The notes beneath the pieces are model-generated. The model was not told the DNA's origin. It saw nothing but the letters and a program-made list of their open reading frames with translations, and searched no databases. From NCBI GenBank assembly GCA_037444405.1, contig JBBIML010000010.1, positions 96,001 to 160,000 of the forward strand: DNA of 64,000 nt, written 5' to 3'. The position numbers were made by a program, and so were the translations under genes. Shown one piece after another: positions 1 through 64,000 of this stretch. The DNA is from Armatimonadota bacterium (GTDB lineage: Bacteria; Armatimonadota; Fimbriimonadia; Fimbriimonadales; GBS-DC). The stretch's first letter is position 1. The number at the start of each line of letters is the position of its first letter.

Positions 1-1242
1 GCCGCTGATGATGAAGTCCTGCGCGGTTGCAAGTTCGTGCAGGTAGAGCGTGGCGACGGGCGTGGTGGGGAAGAAGCGGGCGTTGGGGCTGTCCACCAGG
101 TCCAGAAACTTCGCGTAGCCGCGCTTCCAGATTTCATCGGGCGAGCGGGGCGTGCGCAGGCGTGGATTGCGCAGCACACGCCGAATGTTGGGGATGCCGT
201 GCATCGTCTCGGCGAACAGCACCTGCGCCTCCTCGCTCTGCATCCAGACAAAAAAGTGCCACGCCTCGCGCGGATGCTTCGATTCACGCGGGATGCAGAA
301 CATGTTCTGCCCAATCCAGGTGGGGCGCTGCAGGTGCGGCTTACCAGCGGGATAGGGGATGGGCGCCACATCGTAGGGCACATGGGGCGCGTACTTCTGG
401 AACCAGTAGGGGTTCCACTGCCCGTTGATCATCATGGCGATTTTGCCGAGAAAGAAGGGGTTGTTTGTGCCCTGTTCGTTGCCGAAGCCGGCGGTGAACG
501 CCTGCACGCGCCGCCCACCGCCCATCGCCTCAATCAGCGCCCGATAGTAGCGCGCCGCCTCCAGATTCACGGGATGGTCGGCAGTAATAGCGCCCGTTTG
601 CGGGTCCACAAACTGCCCACCGAACGCGCCGATAATGAAGGTGAGTTCAGGCGGGCGCATGCCCAGCACGCGAATCTCGCCCGTCGAATCGCGCAGGGTC
701 AGCTGGCGAGCATACATCAGCATCTCTTCTAAAGTGCGTGGCGGGCGATGGGGCGGCAAGCCCGCCCGGCGAAACAACGACGGGTTCCAGAAGAGCGCCT
801 GCGCATCCAGCAGATAGGGCATCGAGTAGAGCCGACCCTGATAGCGTCCCTGCTCCAGCGCGGCGGGGATGAAGTCCGATTCGCGCAGCCCCGATTCGCG
901 GAACCACTCATCTAAAGGCAGCAGCGCGTTATTGGCAGCGAGCGGCGCAAGATAGCCTGGCTCGCGCAGGGTGAAAAAGTCGGGCGGTGCGCCTGCCACA
1001 ATCGCGCGGATGATTTTGGTATCCTCGACGGCTCCCAGATTTTCAAGGTAGAGGGGTGGGTTCAGGCGCGGCGCCACATGGCGGTTGAAATAGTCCACCA
1101 CGCCCTGAAACACGCGCTCCTCGTCGCCGCTCCACATGCTCCACACTCGCAGGATGGTGCGCCCGTTGCGCTTCTCGATGCGCCCTGCGCACCCGCTCAG
1201 CACCATCGCCAGCCCAGCACCCGCCTGCCAGCCGATTCGCAT
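1..1242 (-). CDS. ABC transporter sugar-binding lipoprotein (runs off the window start)
   Basis: Not in the ORF track; my translation from the ATG at 1242 gives MRIGWQAGAGLAMVLSGCAGR... with a lipobox (LSGC) and family-1 solute-binding motifs (AIVAGAPPDFF, LLPLDEW, YQGRLYSMPY..DAQALFWN). Directly downstream of a LacI-type regulator. Confidence 0.85.
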   Translation of the reverse strand, partial: MRIGWQAGAGLAMVLSGCAGRIEKRNGRTILRVWSMWSGDEERVFQGVVDYFNRHVAPRLNPPLYLENLGAVEDTKIIRAIVAGAPPDFFTLREPGYLAPLAANNALLPLDEWFRESGLRESDFIPAALEQGRYQGRLYSMPYLLDAQALFWNPSLFRRAGLPPHRPPRTLEEMLMYARQLTLRDSTGEIRVLGMRPPELTFIIGAFGGQFVDPQTGAITADHPVNLEAARYYRALIEAMGGGRRVQAFTAGFGNEQGTNNPFFLGKIAMMINGQWNPYWFQKYAPHVPYDVAPIPYPAGKPHLQRPTWIGQNMFCIPRESKHPREAWHFFVWMQSEEAQVLFAETMHGIPNIRRVLRNPRLRTPRSPDEIWKRGYAKFLDLVDSPNARFFPTTPVATLYLHELATAQDFIISG

Positions 1243-1245
1243 GAG

Positions 1246-2340
1246 CTACCCATTTACCATCGCTACCGATTCGCGGACCACAAGCTCCAGAGGCAGTCGT
1301 TCTTGGAACGGTTCGGGCGGTTGACCGCGGATGAGCTGGAGCATTTTGCGCACGGCGCAGATGCCCATCTCCTCCAGTGGCTGGCGGAAGGTGGTCAGCG
1401 GCGGCACGGTGAAGGCGGCAGAGGGCGGGTCATCAAAGCCCAGCACCGACAGCTGCTGCGGCACCGCCACGCCCGACCCATGCGCCGTCTGTAAAGCCGC
1501 CAGCGCCAGATAATAACCGCCTGCAAAAACGGCGGTGGGTCCGTTCGGCAGGCGGATCAGCGTGCTGAGTCCCTCGCGCACGGCGTCGTCGAAATCGTCA
1601 GCGTAGGGCGTGATGAAGGTCCAGATATGCTCTTTGGGGATGCCCGCCTCTTGCAGGGCGTCGCGAAAGCCGCGCCAGCGGTCGCGCGAGTTGAAAGTTT
1701 CCAGCGCGGCGAACAGTCCCACAAAGCGTCGATGCCCGTGCTTTAGCAGATAGCTCACACCTTCCCGCGCTGCGGCGTAGTTATCGGTGTCCACAAAAGG
1801 CAGCGCCCAGTTGTCCGCGCTGGCGCCCACAACCACCACTGGCACACCTCGCGCGTAGAGCTGCTCCAGCCACGCGATATGCTCGGCGGTGGGCGCAATG
1901 GCGAGGATGCCCACCAGCTCCGAGGAGCGCAGCTCGCGCTCCACCAGATCGAACTGATAATCGTGCCATATCGTGCGGATGCCCGACGCCGCCAGCTCGG
2001 TGTGGATGCTGCGGTGCAGCGCACCGAAATAGAAATCGGCGGTCTGGCGTGTCGCCGCGCCAATGCCCAGCACCAGCAGGGTGGTGGCGGCTTGCAGCAG
2101 GTGCGCGGGAAGTTCGCGAGCGACGATTGTGCCCACGCGCCGCTTGCGAATCAGCACGCCCTCACGCGCCAGCCACTGCAACGCCCGACTCACCGTCAGT
2201 GGGCTGACCTTGAGCTGGGCTGCCAGATCGCGCTCCGGCGGCAACACATCGCCCGGGCTCCAGCGCCCACATGCAATCTGGCGCTCCACCCACTGCTTCA
2301 CCTGCACATAACGCGGCAACTCCTCGTTCAGTTTCAGCAC
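1246..2340 (-). CDS. GntR-HTH / LacI-type sugar-binding transcriptional regulator
   Basis: N-terminal GntR wHTH (LPPERDLAAQLKVSPLTVSRAL); C-terminal periplasmic-binding-like domain (VDTDNY, LSVLGFDD, PPLTTFRQP). Confidence 0.9.
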   Translation of the reverse strand: MLKLNEELPRYVQVKQWVERQIACGRWSPGDVLPPERDLAAQLKVSPLTVSRALQWLAREGVLIRKRRVGTIVARELPAHLLQAATTLLVLGIGAATRQTADFYFGALHRSIHTELAASGIRTIWHDYQFDLVERELRSSELVGILAIAPTAEHIAWLEQLYARGVPVVVVGASADNWALPFVDTDNYAAAREGVSYLLKHGHRRFVGLFAALETFNSRDRWRGFRDALQEAGIPKEHIWTFITPYADDFDDAVREGLSTLIRLPNGPTAVFAGGYYLALAALQTAHGSGVAVPQQLSVLGFDDPPSAAFTVPPLTTFRQPLEEMGICAVRKMLQLIRGQPPEPFQERLPLELVVRESVAMVNG

Positions 2341-2568
2341 CGCTGTCCTCTCCGTTATACCCGTGCGTGAAACAGGGTTATTATACTCGCTCCAGCGCTC
2401 TCCTCTTGGCAGAACCGATTCTGCCGCCCGATGGCGGGGAAATGCCCCCGAATCTTGAAAACGGCTGTCCGCTTTTTGACCCTTTTTGAGTCATTAAAGA
2501 GTGGACGACCTCTGCCACAGAGACGCTATAGAATGGGTTGTTCAGAAAACTATCAGGAGGTGTGCGCT

Positions 2569-3246
2569 ATGAGACGATACGCGGTTCTCGGAATCGCCCT
2601 GGTGGCGATTGTGGCAAACGCTCTGGCGTCAGGCTGGACGGTGCATGTGTCACGAAGTGAGGGTCAGCTGTTTCCAGGCGGTGGGGTCACGCAGGTGCCC
2701 TATACCGTCGACGGTCTGGGTCCCTTCACCGGTCCCAACACGGTGAACACCGGTGTGCTGCCTAAAGTGACCTTCTTGACCGCAGCCAGCTCCCCACCAA
2801 TGATTGTGGGCGATGGCACGACCTTCACCAACGGCACCTTCACCGCTGTTTACACCATCACCACCGACAAGACCCCGCTGACCGGGTTCAACTTCGTTGT
2901 CTTCGGCTTTGTGCAGGACTTCGGTCAGATTTTCTGGAGCAAGAAGGTCGTCGATCTGAACACAAGCGAAGTGCTGTTCCTGGGCACCTGGGTGTTCAGC
3001 GGGGATGGCTACCCCGGCGGCGCGGACGGAGCCTTCCAGAAAACGGGCTTCTTCCCGCTGTCCACGCCATCCAGCAACATCCTGGTGATCGAGACCTTCT
3101 TCCTGCACATCGATGGGGCGCAGGCGCCGGGTCCGTCCACCGTGACATTGGGGCTGGTCGAGCAGGACTGGGTGCCGGAGCCGGCGAGTTTGCTGGCGCT
3201 GGGCGTCGGTCTGGGCGGTCTGCTGTTGCGCCGCCGCATGAAATAG
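2569..3246 (+). CDS. PEP-CTERM sorting domain protein
   Basis: AGGAGG before the ATG at 2569; signal peptide; C-terminus VPEPASLLALGVGLGGLLLRRRMK. Confidence 0.92.
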   Translation: MRRYAVLGIALVAIVANALASGWTVHVSRSEGQLFPGGGVTQVPYTVDGLGPFTGPNTVNTGVLPKVTFLTAASSPPMIVGDGTTFTNGTFTAVYTITTDKTPLTGFNFVVFGFVQDFGQIFWSKKVVDLNTSEVLFLGTWVFSGDGYPGGADGAFQKTGFFPLSTPSSNILVIETFFLHIDGAQAPGPSTVTLGLVEQDWVPEPASLLALGVGLGGLLLRRRMK

Positions 3247-3317
3247 TTCTCTCTATCTGAAACGGTGTGGTTTGACCATGCCTGTGGGCGACGCGGAAAG
3301 CGAATCAAACGCTGATT

Positions 3318-3340
3318 GAGGGGCGCATCCTGCGCCCCTC
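3318..3340. repeat. GC-rich hairpin (REP-like core, possible terminator) between convergent genes
   Basis: GAGGGGCGCA-TCC-TGCGCCCCTC perfect 10-bp stem abutting the comEC stop; shares the GGGGCGCA/TGCGCCCC core with the GTAG-type repeats. Confidence 0.55.
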
Positions 3341-4798
3341 TCACCATGTTCGGGTCTCCTCAACGGTTGGCTCCCGCGCCCAGATCAGCACCACTGCGTA
3401 AAACGCCATCACCAGCCACCACGGCAGCGATTCGATGCGCAGCGCGGGCCCCCACTCCGCGCCGAAGAGCATCGCCACCGCCTTCAGCCACGCGCACACG
3501 GCTTGTAGCGGCAATACGCCGATGCCCCCTGAAGTCCAGAAGAATCCACCCAGCGCCAGCATCAGATAGGCGGCAGGGGCAGCGAGCAGATTCGCAACAG
3601 GCGACAGCAACGACAGATAGCCGAAGTGATAGAGCTGAATCAGCCCGATACCCACCTGCGCACAGAGCGTGAGGGCGAACGCGGGCACAATCAGCCGCTC
3701 GCCCGCAATGCGCGCCCAGCGTGCGCGAACAAACAGCATCCAGCCCTGCCTTAGCAACCGCTCTACCCGACGATAAAAGAGCAGAATGAACAGCACCGCC
3801 GTAAACGAGTATTGAAAGCCCACCTCGAACAGCGCGTAGGGCGCGTAGAGCAGCCAGAAAGCGGCTGCCCAGCCCAGCGCGTTCAAACCGTCTGGCTCGC
3901 GGCGCAGGATGGGCGCCAGCAGATAGAGGCTCGCCATCGTCGCCGCGCGCACAATCGGCGGTCTCAGCCCCGCTAACAGCGCGTAGCCCCAGGCCGCCCC
4001 AATCAGCAACCCACTCCGCCAGCGAAAAGACGCTCGCAGGGCTATCAGCACGACCAACAGCATCTGCAACAGCATCGCCACATGCAGCCCCGAAGTGGAG
4101 AGCAGATGCCCAATCCCACTGCGCATGAACGCTTCTCGCAGCGGACGCGGGAAATCGCTCGCCGCACCCACCAGCATGCCCTCCGCGATTGCCGCATCGT
4201 CCGCAGGGAGACGCGAACGGAGTAGATTGCGCAGGGCGTAACGCCGCTCTATAAACCACCGCTGCCAGCTTGTCCGACTGGAGCGCACCACCCGAAACTG
4301 TGAATCGCTGTAGACGGTGGCGATGTAGAAGATTCGCCGCCGCTGCAGATGGCGCACCCAGTCAAATGGGATATTGGGCGGGTTGCGCGGCGTCCGCCAG
4401 CTCACCCGCGCGATAAACTCGTCCCCAAAATCGGGCGGATGGGCGACCGCATGCCGGAAATAGAGCAGCGCGTAGCCCTTCTCTGAACCCTCCACAAACG
4501 CGCAGAGCAGCCTGCCACCTGTGCGCGTCGGCTCGTGGCTGGCAATCGCTCTCAATCGCACCTCCGCAGGCAATCGAGAAGGGTTCACGGGCGCGACACG
4601 GCTCCAGCCATCATAGCGCCATCCGCCCAGAACCGCAGCCACAACAAAAAGCGTCCAGTGCGGTCGGATAAGAATCAGCAGCACGGCTCCTGACAGGCAG
4701 GCGATTGGCGGGAAAGAAAGTGCATTATGGAGCCATTCACGATAGGCGATGCCCAGCGACAGTCCCAGCGCCACCTGCAAGCCGACACGCGCCCGCAA
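3341..4798 (-). CDS. comEC: ComEC/Rec2 competence membrane protein (no C-terminal metallo-beta-lactamase domain); start uncertain
   Basis: GIGHLLSTSGLHV, PPIVRAATM, GFQYSF and SPVANLLA motifs of the Competence domain. I chose TTG 4798 to avoid a long overlap with the upstream gene. Confidence 0.88.
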   Translation of the reverse strand: MRARVGLQVALGLSLGIAYREWLHNALSFPPIACLSGAVLLILIRPHWTLFVVAAVLGGWRYDGWSRVAPVNPSRLPAEVRLRAIASHEPTRTGGRLLCAFVEGSEKGYALLYFRHAVAHPPDFGDEFIARVSWRTPRNPPNIPFDWVRHLQRRRIFYIATVYSDSQFRVVRSSRTSWQRWFIERRYALRNLLRSRLPADDAAIAEGMLVGAASDFPRPLREAFMRSGIGHLLSTSGLHVAMLLQMLLVVLIALRASFRWRSGLLIGAAWGYALLAGLRPPIVRAATMASLYLLAPILRREPDGLNALGWAAAFWLLYAPYALFEVGFQYSFTAVLFILLFYRRVERLLRQGWMLFVRARWARIAGERLIVPAFALTLCAQVGIGLIQLYHFGYLSLLSPVANLLAAPAAYLMLALGGFFWTSGGIGVLPLQAVCAWLKAVAMLFGAEWGPALRIESLPWWLVMAFYAVVLIWAREPTVEETRTW

Positions 4799-4824
4799 TA
4801 CTGGCGCCAGTTGAAAGCGGGTGC

Positions 4825-5412
4825 CTATTCGCGACAGATGAAGCACAGTCGCGCCGATTCGGTGTGCCACTCGCCGCATCGCTCGCACCGACGCCAGCCC
4901 ATCATTAGGCGCCACTTCTCGGAGCGCAAGGATGCCGCGCGTGCCCGATAGATTGCCGCGCGCAGGGACGGCTCCTCTATCACGGCAACACTGCGCTCTA
5001 ACGCTGCCTGCTCTTCAGGGGTGAGCTCGATATGCTCTGGCAAAATCTCACTCATGGAACCCTCATCCCCCAGCCTCCCTCTCCCCGAGCCTGGGGAGAG
5101 AGGAGCAAAATCGGGCAGTGGATTGCGCACCACGAACCGAATCTCCCTGAAGGCATCGATACCACATTCGGCATTAAGCCGCTCCAGCAGGGTTTCTTTC
5201 TGGAACTGCAGTTCCTGTGCCCAGGCGCTGCTTTTGACCGCGACCCAGAGCGTGCCGCCCTCCATGCGCAGCGGTCGCGCCGCCTGCGCAACGGTTTCAC
5301 CCGCTATCTGCGACCATGACAGCAGTGCGCGGCGTACCCGAAACTCGCGCTCGATGCCCAGCTGCTGCAACACGCTCCAGAGCCATCTACCCACAGGCTC
5401 AAAGCCGCTCAC
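4825..5412 (-). CDS. dciA: DUF721/DciA family protein with C-terminal Zn ribbon
   Basis: WSQIAGETVAQAARP...GTLWVAVKSSAWAQELQF signature; CERC...CFIC tail; typical position downstream of recF. Confidence 0.85.
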   Translation of the reverse strand: MSGFEPVGRWLWSVLQQLGIEREFRVRRALLSWSQIAGETVAQAARPLRMEGGTLWVAVKSSAWAQELQFQKETLLERLNAECGIDAFREIRFVVRNPLPDFAPLSPGSGRGRLGDEGSMSEILPEHIELTPEEQAALERSVAVIEEPSLRAAIYRARAASLRSEKWRLMMGWRRCERCGEWHTESARLCFICRE

Positions 5413-6532
5413 GATAAACCCTCCCGTTCTCGATGCGGAACAGCGTCGCCTCTTTCAGCCCGATCTCGTCCAGTGCGCCCAGATCGGTGCAGGTGAGAAA
5501 GGTCTGCACACGCGGCTGAAGGAACTGCACCAGCCGCATGCGCCGCTCCGGGTCCAGATCCGAAAACACATCATCCAGCAGGACGACAGGGCTTTCTTCG
5601 AGACGACCCTCCAGCAGAGGCACTTCAGCAAGGCGCAAACTGAGCGCACAGGTGCGTTGCTGACCCTGCGAGGCGAACAGGCGCGCGTCATGCCCGTCGA
5701 TGAGCATCAGAAAATCGTCGCGATGGGGTCCCACCAGCGTCATCCCGCGCCGGATCTCCTCCGATTCAACCTCCTGAAGGGACGACTGAAGGGCATACGC
5801 CCAATCCTGCTCGCTGAAGCTTGACCAGTTGTCCTCACTGCGCGGCAAGCCGGGCTGATAGAGGAGCTGGAAGACCTCCTTGCCGCCTGTGAGCGTGGTG
5901 TGAACGGGCGTGATGAAAGTTTGCAGTTGCTCAAGGAATCGGCGGCGTTCATCCATCAGGCGCGCGCCGTATTTGATGAGCTGCTGGCTCCATTCGGGCA
6001 GGCTCTCCAGGGTGGCGTGCCCCTCCAGATGCATGCGCAGCAGCGTGTTGCGCTGTTCCAGACAGCGACGATATTGCACCAGTGAATAGAGATAGCGATG
6101 GCTGATGAGGCTCAGCTCGCTGTCTAAAAAGCGGCGTCGCTCCGCAGGCTCGCCCCGAATCAGCAGCAAATCCTGCGCGGTGAAACAGACCACCTTCAAT
6201 CGCCCGATCAGCTCGCTCTGACGCGATACGGGCTGCTCGTTCAGCAACACCGTGCGTTTGCCCGATAGGGGAGTGTGTATCACCAGCTCATCTTCGATCT
6301 CATGCCGCAAAAAGCGCACCGAAAGAAAGGCTTCCGATTCGCCCCAGCGTATCAGGTCGCTCTCGCGCACGGGGCGCAACGGGCGAAAGGTGCTGGCGTA
6401 GTAAAGGGCTTCCAGCAAATTGGTCTTGCCCTGCGCGTTGGCGCCCACCAGCACATTCAGCCCCGCACCTGGCTCAATCTGCGCCTGTTCATAGTTCCGA
6501 AAGTTTCTTATACGCAGCTGACGCACCCGCAT
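5399..6532 (-). CDS. recF: DNA replication/repair protein RecF
   Basis: GANAQGKTNLLEA Walker A, GPHRDD, SQGQQR, LLDDVFSDLD. Confidence 0.97.
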   Translation of the reverse strand: MRVRQLRIRNFRNYEQAQIEPGAGLNVLVGANAQGKTNLLEALYYASTFRPLRPVRESDLIRWGESEAFLSVRFLRHEIEDELVIHTPLSGKRTVLLNEQPVSRQSELIGRLKVVCFTAQDLLLIRGEPAERRRFLDSELSLISHRYLYSLVQYRRCLEQRNTLLRMHLEGHATLESLPEWSQQLIKYGARLMDERRRFLEQLQTFITPVHTTLTGGKEVFQLLYQPGLPRSEDNWSSFSEQDWAYALQSSLQEVESEEIRRGMTLVGPHRDDFLMLIDGHDARLFASQGQQRTCALSLRLAEVPLLEGRLEESPVVLLDDVFSDLDPERRMRLVQFLQPRVQTFLTCTDLGALDEIGLKEATLFRIENGRVYRERL

Positions 6533-6587
6533 CTGTAGGTCCTGTGCTATGGTTCGACTTTTACAGGAGCCTTCCTGTCAGCAGGGG

Positions 6588-6901
6588 TTATCCACATCCT
6601 GCTTCGAGTTATCCACACGCAAGGTAGATTCTTCCCTATACATGCTTTAAGAGACTCTCATGTTAACCGGGCATTGTGGATATTGTGGATAACTCGAAGG
6701 CACTGACCGACTGTTCGAAAAATCAGCGGGCGGTTTTGAACTCAAAATCGCCCTCAGAATCGTCGAACAGAAGGTTATTTAGTGCAGCTAAAGAATGTGG
6801 ATAACTCTGTGGATAACCTGTGGATAACTTGTGGATAACTCTGGCGTTGAGAGGGCGATTCGGCACTTATCCACAGAGTTATCCACAGTGGTTGTGGATA
6901 A
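6588..6901. other. oriC: Probable chromosomal replication origin (oriC), DnaA-box cluster
   Basis: Perfect TTATCCACA/TGTGGATAA at 6588, 6609, 6684, 6796, 6808, 6819, 6830, 6867, 6879 and 6893, plus a 1-mismatch box at 6675. Non-coding, relatively AT-rich, and gene orientation flips here. Confidence 0.88.
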
Positions 6902-6961
6902 CTCCTCGCCTTACCCTTCCCACCTCCCGCGGGTACAATCCTTCTCTGGAGGTGGATTCCG

Positions 6962-8470
6962 ATGCGAGGGAGCCGATGGTTGTGTGGATTGGGTGGATTG
7001 CTGACAGGGATGGCGCTGCTGATGCTGCCAGCGAGGGCAGCCGACAACTCGCTTGTCTCCTCGACGCGCGAACAGGTCACGCTGACCATCTACGACCAGA
7101 ACTTCGCCCTTGTGAGTGAACAGCGTCCGCTAACGCTGAAGCAGGGGCTGAACGAGATAACGCTGCTGGAGGTTTCCCCACTGCTGGATACGCAGTCGCT
7201 GTTGTTGCAGTGGCTGGGTCGTCCGTCGCCAATGCCAGAAATCGTCGCGCACACCTACGATCTGGGCATTCAGAACAGCAATTTGCTGCTGCAGCGCTAT
7301 GTTGGCAAGCGCGTGCAGGTGGTTCGCTACGGTCAGGATGGTCGTCCAGCGGGTGTGCTGGAGGGCATATTGCTCAGCGCCGAGAACGGTCAGCTAGTGC
7401 TGGATGCGACGGAGACATCATTCGTTGCTGCTCTGGCGCCGGACTTACTCCAGCGCGCTCTCTATGTGAACCCTGAAGGCACGCTGCGCCTGCCGATGGA
7501 GCCGGGCACGCCGTTGCTGCCTGCCCTGCGCCTGCAGATTCATGCGCCTGCGGACAGCAGCGCCACGCTGACACTGAGCTACCTCACGGGCGGGCTAGAC
7601 TGGGACGCCGATTATATCGCCATCCTGCGCGGGGAGAATGCGCTGCGCCTGGAATGCTGGGCGACCGTCACGAACCAGACGGGGCTGGCGTTCCGCGAGG
7701 CGCGGGTGAACCTCGCCACAGGCGTGGCAGCGCCGCTAATGGTGCAGACAGCGCAAATTCGGTTGGGCTGGCGTGAAGAAGAGCGCATGATGGCGGGCTA
7801 TGCATTCGGGACAGCCAGAGGGCGGCATATAGAGGCGCAGCCGCTCGGCGAGGTCTACTCGTACCCGATTCGGCGCACGGTCTCCATCGACGACGCGCGT
7901 CAGAGCCGCCTGCTGTTGCACGAGGCGGGTCAGGTACCTGTCCAGAAGCGTTATCTCTATCGCGCGCCGACGCTGGGGGCGGGCGGTGCATCCTACATCG
8001 GCAAGGAGGTGCGTCGTAACAGCGCCGAAGTCTCGCTCGTGCTGGAAAACCGCAAGGAGCATGGGCTGGGCATCCCGCTGCCGAACGGAAGCGTGCGCCT
8101 GTATGAGACCGACGCGCAGGGCGTGCCGCGCTATCTCGGCACCGCTCAACTGCCTGCCACGCCCGTCAACCAGAAAATCACGCTCACCGTCGGGCAGGCG
8201 TTCGACATCACAGGCGAGTGGCAACCCCTACGCCAGACCGCGCGCGGCAGGGGCAGAGTGGAGTACGAGGTGCAACTCACACTCCGCAACGCCAAAAATC
8301 GCCCCGTGCAGGTGCGGGTCGTTCAGCCCTTCAACGGCGGCTGGACAATCCTGAAATCCAGCCATTCCTATACCCGCGCGTCGGCGACCGCTGCCCAGTG
8401 GGCGCTGACTGTGCCAGCGAACGGCGCATTACAACTGCGCTTCACAGCAGAAGTGCGCGCCCTGCAATAG
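6962..8470 (+). CDS. DUF4139/DUF4140 family secreted protein
   Basis: Signal peptide; LTIYDQNFALVSEQR, LSYLTGGLDWDADY, GLGIPLPNGSVRLY motifs. Confidence 0.8.
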   Translation: MRGSRWLCGLGGLLTGMALLMLPARAADNSLVSSTREQVTLTIYDQNFALVSEQRPLTLKQGLNEITLLEVSPLLDTQSLLLQWLGRPSPMPEIVAHTYDLGIQNSNLLLQRYVGKRVQVVRYGQDGRPAGVLEGILLSAENGQLVLDATETSFVAALAPDLLQRALYVNPEGTLRLPMEPGTPLLPALRLQIHAPADSSATLTLSYLTGGLDWDADYIAILRGENALRLECWATVTNQTGLAFREARVNLATGVAAPLMVQTAQIRLGWREEERMMAGYAFGTARGRHIEAQPLGEVYSYPIRRTVSIDDARQSRLLLHEAGQVPVQKRYLYRAPTLGAGGASYIGKEVRRNSAEVSLVLENRKEHGLGIPLPNGSVRLYETDAQGVPRYLGTAQLPATPVNQKITLTVGQAFDITGEWQPLRQTARGRGRVEYEVQLTLRNAKNRPVQVRVVQPFNGGWTILKSSHSYTRASATAAQWALTVPANGALQLRFTAEVRALQ

Positions 8471-8525
8471 GCAGGAGTTTCGTGCCATGAATCGAACAAC
8501 CGTTCGATGCAGGAGGTGAGTACCA

Positions 8526-10106
8526 ATGATGCGACGCATAGCACTGGTGCTGGGCGCTCTGCTCTGTCTGATGAGTTGGGCGCAGAACCTGCAGGCGGGC
8601 GCCGCTGCGAGCAAAATCACGCCCAGCAAGCAGGTCTATCTGGCAGGCTATTCGCCCAATCGCCCCAACACAGGGGGCGTGCATGACGACATCTGGGCGC
8701 GGGCGCTCGTGCTGCAAATCGGGCAGGAGCGAATCGCGATTGCCGTGTGCGATCTGATCGGGCTACTGCGCGACGATGTGCAGAGAATCCGCCAGCGCGT
8801 GCGCAATGTGCCGCCGAATCGAATCATCGTCGCCAGCACCCATGTGCATTCGGCTCCCGACACCATCGGGCTATGGGGTCCCCAGCCAACGGTGTCGGGG
8901 CGCGATACTGAGTATATGAACTTCCTCATCGAAACGGTTGCCCGCACCATCGATGAGGCGGCGAGCCAGCTCCAACCTGCCACGATTGGCTTCGCCAGAA
9001 CGCGCGTGGAGGGCATCTCCACCAACTATCGCGTGCGGGAGATTCTGGACACCGAAGCCGCCGTGCTTCAGGTGCGCCGTAAGGCTGACAATAAGCCCAT
9101 CGCGACCCTCACCAACTTCGCCTGCCACCCCGAAGTGCTGAACAACGACCAGCTGACCGCCGACTTCCCGAACTGGTTCTATCGCACGGTGGAGGCGCAG
9201 GGCGGCGGCGTGGCAATCTTCGTGAATGGCGCACTGGGCGGCATGGTCTCGCCCACCGAAGACCCGAACTATCAGGGCGAGAAGGGCAAAGACTGGGCAC
9301 GCGCCGAACGCATGGGAACCCTGCTCGCCACCCGAACGCTCGAAGCGGTCAAAACGATGACCTTTACCGACGATGTGGCGTTCGAACATCGGAGCCAGAC
9401 CTTTAGCGTGCCGCTGGAGAACGAACGGTTCAGGCAGGCGGTCGCGATAGGGCTCATTCCCAGGGGCGAGTCGCTGCAGAACGACACGCTGACCACCGAA
9501 GCGCACCTGTTCCGAATCGGCAACGCCGTCTTCTTCACCATGCCGGGCGAAGTGCTGCCCAACATCGGCTTCCTGCTCAAAAAACAACTGAGCGCATATG
9601 GCGACCCCGTGTTCCTGATCGGGCTGGGCAACGACGAACTGGGCTACATCCTCTGCGAAGAGGACTACTGGCTCGATCTGTACGAGTATGAGCGCAGCAT
9701 GTCGGTCGGCTCGCAGATTGGCGAGCGGCTGGTGGCGATGGCGAAACAGCTGAGCGAGGGCTGGACGCCCATCGCCAGAGGAGGTGCAGGTGTGGCATCG
9801 GTGGAAGCGGAACTGCAGAAGTACCTGTCGCGCTTCCGCCCAGAGCGAGCGGGCGCGTTGAAGGCAACCTATCGATTCGTGCTGGAGGGCGCAGGTGAAT
9901 ACTACCTGCGCATCGCCGACGGTAAAGCCACCATCAGCAAGGAGGGCAATCCTGCAGAGGCGCAGGTCACCGTCCGTGCGCCTGCCCAGGTGTTCATCGA
10001 TGTGATCACAGGCAAACGCAACGCGCTCGACGCCTACAACACGGGCGAACTGCAGGTGGAAGGCGACATCGGGCTGGCGCAGTATCTGCTCTATGTGTTC
10101 GAATAG
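8526..10106 (+). CDS. Neutral/alkaline ceramidase-like hydrolase fused to C-terminal SCP2 sterol-carrier domain
   Basis: VHDDIWARAL, STHVHSAPD, NFACHPE, PGE and GLGNDELGY motifs; C-terminus DAYNTGELQVEGDIGLA is SCP2-like. Confidence 0.75.
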   Translation: MMRRIALVLGALLCLMSWAQNLQAGAAASKITPSKQVYLAGYSPNRPNTGGVHDDIWARALVLQIGQERIAIAVCDLIGLLRDDVQRIRQRVRNVPPNRIIVASTHVHSAPDTIGLWGPQPTVSGRDTEYMNFLIETVARTIDEAASQLQPATIGFARTRVEGISTNYRVREILDTEAAVLQVRRKADNKPIATLTNFACHPEVLNNDQLTADFPNWFYRTVEAQGGGVAIFVNGALGGMVSPTEDPNYQGEKGKDWARAERMGTLLATRTLEAVKTMTFTDDVAFEHRSQTFSVPLENERFRQAVAIGLIPRGESLQNDTLTTEAHLFRIGNAVFFTMPGEVLPNIGFLLKKQLSAYGDPVFLIGLGNDELGYILCEEDYWLDLYEYERSMSVGSQIGERLVAMAKQLSEGWTPIARGGAGVASVEAELQKYLSRFRPERAGALKATYRFVLEGAGEYYLRIADGKATISKEGNPAEAQVTVRAPAQVFIDVITGKRNALDAYNTGELQVEGDIGLAQYLLYVFE

Positions 10107-10192
10107 CCCCCTCACCCGTACCCTCTCCCCCAGCGGGGGAGAGGGGTTTGGTTTCTCCCTCTCCCCAGCGGGGAGCGGGTTGGGGTGAGGGG
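10107..10192. repeat. CCCTCACCC/CCCTCTCCC...GGGAGAGGG palindromic repeat (head-to-head pair)
   Basis: CCCCTCACCCGTACCCTCTCCCCCAGCGGGGGAGAGGGG...GGGGTGAGGGG; near-identical copy at 41575. Confidence 0.85.
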
Positions 10193-10195
10193 CAT

Positions 10196-10231
10196 AAAAA
10201 ACCAGCGGGGAGCGCCATCGGCACTCCCCGC
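10196..10231 (-). terminator. Rho-independent terminator of the cold-shock gene
   Basis: Minus strand GCGGGGAGTGCCGATGGCGCTCCCCGC hairpin followed by TGGTTTTTT. Confidence 0.7.
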
Positions 10232-10258
10232 CTTCGGTCGCTCCGTCTTCAGACTGCT

Positions 10259-10459
10259 TTACTTCGGGACAACATTGCGTGCCTGCAAGCCCTTCGGTCC
10301 TTGAACAACCTCGAACTCGACCGGCTGCCCCTCGTACAGCGTCCTGTGCCCCTGCATGTTAATTGCAGTGTGATGCACAAAGACTTCACGACCGTCCTCG
10401 GCTACGATGAAGCCGTAGCCCTTCTGGTCGTTGAACCACTTTACTTTACCCGTGATCAT
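10259..10459 (-). CDS. Cold-shock protein (CspA family)
   Basis: MITGKVKWFNDQKGYGFI...VFVHHTAI...GPKGLQARNV; GGAGG RBS. Confidence 0.96.
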   Translation of the reverse strand: MITGKVKWFNDQKGYGFIVAEDGREVFVHHTAINMQGHRTLYEGQPVEFEVVQGPKGLQARNVVPK

Positions 10460-10607
10460 CACTAACCTCCTTCCGGGCGCAGACGGACGGGTGACCGCCT
10501 GTCCCGTTTGTGATACAAAGCTATTATACCCGATGCGCATCGCGATTCCTGCATTTTGTCAAGGGGTGTGCAGGATAGTCCTGATTGCCTGCCGAATCAC
10601 CTCGCTT

Positions 10608-11576
10608 ATGAGCCAGATTCGTATCGGGTTTGTGGGCACGGGCGGTATTGCGCAGGCACATTTTGACGCGCTCTCGCGAATAGAGGATGTTCAGCTGGTT
10701 GCGTTTTGCGATGTGGAGGCAGTGCGGGCGGAAGCGGCGGCGGGGCGGTTCGGTGGACGCGCCTACACCGATTGGGAGCGCATGCTGCGTGACGAATCGC
10801 TCGACGCGCTCTATGTGTGCGTGCCGCCCCATGCGCATGAGGGCATCGAGGAAAGGGCAGCGGAAAAGGGCATCCACCTGTTCGTGGAGAAGCCTGTTGC
10901 CCGCACGCTGGAACGCGCCCGCCAGGTCGAAGCCGCCATCCAGAAGGCGGGCGTGCTGAGTTGTGTTGGCTATCATTTCCGCTATTTCGGCTCGACCGAC
11001 CGCGCCCGCGAACGGCTGGAGGGGCTGCCCGTCGTGATGTCGATTGGCTACTGGCACGGCGGGATGCCCGGCGTCGGCTGGTGGCGCAAGCACGCGCTCT
11101 CAGGCGGACAGCTGATTGAGCAGACCACGCACATTGTTGACCTCGCCCGCTATCTAATGGGCGAGATTGTGCAGGTGCATGCTTATTTTGCGCAGGGTGT
11201 GGTGCCGCTGCCCCATCCCGATGGTGATGTGAGCGAGGCGGGCGTGGTCGCCCTGCGATTCGCCAGCGGCGCGGTCGGCGTCATCACTAACACCTGCGTC
11301 CTGAACACGCCCGGCGAAATCGCCCTCAAAATCTACTCGCCCGATCGGGTGCTGGAGGTCGGCTGGGGGCGACTGGTGGAGATCGAACCGAACCGCCGCG
11401 AGGAATACACCTCGCGTGATAACCCCTATCTGACCGAGAATCGCACCTTTATCGAGGCGGTTCGCACGGGCGATGGGCGCGCCATTCGCTCGCCCTACTC
11501 TGATGGCGTACGCACGCTTGCCGTTACGCTGGCGGCGGACGAATCGGCGCGCACGGGTCTGCCCGTTTCGGTATAA
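10608..11576 (+). CDS. Gfo/Idh/MocA family oxidoreductase
   Basis: IGFVGTGGIA Rossmann motif, HLFVEKP, GGQLIEQTTHIVD. Confidence 0.92.
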   Translation: MSQIRIGFVGTGGIAQAHFDALSRIEDVQLVAFCDVEAVRAEAAAGRFGGRAYTDWERMLRDESLDALYVCVPPHAHEGIEERAAEKGIHLFVEKPVARTLERARQVEAAIQKAGVLSCVGYHFRYFGSTDRARERLEGLPVVMSIGYWHGGMPGVGWWRKHALSGGQLIEQTTHIVDLARYLMGEIVQVHAYFAQGVVPLPHPDGDVSEAGVVALRFASGAVGVITNTCVLNTPGEIALKIYSPDRVLEVGWGRLVEIEPNRREEYTSRDNPYLTENRTFIEAVRTGDGRAIRSPYSDGVRTLAVTLAADESARTGLPVSV

Positions 11577-11585
11577 TTTTTGCCA

Positions 11586-12371
11586 ATGCTGCTGGCAATC
11601 GATGTGGGCAACACGCACACCGTGTTCGGCATACACGACGGCTCGGCGTGGCATGCCTGGCGTGTGCAGACGAACCCCGCCCGCACGGAGGACGAGCATT
11701 ATGTGCTGTTGCGGTCGCTGATGGCGGCGGCGGGGCTTCAGGAGCCGATTCGGGCGGTGGTGGTGGCGTCGGTCGTGCCCGCGCTGGACGACACCCTGCA
11801 ACTGCTGTGCCAGCGCTGGCTGATGTGCGAGCCGCTCTTTGTCTCGGTTCAGCTCGATCTGGGCATCGAGGTGGCTTACGAGCCGCCGACAGCGGTCGGC
11901 GCGGATCGGCTGGCGAACGCGGTGGGCGCGAAAGCGCTCTACGGCACGCCCGCGATTGTGGTCGACTTCGGCACGGCGACCACGCTCGACGCCCTCTCGC
12001 GGCAGAGCGTTTACCTGGGTGGCGCGATTTTGCCGGGTGTGGAGCTGATGCTCGAATCACTGGCGGGGCGCACGGCGCGATTGACGCGCGTATCGCTCAG
12101 CGGCGCGGTGAACCCCATCGGGCGCAACACCGCCGAGAGCCTGCGCAGCGGCACCCTGCTCGGCTCCGCCGGCGCCGTCGAATATCTGATCACTCTTTTC
12201 AAACGGGAACTGGGCGACGACGCGCAGGTGGTGGCAACAGGCGGCTTAGCCCCCCAGATCGCACCCTGCTGCTCGCAAATCCAGAAAATAGACCTCTTGC
12301 TCACCCTCGAAGGCATGCGCCAGATTTATGAGCGGAATAGCAAATCATCAGCCATCAGGGAGGCACCATGA
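11586..12371 (+). CDS. coaX: Type III pantothenate kinase
   Basis: LLAIDVGNT, VGADR, VVDFGTATT, GGAILPG, ATGG. Confidence 0.95.
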   Translation: MLLAIDVGNTHTVFGIHDGSAWHAWRVQTNPARTEDEHYVLLRSLMAAAGLQEPIRAVVVASVVPALDDTLQLLCQRWLMCEPLFVSVQLDLGIEVAYEPPTAVGADRLANAVGAKALYGTPAIVVDFGTATTLDALSRQSVYLGGAILPGVELMLESLAGRTARLTRVSLSGAVNPIGRNTAESLRSGTLLGSAGAVEYLITLFKRELGDDAQVVATGGLAPQIAPCCSQIQKIDLLLTLEGMRQIYERNSKSSAIREAP

Positions 12372-13003
12372 ACCAGGAGTTGCAGACCGTCTGGGAGACC
12401 GTACGCGAGAAGGTCAAGGAGAAGGTGACGGGGCGCAGCCTCTATCAGGCGCTGGACATGCTCACACCCATCCTGATGGAAGGCGAGACGCTGGTGCTGG
12501 GCATGCCGACCGAGCATGCGCTGCTCGCCAGCCATCTGAACGCGCCCACCGTGCGCCGCTATATGGAGCAGTTCCTGGAAGAAGCCTACGGCTTTCGACC
12601 ACAGATTGTAATTATTGAGGGCACCACTCTGCAGGACTGGCAGCTGTATCGGCGCAAGCAGGAAGAACTGCGTCGCCTGAGTGAAGCCAGCCAGCGCAAA
12701 CAGGCGAAGGAAACGCGCGCCTACACCTCGTGGGAAGGCGTCTATGAGCAGGTGGGGCGTGCCTTCGCCGCGACGCCCGCCCGCAGCCTCGCCACCAGCC
12801 GCGCCCGCTACCTGCAGGAAGCCCTCCAGATCGTGCGCGACGCGCTCAAAATCCTGCCGCTGGACGACGAGATGGACGAACGGCAGCTGAACCGCATCAT
12901 TGAACGCATCGCCACCAATGTGGACGCGCCCGCTGCGCTCATCGCCTACCTGCTGCTCTTCCCACAACAGAACCCGCTCAATGACACCCATGACCCGTCG
13001 TGA
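12368..13003 (+). CDS. Hypothetical protein with N-terminal DnaA domain I-like (KH-like) region
   Basis: GGAGG RBS and overlap with the coaX stop; N-terminal pattern VWETVREKVKEKV...EGETLVLGMP..E...FLEEAYG..PQIVII resembles DnaA_N. Confidence 0.7.
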   Translation: MNQELQTVWETVREKVKEKVTGRSLYQALDMLTPILMEGETLVLGMPTEHALLASHLNAPTVRRYMEQFLEEAYGFRPQIVIIEGTTLQDWQLYRRKQEELRRLSEASQRKQAKETRAYTSWEGVYEQVGRAFAATPARSLATSRARYLQEALQIVRDALKILPLDDEMDERQLNRIIERIATNVDAPAALIAYLLLFPQQNPLNDTHDPS

Positions 13004-14120
13004 ACGCACTCTGATCGGGCTGCTCGTCGCCACCGTGCTGATTGCCCTCCTCGCGCTGATCCGCTCCCAGCCGTGGGGACGACTCGACATCCGCTTCCTC
13101 AAGCCGAACACAAAAGACTGGATTGCCTGCATCCGCCTGAACGCCGACGGCAAAGGCGACCTGATGGTCATCAAGCCCGACGGCAGCACCCTGATGCTGA
13201 CCGAAGATGAACACGACGACGAATCGCCCGACTGGTCGCCCGACGGCACCAAAATCGCGTTCGTGTCCAATCGGCGCGAGCAGGTGTACCAGCTCTGGAC
13301 GATTGACCCCGATGGCAGGAATCTGAGCCAGTTGACGATTGGGGGCGGCGCGAAGGAGGCACCCCGCTACGACCCCGACGGCGAGCATATCCTGCATATC
13401 GCGCAGGGGCTGGTGGTCGCCATCGACCGCAAAGGCGTCCACGCCGAGCAGCTCATCCCGCGCCCTGAACAGATGGTGCAGGTGCGCGAGCAGCACGGTC
13501 AAATCGCCTTTCGGTACGCGCGGCGCGTGGTGGAAGACCTGATTGCCGCCGTGCAGATTATCGACGAGGGCGAGCAGGTGGTGCTACAGGATACCGCCCA
13601 CACCGAGTTAACGCTCGCACTGCCCGTGCTGCTGAAGGGCGATCGCGTCGATCTGGACTGGGCGCGACAGGGGCTTCAACTGGTGATTGCTGGCGCCAAC
13701 GCCGAGATGCCCACTGGAAGCAGGGGAGGCATCCTGATGGGGCTGGACTTCAGTGAGAATCGCGAGCAGCCGCAGGCAGTCCCGCTCTGGAGTTCGCTGG
13801 ACAACGCCGAAGCCGCAATTGAGCCTGTCTGGTCGCCCAATGGCTCGCGTATCGCGTTCGTGATGTGCGACCGCAAGCAGGACGGCACGCTCATACGCAA
13901 AGCGCTGATGGTCATCCCTGCCGATGGCGGCTTGCCAACAGAGATTATTAAGGGCGAGGTCTATACGCCTGACTGGGCGCCCGATGGAGAGCGGCTCGTG
14001 TTCGCGATGGGCAAGCCAGGCAGCCGCCAGATTTACACCATCCGCCTCGACGGCACCGACCTGAAACCCCTCACCCGTGACGGCGATTGTATCACCCCGC
14101 GCTGGAGTCCGAAAGAGTAG
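12981..14120 (+). CDS. TolB-like beta-propeller (PD40 repeats) membrane-anchored protein
   Basis: N-terminal TM segment; PDWSPDGTKIAFVSNR, PVWSPNGSRIAF, PDWAPDGERLVF repeats. Confidence 0.85.
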   Translation: MTPMTRRERTLIGLLVATVLIALLALIRSQPWGRLDIRFLKPNTKDWIACIRLNADGKGDLMVIKPDGSTLMLTEDEHDDESPDWSPDGTKIAFVSNRREQVYQLWTIDPDGRNLSQLTIGGGAKEAPRYDPDGEHILHIAQGLVVAIDRKGVHAEQLIPRPEQMVQVREQHGQIAFRYARRVVEDLIAAVQIIDEGEQVVLQDTAHTELTLALPVLLKGDRVDLDWARQGLQLVIAGANAEMPTGSRGGILMGLDFSENREQPQAVPLWSSLDNAEAAIEPVWSPNGSRIAFVMCDRKQDGTLIRKALMVIPADGGLPTEIIKGEVYTPDWAPDGERLVFAMGKPGSRQIYTIRLDGTDLKPLTRDGDCITPRWSPKE

Positions 14121-14158
14121 ATACTAACCCTTCGCTTCGTGTCTGCACTGCCATGTTG

Positions 14159-15085
14159 CTAACTCACCTCCCCGCGAGTGATCTGCATAAACACATCCTC
14201 CAGGTCCAGCGAGGTCTCGGTCAGGGAGATGACGCGGAATCCGTCGCGCACGATTCGGGCGAGCAGCTCCGCCTGCTCTTCCAGTCCGCCCGTGAAGTGA
14301 ACCTCCACGCAGCCGTTTTGCAGAGCGAGATGCGTGATGTGCGCGTCGCCCTCCAGATAGTTCGCCAGCGGTTCGGGGTCGTCCAGCAGGCGAATCTGCA
14401 GCACGCGCGCGGGTTGCAATTGCGCGATAATCTGCTCCACGGGTCCCCACACCAGCAGCTCGCCCTTCTCGATGATACCAATCTTATTGCAGAAGTCGGC
14501 GAGCTCGGGCAGGATGTGGGATGAGACCAGCACGATCTTGCCCATCGCGCCCAGCTCGCGGATGAGTTCTTTGATCTCGATACGGGCGCGCGGGTCCAGC
14601 CCCGACGCCGGTTCGTCCAGCAACAGCAGCAGGGGGTCATGCACCAGGCTTTTCGCCAGGCAGAGCCGCTGCTGCATCCCGCGCGAGAGCGTCTCCACAT
14701 AGGCGTCCTTCTTCACCGTGAGATCGGTCAGCTCCAGCACATTCTGGATAATCTGGGCGCGTTGCGATCGGGGGATTCGGTACGCCGCCGCGAAGAACTC
14801 CAGATATTCGGTGACAGTGATGCCCTCGTACAGCCCAAAAAAGTCGGGCATATAGCCCAGCAGCGGTCGCACCTCTTCGGGGTAGCGCACGATATCGATG
14901 CCATTCAGCGTCGCGGTGCCCGCCGTCGGCTCCAGCAGGGTCGCCAGCATCTTGATGGTGGTGGTCTTGCCCGCGCCGTTGGGTCCGATGAACCCGAACA
15001 CATCGCCGGGCATCAGCTGGAAGCTGATGTCTTTGACCGCCACCAGCGTGCCGAACTCCTTCCGCAGCGATTTGACCTCCAGCAT
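14159..15085 (-). CDS. ABC-2 type transporter ATP-binding protein
   Basis: GPNGAGKTT, LSRGMQQR, LLLDEP, SSHIL. Confidence 0.95.
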   Translation of the reverse strand: MLEVKSLRKEFGTLVAVKDISFQLMPGDVFGFIGPNGAGKTTTIKMLATLLEPTAGTATLNGIDIVRYPEEVRPLLGYMPDFFGLYEGITVTEYLEFFAAAYRIPRSQRAQIIQNVLELTDLTVKKDAYVETLSRGMQQRLCLAKSLVHDPLLLLLDEPASGLDPRARIEIKELIRELGAMGKIVLVSSHILPELADFCNKIGIIEKGELLVWGPVEQIIAQLQPARVLQIRLLDDPEPLANYLEGDAHITHLALQNGCVEVHFTGGLEEQAELLARIVRDGFRVISLTETSLDLEDVFMQITRGEVS

Positions 15086-15113
15086 GCTCCGATTGACCTC
15101 CTGCGTTGATCGC

Positions 15114-15977
15114 TCATTTGCGCCAGTGATGGCGAACGCCCTGTCGGGTCAGCAGATAGAACAGCCCCGAAAAGAGCAGATAGTAGACGCCCTGCCCCCA
15201 GCCGAACCCGTAAGCCTGCAATAACAGATATGAACCGGTGGGATCGGGATAGACGGCGGCTAACGCCACAAAGGGATTCAGCCAGAAGATACAGCGCCAG
15301 TCGAAGGGCATCTCCAGCCAAAAGAGCAGTTTCTGCCAGGTAGACGCGCCCAGCTGCATCCCTCCGGTCAGCGACATGTCGCCGCCACGCTGCGTCGCCA
15401 TCTCCAGCAGGATCATTGTCAACAGCGGCAGGAACAGCAGGGTGAACACCTGAACGCCATACAGCGTCGCGGCGCTGGCGATGCTGTGGCGCAGGCGCAA
15501 CGAGAGCCACATCCCGATGCTCACCAGCAGTACCCCCCATGCGGTCAGCATCCAGATGGCGCCCAGCCAGCCGATAAAGGGCACCGGGCGGTACATGTAC
15601 TTAACCCAGGCGATGTAGGCGATCGGGGTCAACAGCAGCACAATCACCAGCACGCCCAGCACGCGACTGAACCATTTGCCAAACACAATCTCGTCGACGG
15701 TCAGGCGCGTAATCGCCAGCGATTCCCAGGTCGCCTTCTCATATTCCATCGAAAAGAGCGCGTAGCAGCCCAGCGGCGTTAGCAGGCACAGCAACAGTAA
15801 GCCCAGTATCAGCACAATCGCGGGATCCAGTTCGTAGCGAATGGTCTGCACCAACAGGTAGAAATAGAGCATCAGCCCCAGTCCGCCGAGAATCACTGTC
15901 AGCGCGCGTTGCCGATACCAGCGCGAGCGCGACTGACCGAGCAGATGGTACCAGAAGACGGGGTTCCCACGCCACAT
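15114..15977 (-). CDS. ABC-2 type permease
   Basis: Multiple TM helices; EYEKATWESLAITRL...IVFGK motif; adjacent to the ATPase gene. Confidence 0.8.
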   Translation of the reverse strand: MWRGNPVFWYHLLGQSRSRWYRQRALTVILGGLGLMLYFYLLVQTIRYELDPAIVLILGLLLLCLLTPLGCYALFSMEYEKATWESLAITRLTVDEIVFGKWFSRVLGVLVIVLLLTPIAYIAWVKYMYRPVPFIGWLGAIWMLTAWGVLLVSIGMWLSLRLRHSIASAATLYGVQVFTLLFLPLLTMILLEMATQRGGDMSLTGGMQLGASTWQKLLFWLEMPFDWRCIFWLNPFVALAAVYPDPTGSYLLLQAYGFGWGQGVYYLLFSGLFYLLTRQGVRHHWRK

Positions 15978-15979
15978 GC

Positions 15980-17995
15980 CTATTCACCTCGCAGGGGCAG
16001 CGCGACCAGATAGGTGACTTCGGCGGCGCTTTCGAACGCGCTGCCGAGTTCAGGCGCCAGCACGGGCTGGTTCGCCCGCGCCGTCAGCAGCACGCATGGC
16101 AGCTGACCACCCCAGTGCGCGCGCAACTGACGCGCGATTTCGGGCAGCGCGGGCAGCATCGGCTCTTCAGGGGGATAGGGATAGCCAGGCGGGTATACAT
16201 TCCTTCGGCGCGGGCGCGATGGCATCCCCGGCGGCTCCACCCACTGATCCACCTTCAGCGTGCCGCCCGCCTTCAGGTTGCCCAGCGGAAGCGACTGACC
16301 CCCAATTAGCAGCTCCACCCGTTGCAAATCGTACGGCAGCCGGTTCTGAATCGTGCCGATCAGATGGAGCATGCCGCTCTCGCGGCGCACGCGCAGGCTC
16401 GACTGGACGCTGCCCGTGAGCTGAACGGGGCGCGTATATCGAAACCATTGCAGGCTTAAACTGCGCACGCGATAGCCTTCCACCCGTTTCGGCTCGATCT
16501 CCACTGTACTGACGCGCGTGGGCGCACCCACAACGCTGAATGACTGATCCTGCTGACCCCACTCCACCAGATCGCACTGATCGAACCGAAAGTCGTACAC
16601 GCCCGCCTTCGGGAAGAAGAGCTGCACGCTGTTGACCGTGTAGCCGCCTGTGTCGCCCGCGTTCATCAGCAGAACGGTTTTGATCTCCCCCGATAGCGGC
16701 TTGCGGTACAGGTCGCCCGCCAGCCGCGAGAGCAGCAGCACAAACAGCACCGCAATCACAGGCACCGTGAGCCATGACCAGTCGAGCGCCCGCAACCGTC
16801 GCAGCACCCAGTAGTTCACAGGCACGACCAGCACAAAGTAGACCAGCAGCAGACCCAGGATGAGTTCAACCGATGGCAGGCGCACCTGAAAGCGTGAGGA
16901 TGACGGCGGCGGTCTGTACGGTGTGCCATAGCCATAGTAATACCAGTTGTTCGGGTCGGAGCCTGTCTGCATGCGGAACAGGGTGGTCAGGTAGTAGCTG
17001 GGTGGCAGGTCGGGCACGCGCTGGAGCAGCGCCTGCCAGAAGGCGGGATTGCCCCCGTAGCTGCGCATCGGCTGATCCCACGGGCTGAACGCCAGAAACA
17101 CAATCGCGCCCAGCCCATAGGAGCGTGTGGCAATCAGCGGGACGCCGTTTTGCTGGAGCAGGACAGCGCTGTCGGGCGCAGGGCGGCTCAGCGTGATGCT
17201 GACTCTGCCCGCAGGCGGCTCCTGCCCGCAGAACGCGCCCACCGCCCGCAACGAGTCGAGTTCGCCCAATCCCTGCACCTGCACGGGCAGCAGCGGTTGC
17301 AACGCTGGATGCTGGAGGTAGAGCGCGCCCGCGCCGCCCGGCGCAATCAGCGTGCCGCCCAGTCGAACCCAGTTCAGCAGCGCCTGCCACTGCTCCGCGC
17401 TCATGCGCTCCGCGCCCGCGCCCAGCACAATCACGCTCACCCCACTGCAGGCAATCGCCATCGGCGGGAACAGCTCCGAACGGCAATACGCCACCTCATA
17501 AGTGCCCTCCCGTTGATAGGACGAATAGGGATACGGGCGCATGACCGACACGCGCGGACGGATTTTAATCGTGCGCAGGAACTGCATCCCGCCAATCGCA
17601 TCGCCCACGCCCACCACCAGGCGGTCTTCCTCACCAATCGGGCTCAGGGGCTGCTGCGCCTCGACCGACACGCCGGGCGCGGAAAAGCGCACCACGATGT
17701 TGAAAGAGCCGAAGCCGCCAACGATGGGGCAGGCGATAAGCCGCTTGCGCCCACCCGCAGGCAGCTCCAGCGGGTAGCGGTACTCGCGCTGATAGCTGAA
17801 GCCCTCCTGCGCGACGCTCACCACCCCCCGCAGGTTGCCACTCCGATTGCGCACCTCGATCAGCAGGGGCAACGCGCCATTAATACTCGGTCGGTTGCCG
17901 AACAGTGGTTGCACCAGCAGCTCCACTGGCTGCGCCCAGCCCATCAGCCAGACGCTCATCAAGAAGCCTGCCAACCAGCCACGCCCGGTTGCCAT
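15980..17995 (-). CDS. Large membrane-anchored hypothetical protein of the ABC module (glutamine amidotransferase-like central region possible)
   Basis: Signal peptide from ATG 17995; QWQALLNWVRLGGTL, YGLGAIVFLAF and YFVLVVPVNYWVLRR..WSWLTVP motifs. The ORF-track extension to 18451 overlaps prfA and a repeat and was trimmed. Confidence 0.7.
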   Translation of the reverse strand: MATGRGWLAGFLMSVWLMGWAQPVELLVQPLFGNRPSINGALPLLIEVRNRSGNLRGVVSVAQEGFSYQREYRYPLELPAGGRKRLIACPIVGGFGSFNIVVRFSAPGVSVEAQQPLSPIGEEDRLVVGVGDAIGGMQFLRTIKIRPRVSVMRPYPYSSYQREGTYEVAYCRSELFPPMAIACSGVSVIVLGAGAERMSAEQWQALLNWVRLGGTLIAPGGAGALYLQHPALQPLLPVQVQGLGELDSLRAVGAFCGQEPPAGRVSITLSRPAPDSAVLLQQNGVPLIATRSYGLGAIVFLAFSPWDQPMRSYGGNPAFWQALLQRVPDLPPSYYLTTLFRMQTGSDPNNWYYYGYGTPYRPPPSSSRFQVRLPSVELILGLLLVYFVLVVPVNYWVLRRLRALDWSWLTVPVIAVLFVLLLSRLAGDLYRKPLSGEIKTVLLMNAGDTGGYTVNSVQLFFPKAGVYDFRFDQCDLVEWGQQDQSFSVVGAPTRVSTVEIEPKRVEGYRVRSLSLQWFRYTRPVQLTGSVQSSLRVRRESGMLHLIGTIQNRLPYDLQRVELLIGGQSLPLGNLKAGGTLKVDQWVEPPGMPSRPRRRNVYPPGYPYPPEEPMLPALPEIARQLRAHWGGQLPCVLLTARANQPVLAPELGSAFESAAEVTYLVALPLRGE

Positions 17996-18060
17996 CCACC
18001 TCACCACTGGATAAGATTCTACCCTCCCAGCATATTCTCCTGCCTGCATCGCAACAACGA

Positions 18061-18106
18061 ATCCCCTTCCCCCCAGCGTCGGGAGAGGGGGCAAGGGGGT
18101 GAGGGC
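18061..18106. repeat. CCCTCACCC-family palindromic repeat
   Basis: CCCCTTCCCCCCAGCGTCGGGAGAGGGGGCAAGGGGGTGAGGG between divergent genes. Confidence 0.75.
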
Positions 18107-18123
18107 AAGGTACAATCTTTTCG

Positions 18124-19206
<1,083 letters not shown>

Positions 19207-19307
19207 CCCGCCCAAAAACCCCCAAAACTCACAGGTGCTGCCGTGCCGTTGTGTGGAACGATGGTACTGGCGTGAGAGGGTTCGCCTTCGCACGCAGGGA
19301 GAGAACC

Positions 19308-19673
19308 ATGCGAAATCGGAAGGCAAGCCGGCGGGGGTTCACGCTCCTGGAGATTATGGTCGTGGTATTCATTCTGGGCATCCTGATCACGATTGCGGTG
19401 CCCAGCTGGATGAACGCGCGCTCGCGAGCGCAGGCGCGCACCTGCTCCGCCAATCTGCGCCAGATTCACCAGGCGAAAGAGATGCACGCACTGGCAAATC
19501 GCCTGCCCGATGGGACACCCGTACAGATGAGCGACCTGGTGCCGCAGTATCTGCAGGCGGAGCCGTTCTGTCCTGCAGCTGGCGGCGCGGCGTACACGGT
19601 CAACCCCGTCGGCACCGCTCCCACCTGCCCCACTGGCTTGCCGAACCACACCGTCGACTGGAGAGGGGATTAG
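19308..19673 (+). CDS. Type IV pilin / pseudopilin (ComGC-like)
   Basis: RRG|FTLLEIMVVVFILGIL prepilin cleavage motif; Cys-containing C-terminus. Confidence 0.88.
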   Translation: MRNRKASRRGFTLLEIMVVVFILGILITIAVPSWMNARSRAQARTCSANLRQIHQAKEMHALANRLPDGTPVQMSDLVPQYLQAEPFCPAAGGAAYTVNPVGTAPTCPTGLPNHTVDWRGD

Positions 19674-19676
19674 CGT

Positions 19677-20159
19677 ATGCGAACATGCAGAGGCTCGGCA
19701 CTCACGGAACTGCTGATTGCGGTATTGCTCGTCACCCTGCTGGTGCTATCCATCGCTGCCATTACGCCGACAACCAGCCGCATGCAGACCCAGGCACAGC
19801 AGTACACCTACGCGCTGAACCTCGCTCAAACAGTGCTGGAGCGCGTGCGTACGCTTGAGTTCAATCAGATCACCTTCGAGGGCTTGCAGCAGAACGGGCT
19901 GGCACAAACGCTGGTGCTGAGCGAACCGAATCACTTCATCGCTCAGTTCACCACTGTGTCCACACCAGGGGGAGGCACCATCAATCTCGGCACGAACCTG
20001 CGCGAAGCGGTCGGCACCATCGAGGTGTTCAATCTGACGACCAACAACGACATCGCCATCGGGCTGAAGACGATTTTCGTGACGATTCAGTGGCGGGAGC
20101 CGCGCACCAATCGCGTTCAGCAGGTTCAGCTGGCGACCTCCGTCGCCAGCCTGCAATGA
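19677..20159 (+). CDS. Minor pilin (PilV-like)
   Basis: RG|SALTELLIAVLLV prepilin-like motif; C-terminal KTIFVTIQW. Confidence 0.7.
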   Translation: MRTCRGSALTELLIAVLLVTLLVLSIAAITPTTSRMQTQAQQYTYALNLAQTVLERVRTLEFNQITFEGLQQNGLAQTLVLSEPNHFIAQFTTVSTPGGGTINLGTNLREAVGTIEVFNLTTNNDIAIGLKTIFVTIQWREPRTNRVQQVQLATSVASLQ

Positions 20160-20162
20160 AGC

Positions 20163-20264
20163 GCCCCCTCTCCCCTCTGGGGAGAGAGTTGGGGTGAGGG
20201 GTTCGAGCAAGCAGGGGAGATCATGCCCCCTCACCTGTACCCTCTCCCCCGCTGGGGGAGAGGG
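20163..20264. repeat. CCCTCACCC-family repeats (two copies) inside the pilin operon
   Basis: CCCCTCTCCCCTCTGGGGAGAGAGTTGGGGTGAGGGG and CCCCTCACCTGTACCCTCTCCCCCGCTGGGGGAGAGGG. Confidence 0.8.
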
Positions 20265-20295
20265 CTATACGGAATCACAGGGGAGGATGCGACCA

Positions 20296-20856
20296 ATGAG
20301 ACGAAAACGCAGCCGCGCACGCGGCTCGATGATGCTGGAGCTGGTGTTCGCCAGCGCGCTCTCGGTGATGGTGATTGCGCTGCTGGTGGCAACGGAGCTG
20401 GGCGCCCTGCGCGCCTATCAGCGCGCCCTCAACCAGAACACCGCCAGCCGCGGCGCCTATAACGCCCTGCGCGAGATTCGCGGGCTTGCCCAGCAGGCGG
20501 TCAGCGTGACAATTAGCGGCGGCACGCAGGCAACCCTGCTGATGCCCCAGCGCGACGCCAGCGGCGCCATCCGCCTGCCCATCCAGCCCGATACAGCGAA
20601 CCCGTTCAGACTTACCGTCAACTTCTCGGCAGGCACGCTGACGCTCACCAGCAACGCGGGCACCCGTGTCCTGCTAACTGGTGTCCGCGACCGCACGCCG
20701 CAGGGCACAACCTACACGCCCTTTTCTTTCACCCAGTACGCGCCAGGTGTGGCGGCGCTCCATGTGCGCCTCAGCGTCCAGCAGGGCAATACCACCACAG
20801 CCACCACCGCATGGTTCGAAGAAACTATCCTGTTGCGCAACGCACCAGTTCAGTGA
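20296..20856 (+). CDS. Minor pilin (PilW-like)
   Basis: RG|SMMLELVFASALSV prepilin-like motif; C-terminal ETILLRN. Alternative start at 20287. Confidence 0.7.
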   Translation: MRRKRSRARGSMMLELVFASALSVMVIALLVATELGALRAYQRALNQNTASRGAYNALREIRGLAQQAVSVTISGGTQATLLMPQRDASGAIRLPIQPDTANPFRLTVNFSAGTLTLTSNAGTRVLLTGVRDRTPQGTTYTPFSFTQYAPGVAALHVRLSVQQGNTTTATTAWFEETILLRNAPVQ

Positions 20857-20880
20857 ACACACTATGGGGAGGGAGATACG

Positions 20881-22746
20881 ATGAGGAAGCGCACACAGCG
20901 TGGCAGCACGATGGTCACCACGCTCATCACGGGCGGGCTGACTATCGTCACGGCAACCGCTTATCTGGATTTAGCAACGCAGGATTTACGCACGGCGAAC
21001 GCTCGCATGCGCGAGGTCATCACCCAGAATCTGGCGGAGGCAGGGCTGAACGCCTCTATGCAGCAGCTCTGGCGTGAGTTCAAAATCAGCCAGCGGTTCG
21101 ACACTTTCGATAGCACCCTGCGCGACGCCTCACCCGATAGCCCTGCACGCACATGGAACGGCGTTCTCGGCACAGTGGGCAACTACACGGCGTCGGTCGT
21201 GGGCTATCAGACGATCGATTCCTACACGCGGCGCGTCACCCTGCGCGCCGTCGGCTGGCAGGATCGCAACGGCAATGGTCGGCTCGATTCAGGTGAGCCA
21301 CGCCAGGTGCTCCAGCAAACTTTCGATCTGCAACTCTCGCGCTCTGGCGTGTTCGACTACGCTTACTTCGTGAACAACTACGGCTGGATGTACGGCTTCG
21401 ATGGCGAGAGCCTGGTGACCAATGGCGATATGCGCTCCAACGGCGACTTCGAATTTCGCTACGGTCGCCCCACCATCAACGGCACGATTATCGCCGCGGC
21501 GAACGACAAGCTCACGCCCAGAGCGAACGGCTACATTATCGTGGAGGGCGGAACCGCGCCCCGACAGTGGACGACCAGCACCTATCGCTCCCGACAGGAT
21601 TCGAACTACCGCGGGCAGGGACCCTATATGCGTCAGGGCTACTCCAGCTCAGTGCATGGCGCAATTGGCAGCAGCACCTTCAACGAGTGGCGCGACTATC
21701 TGTACGAAGCCAGCGGGCAGATGATAGGTGGCTCGCCGTTTGGCGCCGTGCTTGCCGATTCGCGCGGCACACGCCGATTCGATGGCACCGTGCTGGACAA
21801 CCGTCCCACCCGCGAGATGGTGCTGCCCAACCTGAACGATCTGAACTATTATCTCAACCTCTCCCGCACATGGCGCGATCCACGAGCCACCTATCGCGAC
21901 GGCACATCGAACCCCTACTACAATCAGGAGGCATTCGTGGAGGTGTGGAACCCCAGTCGCAACCGTTACGAGCGCATCTCAACCAACGGCGTCATTAACG
22001 GTAGCGTCGCGCTGATTGGCTACCGAAACTATCCCATCCGCATTCACGGACCCGTCACCGTCACGCAGGATGTGGTCATTCGCGGCTATGTGGTGGGTCA
22101 GGGCACGCTCTACGCAGGGCGCAATGTGCATATCGTGGGCGACATCATCTACAAGAACCCGCCCGACTTCCGTGGGGGCGACTTCAACACCGTGCTGAAC
22201 AATGTGGAGAAGAAGGACGCGCTGGGGCTGGCAGCGCGAGGCAGCGTAATGATGGGCAATACGCGGCGGTTCAGCGACCCCTATCCCCTGCGCTACATGA
22301 CGCCGCCCTTCACACGCGGACGCTACGACGAGAACGGCAACTGGATCCCGCCCTTCAACGCCCTTGAACGCGACGAAACCGGACGCTACCGCTATCAGTC
22401 GGCTTATGGACGCGCTGACCAGAGCGACATCGAACAGCTCTCCCTACAAGTCGATATCGACCAGAACGGCACCATCTCCAGCGATGAACGCGGCATTTCG
22501 CGCATCGACGCCGTGCTGTTCACGAACTTCGTTGGCGGAGGGAACCTCGCCACCGACGGGCTGGGGCTGACCATCAACGGCACCATCATTGCCAAAGATG
22601 AGGCGATGGTGCTGTGGAGCATCCCGATGTGGCTCAACTACGACTGGCGCATCCGCGAGCGCAGCCTCGACGACACACCGCTCATCAATATCGAGCTGCC
22701 GCGCGTCGCCGCCGTGCGCCGCATGGCGTGGCAGCGCGTTTATTGA
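20881..22746 (+). CDS. PilX-like minor pilin / pilus tip-associated protein
   Basis: RG|STMVTTL (no E5, PilX-like), NLAEAGL motif, EF-hand-like DRNGNGRLD and DIDQNGTIS, C-terminal NYDWR. Confidence 0.72.
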   Translation: MRKRTQRGSTMVTTLITGGLTIVTATAYLDLATQDLRTANARMREVITQNLAEAGLNASMQQLWREFKISQRFDTFDSTLRDASPDSPARTWNGVLGTVGNYTASVVGYQTIDSYTRRVTLRAVGWQDRNGNGRLDSGEPRQVLQQTFDLQLSRSGVFDYAYFVNNYGWMYGFDGESLVTNGDMRSNGDFEFRYGRPTINGTIIAAANDKLTPRANGYIIVEGGTAPRQWTTSTYRSRQDSNYRGQGPYMRQGYSSSVHGAIGSSTFNEWRDYLYEASGQMIGGSPFGAVLADSRGTRRFDGTVLDNRPTREMVLPNLNDLNYYLNLSRTWRDPRATYRDGTSNPYYNQEAFVEVWNPSRNRYERISTNGVINGSVALIGYRNYPIRIHGPVTVTQDVVIRGYVVGQGTLYAGRNVHIVGDIIYKNPPDFRGGDFNTVLNNVEKKDALGLAARGSVMMGNTRRFSDPYPLRYMTPPFTRGRYDENGNWIPPFNALERDETGRYRYQSAYGRADQSDIEQLSLQVDIDQNGTISSDERGISRIDAVLFTNFVGGGNLATDGLGLTINGTIIAKDEAMVLWSIPMWLNYDWRIRERSLDDTPLINIELPRVAAVRRMAWQRVY

Positions 22747-22747
22747 T

Positions 22748-22837
22748 GCCCTCACCCCCAGCCCCTCTCCCACGCTGTGGGAGAGGGGAGCCAAAATCCC
22801 TCTCCCTCACAGGGGAAGAGGGTACGGGTGAGGGGGC
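22748..22837. repeat. CCCTCACCC-family repeat pair
   Basis: CCCTCACCCCCAGCCCCTCTCCCACGCTGTGGGAGAGGGG...GAAGAGGGTACGGGTGAGGGGG. Confidence 0.85.
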
Positions 22838-22865
22838 AACCCAACTTCACCGAGAACGAGGAGGG

Positions 22866-23348
22866 ATGAACATGAGAAAGCAACATCTGACACGATTTCT
22901 GGGCACGATAGCGATAGCCAGTCTCTGGCTCTTCGGCTGGAGCATCGTCTCGGAGCATCGCTCGCCGAACGAGCGACCCGAATGGTGGAAGCCTTACGAG
23001 AACGCCGCGCCAATTCAACCGTCGCCGACGGTGGTCGTGCCGCAGGGCGATGTGCCCACCGTTGTGGAGGAAGCCGTCACGCGCAGTGCGCCCGCTGGCG
23101 TGCCTGACACGCTGGTCATCCAGCCCCAGAGTGGGGTCGCAACCGTTAGTCTGCCCCGCGCCATCGATGGCGAGCAGGTGATGCAGCAGGCGAATCGCGA
23201 TATTGAGCGTCAGCGCGTGGCGTTCTGGCGTCCGTTCGCGCTGTTTGGCGGCTTCCTGTTGCTGGGCGGCGGCGCGGTGTTTGGGCTTCTGCGCTGGTGG
23301 AGCCAGCAGGTGCCCGCGCCGCCCCCTGTCCGTCGCCGCCGCTACTAA
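22866..23348 (+). CDS. Hypothetical membrane protein (two TM segments)
   Basis: GAGGG RBS; N- and C-terminal hydrophobic helices; basic tail RRRRY. Confidence 0.65.
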   Translation: MNMRKQHLTRFLGTIAIASLWLFGWSIVSEHRSPNERPEWWKPYENAAPIQPSPTVVVPQGDVPTVVEEAVTRSAPAGVPDTLVIQPQSGVATVSLPRAIDGEQVMQQANRDIERQRVAFWRPFALFGGFLLLGGGAVFGLLRWWSQQVPAPPPVRRRRY

Positions 23349-23367
23349 GCCACACCCTCTAAGGGGT

Positions 23368-24585
23368 CTACAGCCGTCCGCGCCCGCTGGTCAGCACGCC
23401 AGCGACGGGCGCGGGCGGCAACGCCCGAACCGCCAGCGCGAGCGCAATCACCATATCGTCGTGGAAGCCGCGCTCCGCGCCGAAACGCACCCCTGTCGGC
23501 GTCGCGCTCACCTCAAAGTGATACAGCTCCTGCAACAGCCTGCCATCGGGCAACAGCTGCAGCTGCTCGCGCTCCAGCATCAACGCGAGGCTCTCCACCA
23601 GCGACTGCTTGACCGCGCGGGTGAAGGTCAGCCCTTCCACAGGCACGGATAACGCCGATTGCAACGCCTCCACCAGTGGGTCGCCGACACCTGTGCGGTC
23701 GCACAGCACGCGCTGAACGCCATGCTGGTCCATCAATCGGGCAATCTGCGCCACCTGCTCCGCCCACGCCAGCCCCTGCCAGCGACGGATGTCCAGCATG
23801 CGCGCCGCCTGCTGGGAGCCATGCAGAATCGCCACCGCTGTCCAGTCCCGATAGCGTGCCCAGTCGACGCCCGCCACCACCATCCCATCGGGCTGAAGGC
23901 GCAGCAGCATGGCGCGATCGACCCACTCGGTGCGGAACAGCTGCCCCGCGTCGTCCAGGAACGCTGCGCCGTACTCCACCTGGAACTGGCGTTCGCTCAT
24001 CAGCTGCGCCTGCATCAGCAGGGTGCTGGGCGAGAGCAGCGGGTTCTGCCACGAGGGGCTGCGCAGGCTCCAGACGCGCTCGCTGCCCTGCTGACCCTCC
24101 CGATAGAGCCGATAGAAGTAGTTTTTGCCGCGCGGGGTGGAGACCAGCGCGAGCCGACCGCCCGTGTCGCTGAGCATCGGCATCAGCACCTCTATCACCA
24201 CCTGTTCGGGCACATAGGCGGCTTCGTCCACCACAATCAGGTGCGCCTTGCGCCCGCGCAGGAAAAGCCCGCCGCGCGTTGCCGGGCGCGCCCACAAGCG
24301 GCTCGGACCGATGGTCAGCACGGGCGCTGGTGTGCGTCGCACCTGGGGTTTCTCACCCACCTGACGCAACAGTCCGATCACCCGCTCAAACGGGATCAGC
24401 GCCTGCTCCTGCGAAGGCGCCACGATCAGCACCATACGGGGTGCAGGCTCCAGCAGGGTGCGGGCGACCTCCACCGCAATCACTTCCGTCTTGCCCCAGC
24501 GTCGCCCGCACGCCAGCACCCGAATGGGCGCCCGCGACTCCAGAAACGCGCGCTGCCCCGCATGGGGATACCAGCCCGCAATCAT
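23368..24585 (-). CDS. Phage-type terminase large subunit (Terminase_6-like), isolated
   Basis: Q motif PHAGQ, Walker A GRRWGKT, Walker B LIVVDEAA, coupling motif STPRG, nuclease acidic motifs GVDWA, CDRTGVG and HDDMVIALALA. Confidence 0.92.
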   Translation of the reverse strand: MIAGWYPHAGQRAFLESRAPIRVLACGRRWGKTEVIAVEVARTLLEPAPRMVLIVAPSQEQALIPFERVIGLLRQVGEKPQVRRTPAPVLTIGPSRLWARPATRGGLFLRGRKAHLIVVDEAAYVPEQVVIEVLMPMLSDTGGRLALVSTPRGKNYFYRLYREGQQGSERVWSLRSPSWQNPLLSPSTLLMQAQLMSERQFQVEYGAAFLDDAGQLFRTEWVDRAMLLRLQPDGMVVAGVDWARYRDWTAVAILHGSQQAARMLDIRRWQGLAWAEQVAQIARLMDQHGVQRVLCDRTGVGDPLVEALQSALSVPVEGLTFTRAVKQSLVESLALMLEREQLQLLPDGRLLQELYHFEVSATPTGVRFGAERGFHDDMVIALALAVRALPPAPVAGVLTSGRGRL

Positions 24586-24658
24586 GGCATCTCACTCCCG
24601 CTGATGAAGCCAGCACGCTTATAGATGGACAACCGTAGCAGCAGGTACAATCTCTGCT

Positions 24659-26248
24659 GTGAAACGGCGACTGTTGCTGGGGCTTTGGATCGGGCTAATC
24701 AGCCTCGCGCTGGCAGACCGACCCGCGTGGATGACCAGCGCGGAGAGCATCACGCCCGCCGATTTGCGGGCACACCTGGAGTTTATCGCCTCCGACGAGC
24801 TGGAAGGGCGCGACACGCCCTCGCGCGGACTCGATATCGCGGGCATGTACCTCGTGTCCCACCTCAAGCGCTGGGGGCTGAAACCGGGCGGCGAGAACGG
24901 CACCTACTATCAGACGCTCACCATCCGCACAGATCAGGTGCGCACCGAGTCGAGCGTGGTGCGCATTGGCACGCAGGAGTTCCGCTACGGTGAGGGCTTC
25001 CTGGCGCGCGCAGTGCCCCTCTCCATCGAAGCCCAGCCCGTGTATGTCGGCTACGGCTGGTCGAACCCCACCCAGAGCATCGATCCCTACAGGGGGCTGG
25101 ATGTGCGCGAGAAGGTGCTGGTGGTGCTGGGTGGCTTCCCGAAACAGGTGGCGCAACTGGGGCTGGAAAAGGCGCAGCAGGAAGGCTGGGTTAGCCCCGA
25201 AGAGAACGCTCGCCGCCGCGGCGCCCGCGCCATCCTGCGCATCGACCCCGCGCTGATGGAACGACTGGAGCGCCAGAGCCGCATGTGGGCGCGGCGACGC
25301 ATCGTTGAAGAGCTGGAACGCGAGGAACCCGGCATGCCCCTGATTGTGCCCTCCCGCGCCATGCTCGACATGCTCTGTCAGGGCGAGGAGGTGAGCGCGG
25401 ACGAACTCATCCAGCGCGCCCAATCGGGTGAAGCGGGCGAACCGTTCATCTTCCGTGCCAGCAAACGCCTGCACATCGAAATCGCCGTGCAGACCACACG
25501 CGAGACCGCCCGCAATGTAATCGCGGTTGCCGAAGGTAGCGATCCCGTTCTCAAAAACGAGTATGTGGTTGTCGGTGCGCACTTAGACCATGTGGGCGTG
25601 GGCACGCCGCGCCGACCGGGCGAAGATGTCATCTACAACGGCGCGGACGACGACGGCTCGGGAACCGTCGCGCTGCTGGAGATGGCGGAAGCGATTGCAC
25701 ACGGCGCACGACCCAAACGCTCGATGCTGTTCATCTGGCATGTGGGCGAGGAAAAAGGGCTATGGGGTTCACGACTGTTCACCGAGCGCCCAACCGTGCC
25801 CCTGCAGAACATTATTGCTGAAGTCAACATCGATATGATCGGGCGCAGCAAACCGCTGAACAACACCAACCCGCGCAACGCCGATCTGTCCGAACCCGAT
25901 GAAATCTTCGTGATCGGTCCCAAGCTCGCCAGCCCCGATCTCGGCAAAGTGCTGGAACGGGTGAACGCGAGCTATCTCAAACTGCGTCTGAACCCGCGCT
26001 ATGACGACCCCAGCGATCCCGAACGACTCTACTACCGCAGCGATCACTACAGCTACGCCCGCAAGGGCATCCCGGTCATCTTCTTCTTCAGCGGTCTGCA
26101 CGAGGATTATCACCAGCCCAGCGACCATGTGGACAAAATCGGCTTCGAGAAGATGGCGAAGGTTACGCGCACCATCTACGGGCTGGTGTGGAGCCTTGCA
26201 GACCAGGAGGAGCGTCCCGCGCGTGTGAAGGTGAGCGACGATGAGTGA
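24659..26248 (+). CDS. M28 family metallopeptidase with PA domain
   Basis: ASDELEGR, GAHLDHVG, NGADDDGSG, GEEKGLWGS, NIDMIGR, RSDH, DYHQPSD. Confidence 0.93.
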   Translation: MKRRLLLGLWIGLISLALADRPAWMTSAESITPADLRAHLEFIASDELEGRDTPSRGLDIAGMYLVSHLKRWGLKPGGENGTYYQTLTIRTDQVRTESSVVRIGTQEFRYGEGFLARAVPLSIEAQPVYVGYGWSNPTQSIDPYRGLDVREKVLVVLGGFPKQVAQLGLEKAQQEGWVSPEENARRRGARAILRIDPALMERLERQSRMWARRRIVEELEREEPGMPLIVPSRAMLDMLCQGEEVSADELIQRAQSGEAGEPFIFRASKRLHIEIAVQTTRETARNVIAVAEGSDPVLKNEYVVVGAHLDHVGVGTPRRPGEDVIYNGADDDGSGTVALLEMAEAIAHGARPKRSMLFIWHVGEEKGLWGSRLFTERPTVPLQNIIAEVNIDMIGRSKPLNNTNPRNADLSEPDEIFVIGPKLASPDLGKVLERVNASYLKLRLNPRYDDPSDPERLYYRSDHYSYARKGIPVIFFFSGLHEDYHQPSDHVDKIGFEKMAKVTRTIYGLVWSLADQEERPARVKVSDDE

Positions 26249-26765
26249 GCGCACACAGGAGCAGTTAATGGAGCAGGCAGCGCAGGCGCTTCAAGCCGCG
26301 CTCAAACGGCTGCATGTGCCCTTCAACGCCGACAGGTTCGAGTGGGAGGGTATCCTCGCGCGGGACTACCAAGCGCATGCAGGCGACGCGCGAGGCATGG
26401 GATGGCGCGGTATCCGACGCTACGGGCTGGGACGACCGCCCATTATCCCCGTCCAGTTTGCCCTGCGCTACTTCGAAATCGAGCCGGGCGGCTACTCCAG
26501 CCTTGAAAAGCATCACCATGCGCATCTGGTGATTGTGCTTCGCGGGCGTGGTCGGGCGCTGGTCGGCACGCGCCTGTTCGAGCTGAAGCCGTTCGACCTG
26601 CTCTATGTGCCGCCCGACACGCCGCACCGCTGGCTGAACCCCTATGAAGAGCCGTTCGGCTTCCTGTGCCCCGTGGACGCCGAGCGCGACCGCCCGCAAC
26701 CCATCAGCGACGAGGAGTGGGAAGCCCTCCGCCAGAACCCCGAAACCGCACCTTACCTGTTTTGA
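26241..26765 (+). CDS. Cupin domain protein
   Basis: RYFEIEPGGYSSLEKHHHAH, PPDTPH, FGFLCPVDAERDRP. Confidence 0.85.
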   Translation: MSERTQEQLMEQAAQALQAALKRLHVPFNADRFEWEGILARDYQAHAGDARGMGWRGIRRYGLGRPPIIPVQFALRYFEIEPGGYSSLEKHHHAHLVIVLRGRGRALVGTRLFELKPFDLLYVPPDTPHRWLNPYEEPFGFLCPVDAERDRPQPISDEEWEALRQNPETAPYLF

Positions 26766-26812
26766 CAGGTTTCTCACCTTCAGAGGGGGTTGGGGCTGAC
26801 CGAAAATAGGGG

Positions 26813-27532
26813 GTGATGGAGCCGATACCACTGGTGCGCCTGCTGAAGCGAGGCGATTGGGCAGATGTGCGTCGCCCGTCGCCGCCTGTACCTCCACCAC
26901 TGCCCGAACTGTCGGACGCCAGCCCGGCGCCGTACTCGCCTGAAACGGCTCGACAGCAAGCCGAGTCGCTCATCCAGCAGGCGCGCGCGGAAGCCGACGC
27001 TATCCGCCAGCAAGCCTATCAGGAGGGCTATCAGGCAGGTTATAAGGCGGGCGAAGCCGACGCCCACCAGCAACTGCAAGCCGATTACCAGCAGCAGGTG
27101 GACGAGCTGCGCCAGGCAGTGAACACCTTCCTTCAGCAGCTGCACGCCGAGTTTGAGGCTTATCTGCGCCTGGTGGAGCAGGAGATGCTCGCGCTCACGC
27201 TGGAGATAGCCCGCAAAATCGTGCGCGACGAACTGCGCCAGCACCCAGAGCATGTGCTGGGCGTGATTCGCGACACCCTGCGGCGCGTGCAGGGATTCGG
27301 ACAGGTGCGCGTGCGGGTGAACCCGCTCGATCTGGAGCTGGCGCGCCAGAATCGGGCGCACCTGATGGCGGTCATCGACTCGCTGGACGGGCTGGAGATT
27401 GTGGAGGATCGGCGTGTGGAGCCAGGCGGCTGCATCGTGGAGACGCCGCAGGGCATCTACGACGCCCGAATCGGCACGCAGTTCGAGGAGATTGAGCGGG
27501 CAATAGAAGATTCGCAGCCCGAGGCGGCATGA
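26813..27532 (+). CDS. fliH: Flagellar assembly protein FliH
   Basis: AYQEGYQAGYKAG GxxxG repeats, VRVNPLD, VEPGGCIVET..GIYDA. Confidence 0.9.
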   Translation: MMEPIPLVRLLKRGDWADVRRPSPPVPPPLPELSDASPAPYSPETARQQAESLIQQARAEADAIRQQAYQEGYQAGYKAGEADAHQQLQADYQQQVDELRQAVNTFLQQLHAEFEAYLRLVEQEMLALTLEIARKIVRDELRQHPEHVLGVIRDTLRRVQGFGQVRVRVNPLDLELARQNRAHLMAVIDSLDGLEIVEDRRVEPGGCIVETPQGIYDARIGTQFEEIERAIEDSQPEAA

Positions 27533-27556
27533 AGAAACCCCTGGAGAGGGATTACC

Positions 27557-28885
27557 ATGCGCAAGCCGGATTGGTCTGCATTAATCGAGCGTGTACGACA
27601 GCTGGATGCGGTTCGCATTCATGGGCGTGTGGTGGGCGCCGCTGGCTTGTTGATTGAGTCGCAGGGACCGCCTGCGCGATTGGGCGAGCTGTGCGCCGTC
27701 GCGCGCGGGCGCAACGCCGAGCCGCTGCTAACGGAGGTGGTCGGTTTTCGCGGGGGCAACCTGCTGTTGACGCCGCTGGGCGAGCTGACGGGCGTCTCTG
27801 CAGGCAGTGAGGTGATCCCACTGCGGCGGCAGGCGTCGGTGGCGGTTGGCGAGGCGTTGCTGGGGCGCGTGCTGGACGGGACGGGCAACCCCATCGATGG
27901 CAAACCATTGCCGCCTCTGCCCCAGCGATACCCGCTCTATCGGGACGCGCCCACCGCGCTGGAGCGCCCGCCCCTGCGCGAGCCGCTCCCGTGCGGAATT
28001 CGTGCCATCGACGCCATGCTCACCTGTGCACGGGGGCAGCGCATCGGCATCTTCGCAGGCAGCGGTGTCGGCAAAAGCACCCTGCTCGGCATGATCGCCC
28101 GCAACGCGACCGCCGATGTGAATGTGATTGCGCTGATTGGCGAGCGCGGACGCGAAGTGCGCGAGTTCATCGAGCAGAGTCTGGGCGAGCAGGGGCTACA
28201 GCACTCCGTGCTGGTGGTCGCGACCTCTGACCAGCCCGCGATCGTGCGTCAGCGTGCCGCGTTCGTCGCGACGGCGATTGCCGAATATTTCCGCGACACA
28301 GGGCGCGCGGTGCTGCTCATGATGGACTCGCTCACGCGGCTGGCGATGGCACAGCGCGAGATCGGGCTGGCGGCGGGCGAGCCGCCCTCCGCGCGCGGCT
28401 ACACACCTTCCGTGTTCGCGCTGATGCCGCGCCTGCTCGAACGCGCGGGCACAAGCCCCACCGGCAGCATCACCGCCTTCTACACCGTGCTGGTCGACGC
28501 CGACGATCTGAACGACCCCATCGCCGACACCGCCCGCGCCATTCTGGATGGGCATATCGTGCTGTCGCGCGCGCTCACCCAGCAGGGGCACTACCCGCCG
28601 ATTGATGTCCTCTCCAGTCTCTCGCGCGTGATGCCGAATATCGTTCGGCAGGAGCATCTGCAGGCAGCGAACCGCCTGCGCCAGATATTGAGCGCGTATC
28701 GCGACGCCGAAGATTTGATCCTTATCGGCGCGTATCAGCAGGGGATGAACCCGCTGGTGGACTTCGCGATTGAGAATCGGGAGCGTATCCAGCGCTTTCT
28801 CCAGCAGGCACTGGACGAACACGCGCCCTTTGAGCAGACCGTCCAGCAGCTGCAGGCAATCGCTGAGGATTCGATGAGGGCATAA
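27557..28885 (+). CDS. fliI: Flagellar export ATPase FliI
   Basis: GQRIGIFAGSGVGKSTLLGM, IGERGREV, MDSLTRLAMAQRE, LDGHIVLSR. Confidence 0.95.
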   Translation: MRKPDWSALIERVRQLDAVRIHGRVVGAAGLLIESQGPPARLGELCAVARGRNAEPLLTEVVGFRGGNLLLTPLGELTGVSAGSEVIPLRRQASVAVGEALLGRVLDGTGNPIDGKPLPPLPQRYPLYRDAPTALERPPLREPLPCGIRAIDAMLTCARGQRIGIFAGSGVGKSTLLGMIARNATADVNVIALIGERGREVREFIEQSLGEQGLQHSVLVVATSDQPAIVRQRAAFVATAIAEYFRDTGRAVLLMMDSLTRLAMAQREIGLAAGEPPSARGYTPSVFALMPRLLERAGTSPTGSITAFYTVLVDADDLNDPIADTARAILDGHIVLSRALTQQGHYPPIDVLSSLSRVMPNIVRQEHLQAANRLRQILSAYRDAEDLILIGAYQQGMNPLVDFAIENRERIQRFLQQALDEHAPFEQTVQQLQAIAEDSMRA

Positions 28886-28900
28886 GACAACTGTGAGCCT

Positions 28901-28926
28901 GTACGGGCGCAGTTCCTGCGCCCAAC
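28901..28926. repeat. Degenerate GTAG-type REP-like hairpin
   Basis: GTACGGGCGCAGTTCCTGCGCCCAAC. Confidence 0.55.
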
Positions 28927-28959
28927 TCACCCGGACGCGATGGGGAGCATAAGACAGCC

Positions 28960-29424
28960 ATGAGACGATTTCGGTTCCGACTGGAGCGGGTCTTGCAGTA
29001 TCGGCAGACGCAGGAGGAGATGGCGCTGCGGGCGTTGCGCACGGCTATCCAGCGGCGACAGGAGCTGGAGCGCGCGATGGAGCGCGTGCGCCAGCGCATC
29101 CAGCAACTCAGCCAGCTCGCGCTGGCGCCCGAGGAGTGGCTGCGCCGCGAGCAGGCAATCGGCGCGTTGCAGGCGCGACTGAACACGCTAAAAGAGACGC
29201 TGCCCCTGCTGATAGAGCAGGAACAGCAGGCGCGTGAGGCTTATCTTCAGGCGCGTCAGCGGCGCGAATCGCTCTCACGCCTGCGTGCGCGCGCACTCGA
29301 CCATTTCCAGCAGGAGCTGAGCCGAATCTTACAGCGGGAGACGGACGAGGTGGTTGTCTATGCGTATCAGCGAAGCGTTCCAGCGGACCCTTCAGCGCGT
29401 TCAGGAGATACAGGCGCGGATTGA
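28960..29424 (+). CDS. fliJ: Flagellar export protein FliJ
   Basis: [15 protein letters not shown] start, coiled coil, QRETDE motif; follows fliI. Confidence 0.85.
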
Positions 29425-29905
29425 GCAGCTGCGCGGGACGCCCCCCACGCCAGCGGCGAAGTTCCCCGACATGCCGGTGGCGCCCGTCGGTTTCCCTGAA
29501 GGGGGCACGCCGCCGCCCGGCATGCGCCTGATCAGTCCTGCGGTCGCCCGCTGGGAGCCTGTGGTCGCGCCCATCGCAGCAAAATACGGCATCGAGACCG
29601 AATGGGTGCTGCGCATCATTGAAGCCGAGTCGGGCGGCAACCCGAACGCGGTCTCGCCTAAAGGCGCGATCGGATTGATGCAGTTGATGCCCGCCACGGC
29701 GCGGGCGCTCGGCGTCCAGAACCCCTACGATCCCGTGCAGAACATCGAGGGCGGCGTGCGCTATCTGCGCCACCTGCTGGATCGCTTTGGCGACCTGCGC
29801 CTGGCGTTAGCCGCCTATAATGCGGGTCCGGGCGCGGTGGAGCGCTACGGCGGCGTGCCGCCCTACCCTGAAACCCAGCGGTATATTCGGCGCATTCTGG
29901 GCTAA
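29360..29905 (+). CDS. Lytic transglycosylase (SLT domain)
   Basis: [42 protein letters not shown]. Confidence 0.93.
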
Positions 29906-30177
29906 CCGCCCCAGCGAAAATAGCGATACATCACATAGAGCAGGTACAACCCACTCACAAACGCCAGCGTGAACACGCCGATCAGCCAGCGAGCGTTATC
30001 CGCAAAGAGCAAGCTGAACAGCAGCACAAAGTAGAGCAGGGCAGTGACGCCCATCGTGGTGAACAGCTGGCGCGAGTAAGGGTTGGGCGGGCGTACCGTG
30101 TTGTGGCACACGGGGCACTCTGTAGTTTCTGGCGCATCGGCGCCCAGTTCCGCCCCACAGTATGGACAGGCGCGCAT
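29902..30177 (-). CDS. Small Zn-ribbon membrane protein
   Basis: CPYCG...CPVC followed by two TM helices. Confidence 0.65.
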
Positions 30178-30196
30178 CGAAGCCGACTCCTTCACC

Positions 30197-31048
30197 TTAT
30201 GGCCAGTCGTGGTACACCTCGGCGATTTCGCGTGTGAGCGGGCGGGCGCGCTCCTCGATGGCTCGCCGCTGCTCCTCGCTGAGCGGCTTGAACTCGCAGG
30301 CTGCCTGCACCAGCTGACGCAGTTGCTCACGGCTGCCCGGCACAATCACCGCCGTGTGAACCGGATAACTGAGCGCGTAGTTGAACGCCTCCTGCACGCT
30401 CAGGCGGTTCGCGCCGACCAGCCGCCCGATACCCATCACCTTCATCACCGCGAGACCCACCCTGTACTTCTGCGCCGCGGGCAGAAAATGGCGAATGAAC
30501 GATCGCGCATGGTGGGCTTCCGTCGGATTGAGCGGGAACAGCACCATATCGAAGGGGAACCGCTCCAGCATCTGGATCAGCACCTGTGGGTCGTTGTGCC
30601 CCGACACGCCGAGGAAGCGCACCGTCTTCTGCTGTTTCGCCTTCTCGAAGGCGCGGATCGCGCCGTTGCTGGCGAACAGCCGCTCCACATCCGTCGGGTA
30701 GGACACATGGTGGACAATCCACTGGTCGAGGCGGTCGGTGCGCAGGCGTTTGAGGCTGTTTTCGAGGTCGCGCATGGCGCCGTCGTAGTCGCGCTTGTCG
30801 CTCTTGGTGCTGAGGTAAACGCGCTCGCGCCGTCCCTGGATTGCCTCTCCGAAGATGTCCTCACTGGCGCGATAGACGGTCGCCGTGTCCAGATAGTAGA
30901 TACCCGCTTCGATGGCGTCCTGAATAATCGCGATAGCCTCTTTGCGGTTGTTGGGGTCTGCCAGCGCCCATGCGCCGCCCAGCGACAGGATGGGCATCTG
31001 CACGCCCGTCCTGCCAAAAGCCCGTTTCGGGATGGCTTTCTGGGTCAT
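30197..31048 (-). CDS. Aldo/keto reductase
   Basis: RAFGRTG, YLDTATVY, LSTK, SLKRLRTDRLD, RFLGVSGH. Confidence 0.92.
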   Translation of the reverse strand: MTQKAIPKRAFGRTGVQMPILSLGGAWALADPNNRKEAIAIIQDAIEAGIYYLDTATVYRASEDIFGEAIQGRRERVYLSTKSDKRDYDGAMRDLENSLKRLRTDRLDQWIVHHVSYPTDVERLFASNGAIRAFEKAKQQKTVRFLGVSGHNDPQVLIQMLERFPFDMVLFPLNPTEAHHARSFIRHFLPAAQKYRVGLAVMKVMGIGRLVGANRLSVQEAFNYALSYPVHTAVIVPGSREQLRQLVQAACEFKPLSEEQRRAIEERARPLTREIAEVYHDWP

Positions 31049-32418
31049 TTCGATTCACCCTCTCGCAGCGATTTGCCATGCTCAATCTGCTTCCAGTAAG
31101 TTTCGAAGTCGAAGCCGGGGCTGTGGGCAGGCACATGGCACTGCATGCAGGATTGTGAGCCAGCCTTGCCCAGCTTATTGTTGAGCGGGTCCTGCACATG
31201 CTTGCGGGCGGGACCATGGCAGCTCTCGCAGCCGACATCTTTGAGCTGAGGCGTCTTTTCGAGGCTGACGAAGCCGCCCTCGAACTCCAGCCCAACCACA
31301 TGGCAGACGACGCATTCGGGGTCTTTGTGGTGCTTCTCGTCGATAAGGGTCTGCATCGCCTTAGCGTGTTTGCTGCGCTCCCAGATTCGGTAGTCTTCGG
31401 CGTGGCAGGGTCGGCAGGCACGGCTACCCGCGAAGGTGTCGCCGTTGAGCGTGGGTCGGCGCGGCAGCTGGGTGAGCAGCCCTTCGGCATCGACCCGCGC
31501 CAGATAGCCCAGTTTGATTTGCAGCTGGTCGGGGTCGTCTTTATAGTCTTCAGTCAGGCGGATGTGATCGATTCGGACGATTGAGGGGTTCAGATACGCC
31601 AGTCCGACGAACTTGGCGTCGTTGCCGCTGAACACGAGGCGGGTGCGTCCGATCTGTCGGGGCGGGGTTGGTCCGTCGCCGTTATGCGCATAGACGATGA
31701 GGTCGAAATAGGGGTGTCGCTCGGCAATTTGCTGGGCTTCCTGCAGGCTGCCGTGCCAGAGCAGGATGCGCAGCTCGCCCGCTGTGCTGATTTGCTCGCG
31801 CAGCTCGTTCAGCTGTTGCATGGCGGGGCGCACCTGCAGGTCGGGGTTGCGCTCGCGAATTGCGCTCGCGTATTGCTCGGAGATCAGCCCCACAATCAGA
31901 ACCTTCACTCTGCGTCCCGTGTGGGGCTTCTCCACCAGTGTGAACGCCTCGAACAGGGGTTGTCCCGCGCCATCCAGCACATTGCCGCACAGCAGCTTGC
32001 CTTTGAACTGTTGCTGGAGCGCCTGCAGGTAGGGCAGTCCGAGCTTGAAGTCGTACTCGCCGAGGTTGAGTGCGTCGTAGCCCATCGCGTTCAGCATGTC
32101 GATAAGCGTTTCCGCCTTGAGTTCGTCCTGTCGCCCGCCCGCTTTGGTCAGGTCGCCGTTTTCGAGGGCGAGCAGATTATGCTCTTTAGCGAGCTGTTTG
32201 AGCAGGGTGGCACGGCGCGGGATGCCACCCACCATCGGCTTGCTACAGCCGCAGGGGGTCAGGTAGCCGTTGATCTCGGAGCCAAACACTATCAGGAGCG
32301 GCTTCTCGTCGGAGGGGGCAAGCGCATGGTTAGGAGGGTGCGCCGCTGGGCGCTCGGATAGCGTCAGCAGCACAAGCAGTCCCAGCGGCGGCAACAGCCA
32401 GAGCCACAACGCCCGCAT
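31045..32418 (-). CDS. UshA-like (5'-nucleotidase-fold) protein fused to tetraheme cytochrome c554-like domain
   Basis: GYLTPCGC...GGIPRR, ENGD, YDALNLGEYD; four CXXCH motifs (CRPCH, CVVCH, CESCH, CMQCH); signal peptide. Confidence 0.85.
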   Translation of the reverse strand: MRALWLWLLPPLGLLVLLTLSERPAAHPPNHALAPSDEKPLLIVFGSEINGYLTPCGCSKPMVGGIPRRATLLKQLAKEHNLLALENGDLTKAGGRQDELKAETLIDMLNAMGYDALNLGEYDFKLGLPYLQALQQQFKGKLLCGNVLDGAGQPLFEAFTLVEKPHTGRRVKVLIVGLISEQYASAIRERNPDLQVRPAMQQLNELREQISTAGELRILLWHGSLQEAQQIAERHPYFDLIVYAHNGDGPTPPRQIGRTRLVFSGNDAKFVGLAYLNPSIVRIDHIRLTEDYKDDPDQLQIKLGYLARVDAEGLLTQLPRRPTLNGDTFAGSRACRPCHAEDYRIWERSKHAKAMQTLIDEKHHKDPECVVCHVVGLEFEGGFVSLEKTPQLKDVGCESCHGPARKHVQDPLNNKLGKAGSQSCMQCHVPAHSPGFDFETYWKQIEHGKSLREGESK

Positions 32419-34052
32419 TACGAACCTCCCGCAACCACATTTGCCGTGAGCGTGATCTGGATGCTGGATTGCTGGGGATCGTCGGTCTCGATGGTGATTT
32501 TACGCTGAGACAGCCCTGCAGGCCAGCCGCCCTTGTAGCGAATGACCAGACGGTGCTGTTTGCCGTCCTGCAGCGATTCGTGGTTCACCTCGATGGCGGG
32601 GTCATCCGCGCTGATTTTGCGAATCTGGAAGCCCTTATCGCGTCGCGCGAGGGTGACCACGCGCTCGATGGGCAGCTGGGTCTGCGGCGTGATGACCCCG
32701 AAGAACACGGTGGTGGGCGTCACGATAATGCCCTTCTCGCACGCCACCGTGATGTTCACCTGCGGTGTGCGCTGGGAGCTGGTGCGTACGGTCACGAAGA
32801 AGTTGCTGCGTCCTGCGGGCGCGTCGGGGTTGACAGTGATGACAACTTTCTGGTGCTTCTCATCGATGCGCTGTGCCTCCGCTTTCGCGAACGGCACGCT
32901 GGTGGTCACCTGCTGAATCTCCAGCGGCTCGTCAGTGTTGGACACAATCTCCACTTCCTGGGTGGTAGGTTCACCCTCTTTGAGGGCGAGAGTGAGCGTA
33001 TCGCTGGGGCGCACTTCGAAGGCGGTTTTGATGTTGGCGGTCAGGCGCAGGGTCAAGCTCGGCTGGTCGGGGTCGTTGGTGGTAACCTGAATGGTTTTGA
33101 TTTGTGCCCCGCGGAAGCCGGCGGAGCGCAGCTCGGCTTCGATCACACCCTCTTTTTTCGGCTCAATCACCCTATCGTAGTGGGGTGTGACGCAGCCGCA
33201 GCTGGGTTGCGCGGTGATCTGGAGCGGCGCATCGCCCTCGTTGCGCACCTTGAAGGTGAACTTGACCGTATCGCCCTGCACGATGTCGCCGAAGTCGTGT
33301 TCCATCGGCTCAATCACGATTTTGGGTTTGGGCAGATAGACCGCAACGCGCCGACTGGCGTAATCGATTAGCTGGCGTCGGATTTGCATCAGGTTGCGGG
33401 CGCGTTCCACCTCTTCCGGAGTGGGCGCTGTGGGCAACTGCTCACTGTTCCACACAGGTCCCATAATCTCGGTGTCTTTCTGCGATTCTGCCAGCCCCAG
33501 ATAGGTGCCGATTGCCTGCCCGACCAGATGGGCGACGGATTTCGTTGTCTGGGGCATCTCGGTGTAGGGCATGTAGGTGGCGATTCGGGCGCGCACGCGG
33601 CGCTTCTCGCCCTTCTGCGGGGGCAGCATCAGGCGAGCCTTGCCATGCATCAGGCGGAACTGACCCGCCGTGATCTCCGCCACATCTTCCTCAAACACAA
33701 TCTGAATATCGGCATTCGCCTCGTCGTCTGTCCACTCCAGTCTGGGATTGCCGTTGAGAGCGGTGTTCCAGTTCTGTACCGCTTCGATAGCTGCCTGACG
33801 GAACGAATCGCGCAGATCGGGCGGGATAGTTGCCCAGCTGCCGTAGATACGGATCGTGGCGGGCACATCGATGCCCTTGAGCAGGTTGAGCGCGCCGTCG
33901 AAATCGGAGCGCGTGAGCAGGTTCGCTGCCTGATAAAGCTGATCGTTCTCGATTTTGACAGTGCCTTCAGGTGGTAGCGGCGCCTTCGGCGCGTTCTGGC
34001 TCCAGCCCGCACAGAGCAACATAAGTCCTGTCCAAAGCACGGCTCGTTTCAT
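32418..34052 (-). CDS. DUF1573 (Ig-like) domain secreted protein
   Basis: HDFGDI...FKVRNEGDAPL...PSCGC motif; repeated TNDP/TDDP; signal peptide. Confidence 0.8.
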   Translation of the reverse strand: MKRAVLWTGLMLLCAGWSQNAPKAPLPPEGTVKIENDQLYQAANLLTRSDFDGALNLLKGIDVPATIRIYGSWATIPPDLRDSFRQAAIEAVQNWNTALNGNPRLEWTDDEANADIQIVFEEDVAEITAGQFRLMHGKARLMLPPQKGEKRRVRARIATYMPYTEMPQTTKSVAHLVGQAIGTYLGLAESQKDTEIMGPVWNSEQLPTAPTPEEVERARNLMQIRRQLIDYASRRVAVYLPKPKIVIEPMEHDFGDIVQGDTVKFTFKVRNEGDAPLQITAQPSCGCVTPHYDRVIEPKKEGVIEAELRSAGFRGAQIKTIQVTTNDPDQPSLTLRLTANIKTAFEVRPSDTLTLALKEGEPTTQEVEIVSNTDEPLEIQQVTTSVPFAKAEAQRIDEKHQKVVITVNPDAPAGRSNFFVTVRTSSQRTPQVNITVACEKGIIVTPTTVFFGVITPQTQLPIERVVTLARRDKGFQIRKISADDPAIEVNHESLQDGKQHRLVIRYKGGWPAGLSQRKITIETDDPQQSSIQITLTANVVAGGS

Positions 34053-34137
34053 CGTTTTACACCTCCTGTTCTGACGCATGGGATGATACCCGACCTATAT
34101 TATAGCCGATTTCGCCCAGCAGGTATACTGTTCGCCG

Positions 34138-35073
34138 TTGGGTCAGGCGACAGTTTCGAAAGCGGAGGCACCCAGCACGGGGCTTTTCTTGGTGCTGATC
34201 GGGTTGAATGTGCTGTGGGCGGGGGCGTATCCTGCGGCGCGCCTGGTGATGGAGACCCACCGTGCCGAGTGGGTCGCCGCGTTCCGTTTTCTCGGCGCGG
34301 CGCTGGGGCTGGGCGCGCTGCTGCTTATTCCCGCGTTCCGTCGGACGCTGGCGAATCGCTTCCCGACACGCCCGCGCGACTTCGCCTTTGCAGCAGCGCT
34401 GGGCGCGTTTGGCGTCAGCAGCTGCTTTATCTGCTACTTCTGGGGCGCGAAGCTCAGCACGGCGACCGAAGCCACGATCCTGGTGTCCACCGCGCCGCTG
34501 TTCTATGCGCTGCTGGCGCGCTGGTGGCTCAAAGAACCATTCCCACTCGGCAAGGTGCTGGGCATCGGCACAGGGCTGCTGGGCGCGTGGGTGATAGTGA
34601 ACCGCGGGCTGATTTTGCAGGAGTTTTCAGGGGCGACGCTGGGCAACCTGCTGGTGCTGATGGGCGTGCTGATTGAGAGCGTCGATGTGGTGCTGGCGAA
34701 GTCGCTGGTGAATCGCTATTCGGGCGTCGCGGTGCTGTGGATCGAATCGCTGTTTGCAGGGGTTTCGCTGACCCTGATTGGGCTGCTGGTGGCGGGTGTG
34801 CCGCCGCTCGAACTGTCGGCTGTGCAGGCGTGGGCGCTTCTGTATCTGATCGGCGTCTGCACGGTATTCGCCTTCTCCATCTGGTTCTATCTGATGGAGC
34901 GGGCGCCGATTGGCGGGATGGGCGTGTCGATTCTGGCGCAGACGCCCGCCGCTGCCCTGATTGGCTACTTCCTGCTGGGCGAGACGCTCCATCCGACCGT
35001 GTGGGTGGGCGCGGCGTTAATCATGAGCGGCATCTGGCTCACGCTGAGGGCGCCGGGCTTTCGCGGGCGGTGA
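34138..35073 (+). CDS. DMT/EamA family transporter
   Basis: About 10 TM helices in two repeats; LKEP..LGK and LLGETL motifs. Confidence 0.88.
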   Translation: MGQATVSKAEAPSTGLFLVLIGLNVLWAGAYPAARLVMETHRAEWVAAFRFLGAALGLGALLLIPAFRRTLANRFPTRPRDFAFAAALGAFGVSSCFICYFWGAKLSTATEATILVSTAPLFYALLARWWLKEPFPLGKVLGIGTGLLGAWVIVNRGLILQEFSGATLGNLLVLMGVLIESVDVVLAKSLVNRYSGVAVLWIESLFAGVSLTLIGLLVAGVPPLELSAVQAWALLYLIGVCTVFAFSIWFYLMERAPIGGMGVSILAQTPAAALIGYFLLGETLHPTVWVGAALIMSGIWLTLRAPGFRGR

Positions 35074-35075
35074 AG

Positions 35076-35118
35076 GTAGGGCGACGCATGTGATAGAGCG
35101 GTAGAGCGTTGCCCCTAC
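35076..35118. repeat. GTAG-type REP-like palindrome between convergent genes
   Basis: GTAGGGCGACGC...GCGTTGCCCCTAC; its CTA end is the psuG stop codon. Confidence 0.65.
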
Positions 35119-35990
35119 CTCAGCAGGGCGGCGATCTGCCCGGCGAGGTGCGCGTTCGCAATCAGCAGGACGCGGTTCGCCTGCAGCGTGCGCCCCGCAC
35201 TCAGTTCGCTCAGGCGCTGGAGCAGCCAGGGAGTCAGCTCGCCCCCACGAATGCCCTTCTGCCCGGCTTCCGCCTGCGCCTGCTGGAGCATCGCCTGCAG
35301 CTCGGCGGCATCGAGGGCGCTGTCGGCGGGCGGCGGCTGAACGAGCAACATGCCGCTCCCCAGCCCGGTTGCCCGATGGTGCAACCACAGCTCGGCTGCC
35401 TCTGAAGGGGTGTTAACCGTTGCGTCGACGCGCAGCCCCGTGTGGCGCGTGTAGAAGCCGGGCATCTCGTCGGTGTTGTAGCCGACGACGGGCACGCCCA
35501 GCGTCTCCAGCATCTCGCGCGTGGCGGGCAGGTCTAAAATCGCCTTCGCGCCCGAACAGACCACCAGCATGGGCGTCCTGGCAAGCGTGAGCAGGTCCGC
35601 GCTCACATCCCAGCGTGTGTCACGATGCACGCCGCCGATGCCGCCTGTTGCCATCACCTGCAACGCGGGCACACGCGCCGCAATCAGCAGGGTTGCCGAC
35701 ACGGTGGTTCCGCCCGTCCAGCCAAGCGCGATGGTTAGCGACAGGTTGTGGCGAGCGATTTTGCGGGCATTCTCCTCACGGGCGAGCCGCTCCAGCTCCT
35801 CACGGTTCAATCCCACAACGGGTGTGCCATCCAGCACGCCGATGGTGGCAGGTGTCGCACCGGCCGAGCGCACCGCCGACTCCATCGCCAGCACGGTTTC
35901 GAGATTGACGGGGCGGGGCAGCCCGTGGGTCAGCACGGCGGTCTCCAGCGCGACCGCCCCTTTGCCCTCTACACGCACAGAAAGTTGCAT
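35115..35990 (-). CDS. psuG: Pseudouridine-5'-phosphate glycosidase
   Basis: VALETAVLTHGLP, GGTTVSAT, ATGGIGGVHR, DVSADL, GAKAILD, TPWLL. Confidence 0.93.
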   Translation of the reverse strand: MQLSVRVEGKGAVALETAVLTHGLPRPVNLETVLAMESAVRSAGATPATIGVLDGTPVVGLNREELERLAREENARKIARHNLSLTIALGWTGGTTVSATLLIAARVPALQVMATGGIGGVHRDTRWDVSADLLTLARTPMLVVCSGAKAILDLPATREMLETLGVPVVGYNTDEMPGFYTRHTGLRVDATVNTPSEAAELWLHHRATGLGSGMLLVQPPPADSALDAAELQAMLQQAQAEAGQKGIRGGELTPWLLQRLSELSAGRTLQANRVLLIANAHLAGQIAALLR

Positions 35991-36000
35991 GACAACGGCT

Positions 36001-37005
36001 CTACTGGCTGGCTTTGCTGATGGCGTCCATCTCTTCGAGGGCGCGTCCGGTGCCTATCGCGACGCAGGAGAGCGGGTCTTCCGCCACATGCACGGGGATA
36101 CCCGTCGCGCGGGAGAGCAGTTTATCGATGCCGCGCAGCAGCGCGCCCCCACCCGTCAGCACGATCCCGCGCTCCACAATATCGGCTGCCAGTTCGGGAG
36201 GGGTCTCTTCCAGCACGGAGCGCACCTTCTCCACAATCTGGTTCACTGGCTCGGCGAGCGCGGCGCGAATCTCTTCGGAATGAACCGTGATGGTGCGGGG
36301 TAAGCCTTCCACCAGGTCGCGCCCGCGCACCTCCATCGTCAGCTCCGGCTCCAGCGGATAGGCAGAGCCAATTCGGATTTTAATCTCTTCGGCGGTACGC
36401 TCGCCAATCATTAAGTTGTAAGTGGTGCGCACATGGCGCATAATGGCTTCGTCCATCTTGTTGCCCGCCACGCGCAGGCTGCGACTGATGACGATCCCTC
36501 CCAGCGAGATGACGGCAATATCGGTGGTGCCGCCGCCGATATCGACCACCATGTTGCCGCCGGGCTGGCTGATAGGTAGTCCTGCGCCGATAGCGGCTGC
36601 CATCGGCTCTTCAATCAAGTGAACCTCGCCTGCGCCCGCTTCGCGGGCTGCCTGAATGACGGCGCGACGCTCCACATCGGTGACGCCGGAGGGCACGCAC
36701 ACCAGCACGCGCGGGCTGAACAGCCGCCGCCTGCCCAGCACCTTGTTGAACACATACTCCAGCATTTTGAGCGTGATGGTGTAGTCGGCAATCACGCCGT
36801 TATTGAGCGGGCGCACGGCAGTGATGTTGCCTGGCGTGCGCCCCAGCATCAGGCGCGCCTCCTCGCCAACCGCCAGCACCTGCCCCGATGGACGGGCAAT
36901 CGCCACCACCGACGGCTCGCGTAGCACGATGCCCCGACCCCGCTGATAGACCAGCAGGTTCGCCGTGCCCAGATCGATGCCCAGCTCCGGATGTAGCCTC
37001 AGCAT
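36001..37005 (-). CDS. mreB: Rod shape-determining protein MreB/Mbl
   Basis: [34 protein letters not shown]. Confidence 0.95.
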
Positions 37006-37152
37006 AACAGATTAGCTCTCGATTCAATCCCGACAATCGCGCCTCACAAGTATACCCTCCACAGGTCCGGGTGAGAGGACAGGAAAAGGTATTCTATAAG
37101 CGGCACAGCAAGCGATTCTAACGGCTTGCCTGCCGACAGGAGGGAGGCATAT

Positions 37153-37464
37153 ATGGCGACTTTGAAAGACCTGCTGGAGCAGAGTGTGTTGATGGGGCTG
37201 GGCGCGGTCGCGCTCACCCGTGAAACCGCGCAGAAGATGGTGGACGACATGATCAAGCGCGGGCAGGCGCAACGCGAGGAGGCGTCCGAGCTGGTGGATA
37301 AGCTGGTCAAGCGGGGCGAACAGCAGCGCGACGCCCTGCGCAAACTGGTGCGCACCGAGGTGGAGGACGCGCTCAAGGCGCTCAATCTGCCCACGCGTGA
37401 CGACCTGCAAGCCATCGAGAGGCGATTGGACGCCATCCTGCAGCGGCTGGAGAGTCAGCAGTAG
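37153..37464 (+). CDS. Phasin / PHA-synthesis regulator-like small protein
   Basis: LMGLGAVALTRE, LNLPTRDDL..IERRL; typical partner upstream of an ABC1 kinase. Confidence 0.78.
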   Translation: MATLKDLLEQSVLMGLGAVALTRETAQKMVDDMIKRGQAQREEASELVDKLVKRGEQQRDALRKLVRTEVEDALKALNLPTRDDLQAIERRLDAILQRLESQQ

Positions 37465-37477
37465 GTTCTGAACATCC

Positions 37478-39136
37478 ATGCGTCCCTTAGCGCGGCGTGT
37501 GCGGAGCCTGCAGCGCTACCGTCAGGTGGTGGGCGTGCTGGCACGGCACGGGTTCGGCTCCGCGCTGGAGTATCTGAGCGTGCATCGGCGGCTCGCGCTC
37601 CCTCGCGCCGAACTCCAGCCCGAAATAGAGCCGCTCCACTCCCCTGCCGAGCATCTGCGCCTCGCCATCGAAGAGCTGGGTCCCACCTTCGTCAAGCTGG
37701 GGCAGATGCTCTCCACGCGCTCCGACTTGCTGCCAGAGCCGTTTATTGAGGAGCTGCGCAAACTACAGGACAGCGTGCCGCCCACGCCTTGGTCCGAGAT
37801 TCGCGCCGTGATGGAGCAGGAGCTGGGGTGCCCGCCCGAAGAGGTGTTCCAGAACCTGGACCCGAACCCCATCGGCTCCGCCTCGCTCTCGCAGGTGCAT
37901 GCCGCGACGCTACCCGATGGCACTGCGGTCGCCATCAAGGTGCAGCGCCCCGGCATCCGCGACATCGTGGAGACCGACCTAGAGATTCTGCACGATCTGG
38001 CGGCGCTGGCGCAGCGCACACCGATGGGCGAACTGTACGATGCGGAAGCCGTCGCTGAAGATATCGCTTTTATGCTGCTGAACGAACTCGATTTTCGGCG
38101 GGAGGGGCGCAACGCCGAGCAGTTCCGTCAGAACTTCGCCGACGAGCCGAAAGTGCATATCCCGCGCATCTACTGGGACTACACCACGCCGCGCATGCTG
38201 GTGATGGAGCGGGTTCACGGCATCAAGGTGGATGAGGTGGAGGCGTTGCGCGCGGCGGGGCACGACACGCGCCAGATCGCGCTCGACGCCTCGCGCCTCA
38301 TCATCAAAGAGGTGCTGGAAGATGGCTTCTTCCACGCGGATCCCCACCCGGGCAACTATCTGGTGGAGGCGGATGGGCGCATCGGCGTGCTGGATTTCGG
38401 CATGGTGGGCACGCTCAGCGAGGACGACCGCATCAATCTCACCCGCCTCTATGTGGCGGTGATTCGGCAGGACACCCACTCGATATTGAATGTGTTTGCG
38501 CGGATGGGTGCGCTCTCCTCGCGCACCGATCGCCCGCGCCTGATCCGCGCCACCGAACGACTGATCGGCAAATATCGCGGGCGCACGCTCAGGGAAAGTT
38601 CCTTCGCCGAGTTCTGGAGCGATCTAACCGAGCTGATGCGCCAGCACCATGTGCGATTGCCGACCAACCTGTGGCTGGTGGGCAAGACGCTGGCGATGCT
38701 GGAAGGCATCGGGCGCCAGCTGGACCCCGATTATGACCTGTTTGCGGTCTCGGAGCCGTTCGTGCGGCAGCTGGCGAAGCAGGTGTGGCGTCCGCACCTG
38801 TCCACGCGCGACCTGCTGGAGCAGGTGGACACCTGGCGCTATCTGATGCGCGAGTTGCCCGTGCTGGTGATGCAGTGGTTGCAGGGCGTGGAGCGGGGCA
38901 AGGTGCCAGTGGAGGCGCAGATTGGCGCGTCGCCCGAAACGCTCGATCGGCTCGACGCCATGATCACACGCCTGTCGCTCAGTATTCTGGTGGCGGCGTT
39001 TATTGTGGGGCTGGCGCTGCTGTTGCCCGCCACCCGCGAAATCCCGTTCGCGCCCGCGCTCACCTTCCTCGGCTTTCTGGGGGCGACCCTGCTCGGCGTG
39101 TGGCTGCTCATCTCCATCCTGCGGCGCCGCCACTGA
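37478..39136 (+). CDS. AarF/ABC1/UbiB family kinase
   Basis: LGPTFVKLGQ, ASLSQVH, VAIKVQRP, FFHADPHPGN, LDFGM; C-terminal TM helices. Confidence 0.93.
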   Translation: MRPLARRVRSLQRYRQVVGVLARHGFGSALEYLSVHRRLALPRAELQPEIEPLHSPAEHLRLAIEELGPTFVKLGQMLSTRSDLLPEPFIEELRKLQDSVPPTPWSEIRAVMEQELGCPPEEVFQNLDPNPIGSASLSQVHAATLPDGTAVAIKVQRPGIRDIVETDLEILHDLAALAQRTPMGELYDAEAVAEDIAFMLLNELDFRREGRNAEQFRQNFADEPKVHIPRIYWDYTTPRMLVMERVHGIKVDEVEALRAAGHDTRQIALDASRLIIKEVLEDGFFHADPHPGNYLVEADGRIGVLDFGMVGTLSEDDRINLTRLYVAVIRQDTHSILNVFARMGALSSRTDRPRLIRATERLIGKYRGRTLRESSFAEFWSDLTELMRQHHVRLPTNLWLVGKTLAMLEGIGRQLDPDYDLFAVSEPFVRQLAKQVWRPHLSTRDLLEQVDTWRYLMRELPVLVMQWLQGVERGKVPVEAQIGASPETLDRLDAMITRLSLSILVAAFIVGLALLLPATREIPFAPALTFLGFLGATLLGVWLLISILRRRH

Positions 39137-39261
39137 AACGGCAGGAATCGCCCGACGCGCTGGCGAACTTTAACCATCGGGAGGCGACCCGATGAACGAG
39201 TCGCCCTTCCGAAACCCGATTGGCGGTGAATCCGTAGTATAATATAGTAGCGGGCAGGTGA

Positions 39262-39605
39262 GAAGGCATCGCAACAGGGGAGGATGCCTTCGGATACATT
39301 GACAATCGGGTGTGGCAACGAAGCGGTCTCCATCGGCAGCACATAGGCGCTCCGAAAAGCGTTGAAGTTTCGAGCGTGCCTGTGGAATATTTCCCACATG
39401 ACAGCGCTGGAACCCCATCCAGAGGCAGTTCCGTCGAACCGATAATGGGAGAGGGTTCTGTTGACAGGGCTGGAGCCAATCGCCCTTCGGGGATGGGGGA
39501 GCGAGTGGGTGCTATCCTTACCTGGAGACCGCGACGGGCGCCCACCCTGCCTGCTCGCAGTGAACGAGTGGCGGACGGTGAACCCTGTTTCACCCGACGC
39601 CACAC
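39262..39605 (+). ncRNA. Candidate structured RNA / 5' leader of prkA (family unrecognised)
   Basis: Nested long-range complementarity (39310-16/39599-605, 39323-32/39523-32), several hairpins including a C-UUCG-G loop, and a TATAAT at 39238. Confidence 0.5.
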
Positions 39606-39623
39606 ACAAGGGGGTTATGAACA

Positions 39624-41552
39624 ATGAGCGCAGCGGACTTCCTGCGCCAGATCGAGGAACAGCGACGGCTGGAAAAACAGATCAGCTGGGAAGGCACTTT
39701 CCGGGACTATCTGGAGATTGTGCAGAAGAACCCGAAAGTCGCCAATCTGGCGCACGCGCGTATCTACGACATGATTATCAGCGCTGGCGTCGAAGAGCGT
39801 GGTGAAGGACAACCCAAAGAGTACAAATTCTTCACCAGCGAGCTGTTCGGACTTGACCGCACGCTCCAGCAACTGGTAGAGGAATATTTCGCGCCTGCGG
39901 CGCGGCGACTCGATGTGCGCAAGCGCATCCTGCTGCTGGTGGGTCCCGTCGGCGGCGGCAAATCGACGCTGGTGACGATGCTCAAGCGCGGGCTGGAACG
40001 CTATTCGCGCACCGACGAGGGCGCCGTGTACGCCATCAAAGACTGCCCCATGCACGAAGAGCCGCTCCACCTCGTGCCCGAAGATCTGCGCGCCGACTTC
40101 AAGCGCCAGTTCGGCGTGCATATCGAAGGCGACCTCTGCCCCGTGTGCCAGTGGAAACTCAAACACGAATGGGGCGAGAACATTCAGGATGTGCCCGTCG
40201 TGCGCATCCGCTTCTCCGAGCGCGAGCGCGTGGGCATCGGCACCTTCAAGCCCTCTGACCCCAAGTCGCAGGATGTATCGGAACTCACTGGCAGTGTGAA
40301 CCTGAGCCTGCTCACCCAGATCGGCGTCGAATCGGACCCGCGCGTCTATAACTTCGATGGCGAACTGAACAAGGCGAACCGCGGCATCATGGAGTTCATC
40401 GAAATGCTCAAAGCGGACAAACGGTTCCTGTACGAACTCAACACCGTCGCCGGCGAGCAGATGATCAAAATCGGACGGTTCGCCATGATCTACACCGATG
40501 TGGTCGTCGTCGCGCACACCAACGAGTATGAATACAACGCCTACTTCTCCAACAAGGAGAACGAGGCGATGATCGACCGCATGTTCGTGATCAAAGTGCC
40601 TTACAACCTGCAGGTCTCCCAGGAGGTTCGCATCTACGAGAAGCTCATCCGGCAGTCCCAGTTCAGCGACGAGACCCAGGACCTGTCGAAGGTGCACATC
40701 GCGCCGCATTCGCTGCGTGTGGCGGCGATGTTCGCGGTGTTGAGCCGCCTGAAACCGCCCAAAAAGAGCGGGCTGTCGCTGATGACCAAGATGAAACTCT
40801 ACGATGGCGAGCGCCAGGTCGGCGATTGGGACCAGCGCCATGTGAAGGAGCTGCGCGAGGAGTACCCTGACGAGGGCATGACGGGCGTCTCGCCCCGATT
40901 CATCATCAATCGCCTCTCCGCCGCGATGGTCAAAGGGCGCTCCTGCATCACGCCCATCGATATCCTGCGCTCCATCCGCGACGGATTGACCGAGTACACC
41001 AGCAACGAGGAAGAACGCAAGAAGCTGCTCACCTTCCTGGACGATGTGCGCAAGGAGTACGACGAGCAGATCAAGAAGGAGGTGCAGCGCTTCTTCGTCT
41101 ACAGCTATGAGGAAGCCGCGCACACCCTGCTGGAGAACTATCTCGACAATGTGGACGCCTACTGCAACAAGACCAAAGTGCGCGACCCCATCACGGGCGA
41201 GGAGATGGACCCCGACGAGAAGCTGATGCGCAGCATCGAGGAGCAGATCGGGGTGTCGGAGAACGCCAAGCGGGAGTTCCGCGAGGGTATTATGCGCTCT
41301 GTGGCGTCGCTGGCGCGGCGCGGGCTGCGCTTTGAGATTGGCAGCGACGAACGCCTGCGCGAAGCCATCGAACGCAAGCTGTTCGCCGACCTCAAAGATG
41401 TGGTCAAAATCACTACCTCGGCCCGCACGCCCGACCCCGACCAGCTGCGCAAAATCAACGAGGTGGTCGACCGCATGGTCTCGCAGGGCGGCTACTGTCA
41501 CATCTGCGCGAACGAAGCGCTGCGCTATGTGGGCACCCTGCTGAACCGCTGA
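39624..41552 (+). CDS. prkA: PrkA/YeaG family AAA+ serine protein kinase
   Basis: KRILLLVGPVGGGKS, CPMHEEPL, GELNKANRG, AHTNEYEY, EGMTGVSPRF, GYCHICA. Confidence 0.95.
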   Translation: MSAADFLRQIEEQRRLEKQISWEGTFRDYLEIVQKNPKVANLAHARIYDMIISAGVEERGEGQPKEYKFFTSELFGLDRTLQQLVEEYFAPAARRLDVRKRILLLVGPVGGGKSTLVTMLKRGLERYSRTDEGAVYAIKDCPMHEEPLHLVPEDLRADFKRQFGVHIEGDLCPVCQWKLKHEWGENIQDVPVVRIRFSERERVGIGTFKPSDPKSQDVSELTGSVNLSLLTQIGVESDPRVYNFDGELNKANRGIMEFIEMLKADKRFLYELNTVAGEQMIKIGRFAMIYTDVVVVAHTNEYEYNAYFSNKENEAMIDRMFVIKVPYNLQVSQEVRIYEKLIRQSQFSDETQDLSKVHIAPHSLRVAAMFAVLSRLKPPKKSGLSLMTKMKLYDGERQVGDWDQRHVKELREEYPDEGMTGVSPRFIINRLSAAMVKGRSCITPIDILRSIRDGLTEYTSNEEERKKLLTFLDDVRKEYDEQIKKEVQRFFVYSYEEAAHTLLENYLDNVDAYCNKTKVRDPITGEEMDPDEKLMRSIEEQIGVSENAKREFREGIMRSVASLARRGLRFEIGSDERLREAIERKLFADLKDVVKITTSARTPDPDQLRKINEVVDRMVSQGGYCHICANEALRYVGTLLNR

Positions 41553-41574
41553 AACCCGTGAAACCCGCCGTTTA

Positions 41575-41665
41575 GCCCCCTCACCCGTACCCTCTCCCCC
41601 GCTTGCGGGGGAGAGGGATTTGGATTCTGCCCTCACCCCTCTGGGGAGAGGGTCAGGGTGAGGGG
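41575..41665. repeat. CCCTCACCC-family repeat pair between convergent genes
   Basis: CCCCCTCACCCGTACCCTCTCCCCCGCTTGCGGGGGAGAGGG...GGGGAGAGGGTCAGGGTGAGGGG. Confidence 0.85.
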
Positions 41666-41692
41666 TTTATCCTGCCTGAATCTCCGCGTTGC

Positions 41693-43168
41693 CTATCGGG
41701 CAGGGGCCGGGAGGGGAATGCCCAGCCCGTAGCGGGCGAACACGAGGGTCACCAGCAGGACGCCGAGAATGCTGGCGATGTTGAGCGCGAAGCCCGCGCG
41801 CGCCATCTCGCCCAATCGCACCTCGCCAGAAGCGAACACAATCGCGTTCGGTGGGGTCGCCACGGGCAGCATGAACGCTGCCGACGCGCCCACCCCAACA
41901 GGAATCGTCAGCAGGCGCGGGTCCAGATTCAGCCCTGATGCCACCGCGCCCATAATCGGCAAAAAGGTCGCCGCCACCGCCGTGTTGGAGGTGATCTCCG
42001 TCAGGAAGATGATGAGCGTCGCCACCGTTAGCACCAGCCAGAGGGCGTCCAGCCCCTGCAACCCCTTCACGCTTTCACCAATCCAGCGCGCCAGCCCCGT
42101 GCTTTCGAACGCGCCCGCCAGCGCCAGCCCACCCCCAAATAGCAGCAGCACGCCCCATGGTATCTTGACCGCCGTCTGCCAGTCCAACGCAGGCTGATAC
42201 GGCACGCGCGAGGCAGGCAGCAGAAACAGCAACAGCGCGGCGCTGATGGCGATGGTGCTATCAGAAAGCGGCAGGTTCAGGTGCGTCTGCAAAGGCTGAC
42301 GCAACAGCCAGCCCGCCACCGCCAGCCCGAACACTGCCAGCACTATCTTCTCGCCCCCATTCATCGGCTCGCCATGCGCCAGCTGCTCCTGCAGGCGCTC
42401 CGCCAGCGCGGTCAGGCGCAGGTGGGTAAGCCGAAACTGCACCACTGCCAGCCAGAACCAGGTGAAAGGCAGCATCAGCGCGACGAAGGGCAGCCCGATC
42501 CAGAACCAGTGCGCCATATCGATGGCGATACCGTGCGTTTCGCGCAGGTAGCCCACTAACAGTGCGTTGGGAGCGGTTCCAATCAGCGTGCCCACGCCTC
42601 CAATCGATGCCGAGTAAGCGATGCCCAGCATCAGTGCCGCACCGAAGGCATGCACCTCGCGCCCCACGCCCGCAGCCCGCACCCAGTGCAGGATCGATAA
42701 CCCGACGGCGTACATCATCATGGCGGTCGAGGTGTTGTTAATCCACATCGATATCAGTGCAGTCGCCAGCATGAAGCCACCCACAAGGCGCGCCGGGCTG
42801 GTGCCCACCCGCCGAATCACCAGCAGGGCAATCCGTCGGTGCAGACCCCAGCGCTCCATCGCCGCCGCAATCAGGAACCCGCCCAGAAAGAGGAAGATGA
42901 TGGGGTCGGCGTAGTGCGCGGCGGTCGCCCGCTCGTCCAGAATGCCTGTGAGCGGCATCCACACCAGCGGCAGCAGCGCGGTCGCAGGGATGGGGATCAC
43001 CTCGGTGAACCACCAGATTGCCATCCAGAGCGCCAGCCCGACCAGCCGCCACGCGCCCACCGACAGACCCGCTGGCGGCTCCGTCATCAGCGGCGTAAGA
43101 GCGCACAGAGGTCCCATCAACAGGGCGGTCAGCCATATCCATCGGCTCGGCAGGCGTTCCGACTCCAT
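41693..43168 (-). CDS. DASS/SLC13 sodium:dicarboxylate or sulfate symporter
   Basis: WWFTEVIP, SMWINNT, GTAPN, TEITSNTA, FMLPVATPPNAIV. Confidence 0.93.
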   Translation of the reverse strand: MESERLPSRWIWLTALLMGPLCALTPLMTEPPAGLSVGAWRLVGLALWMAIWWFTEVIPIPATALLPLVWMPLTGILDERATAAHYADPIIFLFLGGFLIAAAMERWGLHRRIALLVIRRVGTSPARLVGGFMLATALISMWINNTSTAMMMYAVGLSILHWVRAAGVGREVHAFGAALMLGIAYSASIGGVGTLIGTAPNALLVGYLRETHGIAIDMAHWFWIGLPFVALMLPFTWFWLAVVQFRLTHLRLTALAERLQEQLAHGEPMNGGEKIVLAVFGLAVAGWLLRQPLQTHLNLPLSDSTIAISAALLLFLLPASRVPYQPALDWQTAVKIPWGVLLLFGGGLALAGAFESTGLARWIGESVKGLQGLDALWLVLTVATLIIFLTEITSNTAVAATFLPIMGAVASGLNLDPRLLTIPVGVGASAAFMLPVATPPNAIVFASGEVRLGEMARAGFALNIASILGVLLVTLVFARYGLGIPLPAPAR

Positions 43169-43237
43169 CAGCCTCTCTGGTTCGTGATGGGCGTATGCTT
43201 TCCTCTCGCGCCGATTGCCGTTCGCACGGCTGTGCGC

Positions 43238-43402
43238 CTATCGCCGCGCATGGGCACTATCGCGAATTGCCTGCAGATTAATGATTTCAGCGACCTCAAA
43301 TTGCGGTGGAGTGCTATCTGGATCGCTTCCTAATACTGCCTCTGTCTGACGATCGTCGGGGGCTTCGCCATGGACAATCGCGTTCCCCGCACGCCTTTCC
43401 AT
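43238..43402 (-). CDS. Possible 54-aa small protein
   Basis: MERRAGNAIVHGEAPDDRQTEAVLGSDPDSTPPQFEVAEIINLQAIRDSAHARR; fills the intergenic gap just downstream of a GCAGGA-N16-AGAAT promoter-like motif. Confidence 0.3.
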   Translation of the reverse strand: MERRAGNAIVHGEAPDDRQTEAVLGSDPDSTPPQFEVAEIINLQAIRDSAHARR

Positions 43403-43534
43403 TCCCGTACTTCCTGCCCTGTGATTCTACCTCTTACACAATACTCCTGCCAGTTGCAGATTCCTACTCGAAACTCCAAAAATCCCTCTCCCCCCCGCCT
43501 GCGGGCTGGTAGGGATACAGTTGTTGAACTCAAA

Positions 43535-45088
43535 TCAGGCATCGGCAAAGATGCCCACCATCGCCGCGCCAATCGCTTCGCGCGAGAAGTCGGCGCGGCG
43601 GAACAGTTTGACCACGCGCCCGCGATACAGCACGCCGATGCGGTCGCAGTGCACCATCAGCTCGTCCAGATCGAGCGAGATGACCAGTGCGCCCATCCCG
43701 TGCTGGCACGCCTCCCGAATGGCGGTATAGGTCGCCTCGGTGCCGCGAATGTCCAGCCCGCGCGTGGGCGCGTAAGCAATCAGCAGGCGCGGCTGACCGT
43801 ACAGGGCGCGTGCCACCACCAGCCGCTGCTGATTGCCGCCCGATAGGGTGGTCAGCGCCGCGCGCAGAGACGGCACTTTGACCTGGAACCGCTCAATCAG
43901 CGCGAGCGCCCGCCTCTCAATCGCTTTTGGGCGCAGCCAGCCGAGCCGCTGAAGCTCGCGCTCGCGCTGGGCGCTCAGAATCGCGTTCTCCAACACGCTC
44001 CAGCTGGCGATAATCCCGCGCCGAAAGCGGTCGTCGAACAGGAACCGCATGCCCGCCTGAAGCCTGCGGGCAGGACTCCAGCGCTCGATGGGCGTGCCGT
44101 CCAGTCGCAGGCGCCCGCGCGCGATGGCTCGCAAGCCCGCGAGCGCCTCCATCAGCTCCTGCTGACCGTTGCCGTCCACGCCTGCCAGCCCCAGAATCTC
44201 GCCAGGCATTACCTCGAGGCTCAACTCCTGCACGCCCCAGCCGCCCCGATCGGAGCGCACGAAGAGCGATTCGATCGCAAGGCGCGGCACGACATCTGAG
44301 GGTTTTGCCCCCTCACCCTCAGATGCTCCTTCTGGGGGTGAGGGGCTTGCTCTATCGCTGGGCGGCTCCTCGCCGATAATCCAGCGGGTGAGCGTTGCGG
44401 CGTCGGTCGCGCTCACGGGCGATTCGGCGACCTTGCGCCCGCCCCGCAACACCGTCACCCAGTCGGCATATTCCAGCACCTCCTGCAGCTTGTGCGTCAC
44501 CAGCAGAATGGTACGCCCGTCGGCTTTCAGGCGCAACAGCGTGCTGAACAGCGTCTGCACATCGGCAGGCGAGAGCATCGCCGTCGGCTCGTCCAGTATC
44601 AGAATCTCGGCGTTGCGCCAGAGCAGCTTCAGAATCTCCAGTTTCTGGCGGGACGCCACGCTCAGCTCTTCGGCGGGGCGGTTCCAGTCGGCTTCGAACT
44701 GGAGGCTCTGTGCCAGTTGCTCGGCTCGCTGGCGTGCCGCGCGGCGGTTCAGAATGCCCAGCGCTCCCGCCTGCTCCGCGCCCAGCATCAGGTTGTCCAG
44801 GATGCTCAGTTCGGGGATGATGCTGTAGTGCTGGCTGACCATGCCGATGCCGTGCGCGATGGCGTCGGCGGGGCTGGCGAAGCGCACACGCTGCCCTCTA
44901 AGATAGATTTCGCCTGCATCGGGCGTATAGTAGCCGTACAGGATGCGCATGAGGGTAGTCTTGCCCGCGCCGTTCTCGCCGACAATCGCGTGCAGGGTGC
45001 CCGCGCGCACATGCAGGTCGACACCGTCGTTCGCCACGAGGCTGCCGAACCGCTTCGTGATGGCGTGCATCTGCACAATCGCGTCCAT
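43535..45088 (-). CDS. Nucleoside/sugar ABC transporter ATP-binding protein (two NBDs)
   Basis: GENGAGKTT, ILDEPT, GVDGNGQ, LSGGNQQR, PTRGLD. Confidence 0.92.
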   Translation of the reverse strand: MDAIVQMHAITKRFGSLVANDGVDLHVRAGTLHAIVGENGAGKTTLMRILYGYYTPDAGEIYLRGQRVRFASPADAIAHGIGMVSQHYSIIPELSILDNLMLGAEQAGALGILNRRAARQRAEQLAQSLQFEADWNRPAEELSVASRQKLEILKLLWRNAEILILDEPTAMLSPADVQTLFSTLLRLKADGRTILLVTHKLQEVLEYADWVTVLRGGRKVAESPVSATDAATLTRWIIGEEPPSDRASPSPPEGASEGEGAKPSDVVPRLAIESLFVRSDRGGWGVQELSLEVMPGEILGLAGVDGNGQQELMEALAGLRAIARGRLRLDGTPIERWSPARRLQAGMRFLFDDRFRRGIIASWSVLENAILSAQRERELQRLGWLRPKAIERRALALIERFQVKVPSLRAALTTLSGGNQQRLVVARALYGQPRLLIAYAPTRGLDIRGTEATYTAIREACQHGMGALVISLDLDELMVHCDRIGVLYRGRVVKLFRRADFSREAIGAAMVGIFADA

Positions 45089-45091
45089 CGG

Positions 45092-45886
45092 CTACTCCTC
45101 TGCGGGGTAGAAGGCGTGGAAGTGATGGGGCGGGCTGTGTCCGCGCCCAACAGCAACGGCGGTGCGCAGGGCGGCGGTCAGGTAGTCTTTGGCGCGGCGG
45201 ACGGCGGTCGGTACATCGTCGCCTTTTGCCAGGAAGGCGGCAATCGCGGCGGAGAAGGCGCAGCCGGTGCCATGCGTGTGGGGTGTGTCGATATGCTCGG
45301 CAGGCAGCCACAGAAACCGCTCGCCGTCATAGAGCAGGTCGTCGGCGCGGTCGGGCAGGTGCCCACCCTTGACCACCACCCAGCGCGGTCCCAGCGCGTG
45401 GATGGCTCGCGCCGCCTCCTGCATGGCGGCTTTATCCTGCACCGGGAAGCCTGTCAGCACGCTCGCCTCGCCCAGATTCGGCGTGACAACGAGCGCGAGG
45501 GGCAACAGTTCGCGCCGTAAAGCCTCCATCGCGTCCTCGCGCAGCAGGCGGTCGCCGCTCTTGGCGACCATCACGGGGTCCACCACCAGATTGCGGATGT
45601 TCCAGCGGCGGACGCGCTCCACCACGACGCGGATAATCGCCTCGCTGAACAGCATGCCTGTCTTGGCGGCGTCGGCGCCAATGTCGCTCATGATAGAGTC
45701 GATCTGTTGCCCCACGAAGTCGGGTTCGACGGGGAACACGCCCTGCACGCCGAGCGTGTTCTGGGCGGTGAGCGCGGTGATGGCGCTGGTGCCGTACACG
45801 CCCAGCGCGGCGAAGGTCTTCAGGTCCGCCTGAATGCCCGCTCCGCCCCCCGAATCGGAGCCAGCAATCGTGAGTGCCCTGCGCAT
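45092..45886 (-). CDS. thiD: Hydroxymethylpyrimidine/phosphomethylpyrimidine kinase
   Basis: LTIAGSDSGGGAGIQADLKTF, VDPVM, TPNL.EA, KGGH, THGTGC. Confidence 0.96.
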   Translation of the reverse strand: MRRALTIAGSDSGGGAGIQADLKTFAALGVYGTSAITALTAQNTLGVQGVFPVEPDFVGQQIDSIMSDIGADAAKTGMLFSEAIIRVVVERVRRWNIRNLVVDPVMVAKSGDRLLREDAMEALRRELLPLALVVTPNLGEASVLTGFPVQDKAAMQEAARAIHALGPRWVVVKGGHLPDRADDLLYDGERFLWLPAEHIDTPHTHGTGCAFSAAIAAFLAKGDDVPTAVRRAKDYLTAALRTAVAVGRGHSPPHHFHAFYPAEE

Positions 45887-45901
45887 GATGAGGAGTGTAC
45901 C

Positions 45902-46534
45902 CTATCGGAGACGGCTTTCGATGAGGGCGACGATTTCGGGGTCGTGGCTGCGGCGGGCGACCTCCAGCACCGTTTCGCCCAGCAGGCTGCGGGCGCCGGG
46001 GTCAGCGCCATGTTCGAGCAGCAGGCGCACGGTGTCGCGATGCCCGTTCTCGGCGGCGAGCATCAGCAGGGTGCGCCCGTTGCGGTCGCGCTCGTTGGGC
46101 GAGATGCCGCGCGCCAGCATCGCTTTCAGCACGCGCGTGCGCCCATACACCGCCGCGTAATAGGCGGGCGAGTTGCCCGGCGTCATCTCGCGCAAGTAGC
46201 CCGTGCGGTCGCGCGCACCCAGACTCGCACCATGCTCAATCAGCAGGAGCGCGATGTCTTCATGTCCGCGTGCAATCGCAAGAGTCAGCGCGGTGAGACC
46301 GGAGCGCGTAGCAGCGTTCACCGAGGCGCCCCGTTTCAGCAGGGTCGCCACCTGCGCCCGATCGCCCTGCTCCACCGCCTGCAGCAACTGCTGGTTCAAC
46401 TGGCGATTGCGCTCGCGCAGATGCCGAAACTGAGGCGAGAGCATCACAATCACAGCCAGCACAATCGGCAGCACGAAAAAGCCGATAATCAGCGCCTTCT
46501 GCCACTGCGCCCGCGCCGCATCCGTCTCCGCCAT
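45902..46534 (-). CDS. Ankyrin repeat membrane-anchored protein
   Basis: N-terminal TM segment; GLTALTLA, GRTLLMLAAENGH..VRLLLEHGADP repeats. Confidence 0.88.
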   Translation of the reverse strand: MAETDAARAQWQKALIIGFFVLPIVLAVIVMLSPQFRHLRERNRQLNQQLLQAVEQGDRAQVATLLKRGASVNAATRSGLTALTLAIARGHEDIALLLIEHGASLGARDRTGYLREMTPGNSPAYYAAVYGRTRVLKAMLARGISPNERDRNGRTLLMLAAENGHRDTVRLLLEHGADPGARSLLGETVLEVARRSHDPEIVALIESRLR

Positions 46535-46589
46535 CCGATTCGATGATACCCCCTGAACGGGTACAATCTGGTGCGGAGGCACACGCGAA

Positions 46590-46934
46590 ATGAAGATGCC
46601 GAAGATACCCGGTGGACAGATGCGCCAGCTGATGGAGGAGGCGCAACGCATGCTGGCGGAAGCCGAACAGTTCGAGCAGGAGATGGAGCAGCTGCAGGTG
46701 CAGGCGACGGCGGGCGGCGGCGTGGTCAAAGCGACCGTGAACGGCAAGGGTGTGCTGGTCAGCCTCGAAATCGCCCGCGAGGTGATTGACCCCGACGACC
46801 CTGAGATGCTTCAGGACTTAGTGGTGAGCGCGGTGCGCGAAGCGCAGGCACAGGCTGAAGCCGTCCGAACCGAACGCATGCAACAGATTACAGGCGCGTT
46901 CGGCGGGCTGGGCGATATCAAGCTGCCGTTCTGA
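46590..46934 (+). CDS. ybaB: YbaB/EbfC nucleoid-associated protein
   Basis: AGGGVVKATVNG, DPDDPEMLQDLV; directly upstream of recR. Confidence 0.93.
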   Translation: MKMPKIPGGQMRQLMEEAQRMLAEAEQFEQEMEQLQVQATAGGGVVKATVNGKGVLVSLEIAREVIDPDDPEMLQDLVVSAVREAQAQAEAVRTERMQQITGAFGGLGDIKLPF

Positions 46935-46938
46935 ACCG

Positions 46939-47538
46939 ATGGCACTCTTTCCACCCGCGTTGCGTCAGTTGATTACGCTGCTGGAGCGGTTGCCGGGCAT
47001 CGGACCCCGCTCGGCGCAGCGGCTCGCACTCTACCTGATCCGTCGTCCCCCAGACGAGGTGGAACAGCTCGCGAGCGCCCTGCTCAACGCCCGCCACAGG
47101 GTGCGCCTGTGCGAGCGATGCTTCTTTCTAAGCGAACAGCCCCTGTGCGAAATCTGTCAGGACAGCACGCGCGACGCCAGCCTGCTCTGCATCGTTGCTG
47201 ACCCGCGCGATGTGGTCTCGCTGGAGCGACTGGAACAGTATCGCGGGCTGTATCATGTGCTGCACGGGCTGATCTCGCCCGCAGAGGGCGTCCAGCCAGA
47301 AGACCTGAAGATTCGGGAGCTGATAGAGCGCGTGCGAGCGCAGCCCCCGCAGGAGGTAATCCTGGCGACTCCACCCACCGTGGAGGGCGACACCACCGCG
47401 CTCTATCTGGCACGGCTCCTCAAGCCGATGGGGATTCGAACCACGCGCATCGCCTACGGCATGCCCGTCGGCGGCGAGCTGGACTACGCCGACGCCGCCA
47501 CGCTTGGCTACGCCCTCAGCGGCAGACGCGAAATCTGA
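46939..47538 (+). CDS. recR: Recombination mediator RecR
   Basis: LPGIGPRSAQR HhH, CERC...CEIC, YHVLHG, VEGDTTA, GGELDYAD. Confidence 0.96.
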   Translation: MALFPPALRQLITLLERLPGIGPRSAQRLALYLIRRPPDEVEQLASALLNARHRVRLCERCFFLSEQPLCEICQDSTRDASLLCIVADPRDVVSLERLEQYRGLYHVLHGLISPAEGVQPEDLKIRELIERVRAQPPQEVILATPPTVEGDTTALYLARLLKPMGIRTTRIAYGMPVGGELDYADAATLGYALSGRREI

Positions 47539-47601
47539 AATCACGGGCAGGAATGCCCGTGCTACTTACGCGCGAAATCTAAACGAAGGAGGAAACCCGA
47601 A

Positions 47602-48963
47602 ATGTTGTTAGCCGACCGACTGGCACACTATGCAACGGAGCTGCGCTATGAGCAGTTGCCGCCCGAAACGGTGCATGAGGTCAAGCGCCGCTGGATCGAT
47701 TCGATTGCGTGCGCGTTTGGCGCGTGGCGGGATGAGACCGCCGAACTCGTGCGCCGTGTGGCGACGCAAGTGAGCAGTCCCTACGGGGCGACGATAATCG
47801 GCACGCGCCATAAAGCCTCGCCCGACTGGGCAGCGTTCGCCAACGGGCTGCTGATTCGCTATCTGGATTACAACGATACCTACCTCTCCAAAGAACCTGC
47901 CCATCCCAGCGATAATCTCGCGGCGGTGCTGGCGGTTGCGGAAGCGGAACGCGCCGACGGCAAAGCGGCGATCCTCGCCACCGTGATTGCCTACGAGATT
48001 CAGTGCCGTCTGTGCGACGCGGCGAGCTTGCGAACGCGCGGCTGGGACCATGTGAACTACGGGCTGTTCTCGGCGTCGGCAGCCGCTTCGCGCTTGATGG
48101 GGCTTTCCGCTGAAGCCACCAAACACGCCATGAGCATCGCGGGCGTGTCGGGGCTGGCGATGCGCCAGACCCGCGTGGGCGAACTCTCGGCGTGGAAAGG
48201 GTGCGCCTTCGCGAACGCGGCGCGGCACGCCACTTTCGCCAGCTGGCTCGCCAAACACGGCATGACAGGTCCCTCCGAAATCTTCGAGGGCAAGATGGGC
48301 TTCATGAAGCAGGTGTCAGGCGAGTTCACGCTCGGCGCGCTCGGCGGGGAAGAGGGACGCGGGTTTATGATTAACGAAACCTACATCAAATACTACCCTG
48401 TGGAGTATCACGCCCAGAGCGCGGTGTGGGCAGCGCTGGCGCTCCGCGAACAAATCGGCGGCGACATCAGCCAGATTGAGGCGGTGGAAATTGACACCTT
48501 TGAAGCCTGCTACTCCATCATCGGCTCGGAACCCGAAAAGTGGGAGCCAAAAAGCCGCGAGACCGCCGACCACAGCCTGCCCTATATTGTGGGCGTTACG
48601 CTGGTGGATGGCAAGGTCGACCTCAGCTCCTTTGACGAAGCGCGCTACACCGACCCGAACCTGCTGGCGTTCCTCAAAAAGATTACCGTGCGCCATGACC
48701 CCAGCATGGACGCTCGCTACCCGGAGGGCATCCCGAACCGAATCACGCTCCGCCTGAAGGACGGGCGCACGCTGACGGAAGAGAACACCTTCCCGCGCGG
48801 ACACGCTCGCAACCCCATGAGCGATGAAGAGGTGGAAGCCAAATTCTATGTGCTGACCGAATGGGCGCTCCCGCGCGAGCGACAGGACGCGGTGTTGCAG
48901 TTCCTCTGGAATCTGGACTCGCAGGCGAACCTCCAGCCGCTGATGGAGATGCTGGCGGTTTGA
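47602..48963 (+). CDS. prpD: MmgE/PrpD family 2-methylcitrate dehydratase
   Basis: RYLDYNDTY..EPAHPSDN, GWDH, RVGELSAWKG, ETADHSLPY, GHARNP. Confidence 0.9.
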   Translation: MLLADRLAHYATELRYEQLPPETVHEVKRRWIDSIACAFGAWRDETAELVRRVATQVSSPYGATIIGTRHKASPDWAAFANGLLIRYLDYNDTYLSKEPAHPSDNLAAVLAVAEAERADGKAAILATVIAYEIQCRLCDAASLRTRGWDHVNYGLFSASAAASRLMGLSAEATKHAMSIAGVSGLAMRQTRVGELSAWKGCAFANAARHATFASWLAKHGMTGPSEIFEGKMGFMKQVSGEFTLGALGGEEGRGFMINETYIKYYPVEYHAQSAVWAALALREQIGGDISQIEAVEIDTFEACYSIIGSEPEKWEPKSRETADHSLPYIVGVTLVDGKVDLSSFDEARYTDPNLLAFLKKITVRHDPSMDARYPEGIPNRITLRLKDGRTLTEENTFPRGHARNPMSDEEVEAKFYVLTEWALPRERQDAVLQFLWNLDSQANLQPLMEMLAV

Positions 48964-48978
48964 ACCCCTCTAAGAGCG

Positions 48979-49046
48979 GTAGGGGCGCACAGCCGTGCGC
49001 CCCTACAAAGACACCCCCCTCCCCCAAACCTTCGGGAGAGGGGGCA
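48979..49046. repeat. GTAG-type REP (48979-49006) followed by a CCCTCCCCC...GGGAGAGGG repeat (49013-49046)
   Basis: GTAGGGGCGCACAGCCGTGCGCCCCTAC perfect 12-bp stem; CCCCCTCCCCCAAACCTTCGGGAGAGGGGG. Confidence 0.8.
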
Positions 49047-49059
49047 AGGAGGTAAGAAC

Positions 49060-49791
49060 TCAACACCCGCTGCCAAAGTTGAACAGCACGATGAGCAGGT
49101 CCGCGTCGTCGACCACGCCGTCGCCGTTCACATCACCGTCACAGCGCGTATGCAGCAGGAACGCCTCGGTGCGTCCCGTCGCCGCGTTGAAGCCCACGCC
49201 CACGATGTACCGCCCGTCGGGGCTGATGGCGGTGGCTTCTATTAGATTGGAGCCGCCCGTGAGCAGGCTGGCGTAGGTAGCGTTCAGGTCTTCCATCCCG
49301 CCTGCTTGCGTCCAGCGAAAGGCGTGCTGCTGACTGCTGGCGAATTCCGCCCAGCCCACGACCACCGCGCCGTCCGCCGAAACGCCATAAGCCACGCTCC
49401 GATATCCACCGAGCGTGCCGAGGTCTTGCATCCCCCCAGCCTGCGTCCAGCGAAAGGCGCGCGGAAAATCGCTGGCATTGTGTGCCCAGCCGACAACCAC
49501 TGCGCCATTCGCCGAAGCGTCCCAAGCTGCACTCCTATCTCCACCGAGCGTGCCGAGGCTCTGCATCCCGCCTGCCTGCGTCCAGCGAAACGCGCTGTAA
49601 GAACCGCTGGCGTCGAATGCATAGCCCACGACCACCGCGCCGTCCGCCGAAACGCCATAAGCCGCGCTCTCATTCCCACCGAGCGTTCCTAACCAGGTAA
49701 GACTCTGCGACCAACCCACGGTCGCGCTCAACGCCAACACCACCGTTGCGCTCACCAGCGCGTGGCTCCGATTCGAAAATGTCCGCTTCAT
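49060..49791 (-). CDS. HAF-repeat extracellular protein with C-terminal dockerin-like GC motif
   Basis: Signal peptide; repeats of LGTLGG..S.A..VSADGAVVVG...AFRWTQAGGM; ends GDVNGDGVVDDADLLIVLFNFGSGC. Confidence 0.88.
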   Translation of the reverse strand: MKRTFSNRSHALVSATVVLALSATVGWSQSLTWLGTLGGNESAAYGVSADGAVVVGYAFDASGSYSAFRWTQAGGMQSLGTLGGDRSAAWDASANGAVVVGWAHNASDFPRAFRWTQAGGMQDLGTLGGYRSVAYGVSADGAVVVGWAEFASSQQHAFRWTQAGGMEDLNATYASLLTGGSNLIEATAISPDGRYIVGVGFNAATGRTEAFLLHTRCDGDVNGDGVVDDADLLIVLFNFGSGC

Positions 49792-49907
49792 CGTTTGACC
49801 TCCTTTGCTCCACCCTGCGCTCGAAGCGCAGAGGCTACAATTATATACTATTATACCCCATTTTTCACCCAATGGCAAGGGGTGGCGTATGTTGGGGGGC
49901 GGGCATG

Positions 49908-50150
49908 GTAGGGGCGCATGGCAGTGCGCCCCTGCCACACCTACAGGGTATCGTGGGGCGTGGGAGACGCTGCGTTGGGCGCGAGGCGCGTGATCGGACA
50001 CCCCGCCCGCGCGATGGTAGCATGGGGAGAAGAAAGGTTTTGGCGCCTGTTCCTAATATGACACAGTAAAGACGCGATCCCTGCACGCCTCTCGCAAGCG
50101 GCTGGTGCTGCTGGCAATCGGGTAGAGGCGCACAGATGCGCGCCTCTACC
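49908..50150. repeat. Cluster of GTAG-type REP-like palindromes
   Basis: GTAGGGGCGCATGGCAGTGCGCCCCTGC (49908), degenerate GTAAAGACGC...GCCTCT (50066), GGTAGAGGCGCACAGATGCGCGCCTCTACC (50121-50150). Confidence 0.7.
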
Positions 50151-51699
50151 GTTGCAGGCGCGGGAAGAGAGGTTTCGGCGGCTGAAGCGGATGACCCGCG
50201 GGCAATCGCTCCAGCCAAGGCGCCTCGCTCCAGCGCGGCACCTCCGGCAGGTTCAGAAAGGCAGCCATCGCACGGGCGACCGCCGGCATCACGGGTTCCA
50301 CCAGCATGCAGAGCAGGCGCACCGCCTCCAGCCCCGCGTACAGCACCGTCCCTGCCCGCTGAGTCTCACCCGCCTTCATCAGCGACCAGGGCGCCTGCTC
50401 GTCATAATAGCGGTTAACCGCTGCGATAATCTCCCACGCTTCGCGCAGTCCGCGCGGGAAATCGACCGCCTCGTACGCCTCCGCCACCCGCGCCACCTGC
50501 TGACGGAACACCGCCACCAGCCCATCGTCCACCTGAACCCCTGAAGGCACGCGCCCCTCAAAGTAGCGATGCACCATCGACAGCGTGCGATGCACCAGAT
50601 TGCCCAGGTCGTTCGCAAGGTCGCCATTATAGCGCGTCTCCAGCCCCAGCAGGCTGAACTCGGCGTCCGAATCGGTGGGCATCTCGCGCAGCATGTAGTA
50701 GCGGAAGGCGTCGACCGCGTAGGGCAGCTCACAGCCGGACGCCTGCGAGAGCATCTGCGCCACCTCTAACGGCGCATACACATTCCCCAGCGACTTGGAC
50801 ATCTTCTGCTGGTTCACCACCCACCAGCCGTGCCCATAGAGGCGAACGGGCAACGGGATGCCCAGCGCCATCAGCATCGCGGGCCAGATGGTCGCATGGA
50901 AGCGCGGCAAAATATCTTTGCCCATTAGCTGCAAATCGGGCGGCCAGATATCGAGATAGTCCTCCCCGCGCTCCAGCCAGTCGGTCGCGGTGAGGTAGTT
51001 CAGCAGGGCGTCGAACCACACATAGACCACCGCGCCGCTCTCATCGTCGGGCACGGGCACGCCCCAGTCGGTACCCGAGCGGCTCACTGCCACATCCTGA
51101 AGCCCTTCGGCGATAAAGCCCAGCGTCTCGTTGCGCCGCACCTCTGGCTGAACGAACTCGGGGTGGCTCCCAATATGCTCGCGCAGGCGCGATTCGTAAG
51201 CGGAGAGCCGAAAGTAGTAGCACGGCTCGTCGCGCCACTCCAGCGGCTTGCCGCAGTCAGGGCACGCTCGCTCCGCGCCAATCTTGCTGGATGCCCAGAA
51301 GGTCTCGCACGAGATGCAGTACCAGCCCTGATAGCGGCCCCTGTAAATATCGCCCTGCTCGCGTAGGCGGCGGAACACCGCCTCCACCGTGCGCTTATGG
51401 CGCTCTTCGGTCGTGCGGATGAACACATCGTACTCGATGTGCAGCGACTGCCAGGTGCGGGCGAACACCTCCGCCATCTCGTCCACAAACTGCTGGGTCG
51501 GCTTGCCCTGCTCCTGCGCGACGCGATGCACTTTGGGCGCGTTCTCGTCCGTGCCCGTGAGGAAGTAGACCGCGCGCCCGCGCTGCTTCTGGAACCGTGC
51601 GCAGGCATCCGCCACAATCGTGGTGAGCGCCGTGCCAATGTGCGGCACGCTGTTCACATAGTAAATCGGCGTCGTGATGTAGTAGCACCGTTTGCCCAT
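50146..51699 (-). CDS. metG: Methionyl-tRNA synthetase (short form)
   Basis: YITTPIYYVN..PHIG, TGTDE, YVWFDAL, GKDI, KMSKSLGN. Confidence 0.96.
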   Translation of the reverse strand: MGKRCYYITTPIYYVNSVPHIGTALTTIVADACARFQKQRGRAVYFLTGTDENAPKVHRVAQEQGKPTQQFVDEMAEVFARTWQSLHIEYDVFIRTTEERHKRTVEAVFRRLREQGDIYRGRYQGWYCISCETFWASSKIGAERACPDCGKPLEWRDEPCYYFRLSAYESRLREHIGSHPEFVQPEVRRNETLGFIAEGLQDVAVSRSGTDWGVPVPDDESGAVVYVWFDALLNYLTATDWLERGEDYLDIWPPDLQLMGKDILPRFHATIWPAMLMALGIPLPVRLYGHGWWVVNQQKMSKSLGNVYAPLEVAQMLSQASGCELPYAVDAFRYYMLREMPTDSDAEFSLLGLETRYNGDLANDLGNLVHRTLSMVHRYFEGRVPSGVQVDDGLVAVFRQQVARVAEAYEAVDFPRGLREAWEIIAAVNRYYDEQAPWSLMKAGETQRAGTVLYAGLEAVRLLCMLVEPVMPAVARAMAAFLNLPEVPRWSEAPWLERLPAGHPLQPPKPLFPRLQR

Positions 51700-51787
51700 C
51701 GCTATCCCGATAGAGTTTACCTGCTGGCGCATGGGGTATAATATCGCTGGCTGCACCTCCTATGGGCAGCCGAAAGGAGGATCAACG

Positions 51788-53311
51788 ATGATGAACCGAT
51801 GGCTTCTGGGAACGGTTAGCATGCTGGGCGCAATCAGCATCGCCCTTGCGCAACCGCGCGTCGTGATTAACGAGTTCGCTTACGACGATACGGGCACTGA
51901 CGATGTGGAGTTCGTCGAACTCTACAACGCCGATACGGTGCCGGTGGACATTTCGGGCTGGGTGCTGGAAAGCGGCGACCTGGTATCGGGTGATAACAAC
52001 GCCGACTATACCATCCCCGCGGGCACAGTGCTTCAACCCGGCGACTACTATGTGATTGGCTCCGGGAATGTGCCGAATGTGGACCTTGTGGTGGGCACCA
52101 ACAACCTGTTCGAGAACGATAACGAGTGGACGGTGCTCAGGATGCCTGACGGCACGGTGGTGGATGCGATTGCCTATGAGACCAATAAGAACCCCGATCT
52201 CACTGCGTGGGTGCCTGCTGGTGTGATTCCGCAGCTGGGTCGGGGCATCTGGGGCAACTACATTACTTTGCAAGCCAGCGGCACCACCGATGACACCCTG
52301 CTCTCGCTCCAGCGCTGGAAGGACGGACTGGACACCAACGATAACGGGCGCGACTTCGGGCATATGCCCTGGACGCCCGGCGCATCCAATAACACCACGC
52401 CCACGCCCTTCAGCGACGACTTCAACGCCAGGAATGTGTATGACCTCGTGCCGAACCTGAGCGGCTCGTTCCGCGCCCCGCGCGTGATCGACCCAACCCA
52501 GTGGGATAGCACCTACACCACCACACCAAACCCGAACTCGATCCCCTACTCGCCCGATGGCGGCAACGCGATGATCGCCTGGGACTGGGCAGGCGGCGGC
52601 AACATGGCGACCTCCACCTTCGCCTTCCAGAACCGCGCCGGCTACGAACTCTATATCCACATCGATAACACCATGCCCGTTCCGGGCGAACTGGAATCGT
52701 GGATGATCGGGCTAATGGGCACTGCCGACTCGTTCTACAACATCCCGTTCCGCTATCTGGTGAATGCATGCGGCGTGACAGGTGTCGGCTGGCTGTTCAA
52801 ACGCGCGAACACCACCAGCGACGAGGTGGCGGTGAAGCTGCGCCTGGTCGATGCGGGTCCGGGCGGCGACAGCAACCCTAACGGCACGATGCAGTGGACC
52901 ACCTTCGGCGAGATCGACCTGAGCGGCATTACGCCCGGCTGGTATCGCCTACGCCTGGAAGTGAAGGGCAACAAGGTGCGCGGTATCTTCGGCGGCACCT
53001 ACGGCTCCACTTCTGACGGCACGATTATTGAGGGTACCACCAGCGGCTGGATCGGCGCGTTTTACATCGGCTACCGTGAAGCCTACGCTACCGACCAGTT
53101 CACTAATCCCGTACGCATCGACGCGCTGAACCTGTTCATCCCCGTCGATGGCGATGTGGATGGCAACGGCTGTGTGGATGACGCCGACCTGCTGGAGGTG
53201 CTGTTCAGCTTTGGGCAGACAGGTGCCTCACGCGCCGATGTGAACGGCGATGGCACAGTCGACGACGCCGACCTGCTGACCGTGCTGTTTGACTTCGGCA
53301 GCGGCTGTTAG
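51788..53311 (+). CDS. Lamin-tail-domain secreted protein with C-terminal dockerin-like GC domain
   Basis: VVINEF...EFVELYN...VDISGW...IPAGTVLQPGDYYVI (LTD); two DVxGxGxVDDADLL repeats, ending FGSGC. Confidence 0.85.
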   Translation: MMNRWLLGTVSMLGAISIALAQPRVVINEFAYDDTGTDDVEFVELYNADTVPVDISGWVLESGDLVSGDNNADYTIPAGTVLQPGDYYVIGSGNVPNVDLVVGTNNLFENDNEWTVLRMPDGTVVDAIAYETNKNPDLTAWVPAGVIPQLGRGIWGNYITLQASGTTDDTLLSLQRWKDGLDTNDNGRDFGHMPWTPGASNNTTPTPFSDDFNARNVYDLVPNLSGSFRAPRVIDPTQWDSTYTTTPNPNSIPYSPDGGNAMIAWDWAGGGNMATSTFAFQNRAGYELYIHIDNTMPVPGELESWMIGLMGTADSFYNIPFRYLVNACGVTGVGWLFKRANTTSDEVAVKLRLVDAGPGGDSNPNGTMQWTTFGEIDLSGITPGWYRLRLEVKGNKVRGIFGGTYGSTSDGTIIEGTTSGWIGAFYIGYREAYATDQFTNPVRIDALNLFIPVDGDVDGNGCVDDADLLEVLFSFGQTGASRADVNGDGTVDDADLLTVLFDFGSGC

Positions 53312-53394
53312 CCCTCACCCCCGTGCCCCCTCTCCCGAAGCTTTGGGAGAGGGGGTCTAAATCCCTTCCCCCTTGAAGAGGCTGGGTGAGGGGT
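53311..53394. repeat. CCCTCACCC-family repeat pair
   Basis: CCCTCACCCCCGTGCCCCCTCTCCCGAAGCTTTGGGAGAGGGGG...GGGTGAGGG. Confidence 0.8.
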
Positions 53395-53420
53395 ATAATC
53401 TCCTGACAGGGGAGCGAACG

Positions 53421-54179
53421 ATGAGAACAAGGGGCTTTACGCTGATCGAATTGCTGGTCGTGATCGCGATTATCGCCATCCTGGCGGCGATTCTGTTCCC
53501 CGTGTTCGCGCAGGCACGCAACAAGGCTCGCCAGACCGCCTGCATCAGCAACATCCGCCAGTGCTGGCTGGCGCTAACGATGTACCGGGACGATCACGAT
53601 AGCGTGTATCCCTATGGGATTGACTTCAACCCAAGCCGACAGCCGAATGACTGTACCCGCTGGGATCGATCCCAGATTATTTTTACCTGGGAAGGTCCCG
53701 TGACTCGACCGTATGTTCCCGATTGTATTATGTATGGAACCGCTTTTCCCGTGTGGCTTCCGACCGCTCAGGGACGCCGTGCGATTATAGAGCCATACCT
53801 CAAAGATGATAAGGTCATTTACTGTCCGAATGTGCCCGACTGCTGGCTGCAAGGCAACTGTCCAAACCCTTTTATGGTGGGCAACTTCAACAATGGTTAC
53901 TTCTATGACCCGGCACGCACTCGTGGACGCTCCAGCTACTACTACCCGTACTACGATTGGGGAGCTTTCCGATACACTGGTTCCTCTCCTGATGAAGCAA
54001 ACCGTCTGGCAGCTGAGAACTTGATCTGGGGGCGCTCGGGCGACACGCTGGACGAGCGGGTGCGCATCCTGCTGGATAACTACCTCTATCAACAGCGCCA
54101 TATTCAGGGCGGCAATATCGCCACGATGGTGGTTGTCCACCAGAGCGGAGCCACCAAAGTCTGGAAATGGCAACAGTAG
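53421..54179 (+). CDS. Prepilin-type N-terminal cleavage/methylation (DUF1559-like) protein
   Basis: [39 protein letters not shown]. Confidence 0.9.
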
Positions 54180-54280
54180 ACTAACCCGAAGCGACTGGGA
54201 GGGACATACCCGCAAATGCGCCCCTTCCAAATATTTTGCGTCTGAATACCCGTCGAGCAGGAATCGCCCCGAAGGCGGGG

Positions 54281-54309
54281 TATAATAAAAGGGAATTGAA
54301 GCGCTTCAA
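54281..54309 (+). promoter_or_regulatory. -10 box TATAAT plus LacI-type palindromic operator
   Basis: TATAAT at 54281-86; perfect 14-bp palindrome TTGAAGCGCTTCAA at 54296-54309 with central CG. Confidence 0.65.
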
Positions 54310-54353
54310 AAGCGTGGGCAACCCACCACCGAAGCGCGAAGGAGGCTCAAACG

Positions 54354-55157
54354 ATGAGGCGAAGGGGCTTTACGCTGATTGAGCTGCTGGTCGTGATCGC
54401 GATCATCGCCATCTTAGCGGCGATGCTATTCCCGGTGTTCGCGCAGGCGCGCGAAAAAGCGCGTCAAATCACCTGCACCAGCAACGATAAACAGATGGGC
54501 ATGGCAACGATGATGTACCTCAACGACTATGACCAGCTCTGGTTCCCTGCATGGGTGGAAGTGCCCGGACCTGGCAACGGGCACTGGTTCTTCAAAATCT
54601 CGCCCTATATCAAATCGGGCACCGGCGCCGACTGGAGTACCTATCGACGCGACCGCAATGTGGAGATTCGCATCTGCCCGTCGGGTGTCGCCGTCGCTTT
54701 CAACTACAGCATGAACGGGCATGTCAGCCTTCTGCGCCAGGACTGCCCTCTGGGCCCTTACACCTGCTATGATCCCGATTCGGAAGCCATCTTCACTCAC
54801 CCTGCCGAGACAATTATTTATGGTGACGCAACTCAGCTGGAGGGCTGGGACTGGGCGTCGTCAGCGAACTTTTGCTGGTGGCCATCGCAGGCGACCTGCT
54901 GGAACGGCGGGCGGTTCCCGCAGGGCGATGAGGACCCGCTCTGGCGGATTGTGGATCGCGACCTGCCCGCCTCCGTGTGCGATCCGCGACAGAGGGACTG
55001 CTCGAATCTCGGCTATGGACAGGTACGCTACCGCCATCAGCGGTTCGCTGTGTTCGTCTTCGCGGATGGACACGCCAAAGCGATTCGACGCGGCGCCGTC
55101 AAAGTGCCCTGGAACTGGTCAATCACCGCCCAGCACGAGAACGACTGGGCACGGTGA
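54354..55157 (+). CDS. DUF1559-like prepilin protein with H-X9-DG motif
   Basis: [32 protein letters not shown]-terminal [16 protein letters not shown]. Confidence 0.92.
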
Positions 55158-55249
55158 AGCAGGAGCGCCGCCATCAGCCTGCAATCCCCCACCATGCTGG
55201 AAGGAATTGCAGGCTGAACGACTAAACAGAGTGTGCGGAGGGAACAGCG

Positions 55250-55498
55250 ATGCTCAGGCAAGAGATACCGACGCCTGTGGCGATAGGGGTTATCGTGGTG
55301 GTGCTGCTAATTGTGGGCTTTCTGGTCTATCGGTTTGTGTTTGCGCCTGCGCCCACCGTGAGCACCATTCCGGAGGTGCCGATGCCGTCGCCCAGCGCGA
55401 CAGCGCCGCCGGCTCCGGGAGGTCAGCCGCAGGCGCCTGCGAATGACCCGACCCGTGCGCCTTTCACACCGCCGCCTGGCTACGGCGCACCGCGATAG
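55250..55498 (+). CDS. Small single-TM Pro-rich protein
   Basis: GGAGG RBS; MLRQEIPTPVAIGVIVVVLLIVGFLVYR then a Pro-rich tail. Confidence 0.7.
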   Translation: MLRQEIPTPVAIGVIVVVLLIVGFLVYRFVFAPAPTVSTIPEVPMPSPSATAPPAPGGQPQAPANDPTRAPFTPPPGYGAPR

Positions 55499-55514
55499 AG
55501 TCGCTAACAGGCGT

Positions 55515-56189
55515 TCAGATGTTCTCCTCAACGCCCAACTCGCGTAGCCGCTGGGCTAACCGTTCGGCACGCTGGCGTTCCTGCTCGGCGCGGGCAATCG
55601 CTTCCTGCAACGCCTGCTTGACCGCTTCAAATCGCACGAAACGGTTGCCCTCCGCGTCATACACGCTAGGGTCGTCTCCTTCACCGCGTTCGAACCGAAT
55701 CCCCAACAGGGGACTGACCCAGCCCTCCATGTTCTCGATCGGCTCCAGAAAATCGCCCTTGCGAATCGCGCCGTACCACTGACCTGTGTCGGGATCGTAG
55801 ATGTAGTACTCCTGCACGCCGAAACGGTCGTAGAAAGCGTGCTTGAAGCCCCAATCCGCCAGCGTGTTGCCAGGTGAAACGACCTCGAACACCACCTGGG
55901 GCGCGACGCCATCCTCTTCCCACTGTTTGTAGTAGCCGCGATGCCCCTTCGGGCGCCCAATCACCACCATCACATCGGGCGCCGTGCGAATATCGGGGCG
56001 CCCCTCCACCGGGTACCAGAACAGATCCATCGCCACGAACACATCCGCGCGACTGGCAAACATTGCCTCCAGATTATTTTTCAGCAGGGTCATCACATTC
56101 GCCTGTATCGTGTTGCTTGCCATCGGTTGTCCATCTGTTTCCGGGTAGACAATCTCCGCTTTTGGCGCTTCGGATGCCGTCGCTTGCAT
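55515..56189 (-). CDS. Uma2 family (DUF820) putative endonuclease
   Basis: YPETDGQPMA.N, APDVMV, PQVVFEVVSP, YDRFGVQEYYIYDP, ERLAQRLRELG. Confidence 0.93.
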   Translation of the reverse strand: MQATASEAPKAEIVYPETDGQPMASNTIQANVMTLLKNNLEAMFASRADVFVAMDLFWYPVEGRPDIRTAPDVMVVIGRPKGHRGYYKQWEEDGVAPQVVFEVVSPGNTLADWGFKHAFYDRFGVQEYYIYDPDTGQWYGAIRKGDFLEPIENMEGWVSPLLGIRFERGEGDDPSVYDAEGNRFVRFEAVKQALQEAIARAEQERQRAERLAQRLRELGVEENI

Positions 56190-56213
56190 CGCTCATCACC
56201 CCCATCAGTATAC

Positions 56214-57248
56214 CTATTTGCTGGCGAAGGGCGCCAGCGCGGTTCGAATCGCCTGTATCTTCGCCATCAGCTCGGCGAACTCGTCGGGTCGCAACGATTG
56301 GGCGCCATCGGAAAGCGCGCGTTCCGGTTGCGGATGCACTTCGATCAGCAAGCCGTCCGCGCCCGCTGCCACCGCCGCCAGCGCGACGGCAGACACATAG
56401 CGGGCATGCCCGATTCCGTGGCTGGGATCCACAATCACAGGCAGATGCGAATGGTAGCGCAGGATGGGCACCGCATTGATGTCCAGCGTGTGGCGGGCGT
56501 AGGTGCGGTCGATGGGCACGATCCCGCGCTCGCACAGCATCACCTGCTCGTTGTCCTGCATCAGCAGGTACTCGGCGGCGGCGAGCCACTCGTCGATGGT
56601 GGCGTGCGGCGCGCGCTTGAGCAATACGGGCTTGCCCGAGCGCCCCGCCGCCACCAGCAGCGGGAAGTTCTGCATGCTCCGCGCCCCAATCTGCAGAATA
56701 TCCACATACTCCGCCACCAGCTCCACATCGTGCGGGTCCAGCACCTCGCTCACGGTCGGGATACCCACTTCCTGGCTCACGGCTTTCAAGATTTCCAGCC
56801 CTTCGCGCTGAAGACCCTGAAACGAGTAGGGCGAGGTGCGCGGTTTGTACGCGCCGCCGCGCAGGATGCTGGCGCCCGCCGCTTTCACCGCCCGCGCCGC
56901 GCTCAGCGTCTGCTCATAGCTCTCCACAGCGCACGGACCCGCCATCACCACGAAGTGCCCCGCGCCGATGCGCACCTCGCCGACGCGCACCTCCGTGTCA
57001 TGCGGATGGAAATCGCGTGAGGCGAGCTTGTACGGGCGCGACACATGCACCACCTGATCCACGCCCGGCATCGCCGACAGAATCTCGTCCAGCAGCGGGC
57101 GCAGGTTCGGCGGAATCGCGCTCGGTATGCCCACCGCCGTGCGCTCACCACCCGGCAACGGCTGCGCCTTCAGCCCATGCGACTCGATGGTCTGAACCAC
57201 CGCCTGAATCTGCTCTTCCGTCGCTTCCTTCCGCATCAGCACGATCAT
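56214..57248 (-). CDS. aroF: 3-deoxy-7-phosphoheptulonate (DAHP) synthase, type I-beta with N-terminal regulatory domain
   Basis: AGPCAVES, RGGAYKPRTSPYSFQG, QIGAR, CERGI, DPSH, ALSDG. Confidence 0.94.
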   Translation of the reverse strand: MIVLMRKEATEEQIQAVVQTIESHGLKAQPLPGGERTAVGIPSAIPPNLRPLLDEILSAMPGVDQVVHVSRPYKLASRDFHPHDTEVRVGEVRIGAGHFVVMAGPCAVESYEQTLSAARAVKAAGASILRGGAYKPRTSPYSFQGLQREGLEILKAVSQEVGIPTVSEVLDPHDVELVAEYVDILQIGARSMQNFPLLVAAGRSGKPVLLKRAPHATIDEWLAAAEYLLMQDNEQVMLCERGIVPIDRTYARHTLDINAVPILRYHSHLPVIVDPSHGIGHARYVSAVALAAVAAGADGLLIEVHPQPERALSDGAQSLRPDEFAELMAKIQAIRTALAPFASK

Positions 57249-57348
57249 CGCCGACTCCCCTCTATCACACAGCTGGCTTCCCAAGTATACCCTGCCTTAC
57301 GCCATTCTGCACAGCGTCAGGTATGCTTTTTGAGGGAACCATCAGGAA

Positions 57349-59337
57349 ATGAATCGAATCGGCTGGATGGTGGGGCTGGGGTTATTGTTGATCGGGATCG
57401 GCTGGTGGCTGATGCGCCCCAGAGCCAGCTCCATCGAACCGCCACAGGAGGCACCCGCGATGCAGGATCGGCTAACCGCGCCCGATTTTCCCGAAGGGCT
57501 GGAATGGCTCAACACCGACCGACTACTCAGCCTGCGCGACCTGCGCGGCAAAGTGGTGCTGCTCGACTTCTGGACCTACTGCTGCATCAACTGCATGCAT
57601 ATCCTGCCCGACCTCAAGCGGCTGGAACACAAATATCCCGACGAGCTGGTGGTCATCGGCGTCCACTCCGCCAAGTTCTTCACCGAGCAGGATTCCCGCA
57701 ACATCCGTCAGGCGATTTTGCGCTATGAGATTGAGCATCCTGTCGTGAACGATAACCAAATGCTCATCTGGGATCGGTACGGTGTGCGCGCCTGGCCCAC
57801 CCTGGTGCTGATCGACCCGCAGGGCAAAATCGCCCATTACCGTTCGGGCGAGGGGGTCTATGCGGCGTTTGACCCGATTATCGCGAAGGTGATAGCGGAG
57901 TTCGACAGGCGCGGTCTGCTGGATCGCACGCCGCTCAGGTTCAAGCTGGAGCGCGAGCGCAAGCCCATCACCCCGCTCAACTTCCCTGGCAAGGTGCTGG
58001 CAGATGAAGCCACCAATCGCCTCTTTATTGCCGATTCGAACCACCATCGCATCGTGGTGCTGTCGCTGAAGAACAACAGCGTGCAGATGGTGATTGGCAG
58101 TGGTCAGCCGGGCTTGCAGGATGGCGATTTCGCTGCTGCCCGCTTCCGCAACCCGCAGGGCATGGCGTTTGACCCAGCCAACGAAACACTCTATATCGCC
58201 GACACCGACAATCACGCCATTCGCAAAGCCGACCTGCGCACGCGCAGGGTAGAGACGCTGGCGGGCACAGGCGAACAGAGCCGCTTCTACCCGCCGCAGG
58301 CAGGCGCTGGCAAGCAGACCGCGCTCAGCTCCCCATGGGATGTGGTGCTGCACGGGGAGATGCTCTATATCGCGATGGCGGGCTGCCACCAGCTCTGGCG
58401 ACTGAACCTGCGCACGGGTCAGGTCGAGCCGCACGCGGGCACAGGGCGCGAAGCGCTTATCGACGCGCCGTTGTCTATGGCGGCGCTGGCGCAACCCTCG
58501 GGCATCACCACCGACGGCACGCGCCTCTATTTTGCCGATAGCGAGGTCAGCAGCATTCGCGCCGCCGATATCGACCCGAATGGGCGCGTGGAGACGCTGG
58601 TCGGCGGCGACCTGTTCGACTTCGGCGACCGCGATGGTGTCGGGCGGGAGGCGCGCCTGCAGCACCCGCTCGGCGTCGCCTACCATAATGGCATGCTCTA
58701 TGTCGCCGACACCTACAACAACAAAATCAAACGCCTTGACCCCCGCACGCGGCGAATCGAAACATTTCTGGGCACGGGCGAAGAGGGCGCACGCGACGGC
58801 GAGAACCCCACCTTCGATGAGCCCGGTGGACTGAGCGTGGCGCACGGCAAGCTCTACATCGCCGACACCAACAACCACCTCATTCGTGTGGCGGATTTGC
58901 AGACCCGTCGCGTGTCGACACTGGTCATCAGGGGGCTGGAGCAGCTGAGACCGCCCGCGGAAGTGATGCGCCCGCAGGTGATGGAGCTGCCCGAAGCGGC
59001 GGTCGCGCCCAAAAACAGCCGTCTGCGCCTGCAGATTCGCCTGCCCGACGGCTACAAGCTCAATCCGAACGCCCCTTCGCGCGTGTCCATCAAGGTTAAC
59101 GGTGCTACCATCGATGGGCAAACCGCGATCGACCGTTCCCTGACCACCACCGCGCTGGAGCTGCCGCTGAAACTCAGCGGGCGTACCGCCACGCTGGAAA
59201 TCGATCTGCTCCTTTACTACTGCCAGAGCGGGCGTGAGGCGCTCTGCTTCATTCGTGAAGCCCAGCTCAAACAGCCCCTGCGACAGAATGGCAACCCTGC
59301 CACTGTCTCCATCGAATACACGGTGCCGCCGCCCTAA
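57349..59337 (+). CDS. Thioredoxin-like plus NHL-repeat protein (NHLRC2-like)
   Basis: [20 protein letters not shown], repeated YIAD/YVAD NHL blades; N-terminal signal/TM segment. Confidence 0.92.
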
Positions 59338-59386
59338 GGGGATTGAGGCTCGCGCCCCTCTGGGGCAGGGGTATACTTCTGACAGG

Positions 59387-60385
59387 ATGGCGATTGAGAC
59401 AGAGAAATGGTTGACAGAGGGTGAGGCGCGTGCCGTCGCAGAGCAGGCTCGACAGCTGATTCTGGCGGTGGAGCAGGTGATTCTGGGCAAGACGGAGACC
59501 GTGCGCCTGATGGTGATTGGTCTGCTCAGTCGGGGGCATCTGCTGATTGAGGATATTCCTGGCGTCGGCAAGACCACGCTCGCCCGCGCGATTGCCCGCG
59601 CGATCGGCGGTCAGTTCCGACGGATTCAGTTCACTCCTGATCTGCTGCCTGCCGATGTTACAGGTTCGGTCATCTACAACCAGAAAGTCGGGCAGTTCGA
59701 GTTTCACCCTGGCCCCATCTTTGCCAATATTGTGCTGGCGGATGAGGTCAATCGCGCCACGCCAAAGACGCAATCCGCGCTGTTAGAGGCGATGGAGGAG
59801 CGTACCGTGTCCATCGAGGGCACGACTCACCCCCTGCCGGAACCGTTCCTGGTGATCGCGACGCAGAACAACATCGAGATGGTGGGCACCTATCCGCTGC
59901 CCGAAGCGCAGATGGACCGCTTTTTCGCGCGGGTCTCGCTCGGTTATCCGTCCCCTGAAGTCGAGGCGCGCATTCTGGAGACGCGCCAGATCCATTCGCC
60001 GCTGGACGAGCTACAACCCGTGCTGACGCCTGAACGGTTGCTGGAGTTGCAGGAGGCGGTGCGACGGGTCTATGTCAGCCCTGCGGTGCGGCAATACATC
60101 GTGGGTGTGGTCACGGCGACGCGCCATCACCCGCAGATTATGCTGGGCGCCAGCCCGCGCGGCTCGCTGGCGCTGATGGTTGGCTCGCAAGCCTTGGCGG
60201 TGCTGAACGGGCGGCATTATGTGTTGCCCGACGATGTGCAGCGGATGGCAGTGCCTGTGCTGGCGCACCGGCTCATTTTGCGAGCCGACCTACAGGGCGT
60301 CCAGCCTCGCGCAGAACAGGTTATCCTGCAGATTCTGAGGGAGGTGCCCGTGCCTGTGGGGGAGGTCGTTGGACAGAATGGATAG
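59387..60385 (+). CDS. MoxR family AAA+ ATPase
   Basis: [51 protein letters not shown]. Confidence 0.95.
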
Positions 60386-61466
60386 AGAGAGCCTGCGCAA
60401 CGCGAAACTGATGGCGCTGATGGCAGCCACCTCGTTCATCTTTTGCTCGGGCGTGACCACAGGCAACCGTCAGATGTACTGGATGGCAAGCCTGCTGGGT
60501 GTGCTGTTGGGTGGCGCGTACCTGCTGGTACACTGGCTGACGCCGCGGGCGCAGGTGGCTCGCCAGTTGCCACCAGAGGTGCGCGAAGGGGAACTGTTCG
60601 CCGTTGCGCTGGAGGTGGTGCTGCCGTTGCGCTGGTTGCCACTCTGGTATCGTGTCCACGATCGAGTCTCATCCGGACTGAACGCCCACGAGGCGCCCAT
60701 GCTCGTGCTACCTGGCAAGCATGCCCGGATCAGCTACTCGGTCATACCGCTGCGACGCGGCAAGCACACCGTTGGTCCAGTGGAGCTGATTGTTTCCGAC
60801 ATGCTGGGTCTATTCGAGATGAGGCGGCTGCTGCCCGTCACCGATCAGGTGCTGGTGTTGCCGCGTCCTGTGCCGTTGCCGAACCGAATCTGGGAGGGGG
60901 GCGGACGCGGGCGGGCGCATCAGGTGGCGACCCGCAGCCAGCAACAGGGCGAAGGCACCGACTGGCACGGTACGCGCGAATATGTGCCCGGCGACCCGCT
61001 GCGCCGAATCAACTGGCGGGCTACCGCACGGCATCAGCAATGGCATGTGCAGGAGTTCGAAACAAGCCACCTTGCGCCGCTGCTGATCGCCATCGAGCTG
61101 GCACCTCGCTGGGAGCGTGAAGCCGACGGCGTGTGCCCCCATTTTGAGCGAGCCATCCGACACATCGCCTGGCTGGTGATGGAAGCCCCGCGCAGCGGCA
61201 TTCGAGTGCTGTTGACTGCGCCCGGCTGGGATGGGATTCAGGTAGAAAACGCTTCGCGACAGGCGACGATGAATGCGCTACGGGCGCTGGCGACGCTCCA
61301 GCCTGAGTCGAGCGTTTCCCTGGCACAGCAGCTGCCTGCGCTGATTCAGCAATACAGCGGGCAATATGCTATCTGCCTGTTTGTGCCACCTGCCGAGCGC
61401 CGGCACTACGAGTCGCTTGTTCAGCCCTATCTCCAGCAGGGTTATATCGTTGAGGTGTATGCGTGA
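60378..61466 (+). CDS. DUF58 domain protein
   Basis: RRGKH..GP....[23 protein letters not shown]; follows moxR. Confidence 0.9.
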
Positions 61467-62709
61467 GACACGGCAGGAACCACCCGCGAAATGGGTGCTG
61501 ATGGGCGTGCCGGTGCGCCCCGGCATCGCGATGGGACTGGGCGCACCCCTCTATCTGCCCACGCCTGGTACGCCCGCATGGTTAGATCCGCGCCTGTTCG
61601 CCGCAAACGAAGAGGAGTGGCTGGCTATCGAGTACCGCATGCCGACCGAGCCGTTAGAGGTGATTGCCTTTGTGCATCGGCTGGACGATGTGCCGCCGCT
61701 GCTGGCACCGAATGTGCGCGTGGTGGGCTGGGTGGTCGAGCAGGAGCCGTCACCGCCACTACCCGGTGTGCCTATCGTGCAAGTCGCTCGCCTGCCGCGT
61801 ATCCTGCCTCCAGAACCGCTGACCATTATCGACGCTAACGCGGGGATTGTTTATATTGAGCCGAGCGCGCAGACACTAAACCGCTATCAGGCGCAACTGT
61901 TGCGCGTGGCGAGCCAGACCCGCTTCTATCTGGAGATGGAGCATCTGCCCAGCCGCACCTGGGATAACCGCGAGCTGCCCGTCGGTGCATGGATGCAGAG
62001 CTGGGATTCGGTGGAGGTAGCCGTTCAGCATGGCGCCGATATTATCGCCGTGCGGAGCCAGCACCCTCCCGATAATTTTGGCACGCTGGGACAGACGCTG
62101 GGCGGTAAGCCGCTCTGGTGGATCGCGCCTGCCGATTTGCTGTGGGATGAGTCCCTCATCCCCGCCCTCTGGAAATGGAGCGCAACAATCGCCCTTACCT
62201 GCCTGCTGGAGCAGCCCTCCAGCCATGCGTCGGAGCAGGTCGCCATGTGGTGGACAACAATGGAAGCAGCCCGCGAAGCGCTCAAACGCGACCACCAGCC
62301 CATCGGTACACTCTCAGTGGGGATCGCCATTCGCTGGCGGCAACCCCGCCAGCAGCCTCCATCTGATGCCAGACAGACGCCTGTGAAAACCCTCTGCTGG
62401 TTCGGACAGGCGCTCAGCCAGAATCGCACAGTGGAAGCCCTGCTGTCGCAACAGAGCTGGGCAATCCGATATGGTCGGCAGCGCGCGCTGGTGCTGGATG
62501 TGGTGGAGCCTGTTCAGCTCGCAGTCGCGCTGGGGCTACAACCCCATGTGCTCCTGGTGCCTCCAGAACAGGTTCAAATCACCAAGCAGATGATAGCGCG
62601 ATTAGGCATCGACGAGTGCCACCACTGGCTTCTGCAGCGCCTGCAAGACTGGGAGGATGCAGAGATTGTTCGGCAACCTGAAACCTGGCTTCAACTCCGC
62701 ACGGGCTGA
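61459..62709 (+). CDS. Divergent PTS enzyme I (PtsI)-like protein, probably non-catalytic
   Basis: GVPVRPGIAMG, IIDANAGIVYIEP...Y and LPSRTWDNREL...AVQHGAD mirror the PtsI layout; the phospho-His motif and GLYRTE motif are not visible. Confidence 0.55.
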   Translation: MRETRQEPPAKWVLMGVPVRPGIAMGLGAPLYLPTPGTPAWLDPRLFAANEEEWLAIEYRMPTEPLEVIAFVHRLDDVPPLLAPNVRVVGWVVEQEPSPPLPGVPIVQVARLPRILPPEPLTIIDANAGIVYIEPSAQTLNRYQAQLLRVASQTRFYLEMEHLPSRTWDNRELPVGAWMQSWDSVEVAVQHGADIIAVRSQHPPDNFGTLGQTLGGKPLWWIAPADLLWDESLIPALWKWSATIALTCLLEQPSSHASEQVAMWWTTMEAAREALKRDHQPIGTLSVGIAIRWRQPRQQPPSDARQTPVKTLCWFGQALSQNRTVEALLSQQSWAIRYGRQRALVLDVVEPVQLAVALGLQPHVLLVPPEQVQITKQMIARLGIDECHHWLLQRLQDWEDAEIVRQPETWLQLRTG

Positions 62710-62742
62710 AAGCGGGTATCCTCTCGATAGAGGGTCATATCA

Positions 62743-63663
62743 ATGCAGGTAGAAGGGCAGGAGTTTGTGCGTCCCTTTCGTGTGGGCATCGGACAGATCA
62801 AGCCGTTCAAGGGCAACTACAAGCGCAATCTGGAACGCATCGGTGAGATGATGGCGCAGATTGTGCGCGAATCGTTGCCCGTGGATGTGCTGGTGCTGCC
62901 CGAAACAGTGACCACAGGTTACTTTATTGAGGGCGGCGTGCGTGAGCTGGCAATGCCCGCTTCGCAGCTGCTAAGGGACCTCGCCCAGCTCTATGCGAAT
63001 TGCAAGCCTGATCGTGCACTTGACATCTGCCTGGGTTTTTATGAGCGGTATCGCGGTGAGGATTACAACGCAGCACTTTATGCAACTTTGGAACCAAAAC
63101 ATGAACAGTCACGAATCGTGCATGTGCATCGCAAGTTTTTCTTGCCGACCTATGGCGTTTTTGAAGAGGAGCGATTCGTGGCTCGTGGCACGCGCCTCGA
63201 TGTGTTCACCACCCGATTCTGTCAGGCGGCAGTCTTGATTTGTGAAGATGTATGGCACTCTGTGACACCGATGATTGTGGCGCTGAAGGGCGCCCAGGTC
63301 ATCTATGTACCGACTGCATCGCCTGCGCGAGGCTTTCATGGCGAGCAAATCGAAAATGTGGCTGTCTACGAACGCATGCTCACCCAGATTGCCGGTGAAC
63401 ATGGACTGTTTATCATTCAATCCAGTCTGGTGGGGTTTGAAGGCGGAAAAGGCTTCGTGGGCGCCTCACTGGCGGTTGATCCGTTTGGCAAGGTGATTGC
63501 GCAGGCGCCACTGGGTCAAGAGGCGCTGCTGATTGTAACCATCGATCTGGACGACCTGGCGATTGCACGCGCCCAACTGCCACTGCTATCCGACCTGCGT
63601 TCCACACTGCCCGACATCGCCCTGCAGATCAACGCGATTGTTCAGCAGGAACGGTTGAGATAG
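62743..63663 (+). CDS. Nitrilase/carbon-nitrogen hydrolase (NAD+ synthetase glutaminase-domain-like)
   Basis: LPE, HRKFFLPTYGVFEEERF and ICEDVW give the E-K-C triad. Confidence 0.9.
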   Translation: MQVEGQEFVRPFRVGIGQIKPFKGNYKRNLERIGEMMAQIVRESLPVDVLVLPETVTTGYFIEGGVRELAMPASQLLRDLAQLYANCKPDRALDICLGFYERYRGEDYNAALYATLEPKHEQSRIVHVHRKFFLPTYGVFEEERFVARGTRLDVFTTRFCQAAVLICEDVWHSVTPMIVALKGAQVIYVPTASPARGFHGEQIENVAVYERMLTQIAGEHGLFIIQSSLVGFEGGKGFVGASLAVDPFGKVIAQAPLGQEALLIVTIDLDDLAIARAQLPLLSDLRSTLPDIALQINAIVQQERLR

Positions 63664-63698
63664 CTGTGCGGTATAATCGAGATGGAGGTAGACAAACA

Positions 63699-64000
63699 AT
63701 GCGTCGACGAGGCATGCCGATTGGTCTTATTGGAGCAGTGGTCATTTTGCTGGCGTTTGTCATCTGGTACGGCTGGAGTACGCAGATTGCGCCCTACATA
63801 GCGGAACAGCGTGCCCGGCAACAGCAGCAAGAGTCGAACTTGCCGCCGCCATCCGAGGCTGAAATCAAAGCGCAGCTGGAGAAGAATAAGCAAATGGTTC
63901 AGCAGCAGCAACCACCAGCACCTGCAAAGACAGAAACCCCAAAGCCGAAGCCATCATCCAGTCCACAGCCTTCGCAACCGAATCCAGAGCGCGAAGTGGT
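63699..64000 (+). CDS. Membrane-anchored hypothetical protein (truncated by window end)
   Basis: TATAAT and GGAGG upstream; MRRRGMPIGLIGAVVILLAFVIWYGW then a Q/P-rich region; open to the window end. Confidence 0.7.
   Translation, partial: MRRRGMPIGLIGAVVILLAFVIWYGWSTQIAPYIAEQRARQQQQESNLPPPSEAEIKAQLEKNKQMVQQQQPPAPAKTETPKPKPSSSPQPSQPNPEREV

Follow-up and report, generated by a model that had tools for sequence, protein, structure and literature searches.

To our knowledge, gene transfer agents (GTAs) are known from few lineages, all of them with tails, and a head-only design has so far been known solely from mobile satellites. The head and tail genes of RcGTA, the GTA of Rhodobacter capsulatus, sit in one cluster. 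According to the available portion of one report, capsid-forming PICI satellites (cf-PICIs) release DNA-filled heads that lack tails and acquire those of other phages, and they are mobile, self-packaging and found as identical copies across species (10.1101/2025.02.11.637232). For the Fimbriimonadales, the part of PMC8597652 at hand lists 'incomplete' viral regions in three MAGs and describes, in a Fimbriimonadales MAG, a 7.1-kb region labelled 'Portal; head; capsid' that lacks an att site and was scored 'Incomplete'. The GTA-related text in the available part of PMC13055281 concerns Rhodobacteraceae only. None of the papers found by our literature search describes a GTA, or a head module turned to host use, for Armatimonadota. 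The locus described here is a solitary large-terminase (TerL) gene, and portal, capsid and neck genes lie at three other places in the same genome.

The window, that is, the whole stretch of 64,000 nucleotides analysed, covers positions 96001–160000 of contig C10 of its own genome (G000), an Armatimonadota (Fimbriimonadales) MAG of 2.68 Mb in 40 contigs that is 98.9% complete. The features of the window and the head genes on other contigs are collected in Table 1.

Table 1. Coordinates of TerL, its surroundings and the other head-module genes of the same genome. Positions without a contig prefix are those of the window.
Feature	Position	Strand	Evidence or remark
TerL, large terminase (ATPase motor and RNaseH-like nuclease)	23368..24585	-	Pfam and PHROG matches
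Divergent intergenic region, TerL / M28 peptidase gene	24586..24658	.	73 bp, from coordinates; putative, presumed site of the TerL promoter
160-aa protein, hydrophobic ends	22866-23348	+	Convergent on TerL stop; without family match
ComEC	3341-4915		PF03772 match
RecF-like SMC_N protein	5399-6532		Pfam match
RecR	46939-47538		Pfam match
Portal, Mu-type, 380 aa	G000:C29:3874-5016	+	PF06074, E 1.3e-68 and 1.2e-67
C12, scaffold/protease-like, 279 aa	C29:26548-27387	-	phrog_976, E 7.4e-5 (weak)
Cement-like/virion protein, 137 aa	C29:26122-26535	-	phrog_1731, E 3.5e-27
Major capsid protein (MCP), Mu-gpT type	C29:25181-26125	-	PF10124, E 4.5e-61; phrog_371
c8	C17:66345-66590	-	ORF matching c8 of relatives
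c4	C17:66018-66329	-	ORF matching c4 of relatives
c3, candidate head-to-tail adaptor	C17:65601-65999	-	Profile search, E 8.9e-41; structure model
c6, candidate stopper	C17:65287-65601	-	Profile search, E 3.9e-11; structure model

Judged by its sequence, the window ORF (405 aa, ATG start, intact) is a genuine, intact TerL of the Terminase_6 (T4/Mu gp28-like) family. It matched Terminase_6N (PF03237) over residues 27–222 and Terminase_6C (PF17289) over residues 239–386, each with E = 1.7e-9 and over the curated Pfam cut-off, as well as PHROG 2 'terminase large subunit' (E = 3.3e-42); an NCBIfam search gave a sub-threshold T7-type match and nothing above threshold. Across 33 aligned orthologues 55 of the 405 positions were invariant, among them LACGRRWGK (Walker A), DEA (Walker B), STPxG, D241, D296 and DD375-376. 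The P74-26 ATPase domain (4zni) matched TerL with E = 2.4e-14, and the Walker A, Walker B and coupling (C) motifs of an ASCE ATPase (GRRWGK, DEA and STPxG) are all present. In the alignment with the TerL nuclease of phage G20c (5m1f, E = 5e-17), D241, D296 and D375-D376 correspond to GADFG, ADTWG and HDDIV, and we take them to be the catalytic residues of the nuclease. The motifs that the earlier note had read as intact, PHAGQ, GRRWGKT, VVDEAA and STP for the ATPase and GVDWA, CDRTG and HDDM for the nuclease, were all found in the translation, and its impression of a host-like composition held, the GC3 of TerL (0.84) lying in the range usual for the other window genes (0.7–0.85). The genome carries one TerL copy. 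In public records the protein is annotated as 'terminase' or 'phage FluMu gp28-like'; the contigs concerned reach 2.99 Mb. Four DNA runs from one study contain the stretch, none of them recorded as RNA.

TerL stands as a single-gene unit, with M28 peptidase, cupin, FliH, FliI and FliJ genes on one side and a pseudopilin cluster on the other. ORFs in the window were called with a GC3-weighted caller (60 ORFs), and 61 were scanned against Pfam after one 88-aa ORF (22752-23018) had been removed and two ORFs (22614-23348 and 22866-23348) added; beyond TerL, the scan returned no phage structural, integrase or TerS family. It agrees with the description of a window without terS, portal, capsid or integrase genes and with ComEC and pilins, prepilin-type proteins being encoded there, and the start of the M28 peptidase gene at 24659 agrees with the divergence of 73 bp that had been reported. 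The suggestion that the gene lies near oriC went unconfirmed: neither DnaA nor DnaN turned up in the families matched by the window ORFs, and only the RecF-like SMC_N protein and RecR were seen.

Five genomes of the order that are more distant carry a same-strand Mu-type portal gene directly after TerL (PF06074, E = 1e-61 to 1e-69; phrog_113), and it was this adjacency that prompted the PF06074 search by which the portal of G000 was found. That portal gene is solitary and intact, flanked by sugar-kinase-like and glutamine-synthetase-like genes (as judged from N-terminal sequences). Some 20 kb away on the same contig, C12, the cement gene and MCP form a three-gene operon in which MCP is last and C12 is only weakly protease-like. 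A PF06074 portal and a PF10124 gpT capsid, the combination that marks a Mu-like head, are therefore both encoded in this genome. The head genes have a GC3 of 0.81–0.84, like host genes.

Maps of 22 capsid loci placed four small genes, c8, c4, c3 and c6, directly after MCP in families f3 and f5, with some of them there in G004 and G008 too. Profiles built from these relatives found c3 and c6 at the end of contig C17 of G000, where further ORFs match c8 and c4, and the four-gene operon was intact in 10/10 further f1 loci fetched (the c8 match is missing in one, L126, which stops at its contig's end). Pfam and PHROG gave no match over cut-off for c3, c4, c6 or c8. The structure model of c3 (pLDDT 81) drew nothing at E ≤ 0.001 from PDB or BFVD with Foldseek. 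With VIA-align, nine of its ten best chains were phage head-to-tail adaptors (Z 4.9–7.6; Bxb1 7.6, SPP1 gp15 6.3, YqbG 5.8) and the tenth was a de novo designed protein; unrelated natural folds began at Z 3.7. The model thus lends moderate support to c3 being a head-to-tail adaptor. c6 (pLDDT 89) models as a stopper, aligning to the stoppers of T1 (Z 11.1) and lambda (Z 10.8) and to SPP1 gp16 (Z 8.3); 24 chains reached Z ≥ 8 and, among those listed, almost all were phage neck proteins. Scattered single-copy portal, capsid and neck genes, which the earlier note had proposed to seek elsewhere in the genome, are present on contigs C29 and C17.

We consider it fairly probable (about 0.6) that TerL is the motor of a DNA-packaging module, now split into four loci, that consists of phage head and neck proteins, was domesticated in ancient times and has been inherited vertically. 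Its members would be TerL, the Mu-type portal, the scaffold/protease-like protein, the cement protein, the Mu-gpT-type MCP, two small membrane/coiled-coil proteins, the head-to-tail adaptor and the stopper, and genome rearrangement would have broken the module into four loci in this lineage. In the mechanism that we propose, a host signal would lead the capsid operon to build procapsids on the portal, and TerL would pump DNA into them and cut it by headful, the cargo most likely being host DNA because the module genes lie far apart. Adaptor and stopper would then seal the portal, and the cell would release tail-less, DNA-filled capsids that could either serve DNA transfer directly, in a GTA-like manner, or gain the tails of co-occurring phages, in a cf-PICI-like manner. 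Particle assembly, cargo, release and benefit are what we infer from these genes.

The tail families PF04984 (sheath), PF10145 (tape measure) and PF04865 (baseplate J) gave no match in G000, and flank inspection showed no tail family adjoining any of the compact clusters described below; as the absence of tails is based on three Pfam families and flank inspection, divergent tail genes could be missed. Because no tail genes were found, 'GTA-like' is valid for the head only. The earlier note had put forward a dispersed, domesticated GTA-like system, which is supported at the level of gene content, descent, selection and dispersal. Searches of G000 for a Mu F-like protein (PF04233) and for the RcGTA-type portal (PF04860) and capsid (PF05065) were likewise negative. 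TerL usually requires TerS. None was found in G000 or its order, and the regions upstream of TerL in 12 order-level loci hold no conserved small ORF, so that TerL in G000 has neither TerS nor the portal, which is on another contig, beside it. One jackhmmer match, C28:16718-17002, was rejected as a false positive, being an antisense frame inside a 513-aa gene. Compared in family f1 genomes, the sequences upstream of the four dispersed operons have no 9-mer that occurs in all four, and thus no regulon is marked by a shared upstream motif.

A different use of the same genes would be defence. Stoppers of the phage lambda-FII/T1 type form the tail-docking surface, and the adaptor and a stopper of this type have been retained. 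A domesticated module might accordingly be induced by an infecting phage, its heads packaging host or phage DNA, capturing the tails of the invader and lowering its burst (abortive or interference defence), with DNA transfer as a by-product. A head with packaging and neck genes and without a tail is the gene content of capsid-forming PICIs as given in the available part of their description (10.1101/2025.02.11.637232), which speaks for this reading; no inducer, repressor or phage-sensing gene, however, is linked to any of the loci, and no association with defence islands is apparent at the head loci. We regard a defensive role as rather unlikely.

Conservation was followed in 41 genomes, G000 and 40 relatives. 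TerL had matches in 35/41 (long ones in 33), the portal in 37/41, MCP in 35/41, C12 in 33/41 and c3 in 31/41, this last count coming from a single-sequence search that missed genus g8, where clustering shows c3; the host marker methionyl-tRNA synthetase (MetRS) had matches in 40/41. TerL is thus conserved in close and in distant relatives, as had been expected of it. Three relatives that are 96–99% complete (G030, G039 and G040) are without TerL, portal, MCP, C12 and c3, also by Pfam models, and in G007 a 60-residue TerL fragment alone remains of the head genes.

Such joint loss bears on the idea, also raised by the earlier note, that TerL by itself has become a DNA motor or nuclease of the cell, acting independently of the capsid genes. 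Its single-gene unit would fit this, as would the pseudopilin genes that adjoin TerL in 6/26 mapped TerL-bearing loci (the window, L021, L023, L024, L027 and L045) and hint at DNA uptake or export. Nor do TerL and the capsid genes always go together, since in G011 (95% complete) portal, MCP, C12 and c3 occur with no TerL match and G035 has an additional solitary TerL copy. The pseudopilin adjacency, however, spans three genera (g1, g4 and g5) and is missing in g3 and beyond. The portal adjoins TerL in 5/12 mapped order-level TerL loci, a full head cluster accompanies it in half of the loci fetched from other families, and the TerL tree agrees with the portal and MCP trees. With TerL lost wherever the capsid genes are lost, a motor acting alone is not favoured, and we give it little credence.

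The module is dispersed at the scale of whole chromosomes. The closed genome G012 has TerL at 2.273 Mb, the portal at 1.233 Mb, C12–MCP at 1.411–1.413 Mb and c3 at 2.556 Mb; the four head-module loci span 1.3 Mb, which puts the whole gene set beyond any single headful. The host genes beside the head loci differ even among species of one genus and map to many G000 contigs, so that the scatter reflects general rearrangement, not element mobility. Beyond the order we surveyed an even sample of 201 Armatimonadota genomes, of which 82 had TerL matches (E ≤ 1e-10) and 77 portal matches. The two coincide in several families outside the order, namely f18 (TerL 18/18, portal 15/18), f25 (8/9 and 8/9), f29 (3/4 and 3/4) and f9 (3/3 and 3/3), and many other families have neither. 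The f18 set is dispersed too, TerL lying at 0.094 Mb and the portal at 2.357 Mb in the closed genome G174.

Among ten loci fetched from other Armatimonadota families, five (in G177, G130, G186, G108 and G212) hold a compact cluster that runs TerS-like–TerL–portal–C12–cement–MCP–(small ORFs)–c3–c6 and then ends. The TerS candidates of these clusters match PHROG terminase-small-subunit families (E = 4.1e-9 and 1.1e-5), and on either side lie host genes for metabolism, transport and signalling; no integrase was found in the flanks of four of the clusters. An Amidase_3 endolysin-like gene follows c6 in one compact-cluster genome. Our reading of these arrangements is that the compact tail-less cluster may be the ancestral form of the module.

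Identity of the head genes to those of G000 declines in step with that of MetRS. Given in the order MetRS/TerL/portal/MCP, it was 97/98/98/98% in G002, 84/81/87/89% in G001, 79–81/64–69/73–79/76–79% in genera g3–g5, 60/51/58/68% in G008 and 43–48/43–47/44–48/54% in family f5; MetRS identity to G000 levels off at 41–53% outside f1, and because of this saturation identity cannot order the deeper families. Synonymous divergence was nearly equal for the two genes in six genome pairs (TerL/MetRS dS 0.101/0.123, 0.80/0.95, 0.194/0.186, 0.442/0.438, 0.918/0.862 and 0.656/0.691). Values of dN/dS (Nei-Gojobori, read where dS<1) were 0.07–0.24 for TerL, 0.09–0.16 for the portal, 0.05–0.10 for MCP and 0.07–0.20 for MetRS. 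One MCP row, from G023, was left out of the dN/dS and MCP tree analyses as a faulty extraction (pN 0.72); the ORF itself is intact, with 309 aa. Trees were inferred by quick ML searches, supported by SH-aLRT only, for TerL (33 rows), the portal (23) and MCP (21). In all three, f1, f3 and f5 come out as one group each with the same branching, and the branching order inside f1 agrees among them.

TerL orthologues across the order are 38–98% identical, and the nearest TerLs of cultured phages, all from Thermus/Meiothermus phages (Riverbug, MMP17, phiFa, P23-45, P74-26 and G20c), 28–36%; the nearest MCPs, at 30–35% identity, are capsids of Mu-like phages. Reading frames are intact in nearly all genomes, the exceptions being a TGA in the TerL of G014 and split matches in fragmented assemblies, and the pseudogenes, relaxed selection, patchiness and odd composition of a cryptic prophage were not seen. 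The predictions that terL is kept by selection, that it is congruent with the host lineage and that it does not cluster with recent temperate phages were thus borne out, and none of the outcomes that the earlier note had named as refuting its idea was observed. Vertical descent and purifying selection, which the GTA class requires, indicate at the level of sequence that the head genes are host-maintained, and vertical descent across the whole phylum is plausible.

Were these genes instead left by, or part of, a phage or satellite lineage repeatedly infecting the Armatimonadota, they would count as selfish elements, not as host genes. Family f2 comes closest to this: its portal and MCP are on long branches in the trees, its terminase is of a different type (477–520 aa, phrog_38), and its clustered Mu-like module runs on into a Mu Gp36-like adaptor and larger genes, resembling an ordinary prophage, so related phages do circulate. 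Regions of this sort in Fimbriimonadales MAGs were also scored as 'incomplete' prophages in the available part of PMC8597652. Elsewhere, however, the near-equal synonymous divergence of TerL and a housekeeping gene, the recovery of host families by three gene trees, distances between the genes of up to 1.3 Mb (G012) or 2.3 Mb (G174), the lack of an integrase beside four compact clusters and the almost always intact frames all argue against a selfish lineage, which we consider improbable. HK97-fold shells have been domesticated as encapsulins, and an encapsulin-like compartment for non-DNA use, with TerL retained by chance, is very improbable here given the invariance of the TerL ATPase and nuclease residues in 33 orthologues and the conservation of portal, adaptor and stopper, proteins with no role beyond letting DNA in and keeping it there.

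The domesticated packaging module, our preferred reading, suggests from its sequences a host-owned virus-like particle of a new kind. A bolder form, which we hold only tentatively, is that much of Armatimonadota may carry a host-owned, tail-less capsid machine that has been under selection since before the families diverged and has survived gene-by-gene scatter; this would be a new class of viriform, delivering host DNA tail-less or with borrowed tails, and the domesticated counterpart of capsid-forming satellites. If the module works, the range of GTA-like systems would extend to a phylum from hot springs, the subsurface and soil that has been little studied, to another phage ancestry (a Mu-type head) and to a head-only design. 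It would also show that selection can maintain a multi-protein virus assembly line whose genes are scattered over a megabase, which implies control in trans and offers a clean test case for the survival of co-functioning genes without clustering. There is a practical side too, since prophage finders label such genes 'incomplete prophages' or lone terminases, and where viruses in metagenomes are counted by their terminases, these host genes will be scored among them.

Set against the described systems, the module is like the defective or 'incomplete' prophages in that a 7.1-kb portal-head-capsid region of a Fimbriimonadales MAG is among those listed in the available part of PMC8597652; unlike them, its frames are intact, its dN/dS is well below 1 and it is conserved across families. 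With the head modules of Mu-like phages (DUF935/PF06074 portal, protease-scaffold and gpT capsid) it shares the protein families and, in the compact clusters, the gene order. In contrast to these phages, no transposase, tail, lysis module or Mu F protein (PF04233) was found with it, and its identity to any cultured phage, Mu-like or of Thermus, is lower than that among orthologues across a bacterial order.

Like GTAs (RcGTA and other alphaproteobacterial systems, the 'viriforms' of the ICTV), the Armatimonadota genes derive from the structural and packaging genes of phages, belong to the host, descend vertically with purifying selection acting on them, are spread over several loci and cannot move as one unit; a chain of the RcGTA virion (6tba_3A, Z 8.0) is among those to which the c6 model aligns. 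Unlike RcGTA, they occur in another host phylum, combine a PF06074 portal with a PF10124 capsid without PF04860 or PF05065, are scattered singly or as mini-operons, and show no tail genes or TerS in G000. cf-PICIs likewise encode a terminase, a portal, a capsid and connectors but no tail; in contrast to them, the Armatimonadota genes are dispersed and vertically inherited, with no integrase beside four compact clusters. The module falls outside both the RcGTA family and the cf-PICIs, and it most likely works like one or the other.

The linkage between TerL and the pseudopilin-like gene cluster beside it in the window was kept in genera g1, g4 and g5, and a small ORF of 156–177 aa, which separates the cluster from TerL, was conserved along with it. 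Among the relatives, we identified two TerL paralogues in G035, one adjoining the portal gene and the other solitary, beside the gene for ribosomal protein L11. In G011 (95% complete), TerL was not found by protein search or with the Pfam model; portal, MCP, C12 and the c3 adaptor were all retained in this genome. The missing TerL reflects either an assembly gap or a true loss of the motor alone.

The four ORFs directly 5' of the solitary portal gene had a GC3 of 0.47–0.65, compared with about 0.8 in host genes. By GC3, this stretch is an island of atypical composition.

Coordinates of features in the window, in its genome (G000) and in G035
Feature	Location	Strand	Size	Remarks
Pseudopilin-like cluster	window 19251-22746		140, 160, 220, 621 aa	N_methyl match in the 140-aa protein only
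MetRS	window 50146-51756		532–540 aa	open frame in G000, G002, G007, G011, G013
Five small ORFs	window 59267-62709	minus	168, 70, 85, 112, 117 aa
Larger ORF	window 59267-62709		447 aa	divergent from the five small ORFs
Four ORFs 5' of solitary portal	G000:C29:1049-3834			outside the window
TerL paralogues L039 and L040	G035:C2:748933-750171 and C2:904048-905262

Elsewhere in the window, neither the five small ORFs nor the divergent larger one had a Pfam or PHROG match. The MetRS open frame was about 650–680 aa in most relatives, whereas it was shorter in the window's genome and four others (see table). This difference in frame length suggests that a C-terminal domain has been split off or lost in some lineages.

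Host-type genes were interspersed in the head clusters L127, L132 and L129, which were otherwise compact. A GNAT acetyltransferase gene lay between cement and MCP in G177, a position occupied by a 202-aa ORF in G130. In G212, C12 and cement were separated by a GGDEF/PocR gene of opposite orientation. Two further genes, one Amidase_3 endolysin-like and the other NlpC/P60, came 3' of the stopper in the G177 cluster. Family f2 (L060, L082 and L083) carried a clustered Mu-like module, separate from the domesticated set. Its terminase matched phrog_38, its adaptor was Mu Gp36-like, and a protein of roughly 740 aa was encoded downstream. This module is likely to be a genuine prophage, akin to the ancestor from which the domesticated head set arose.
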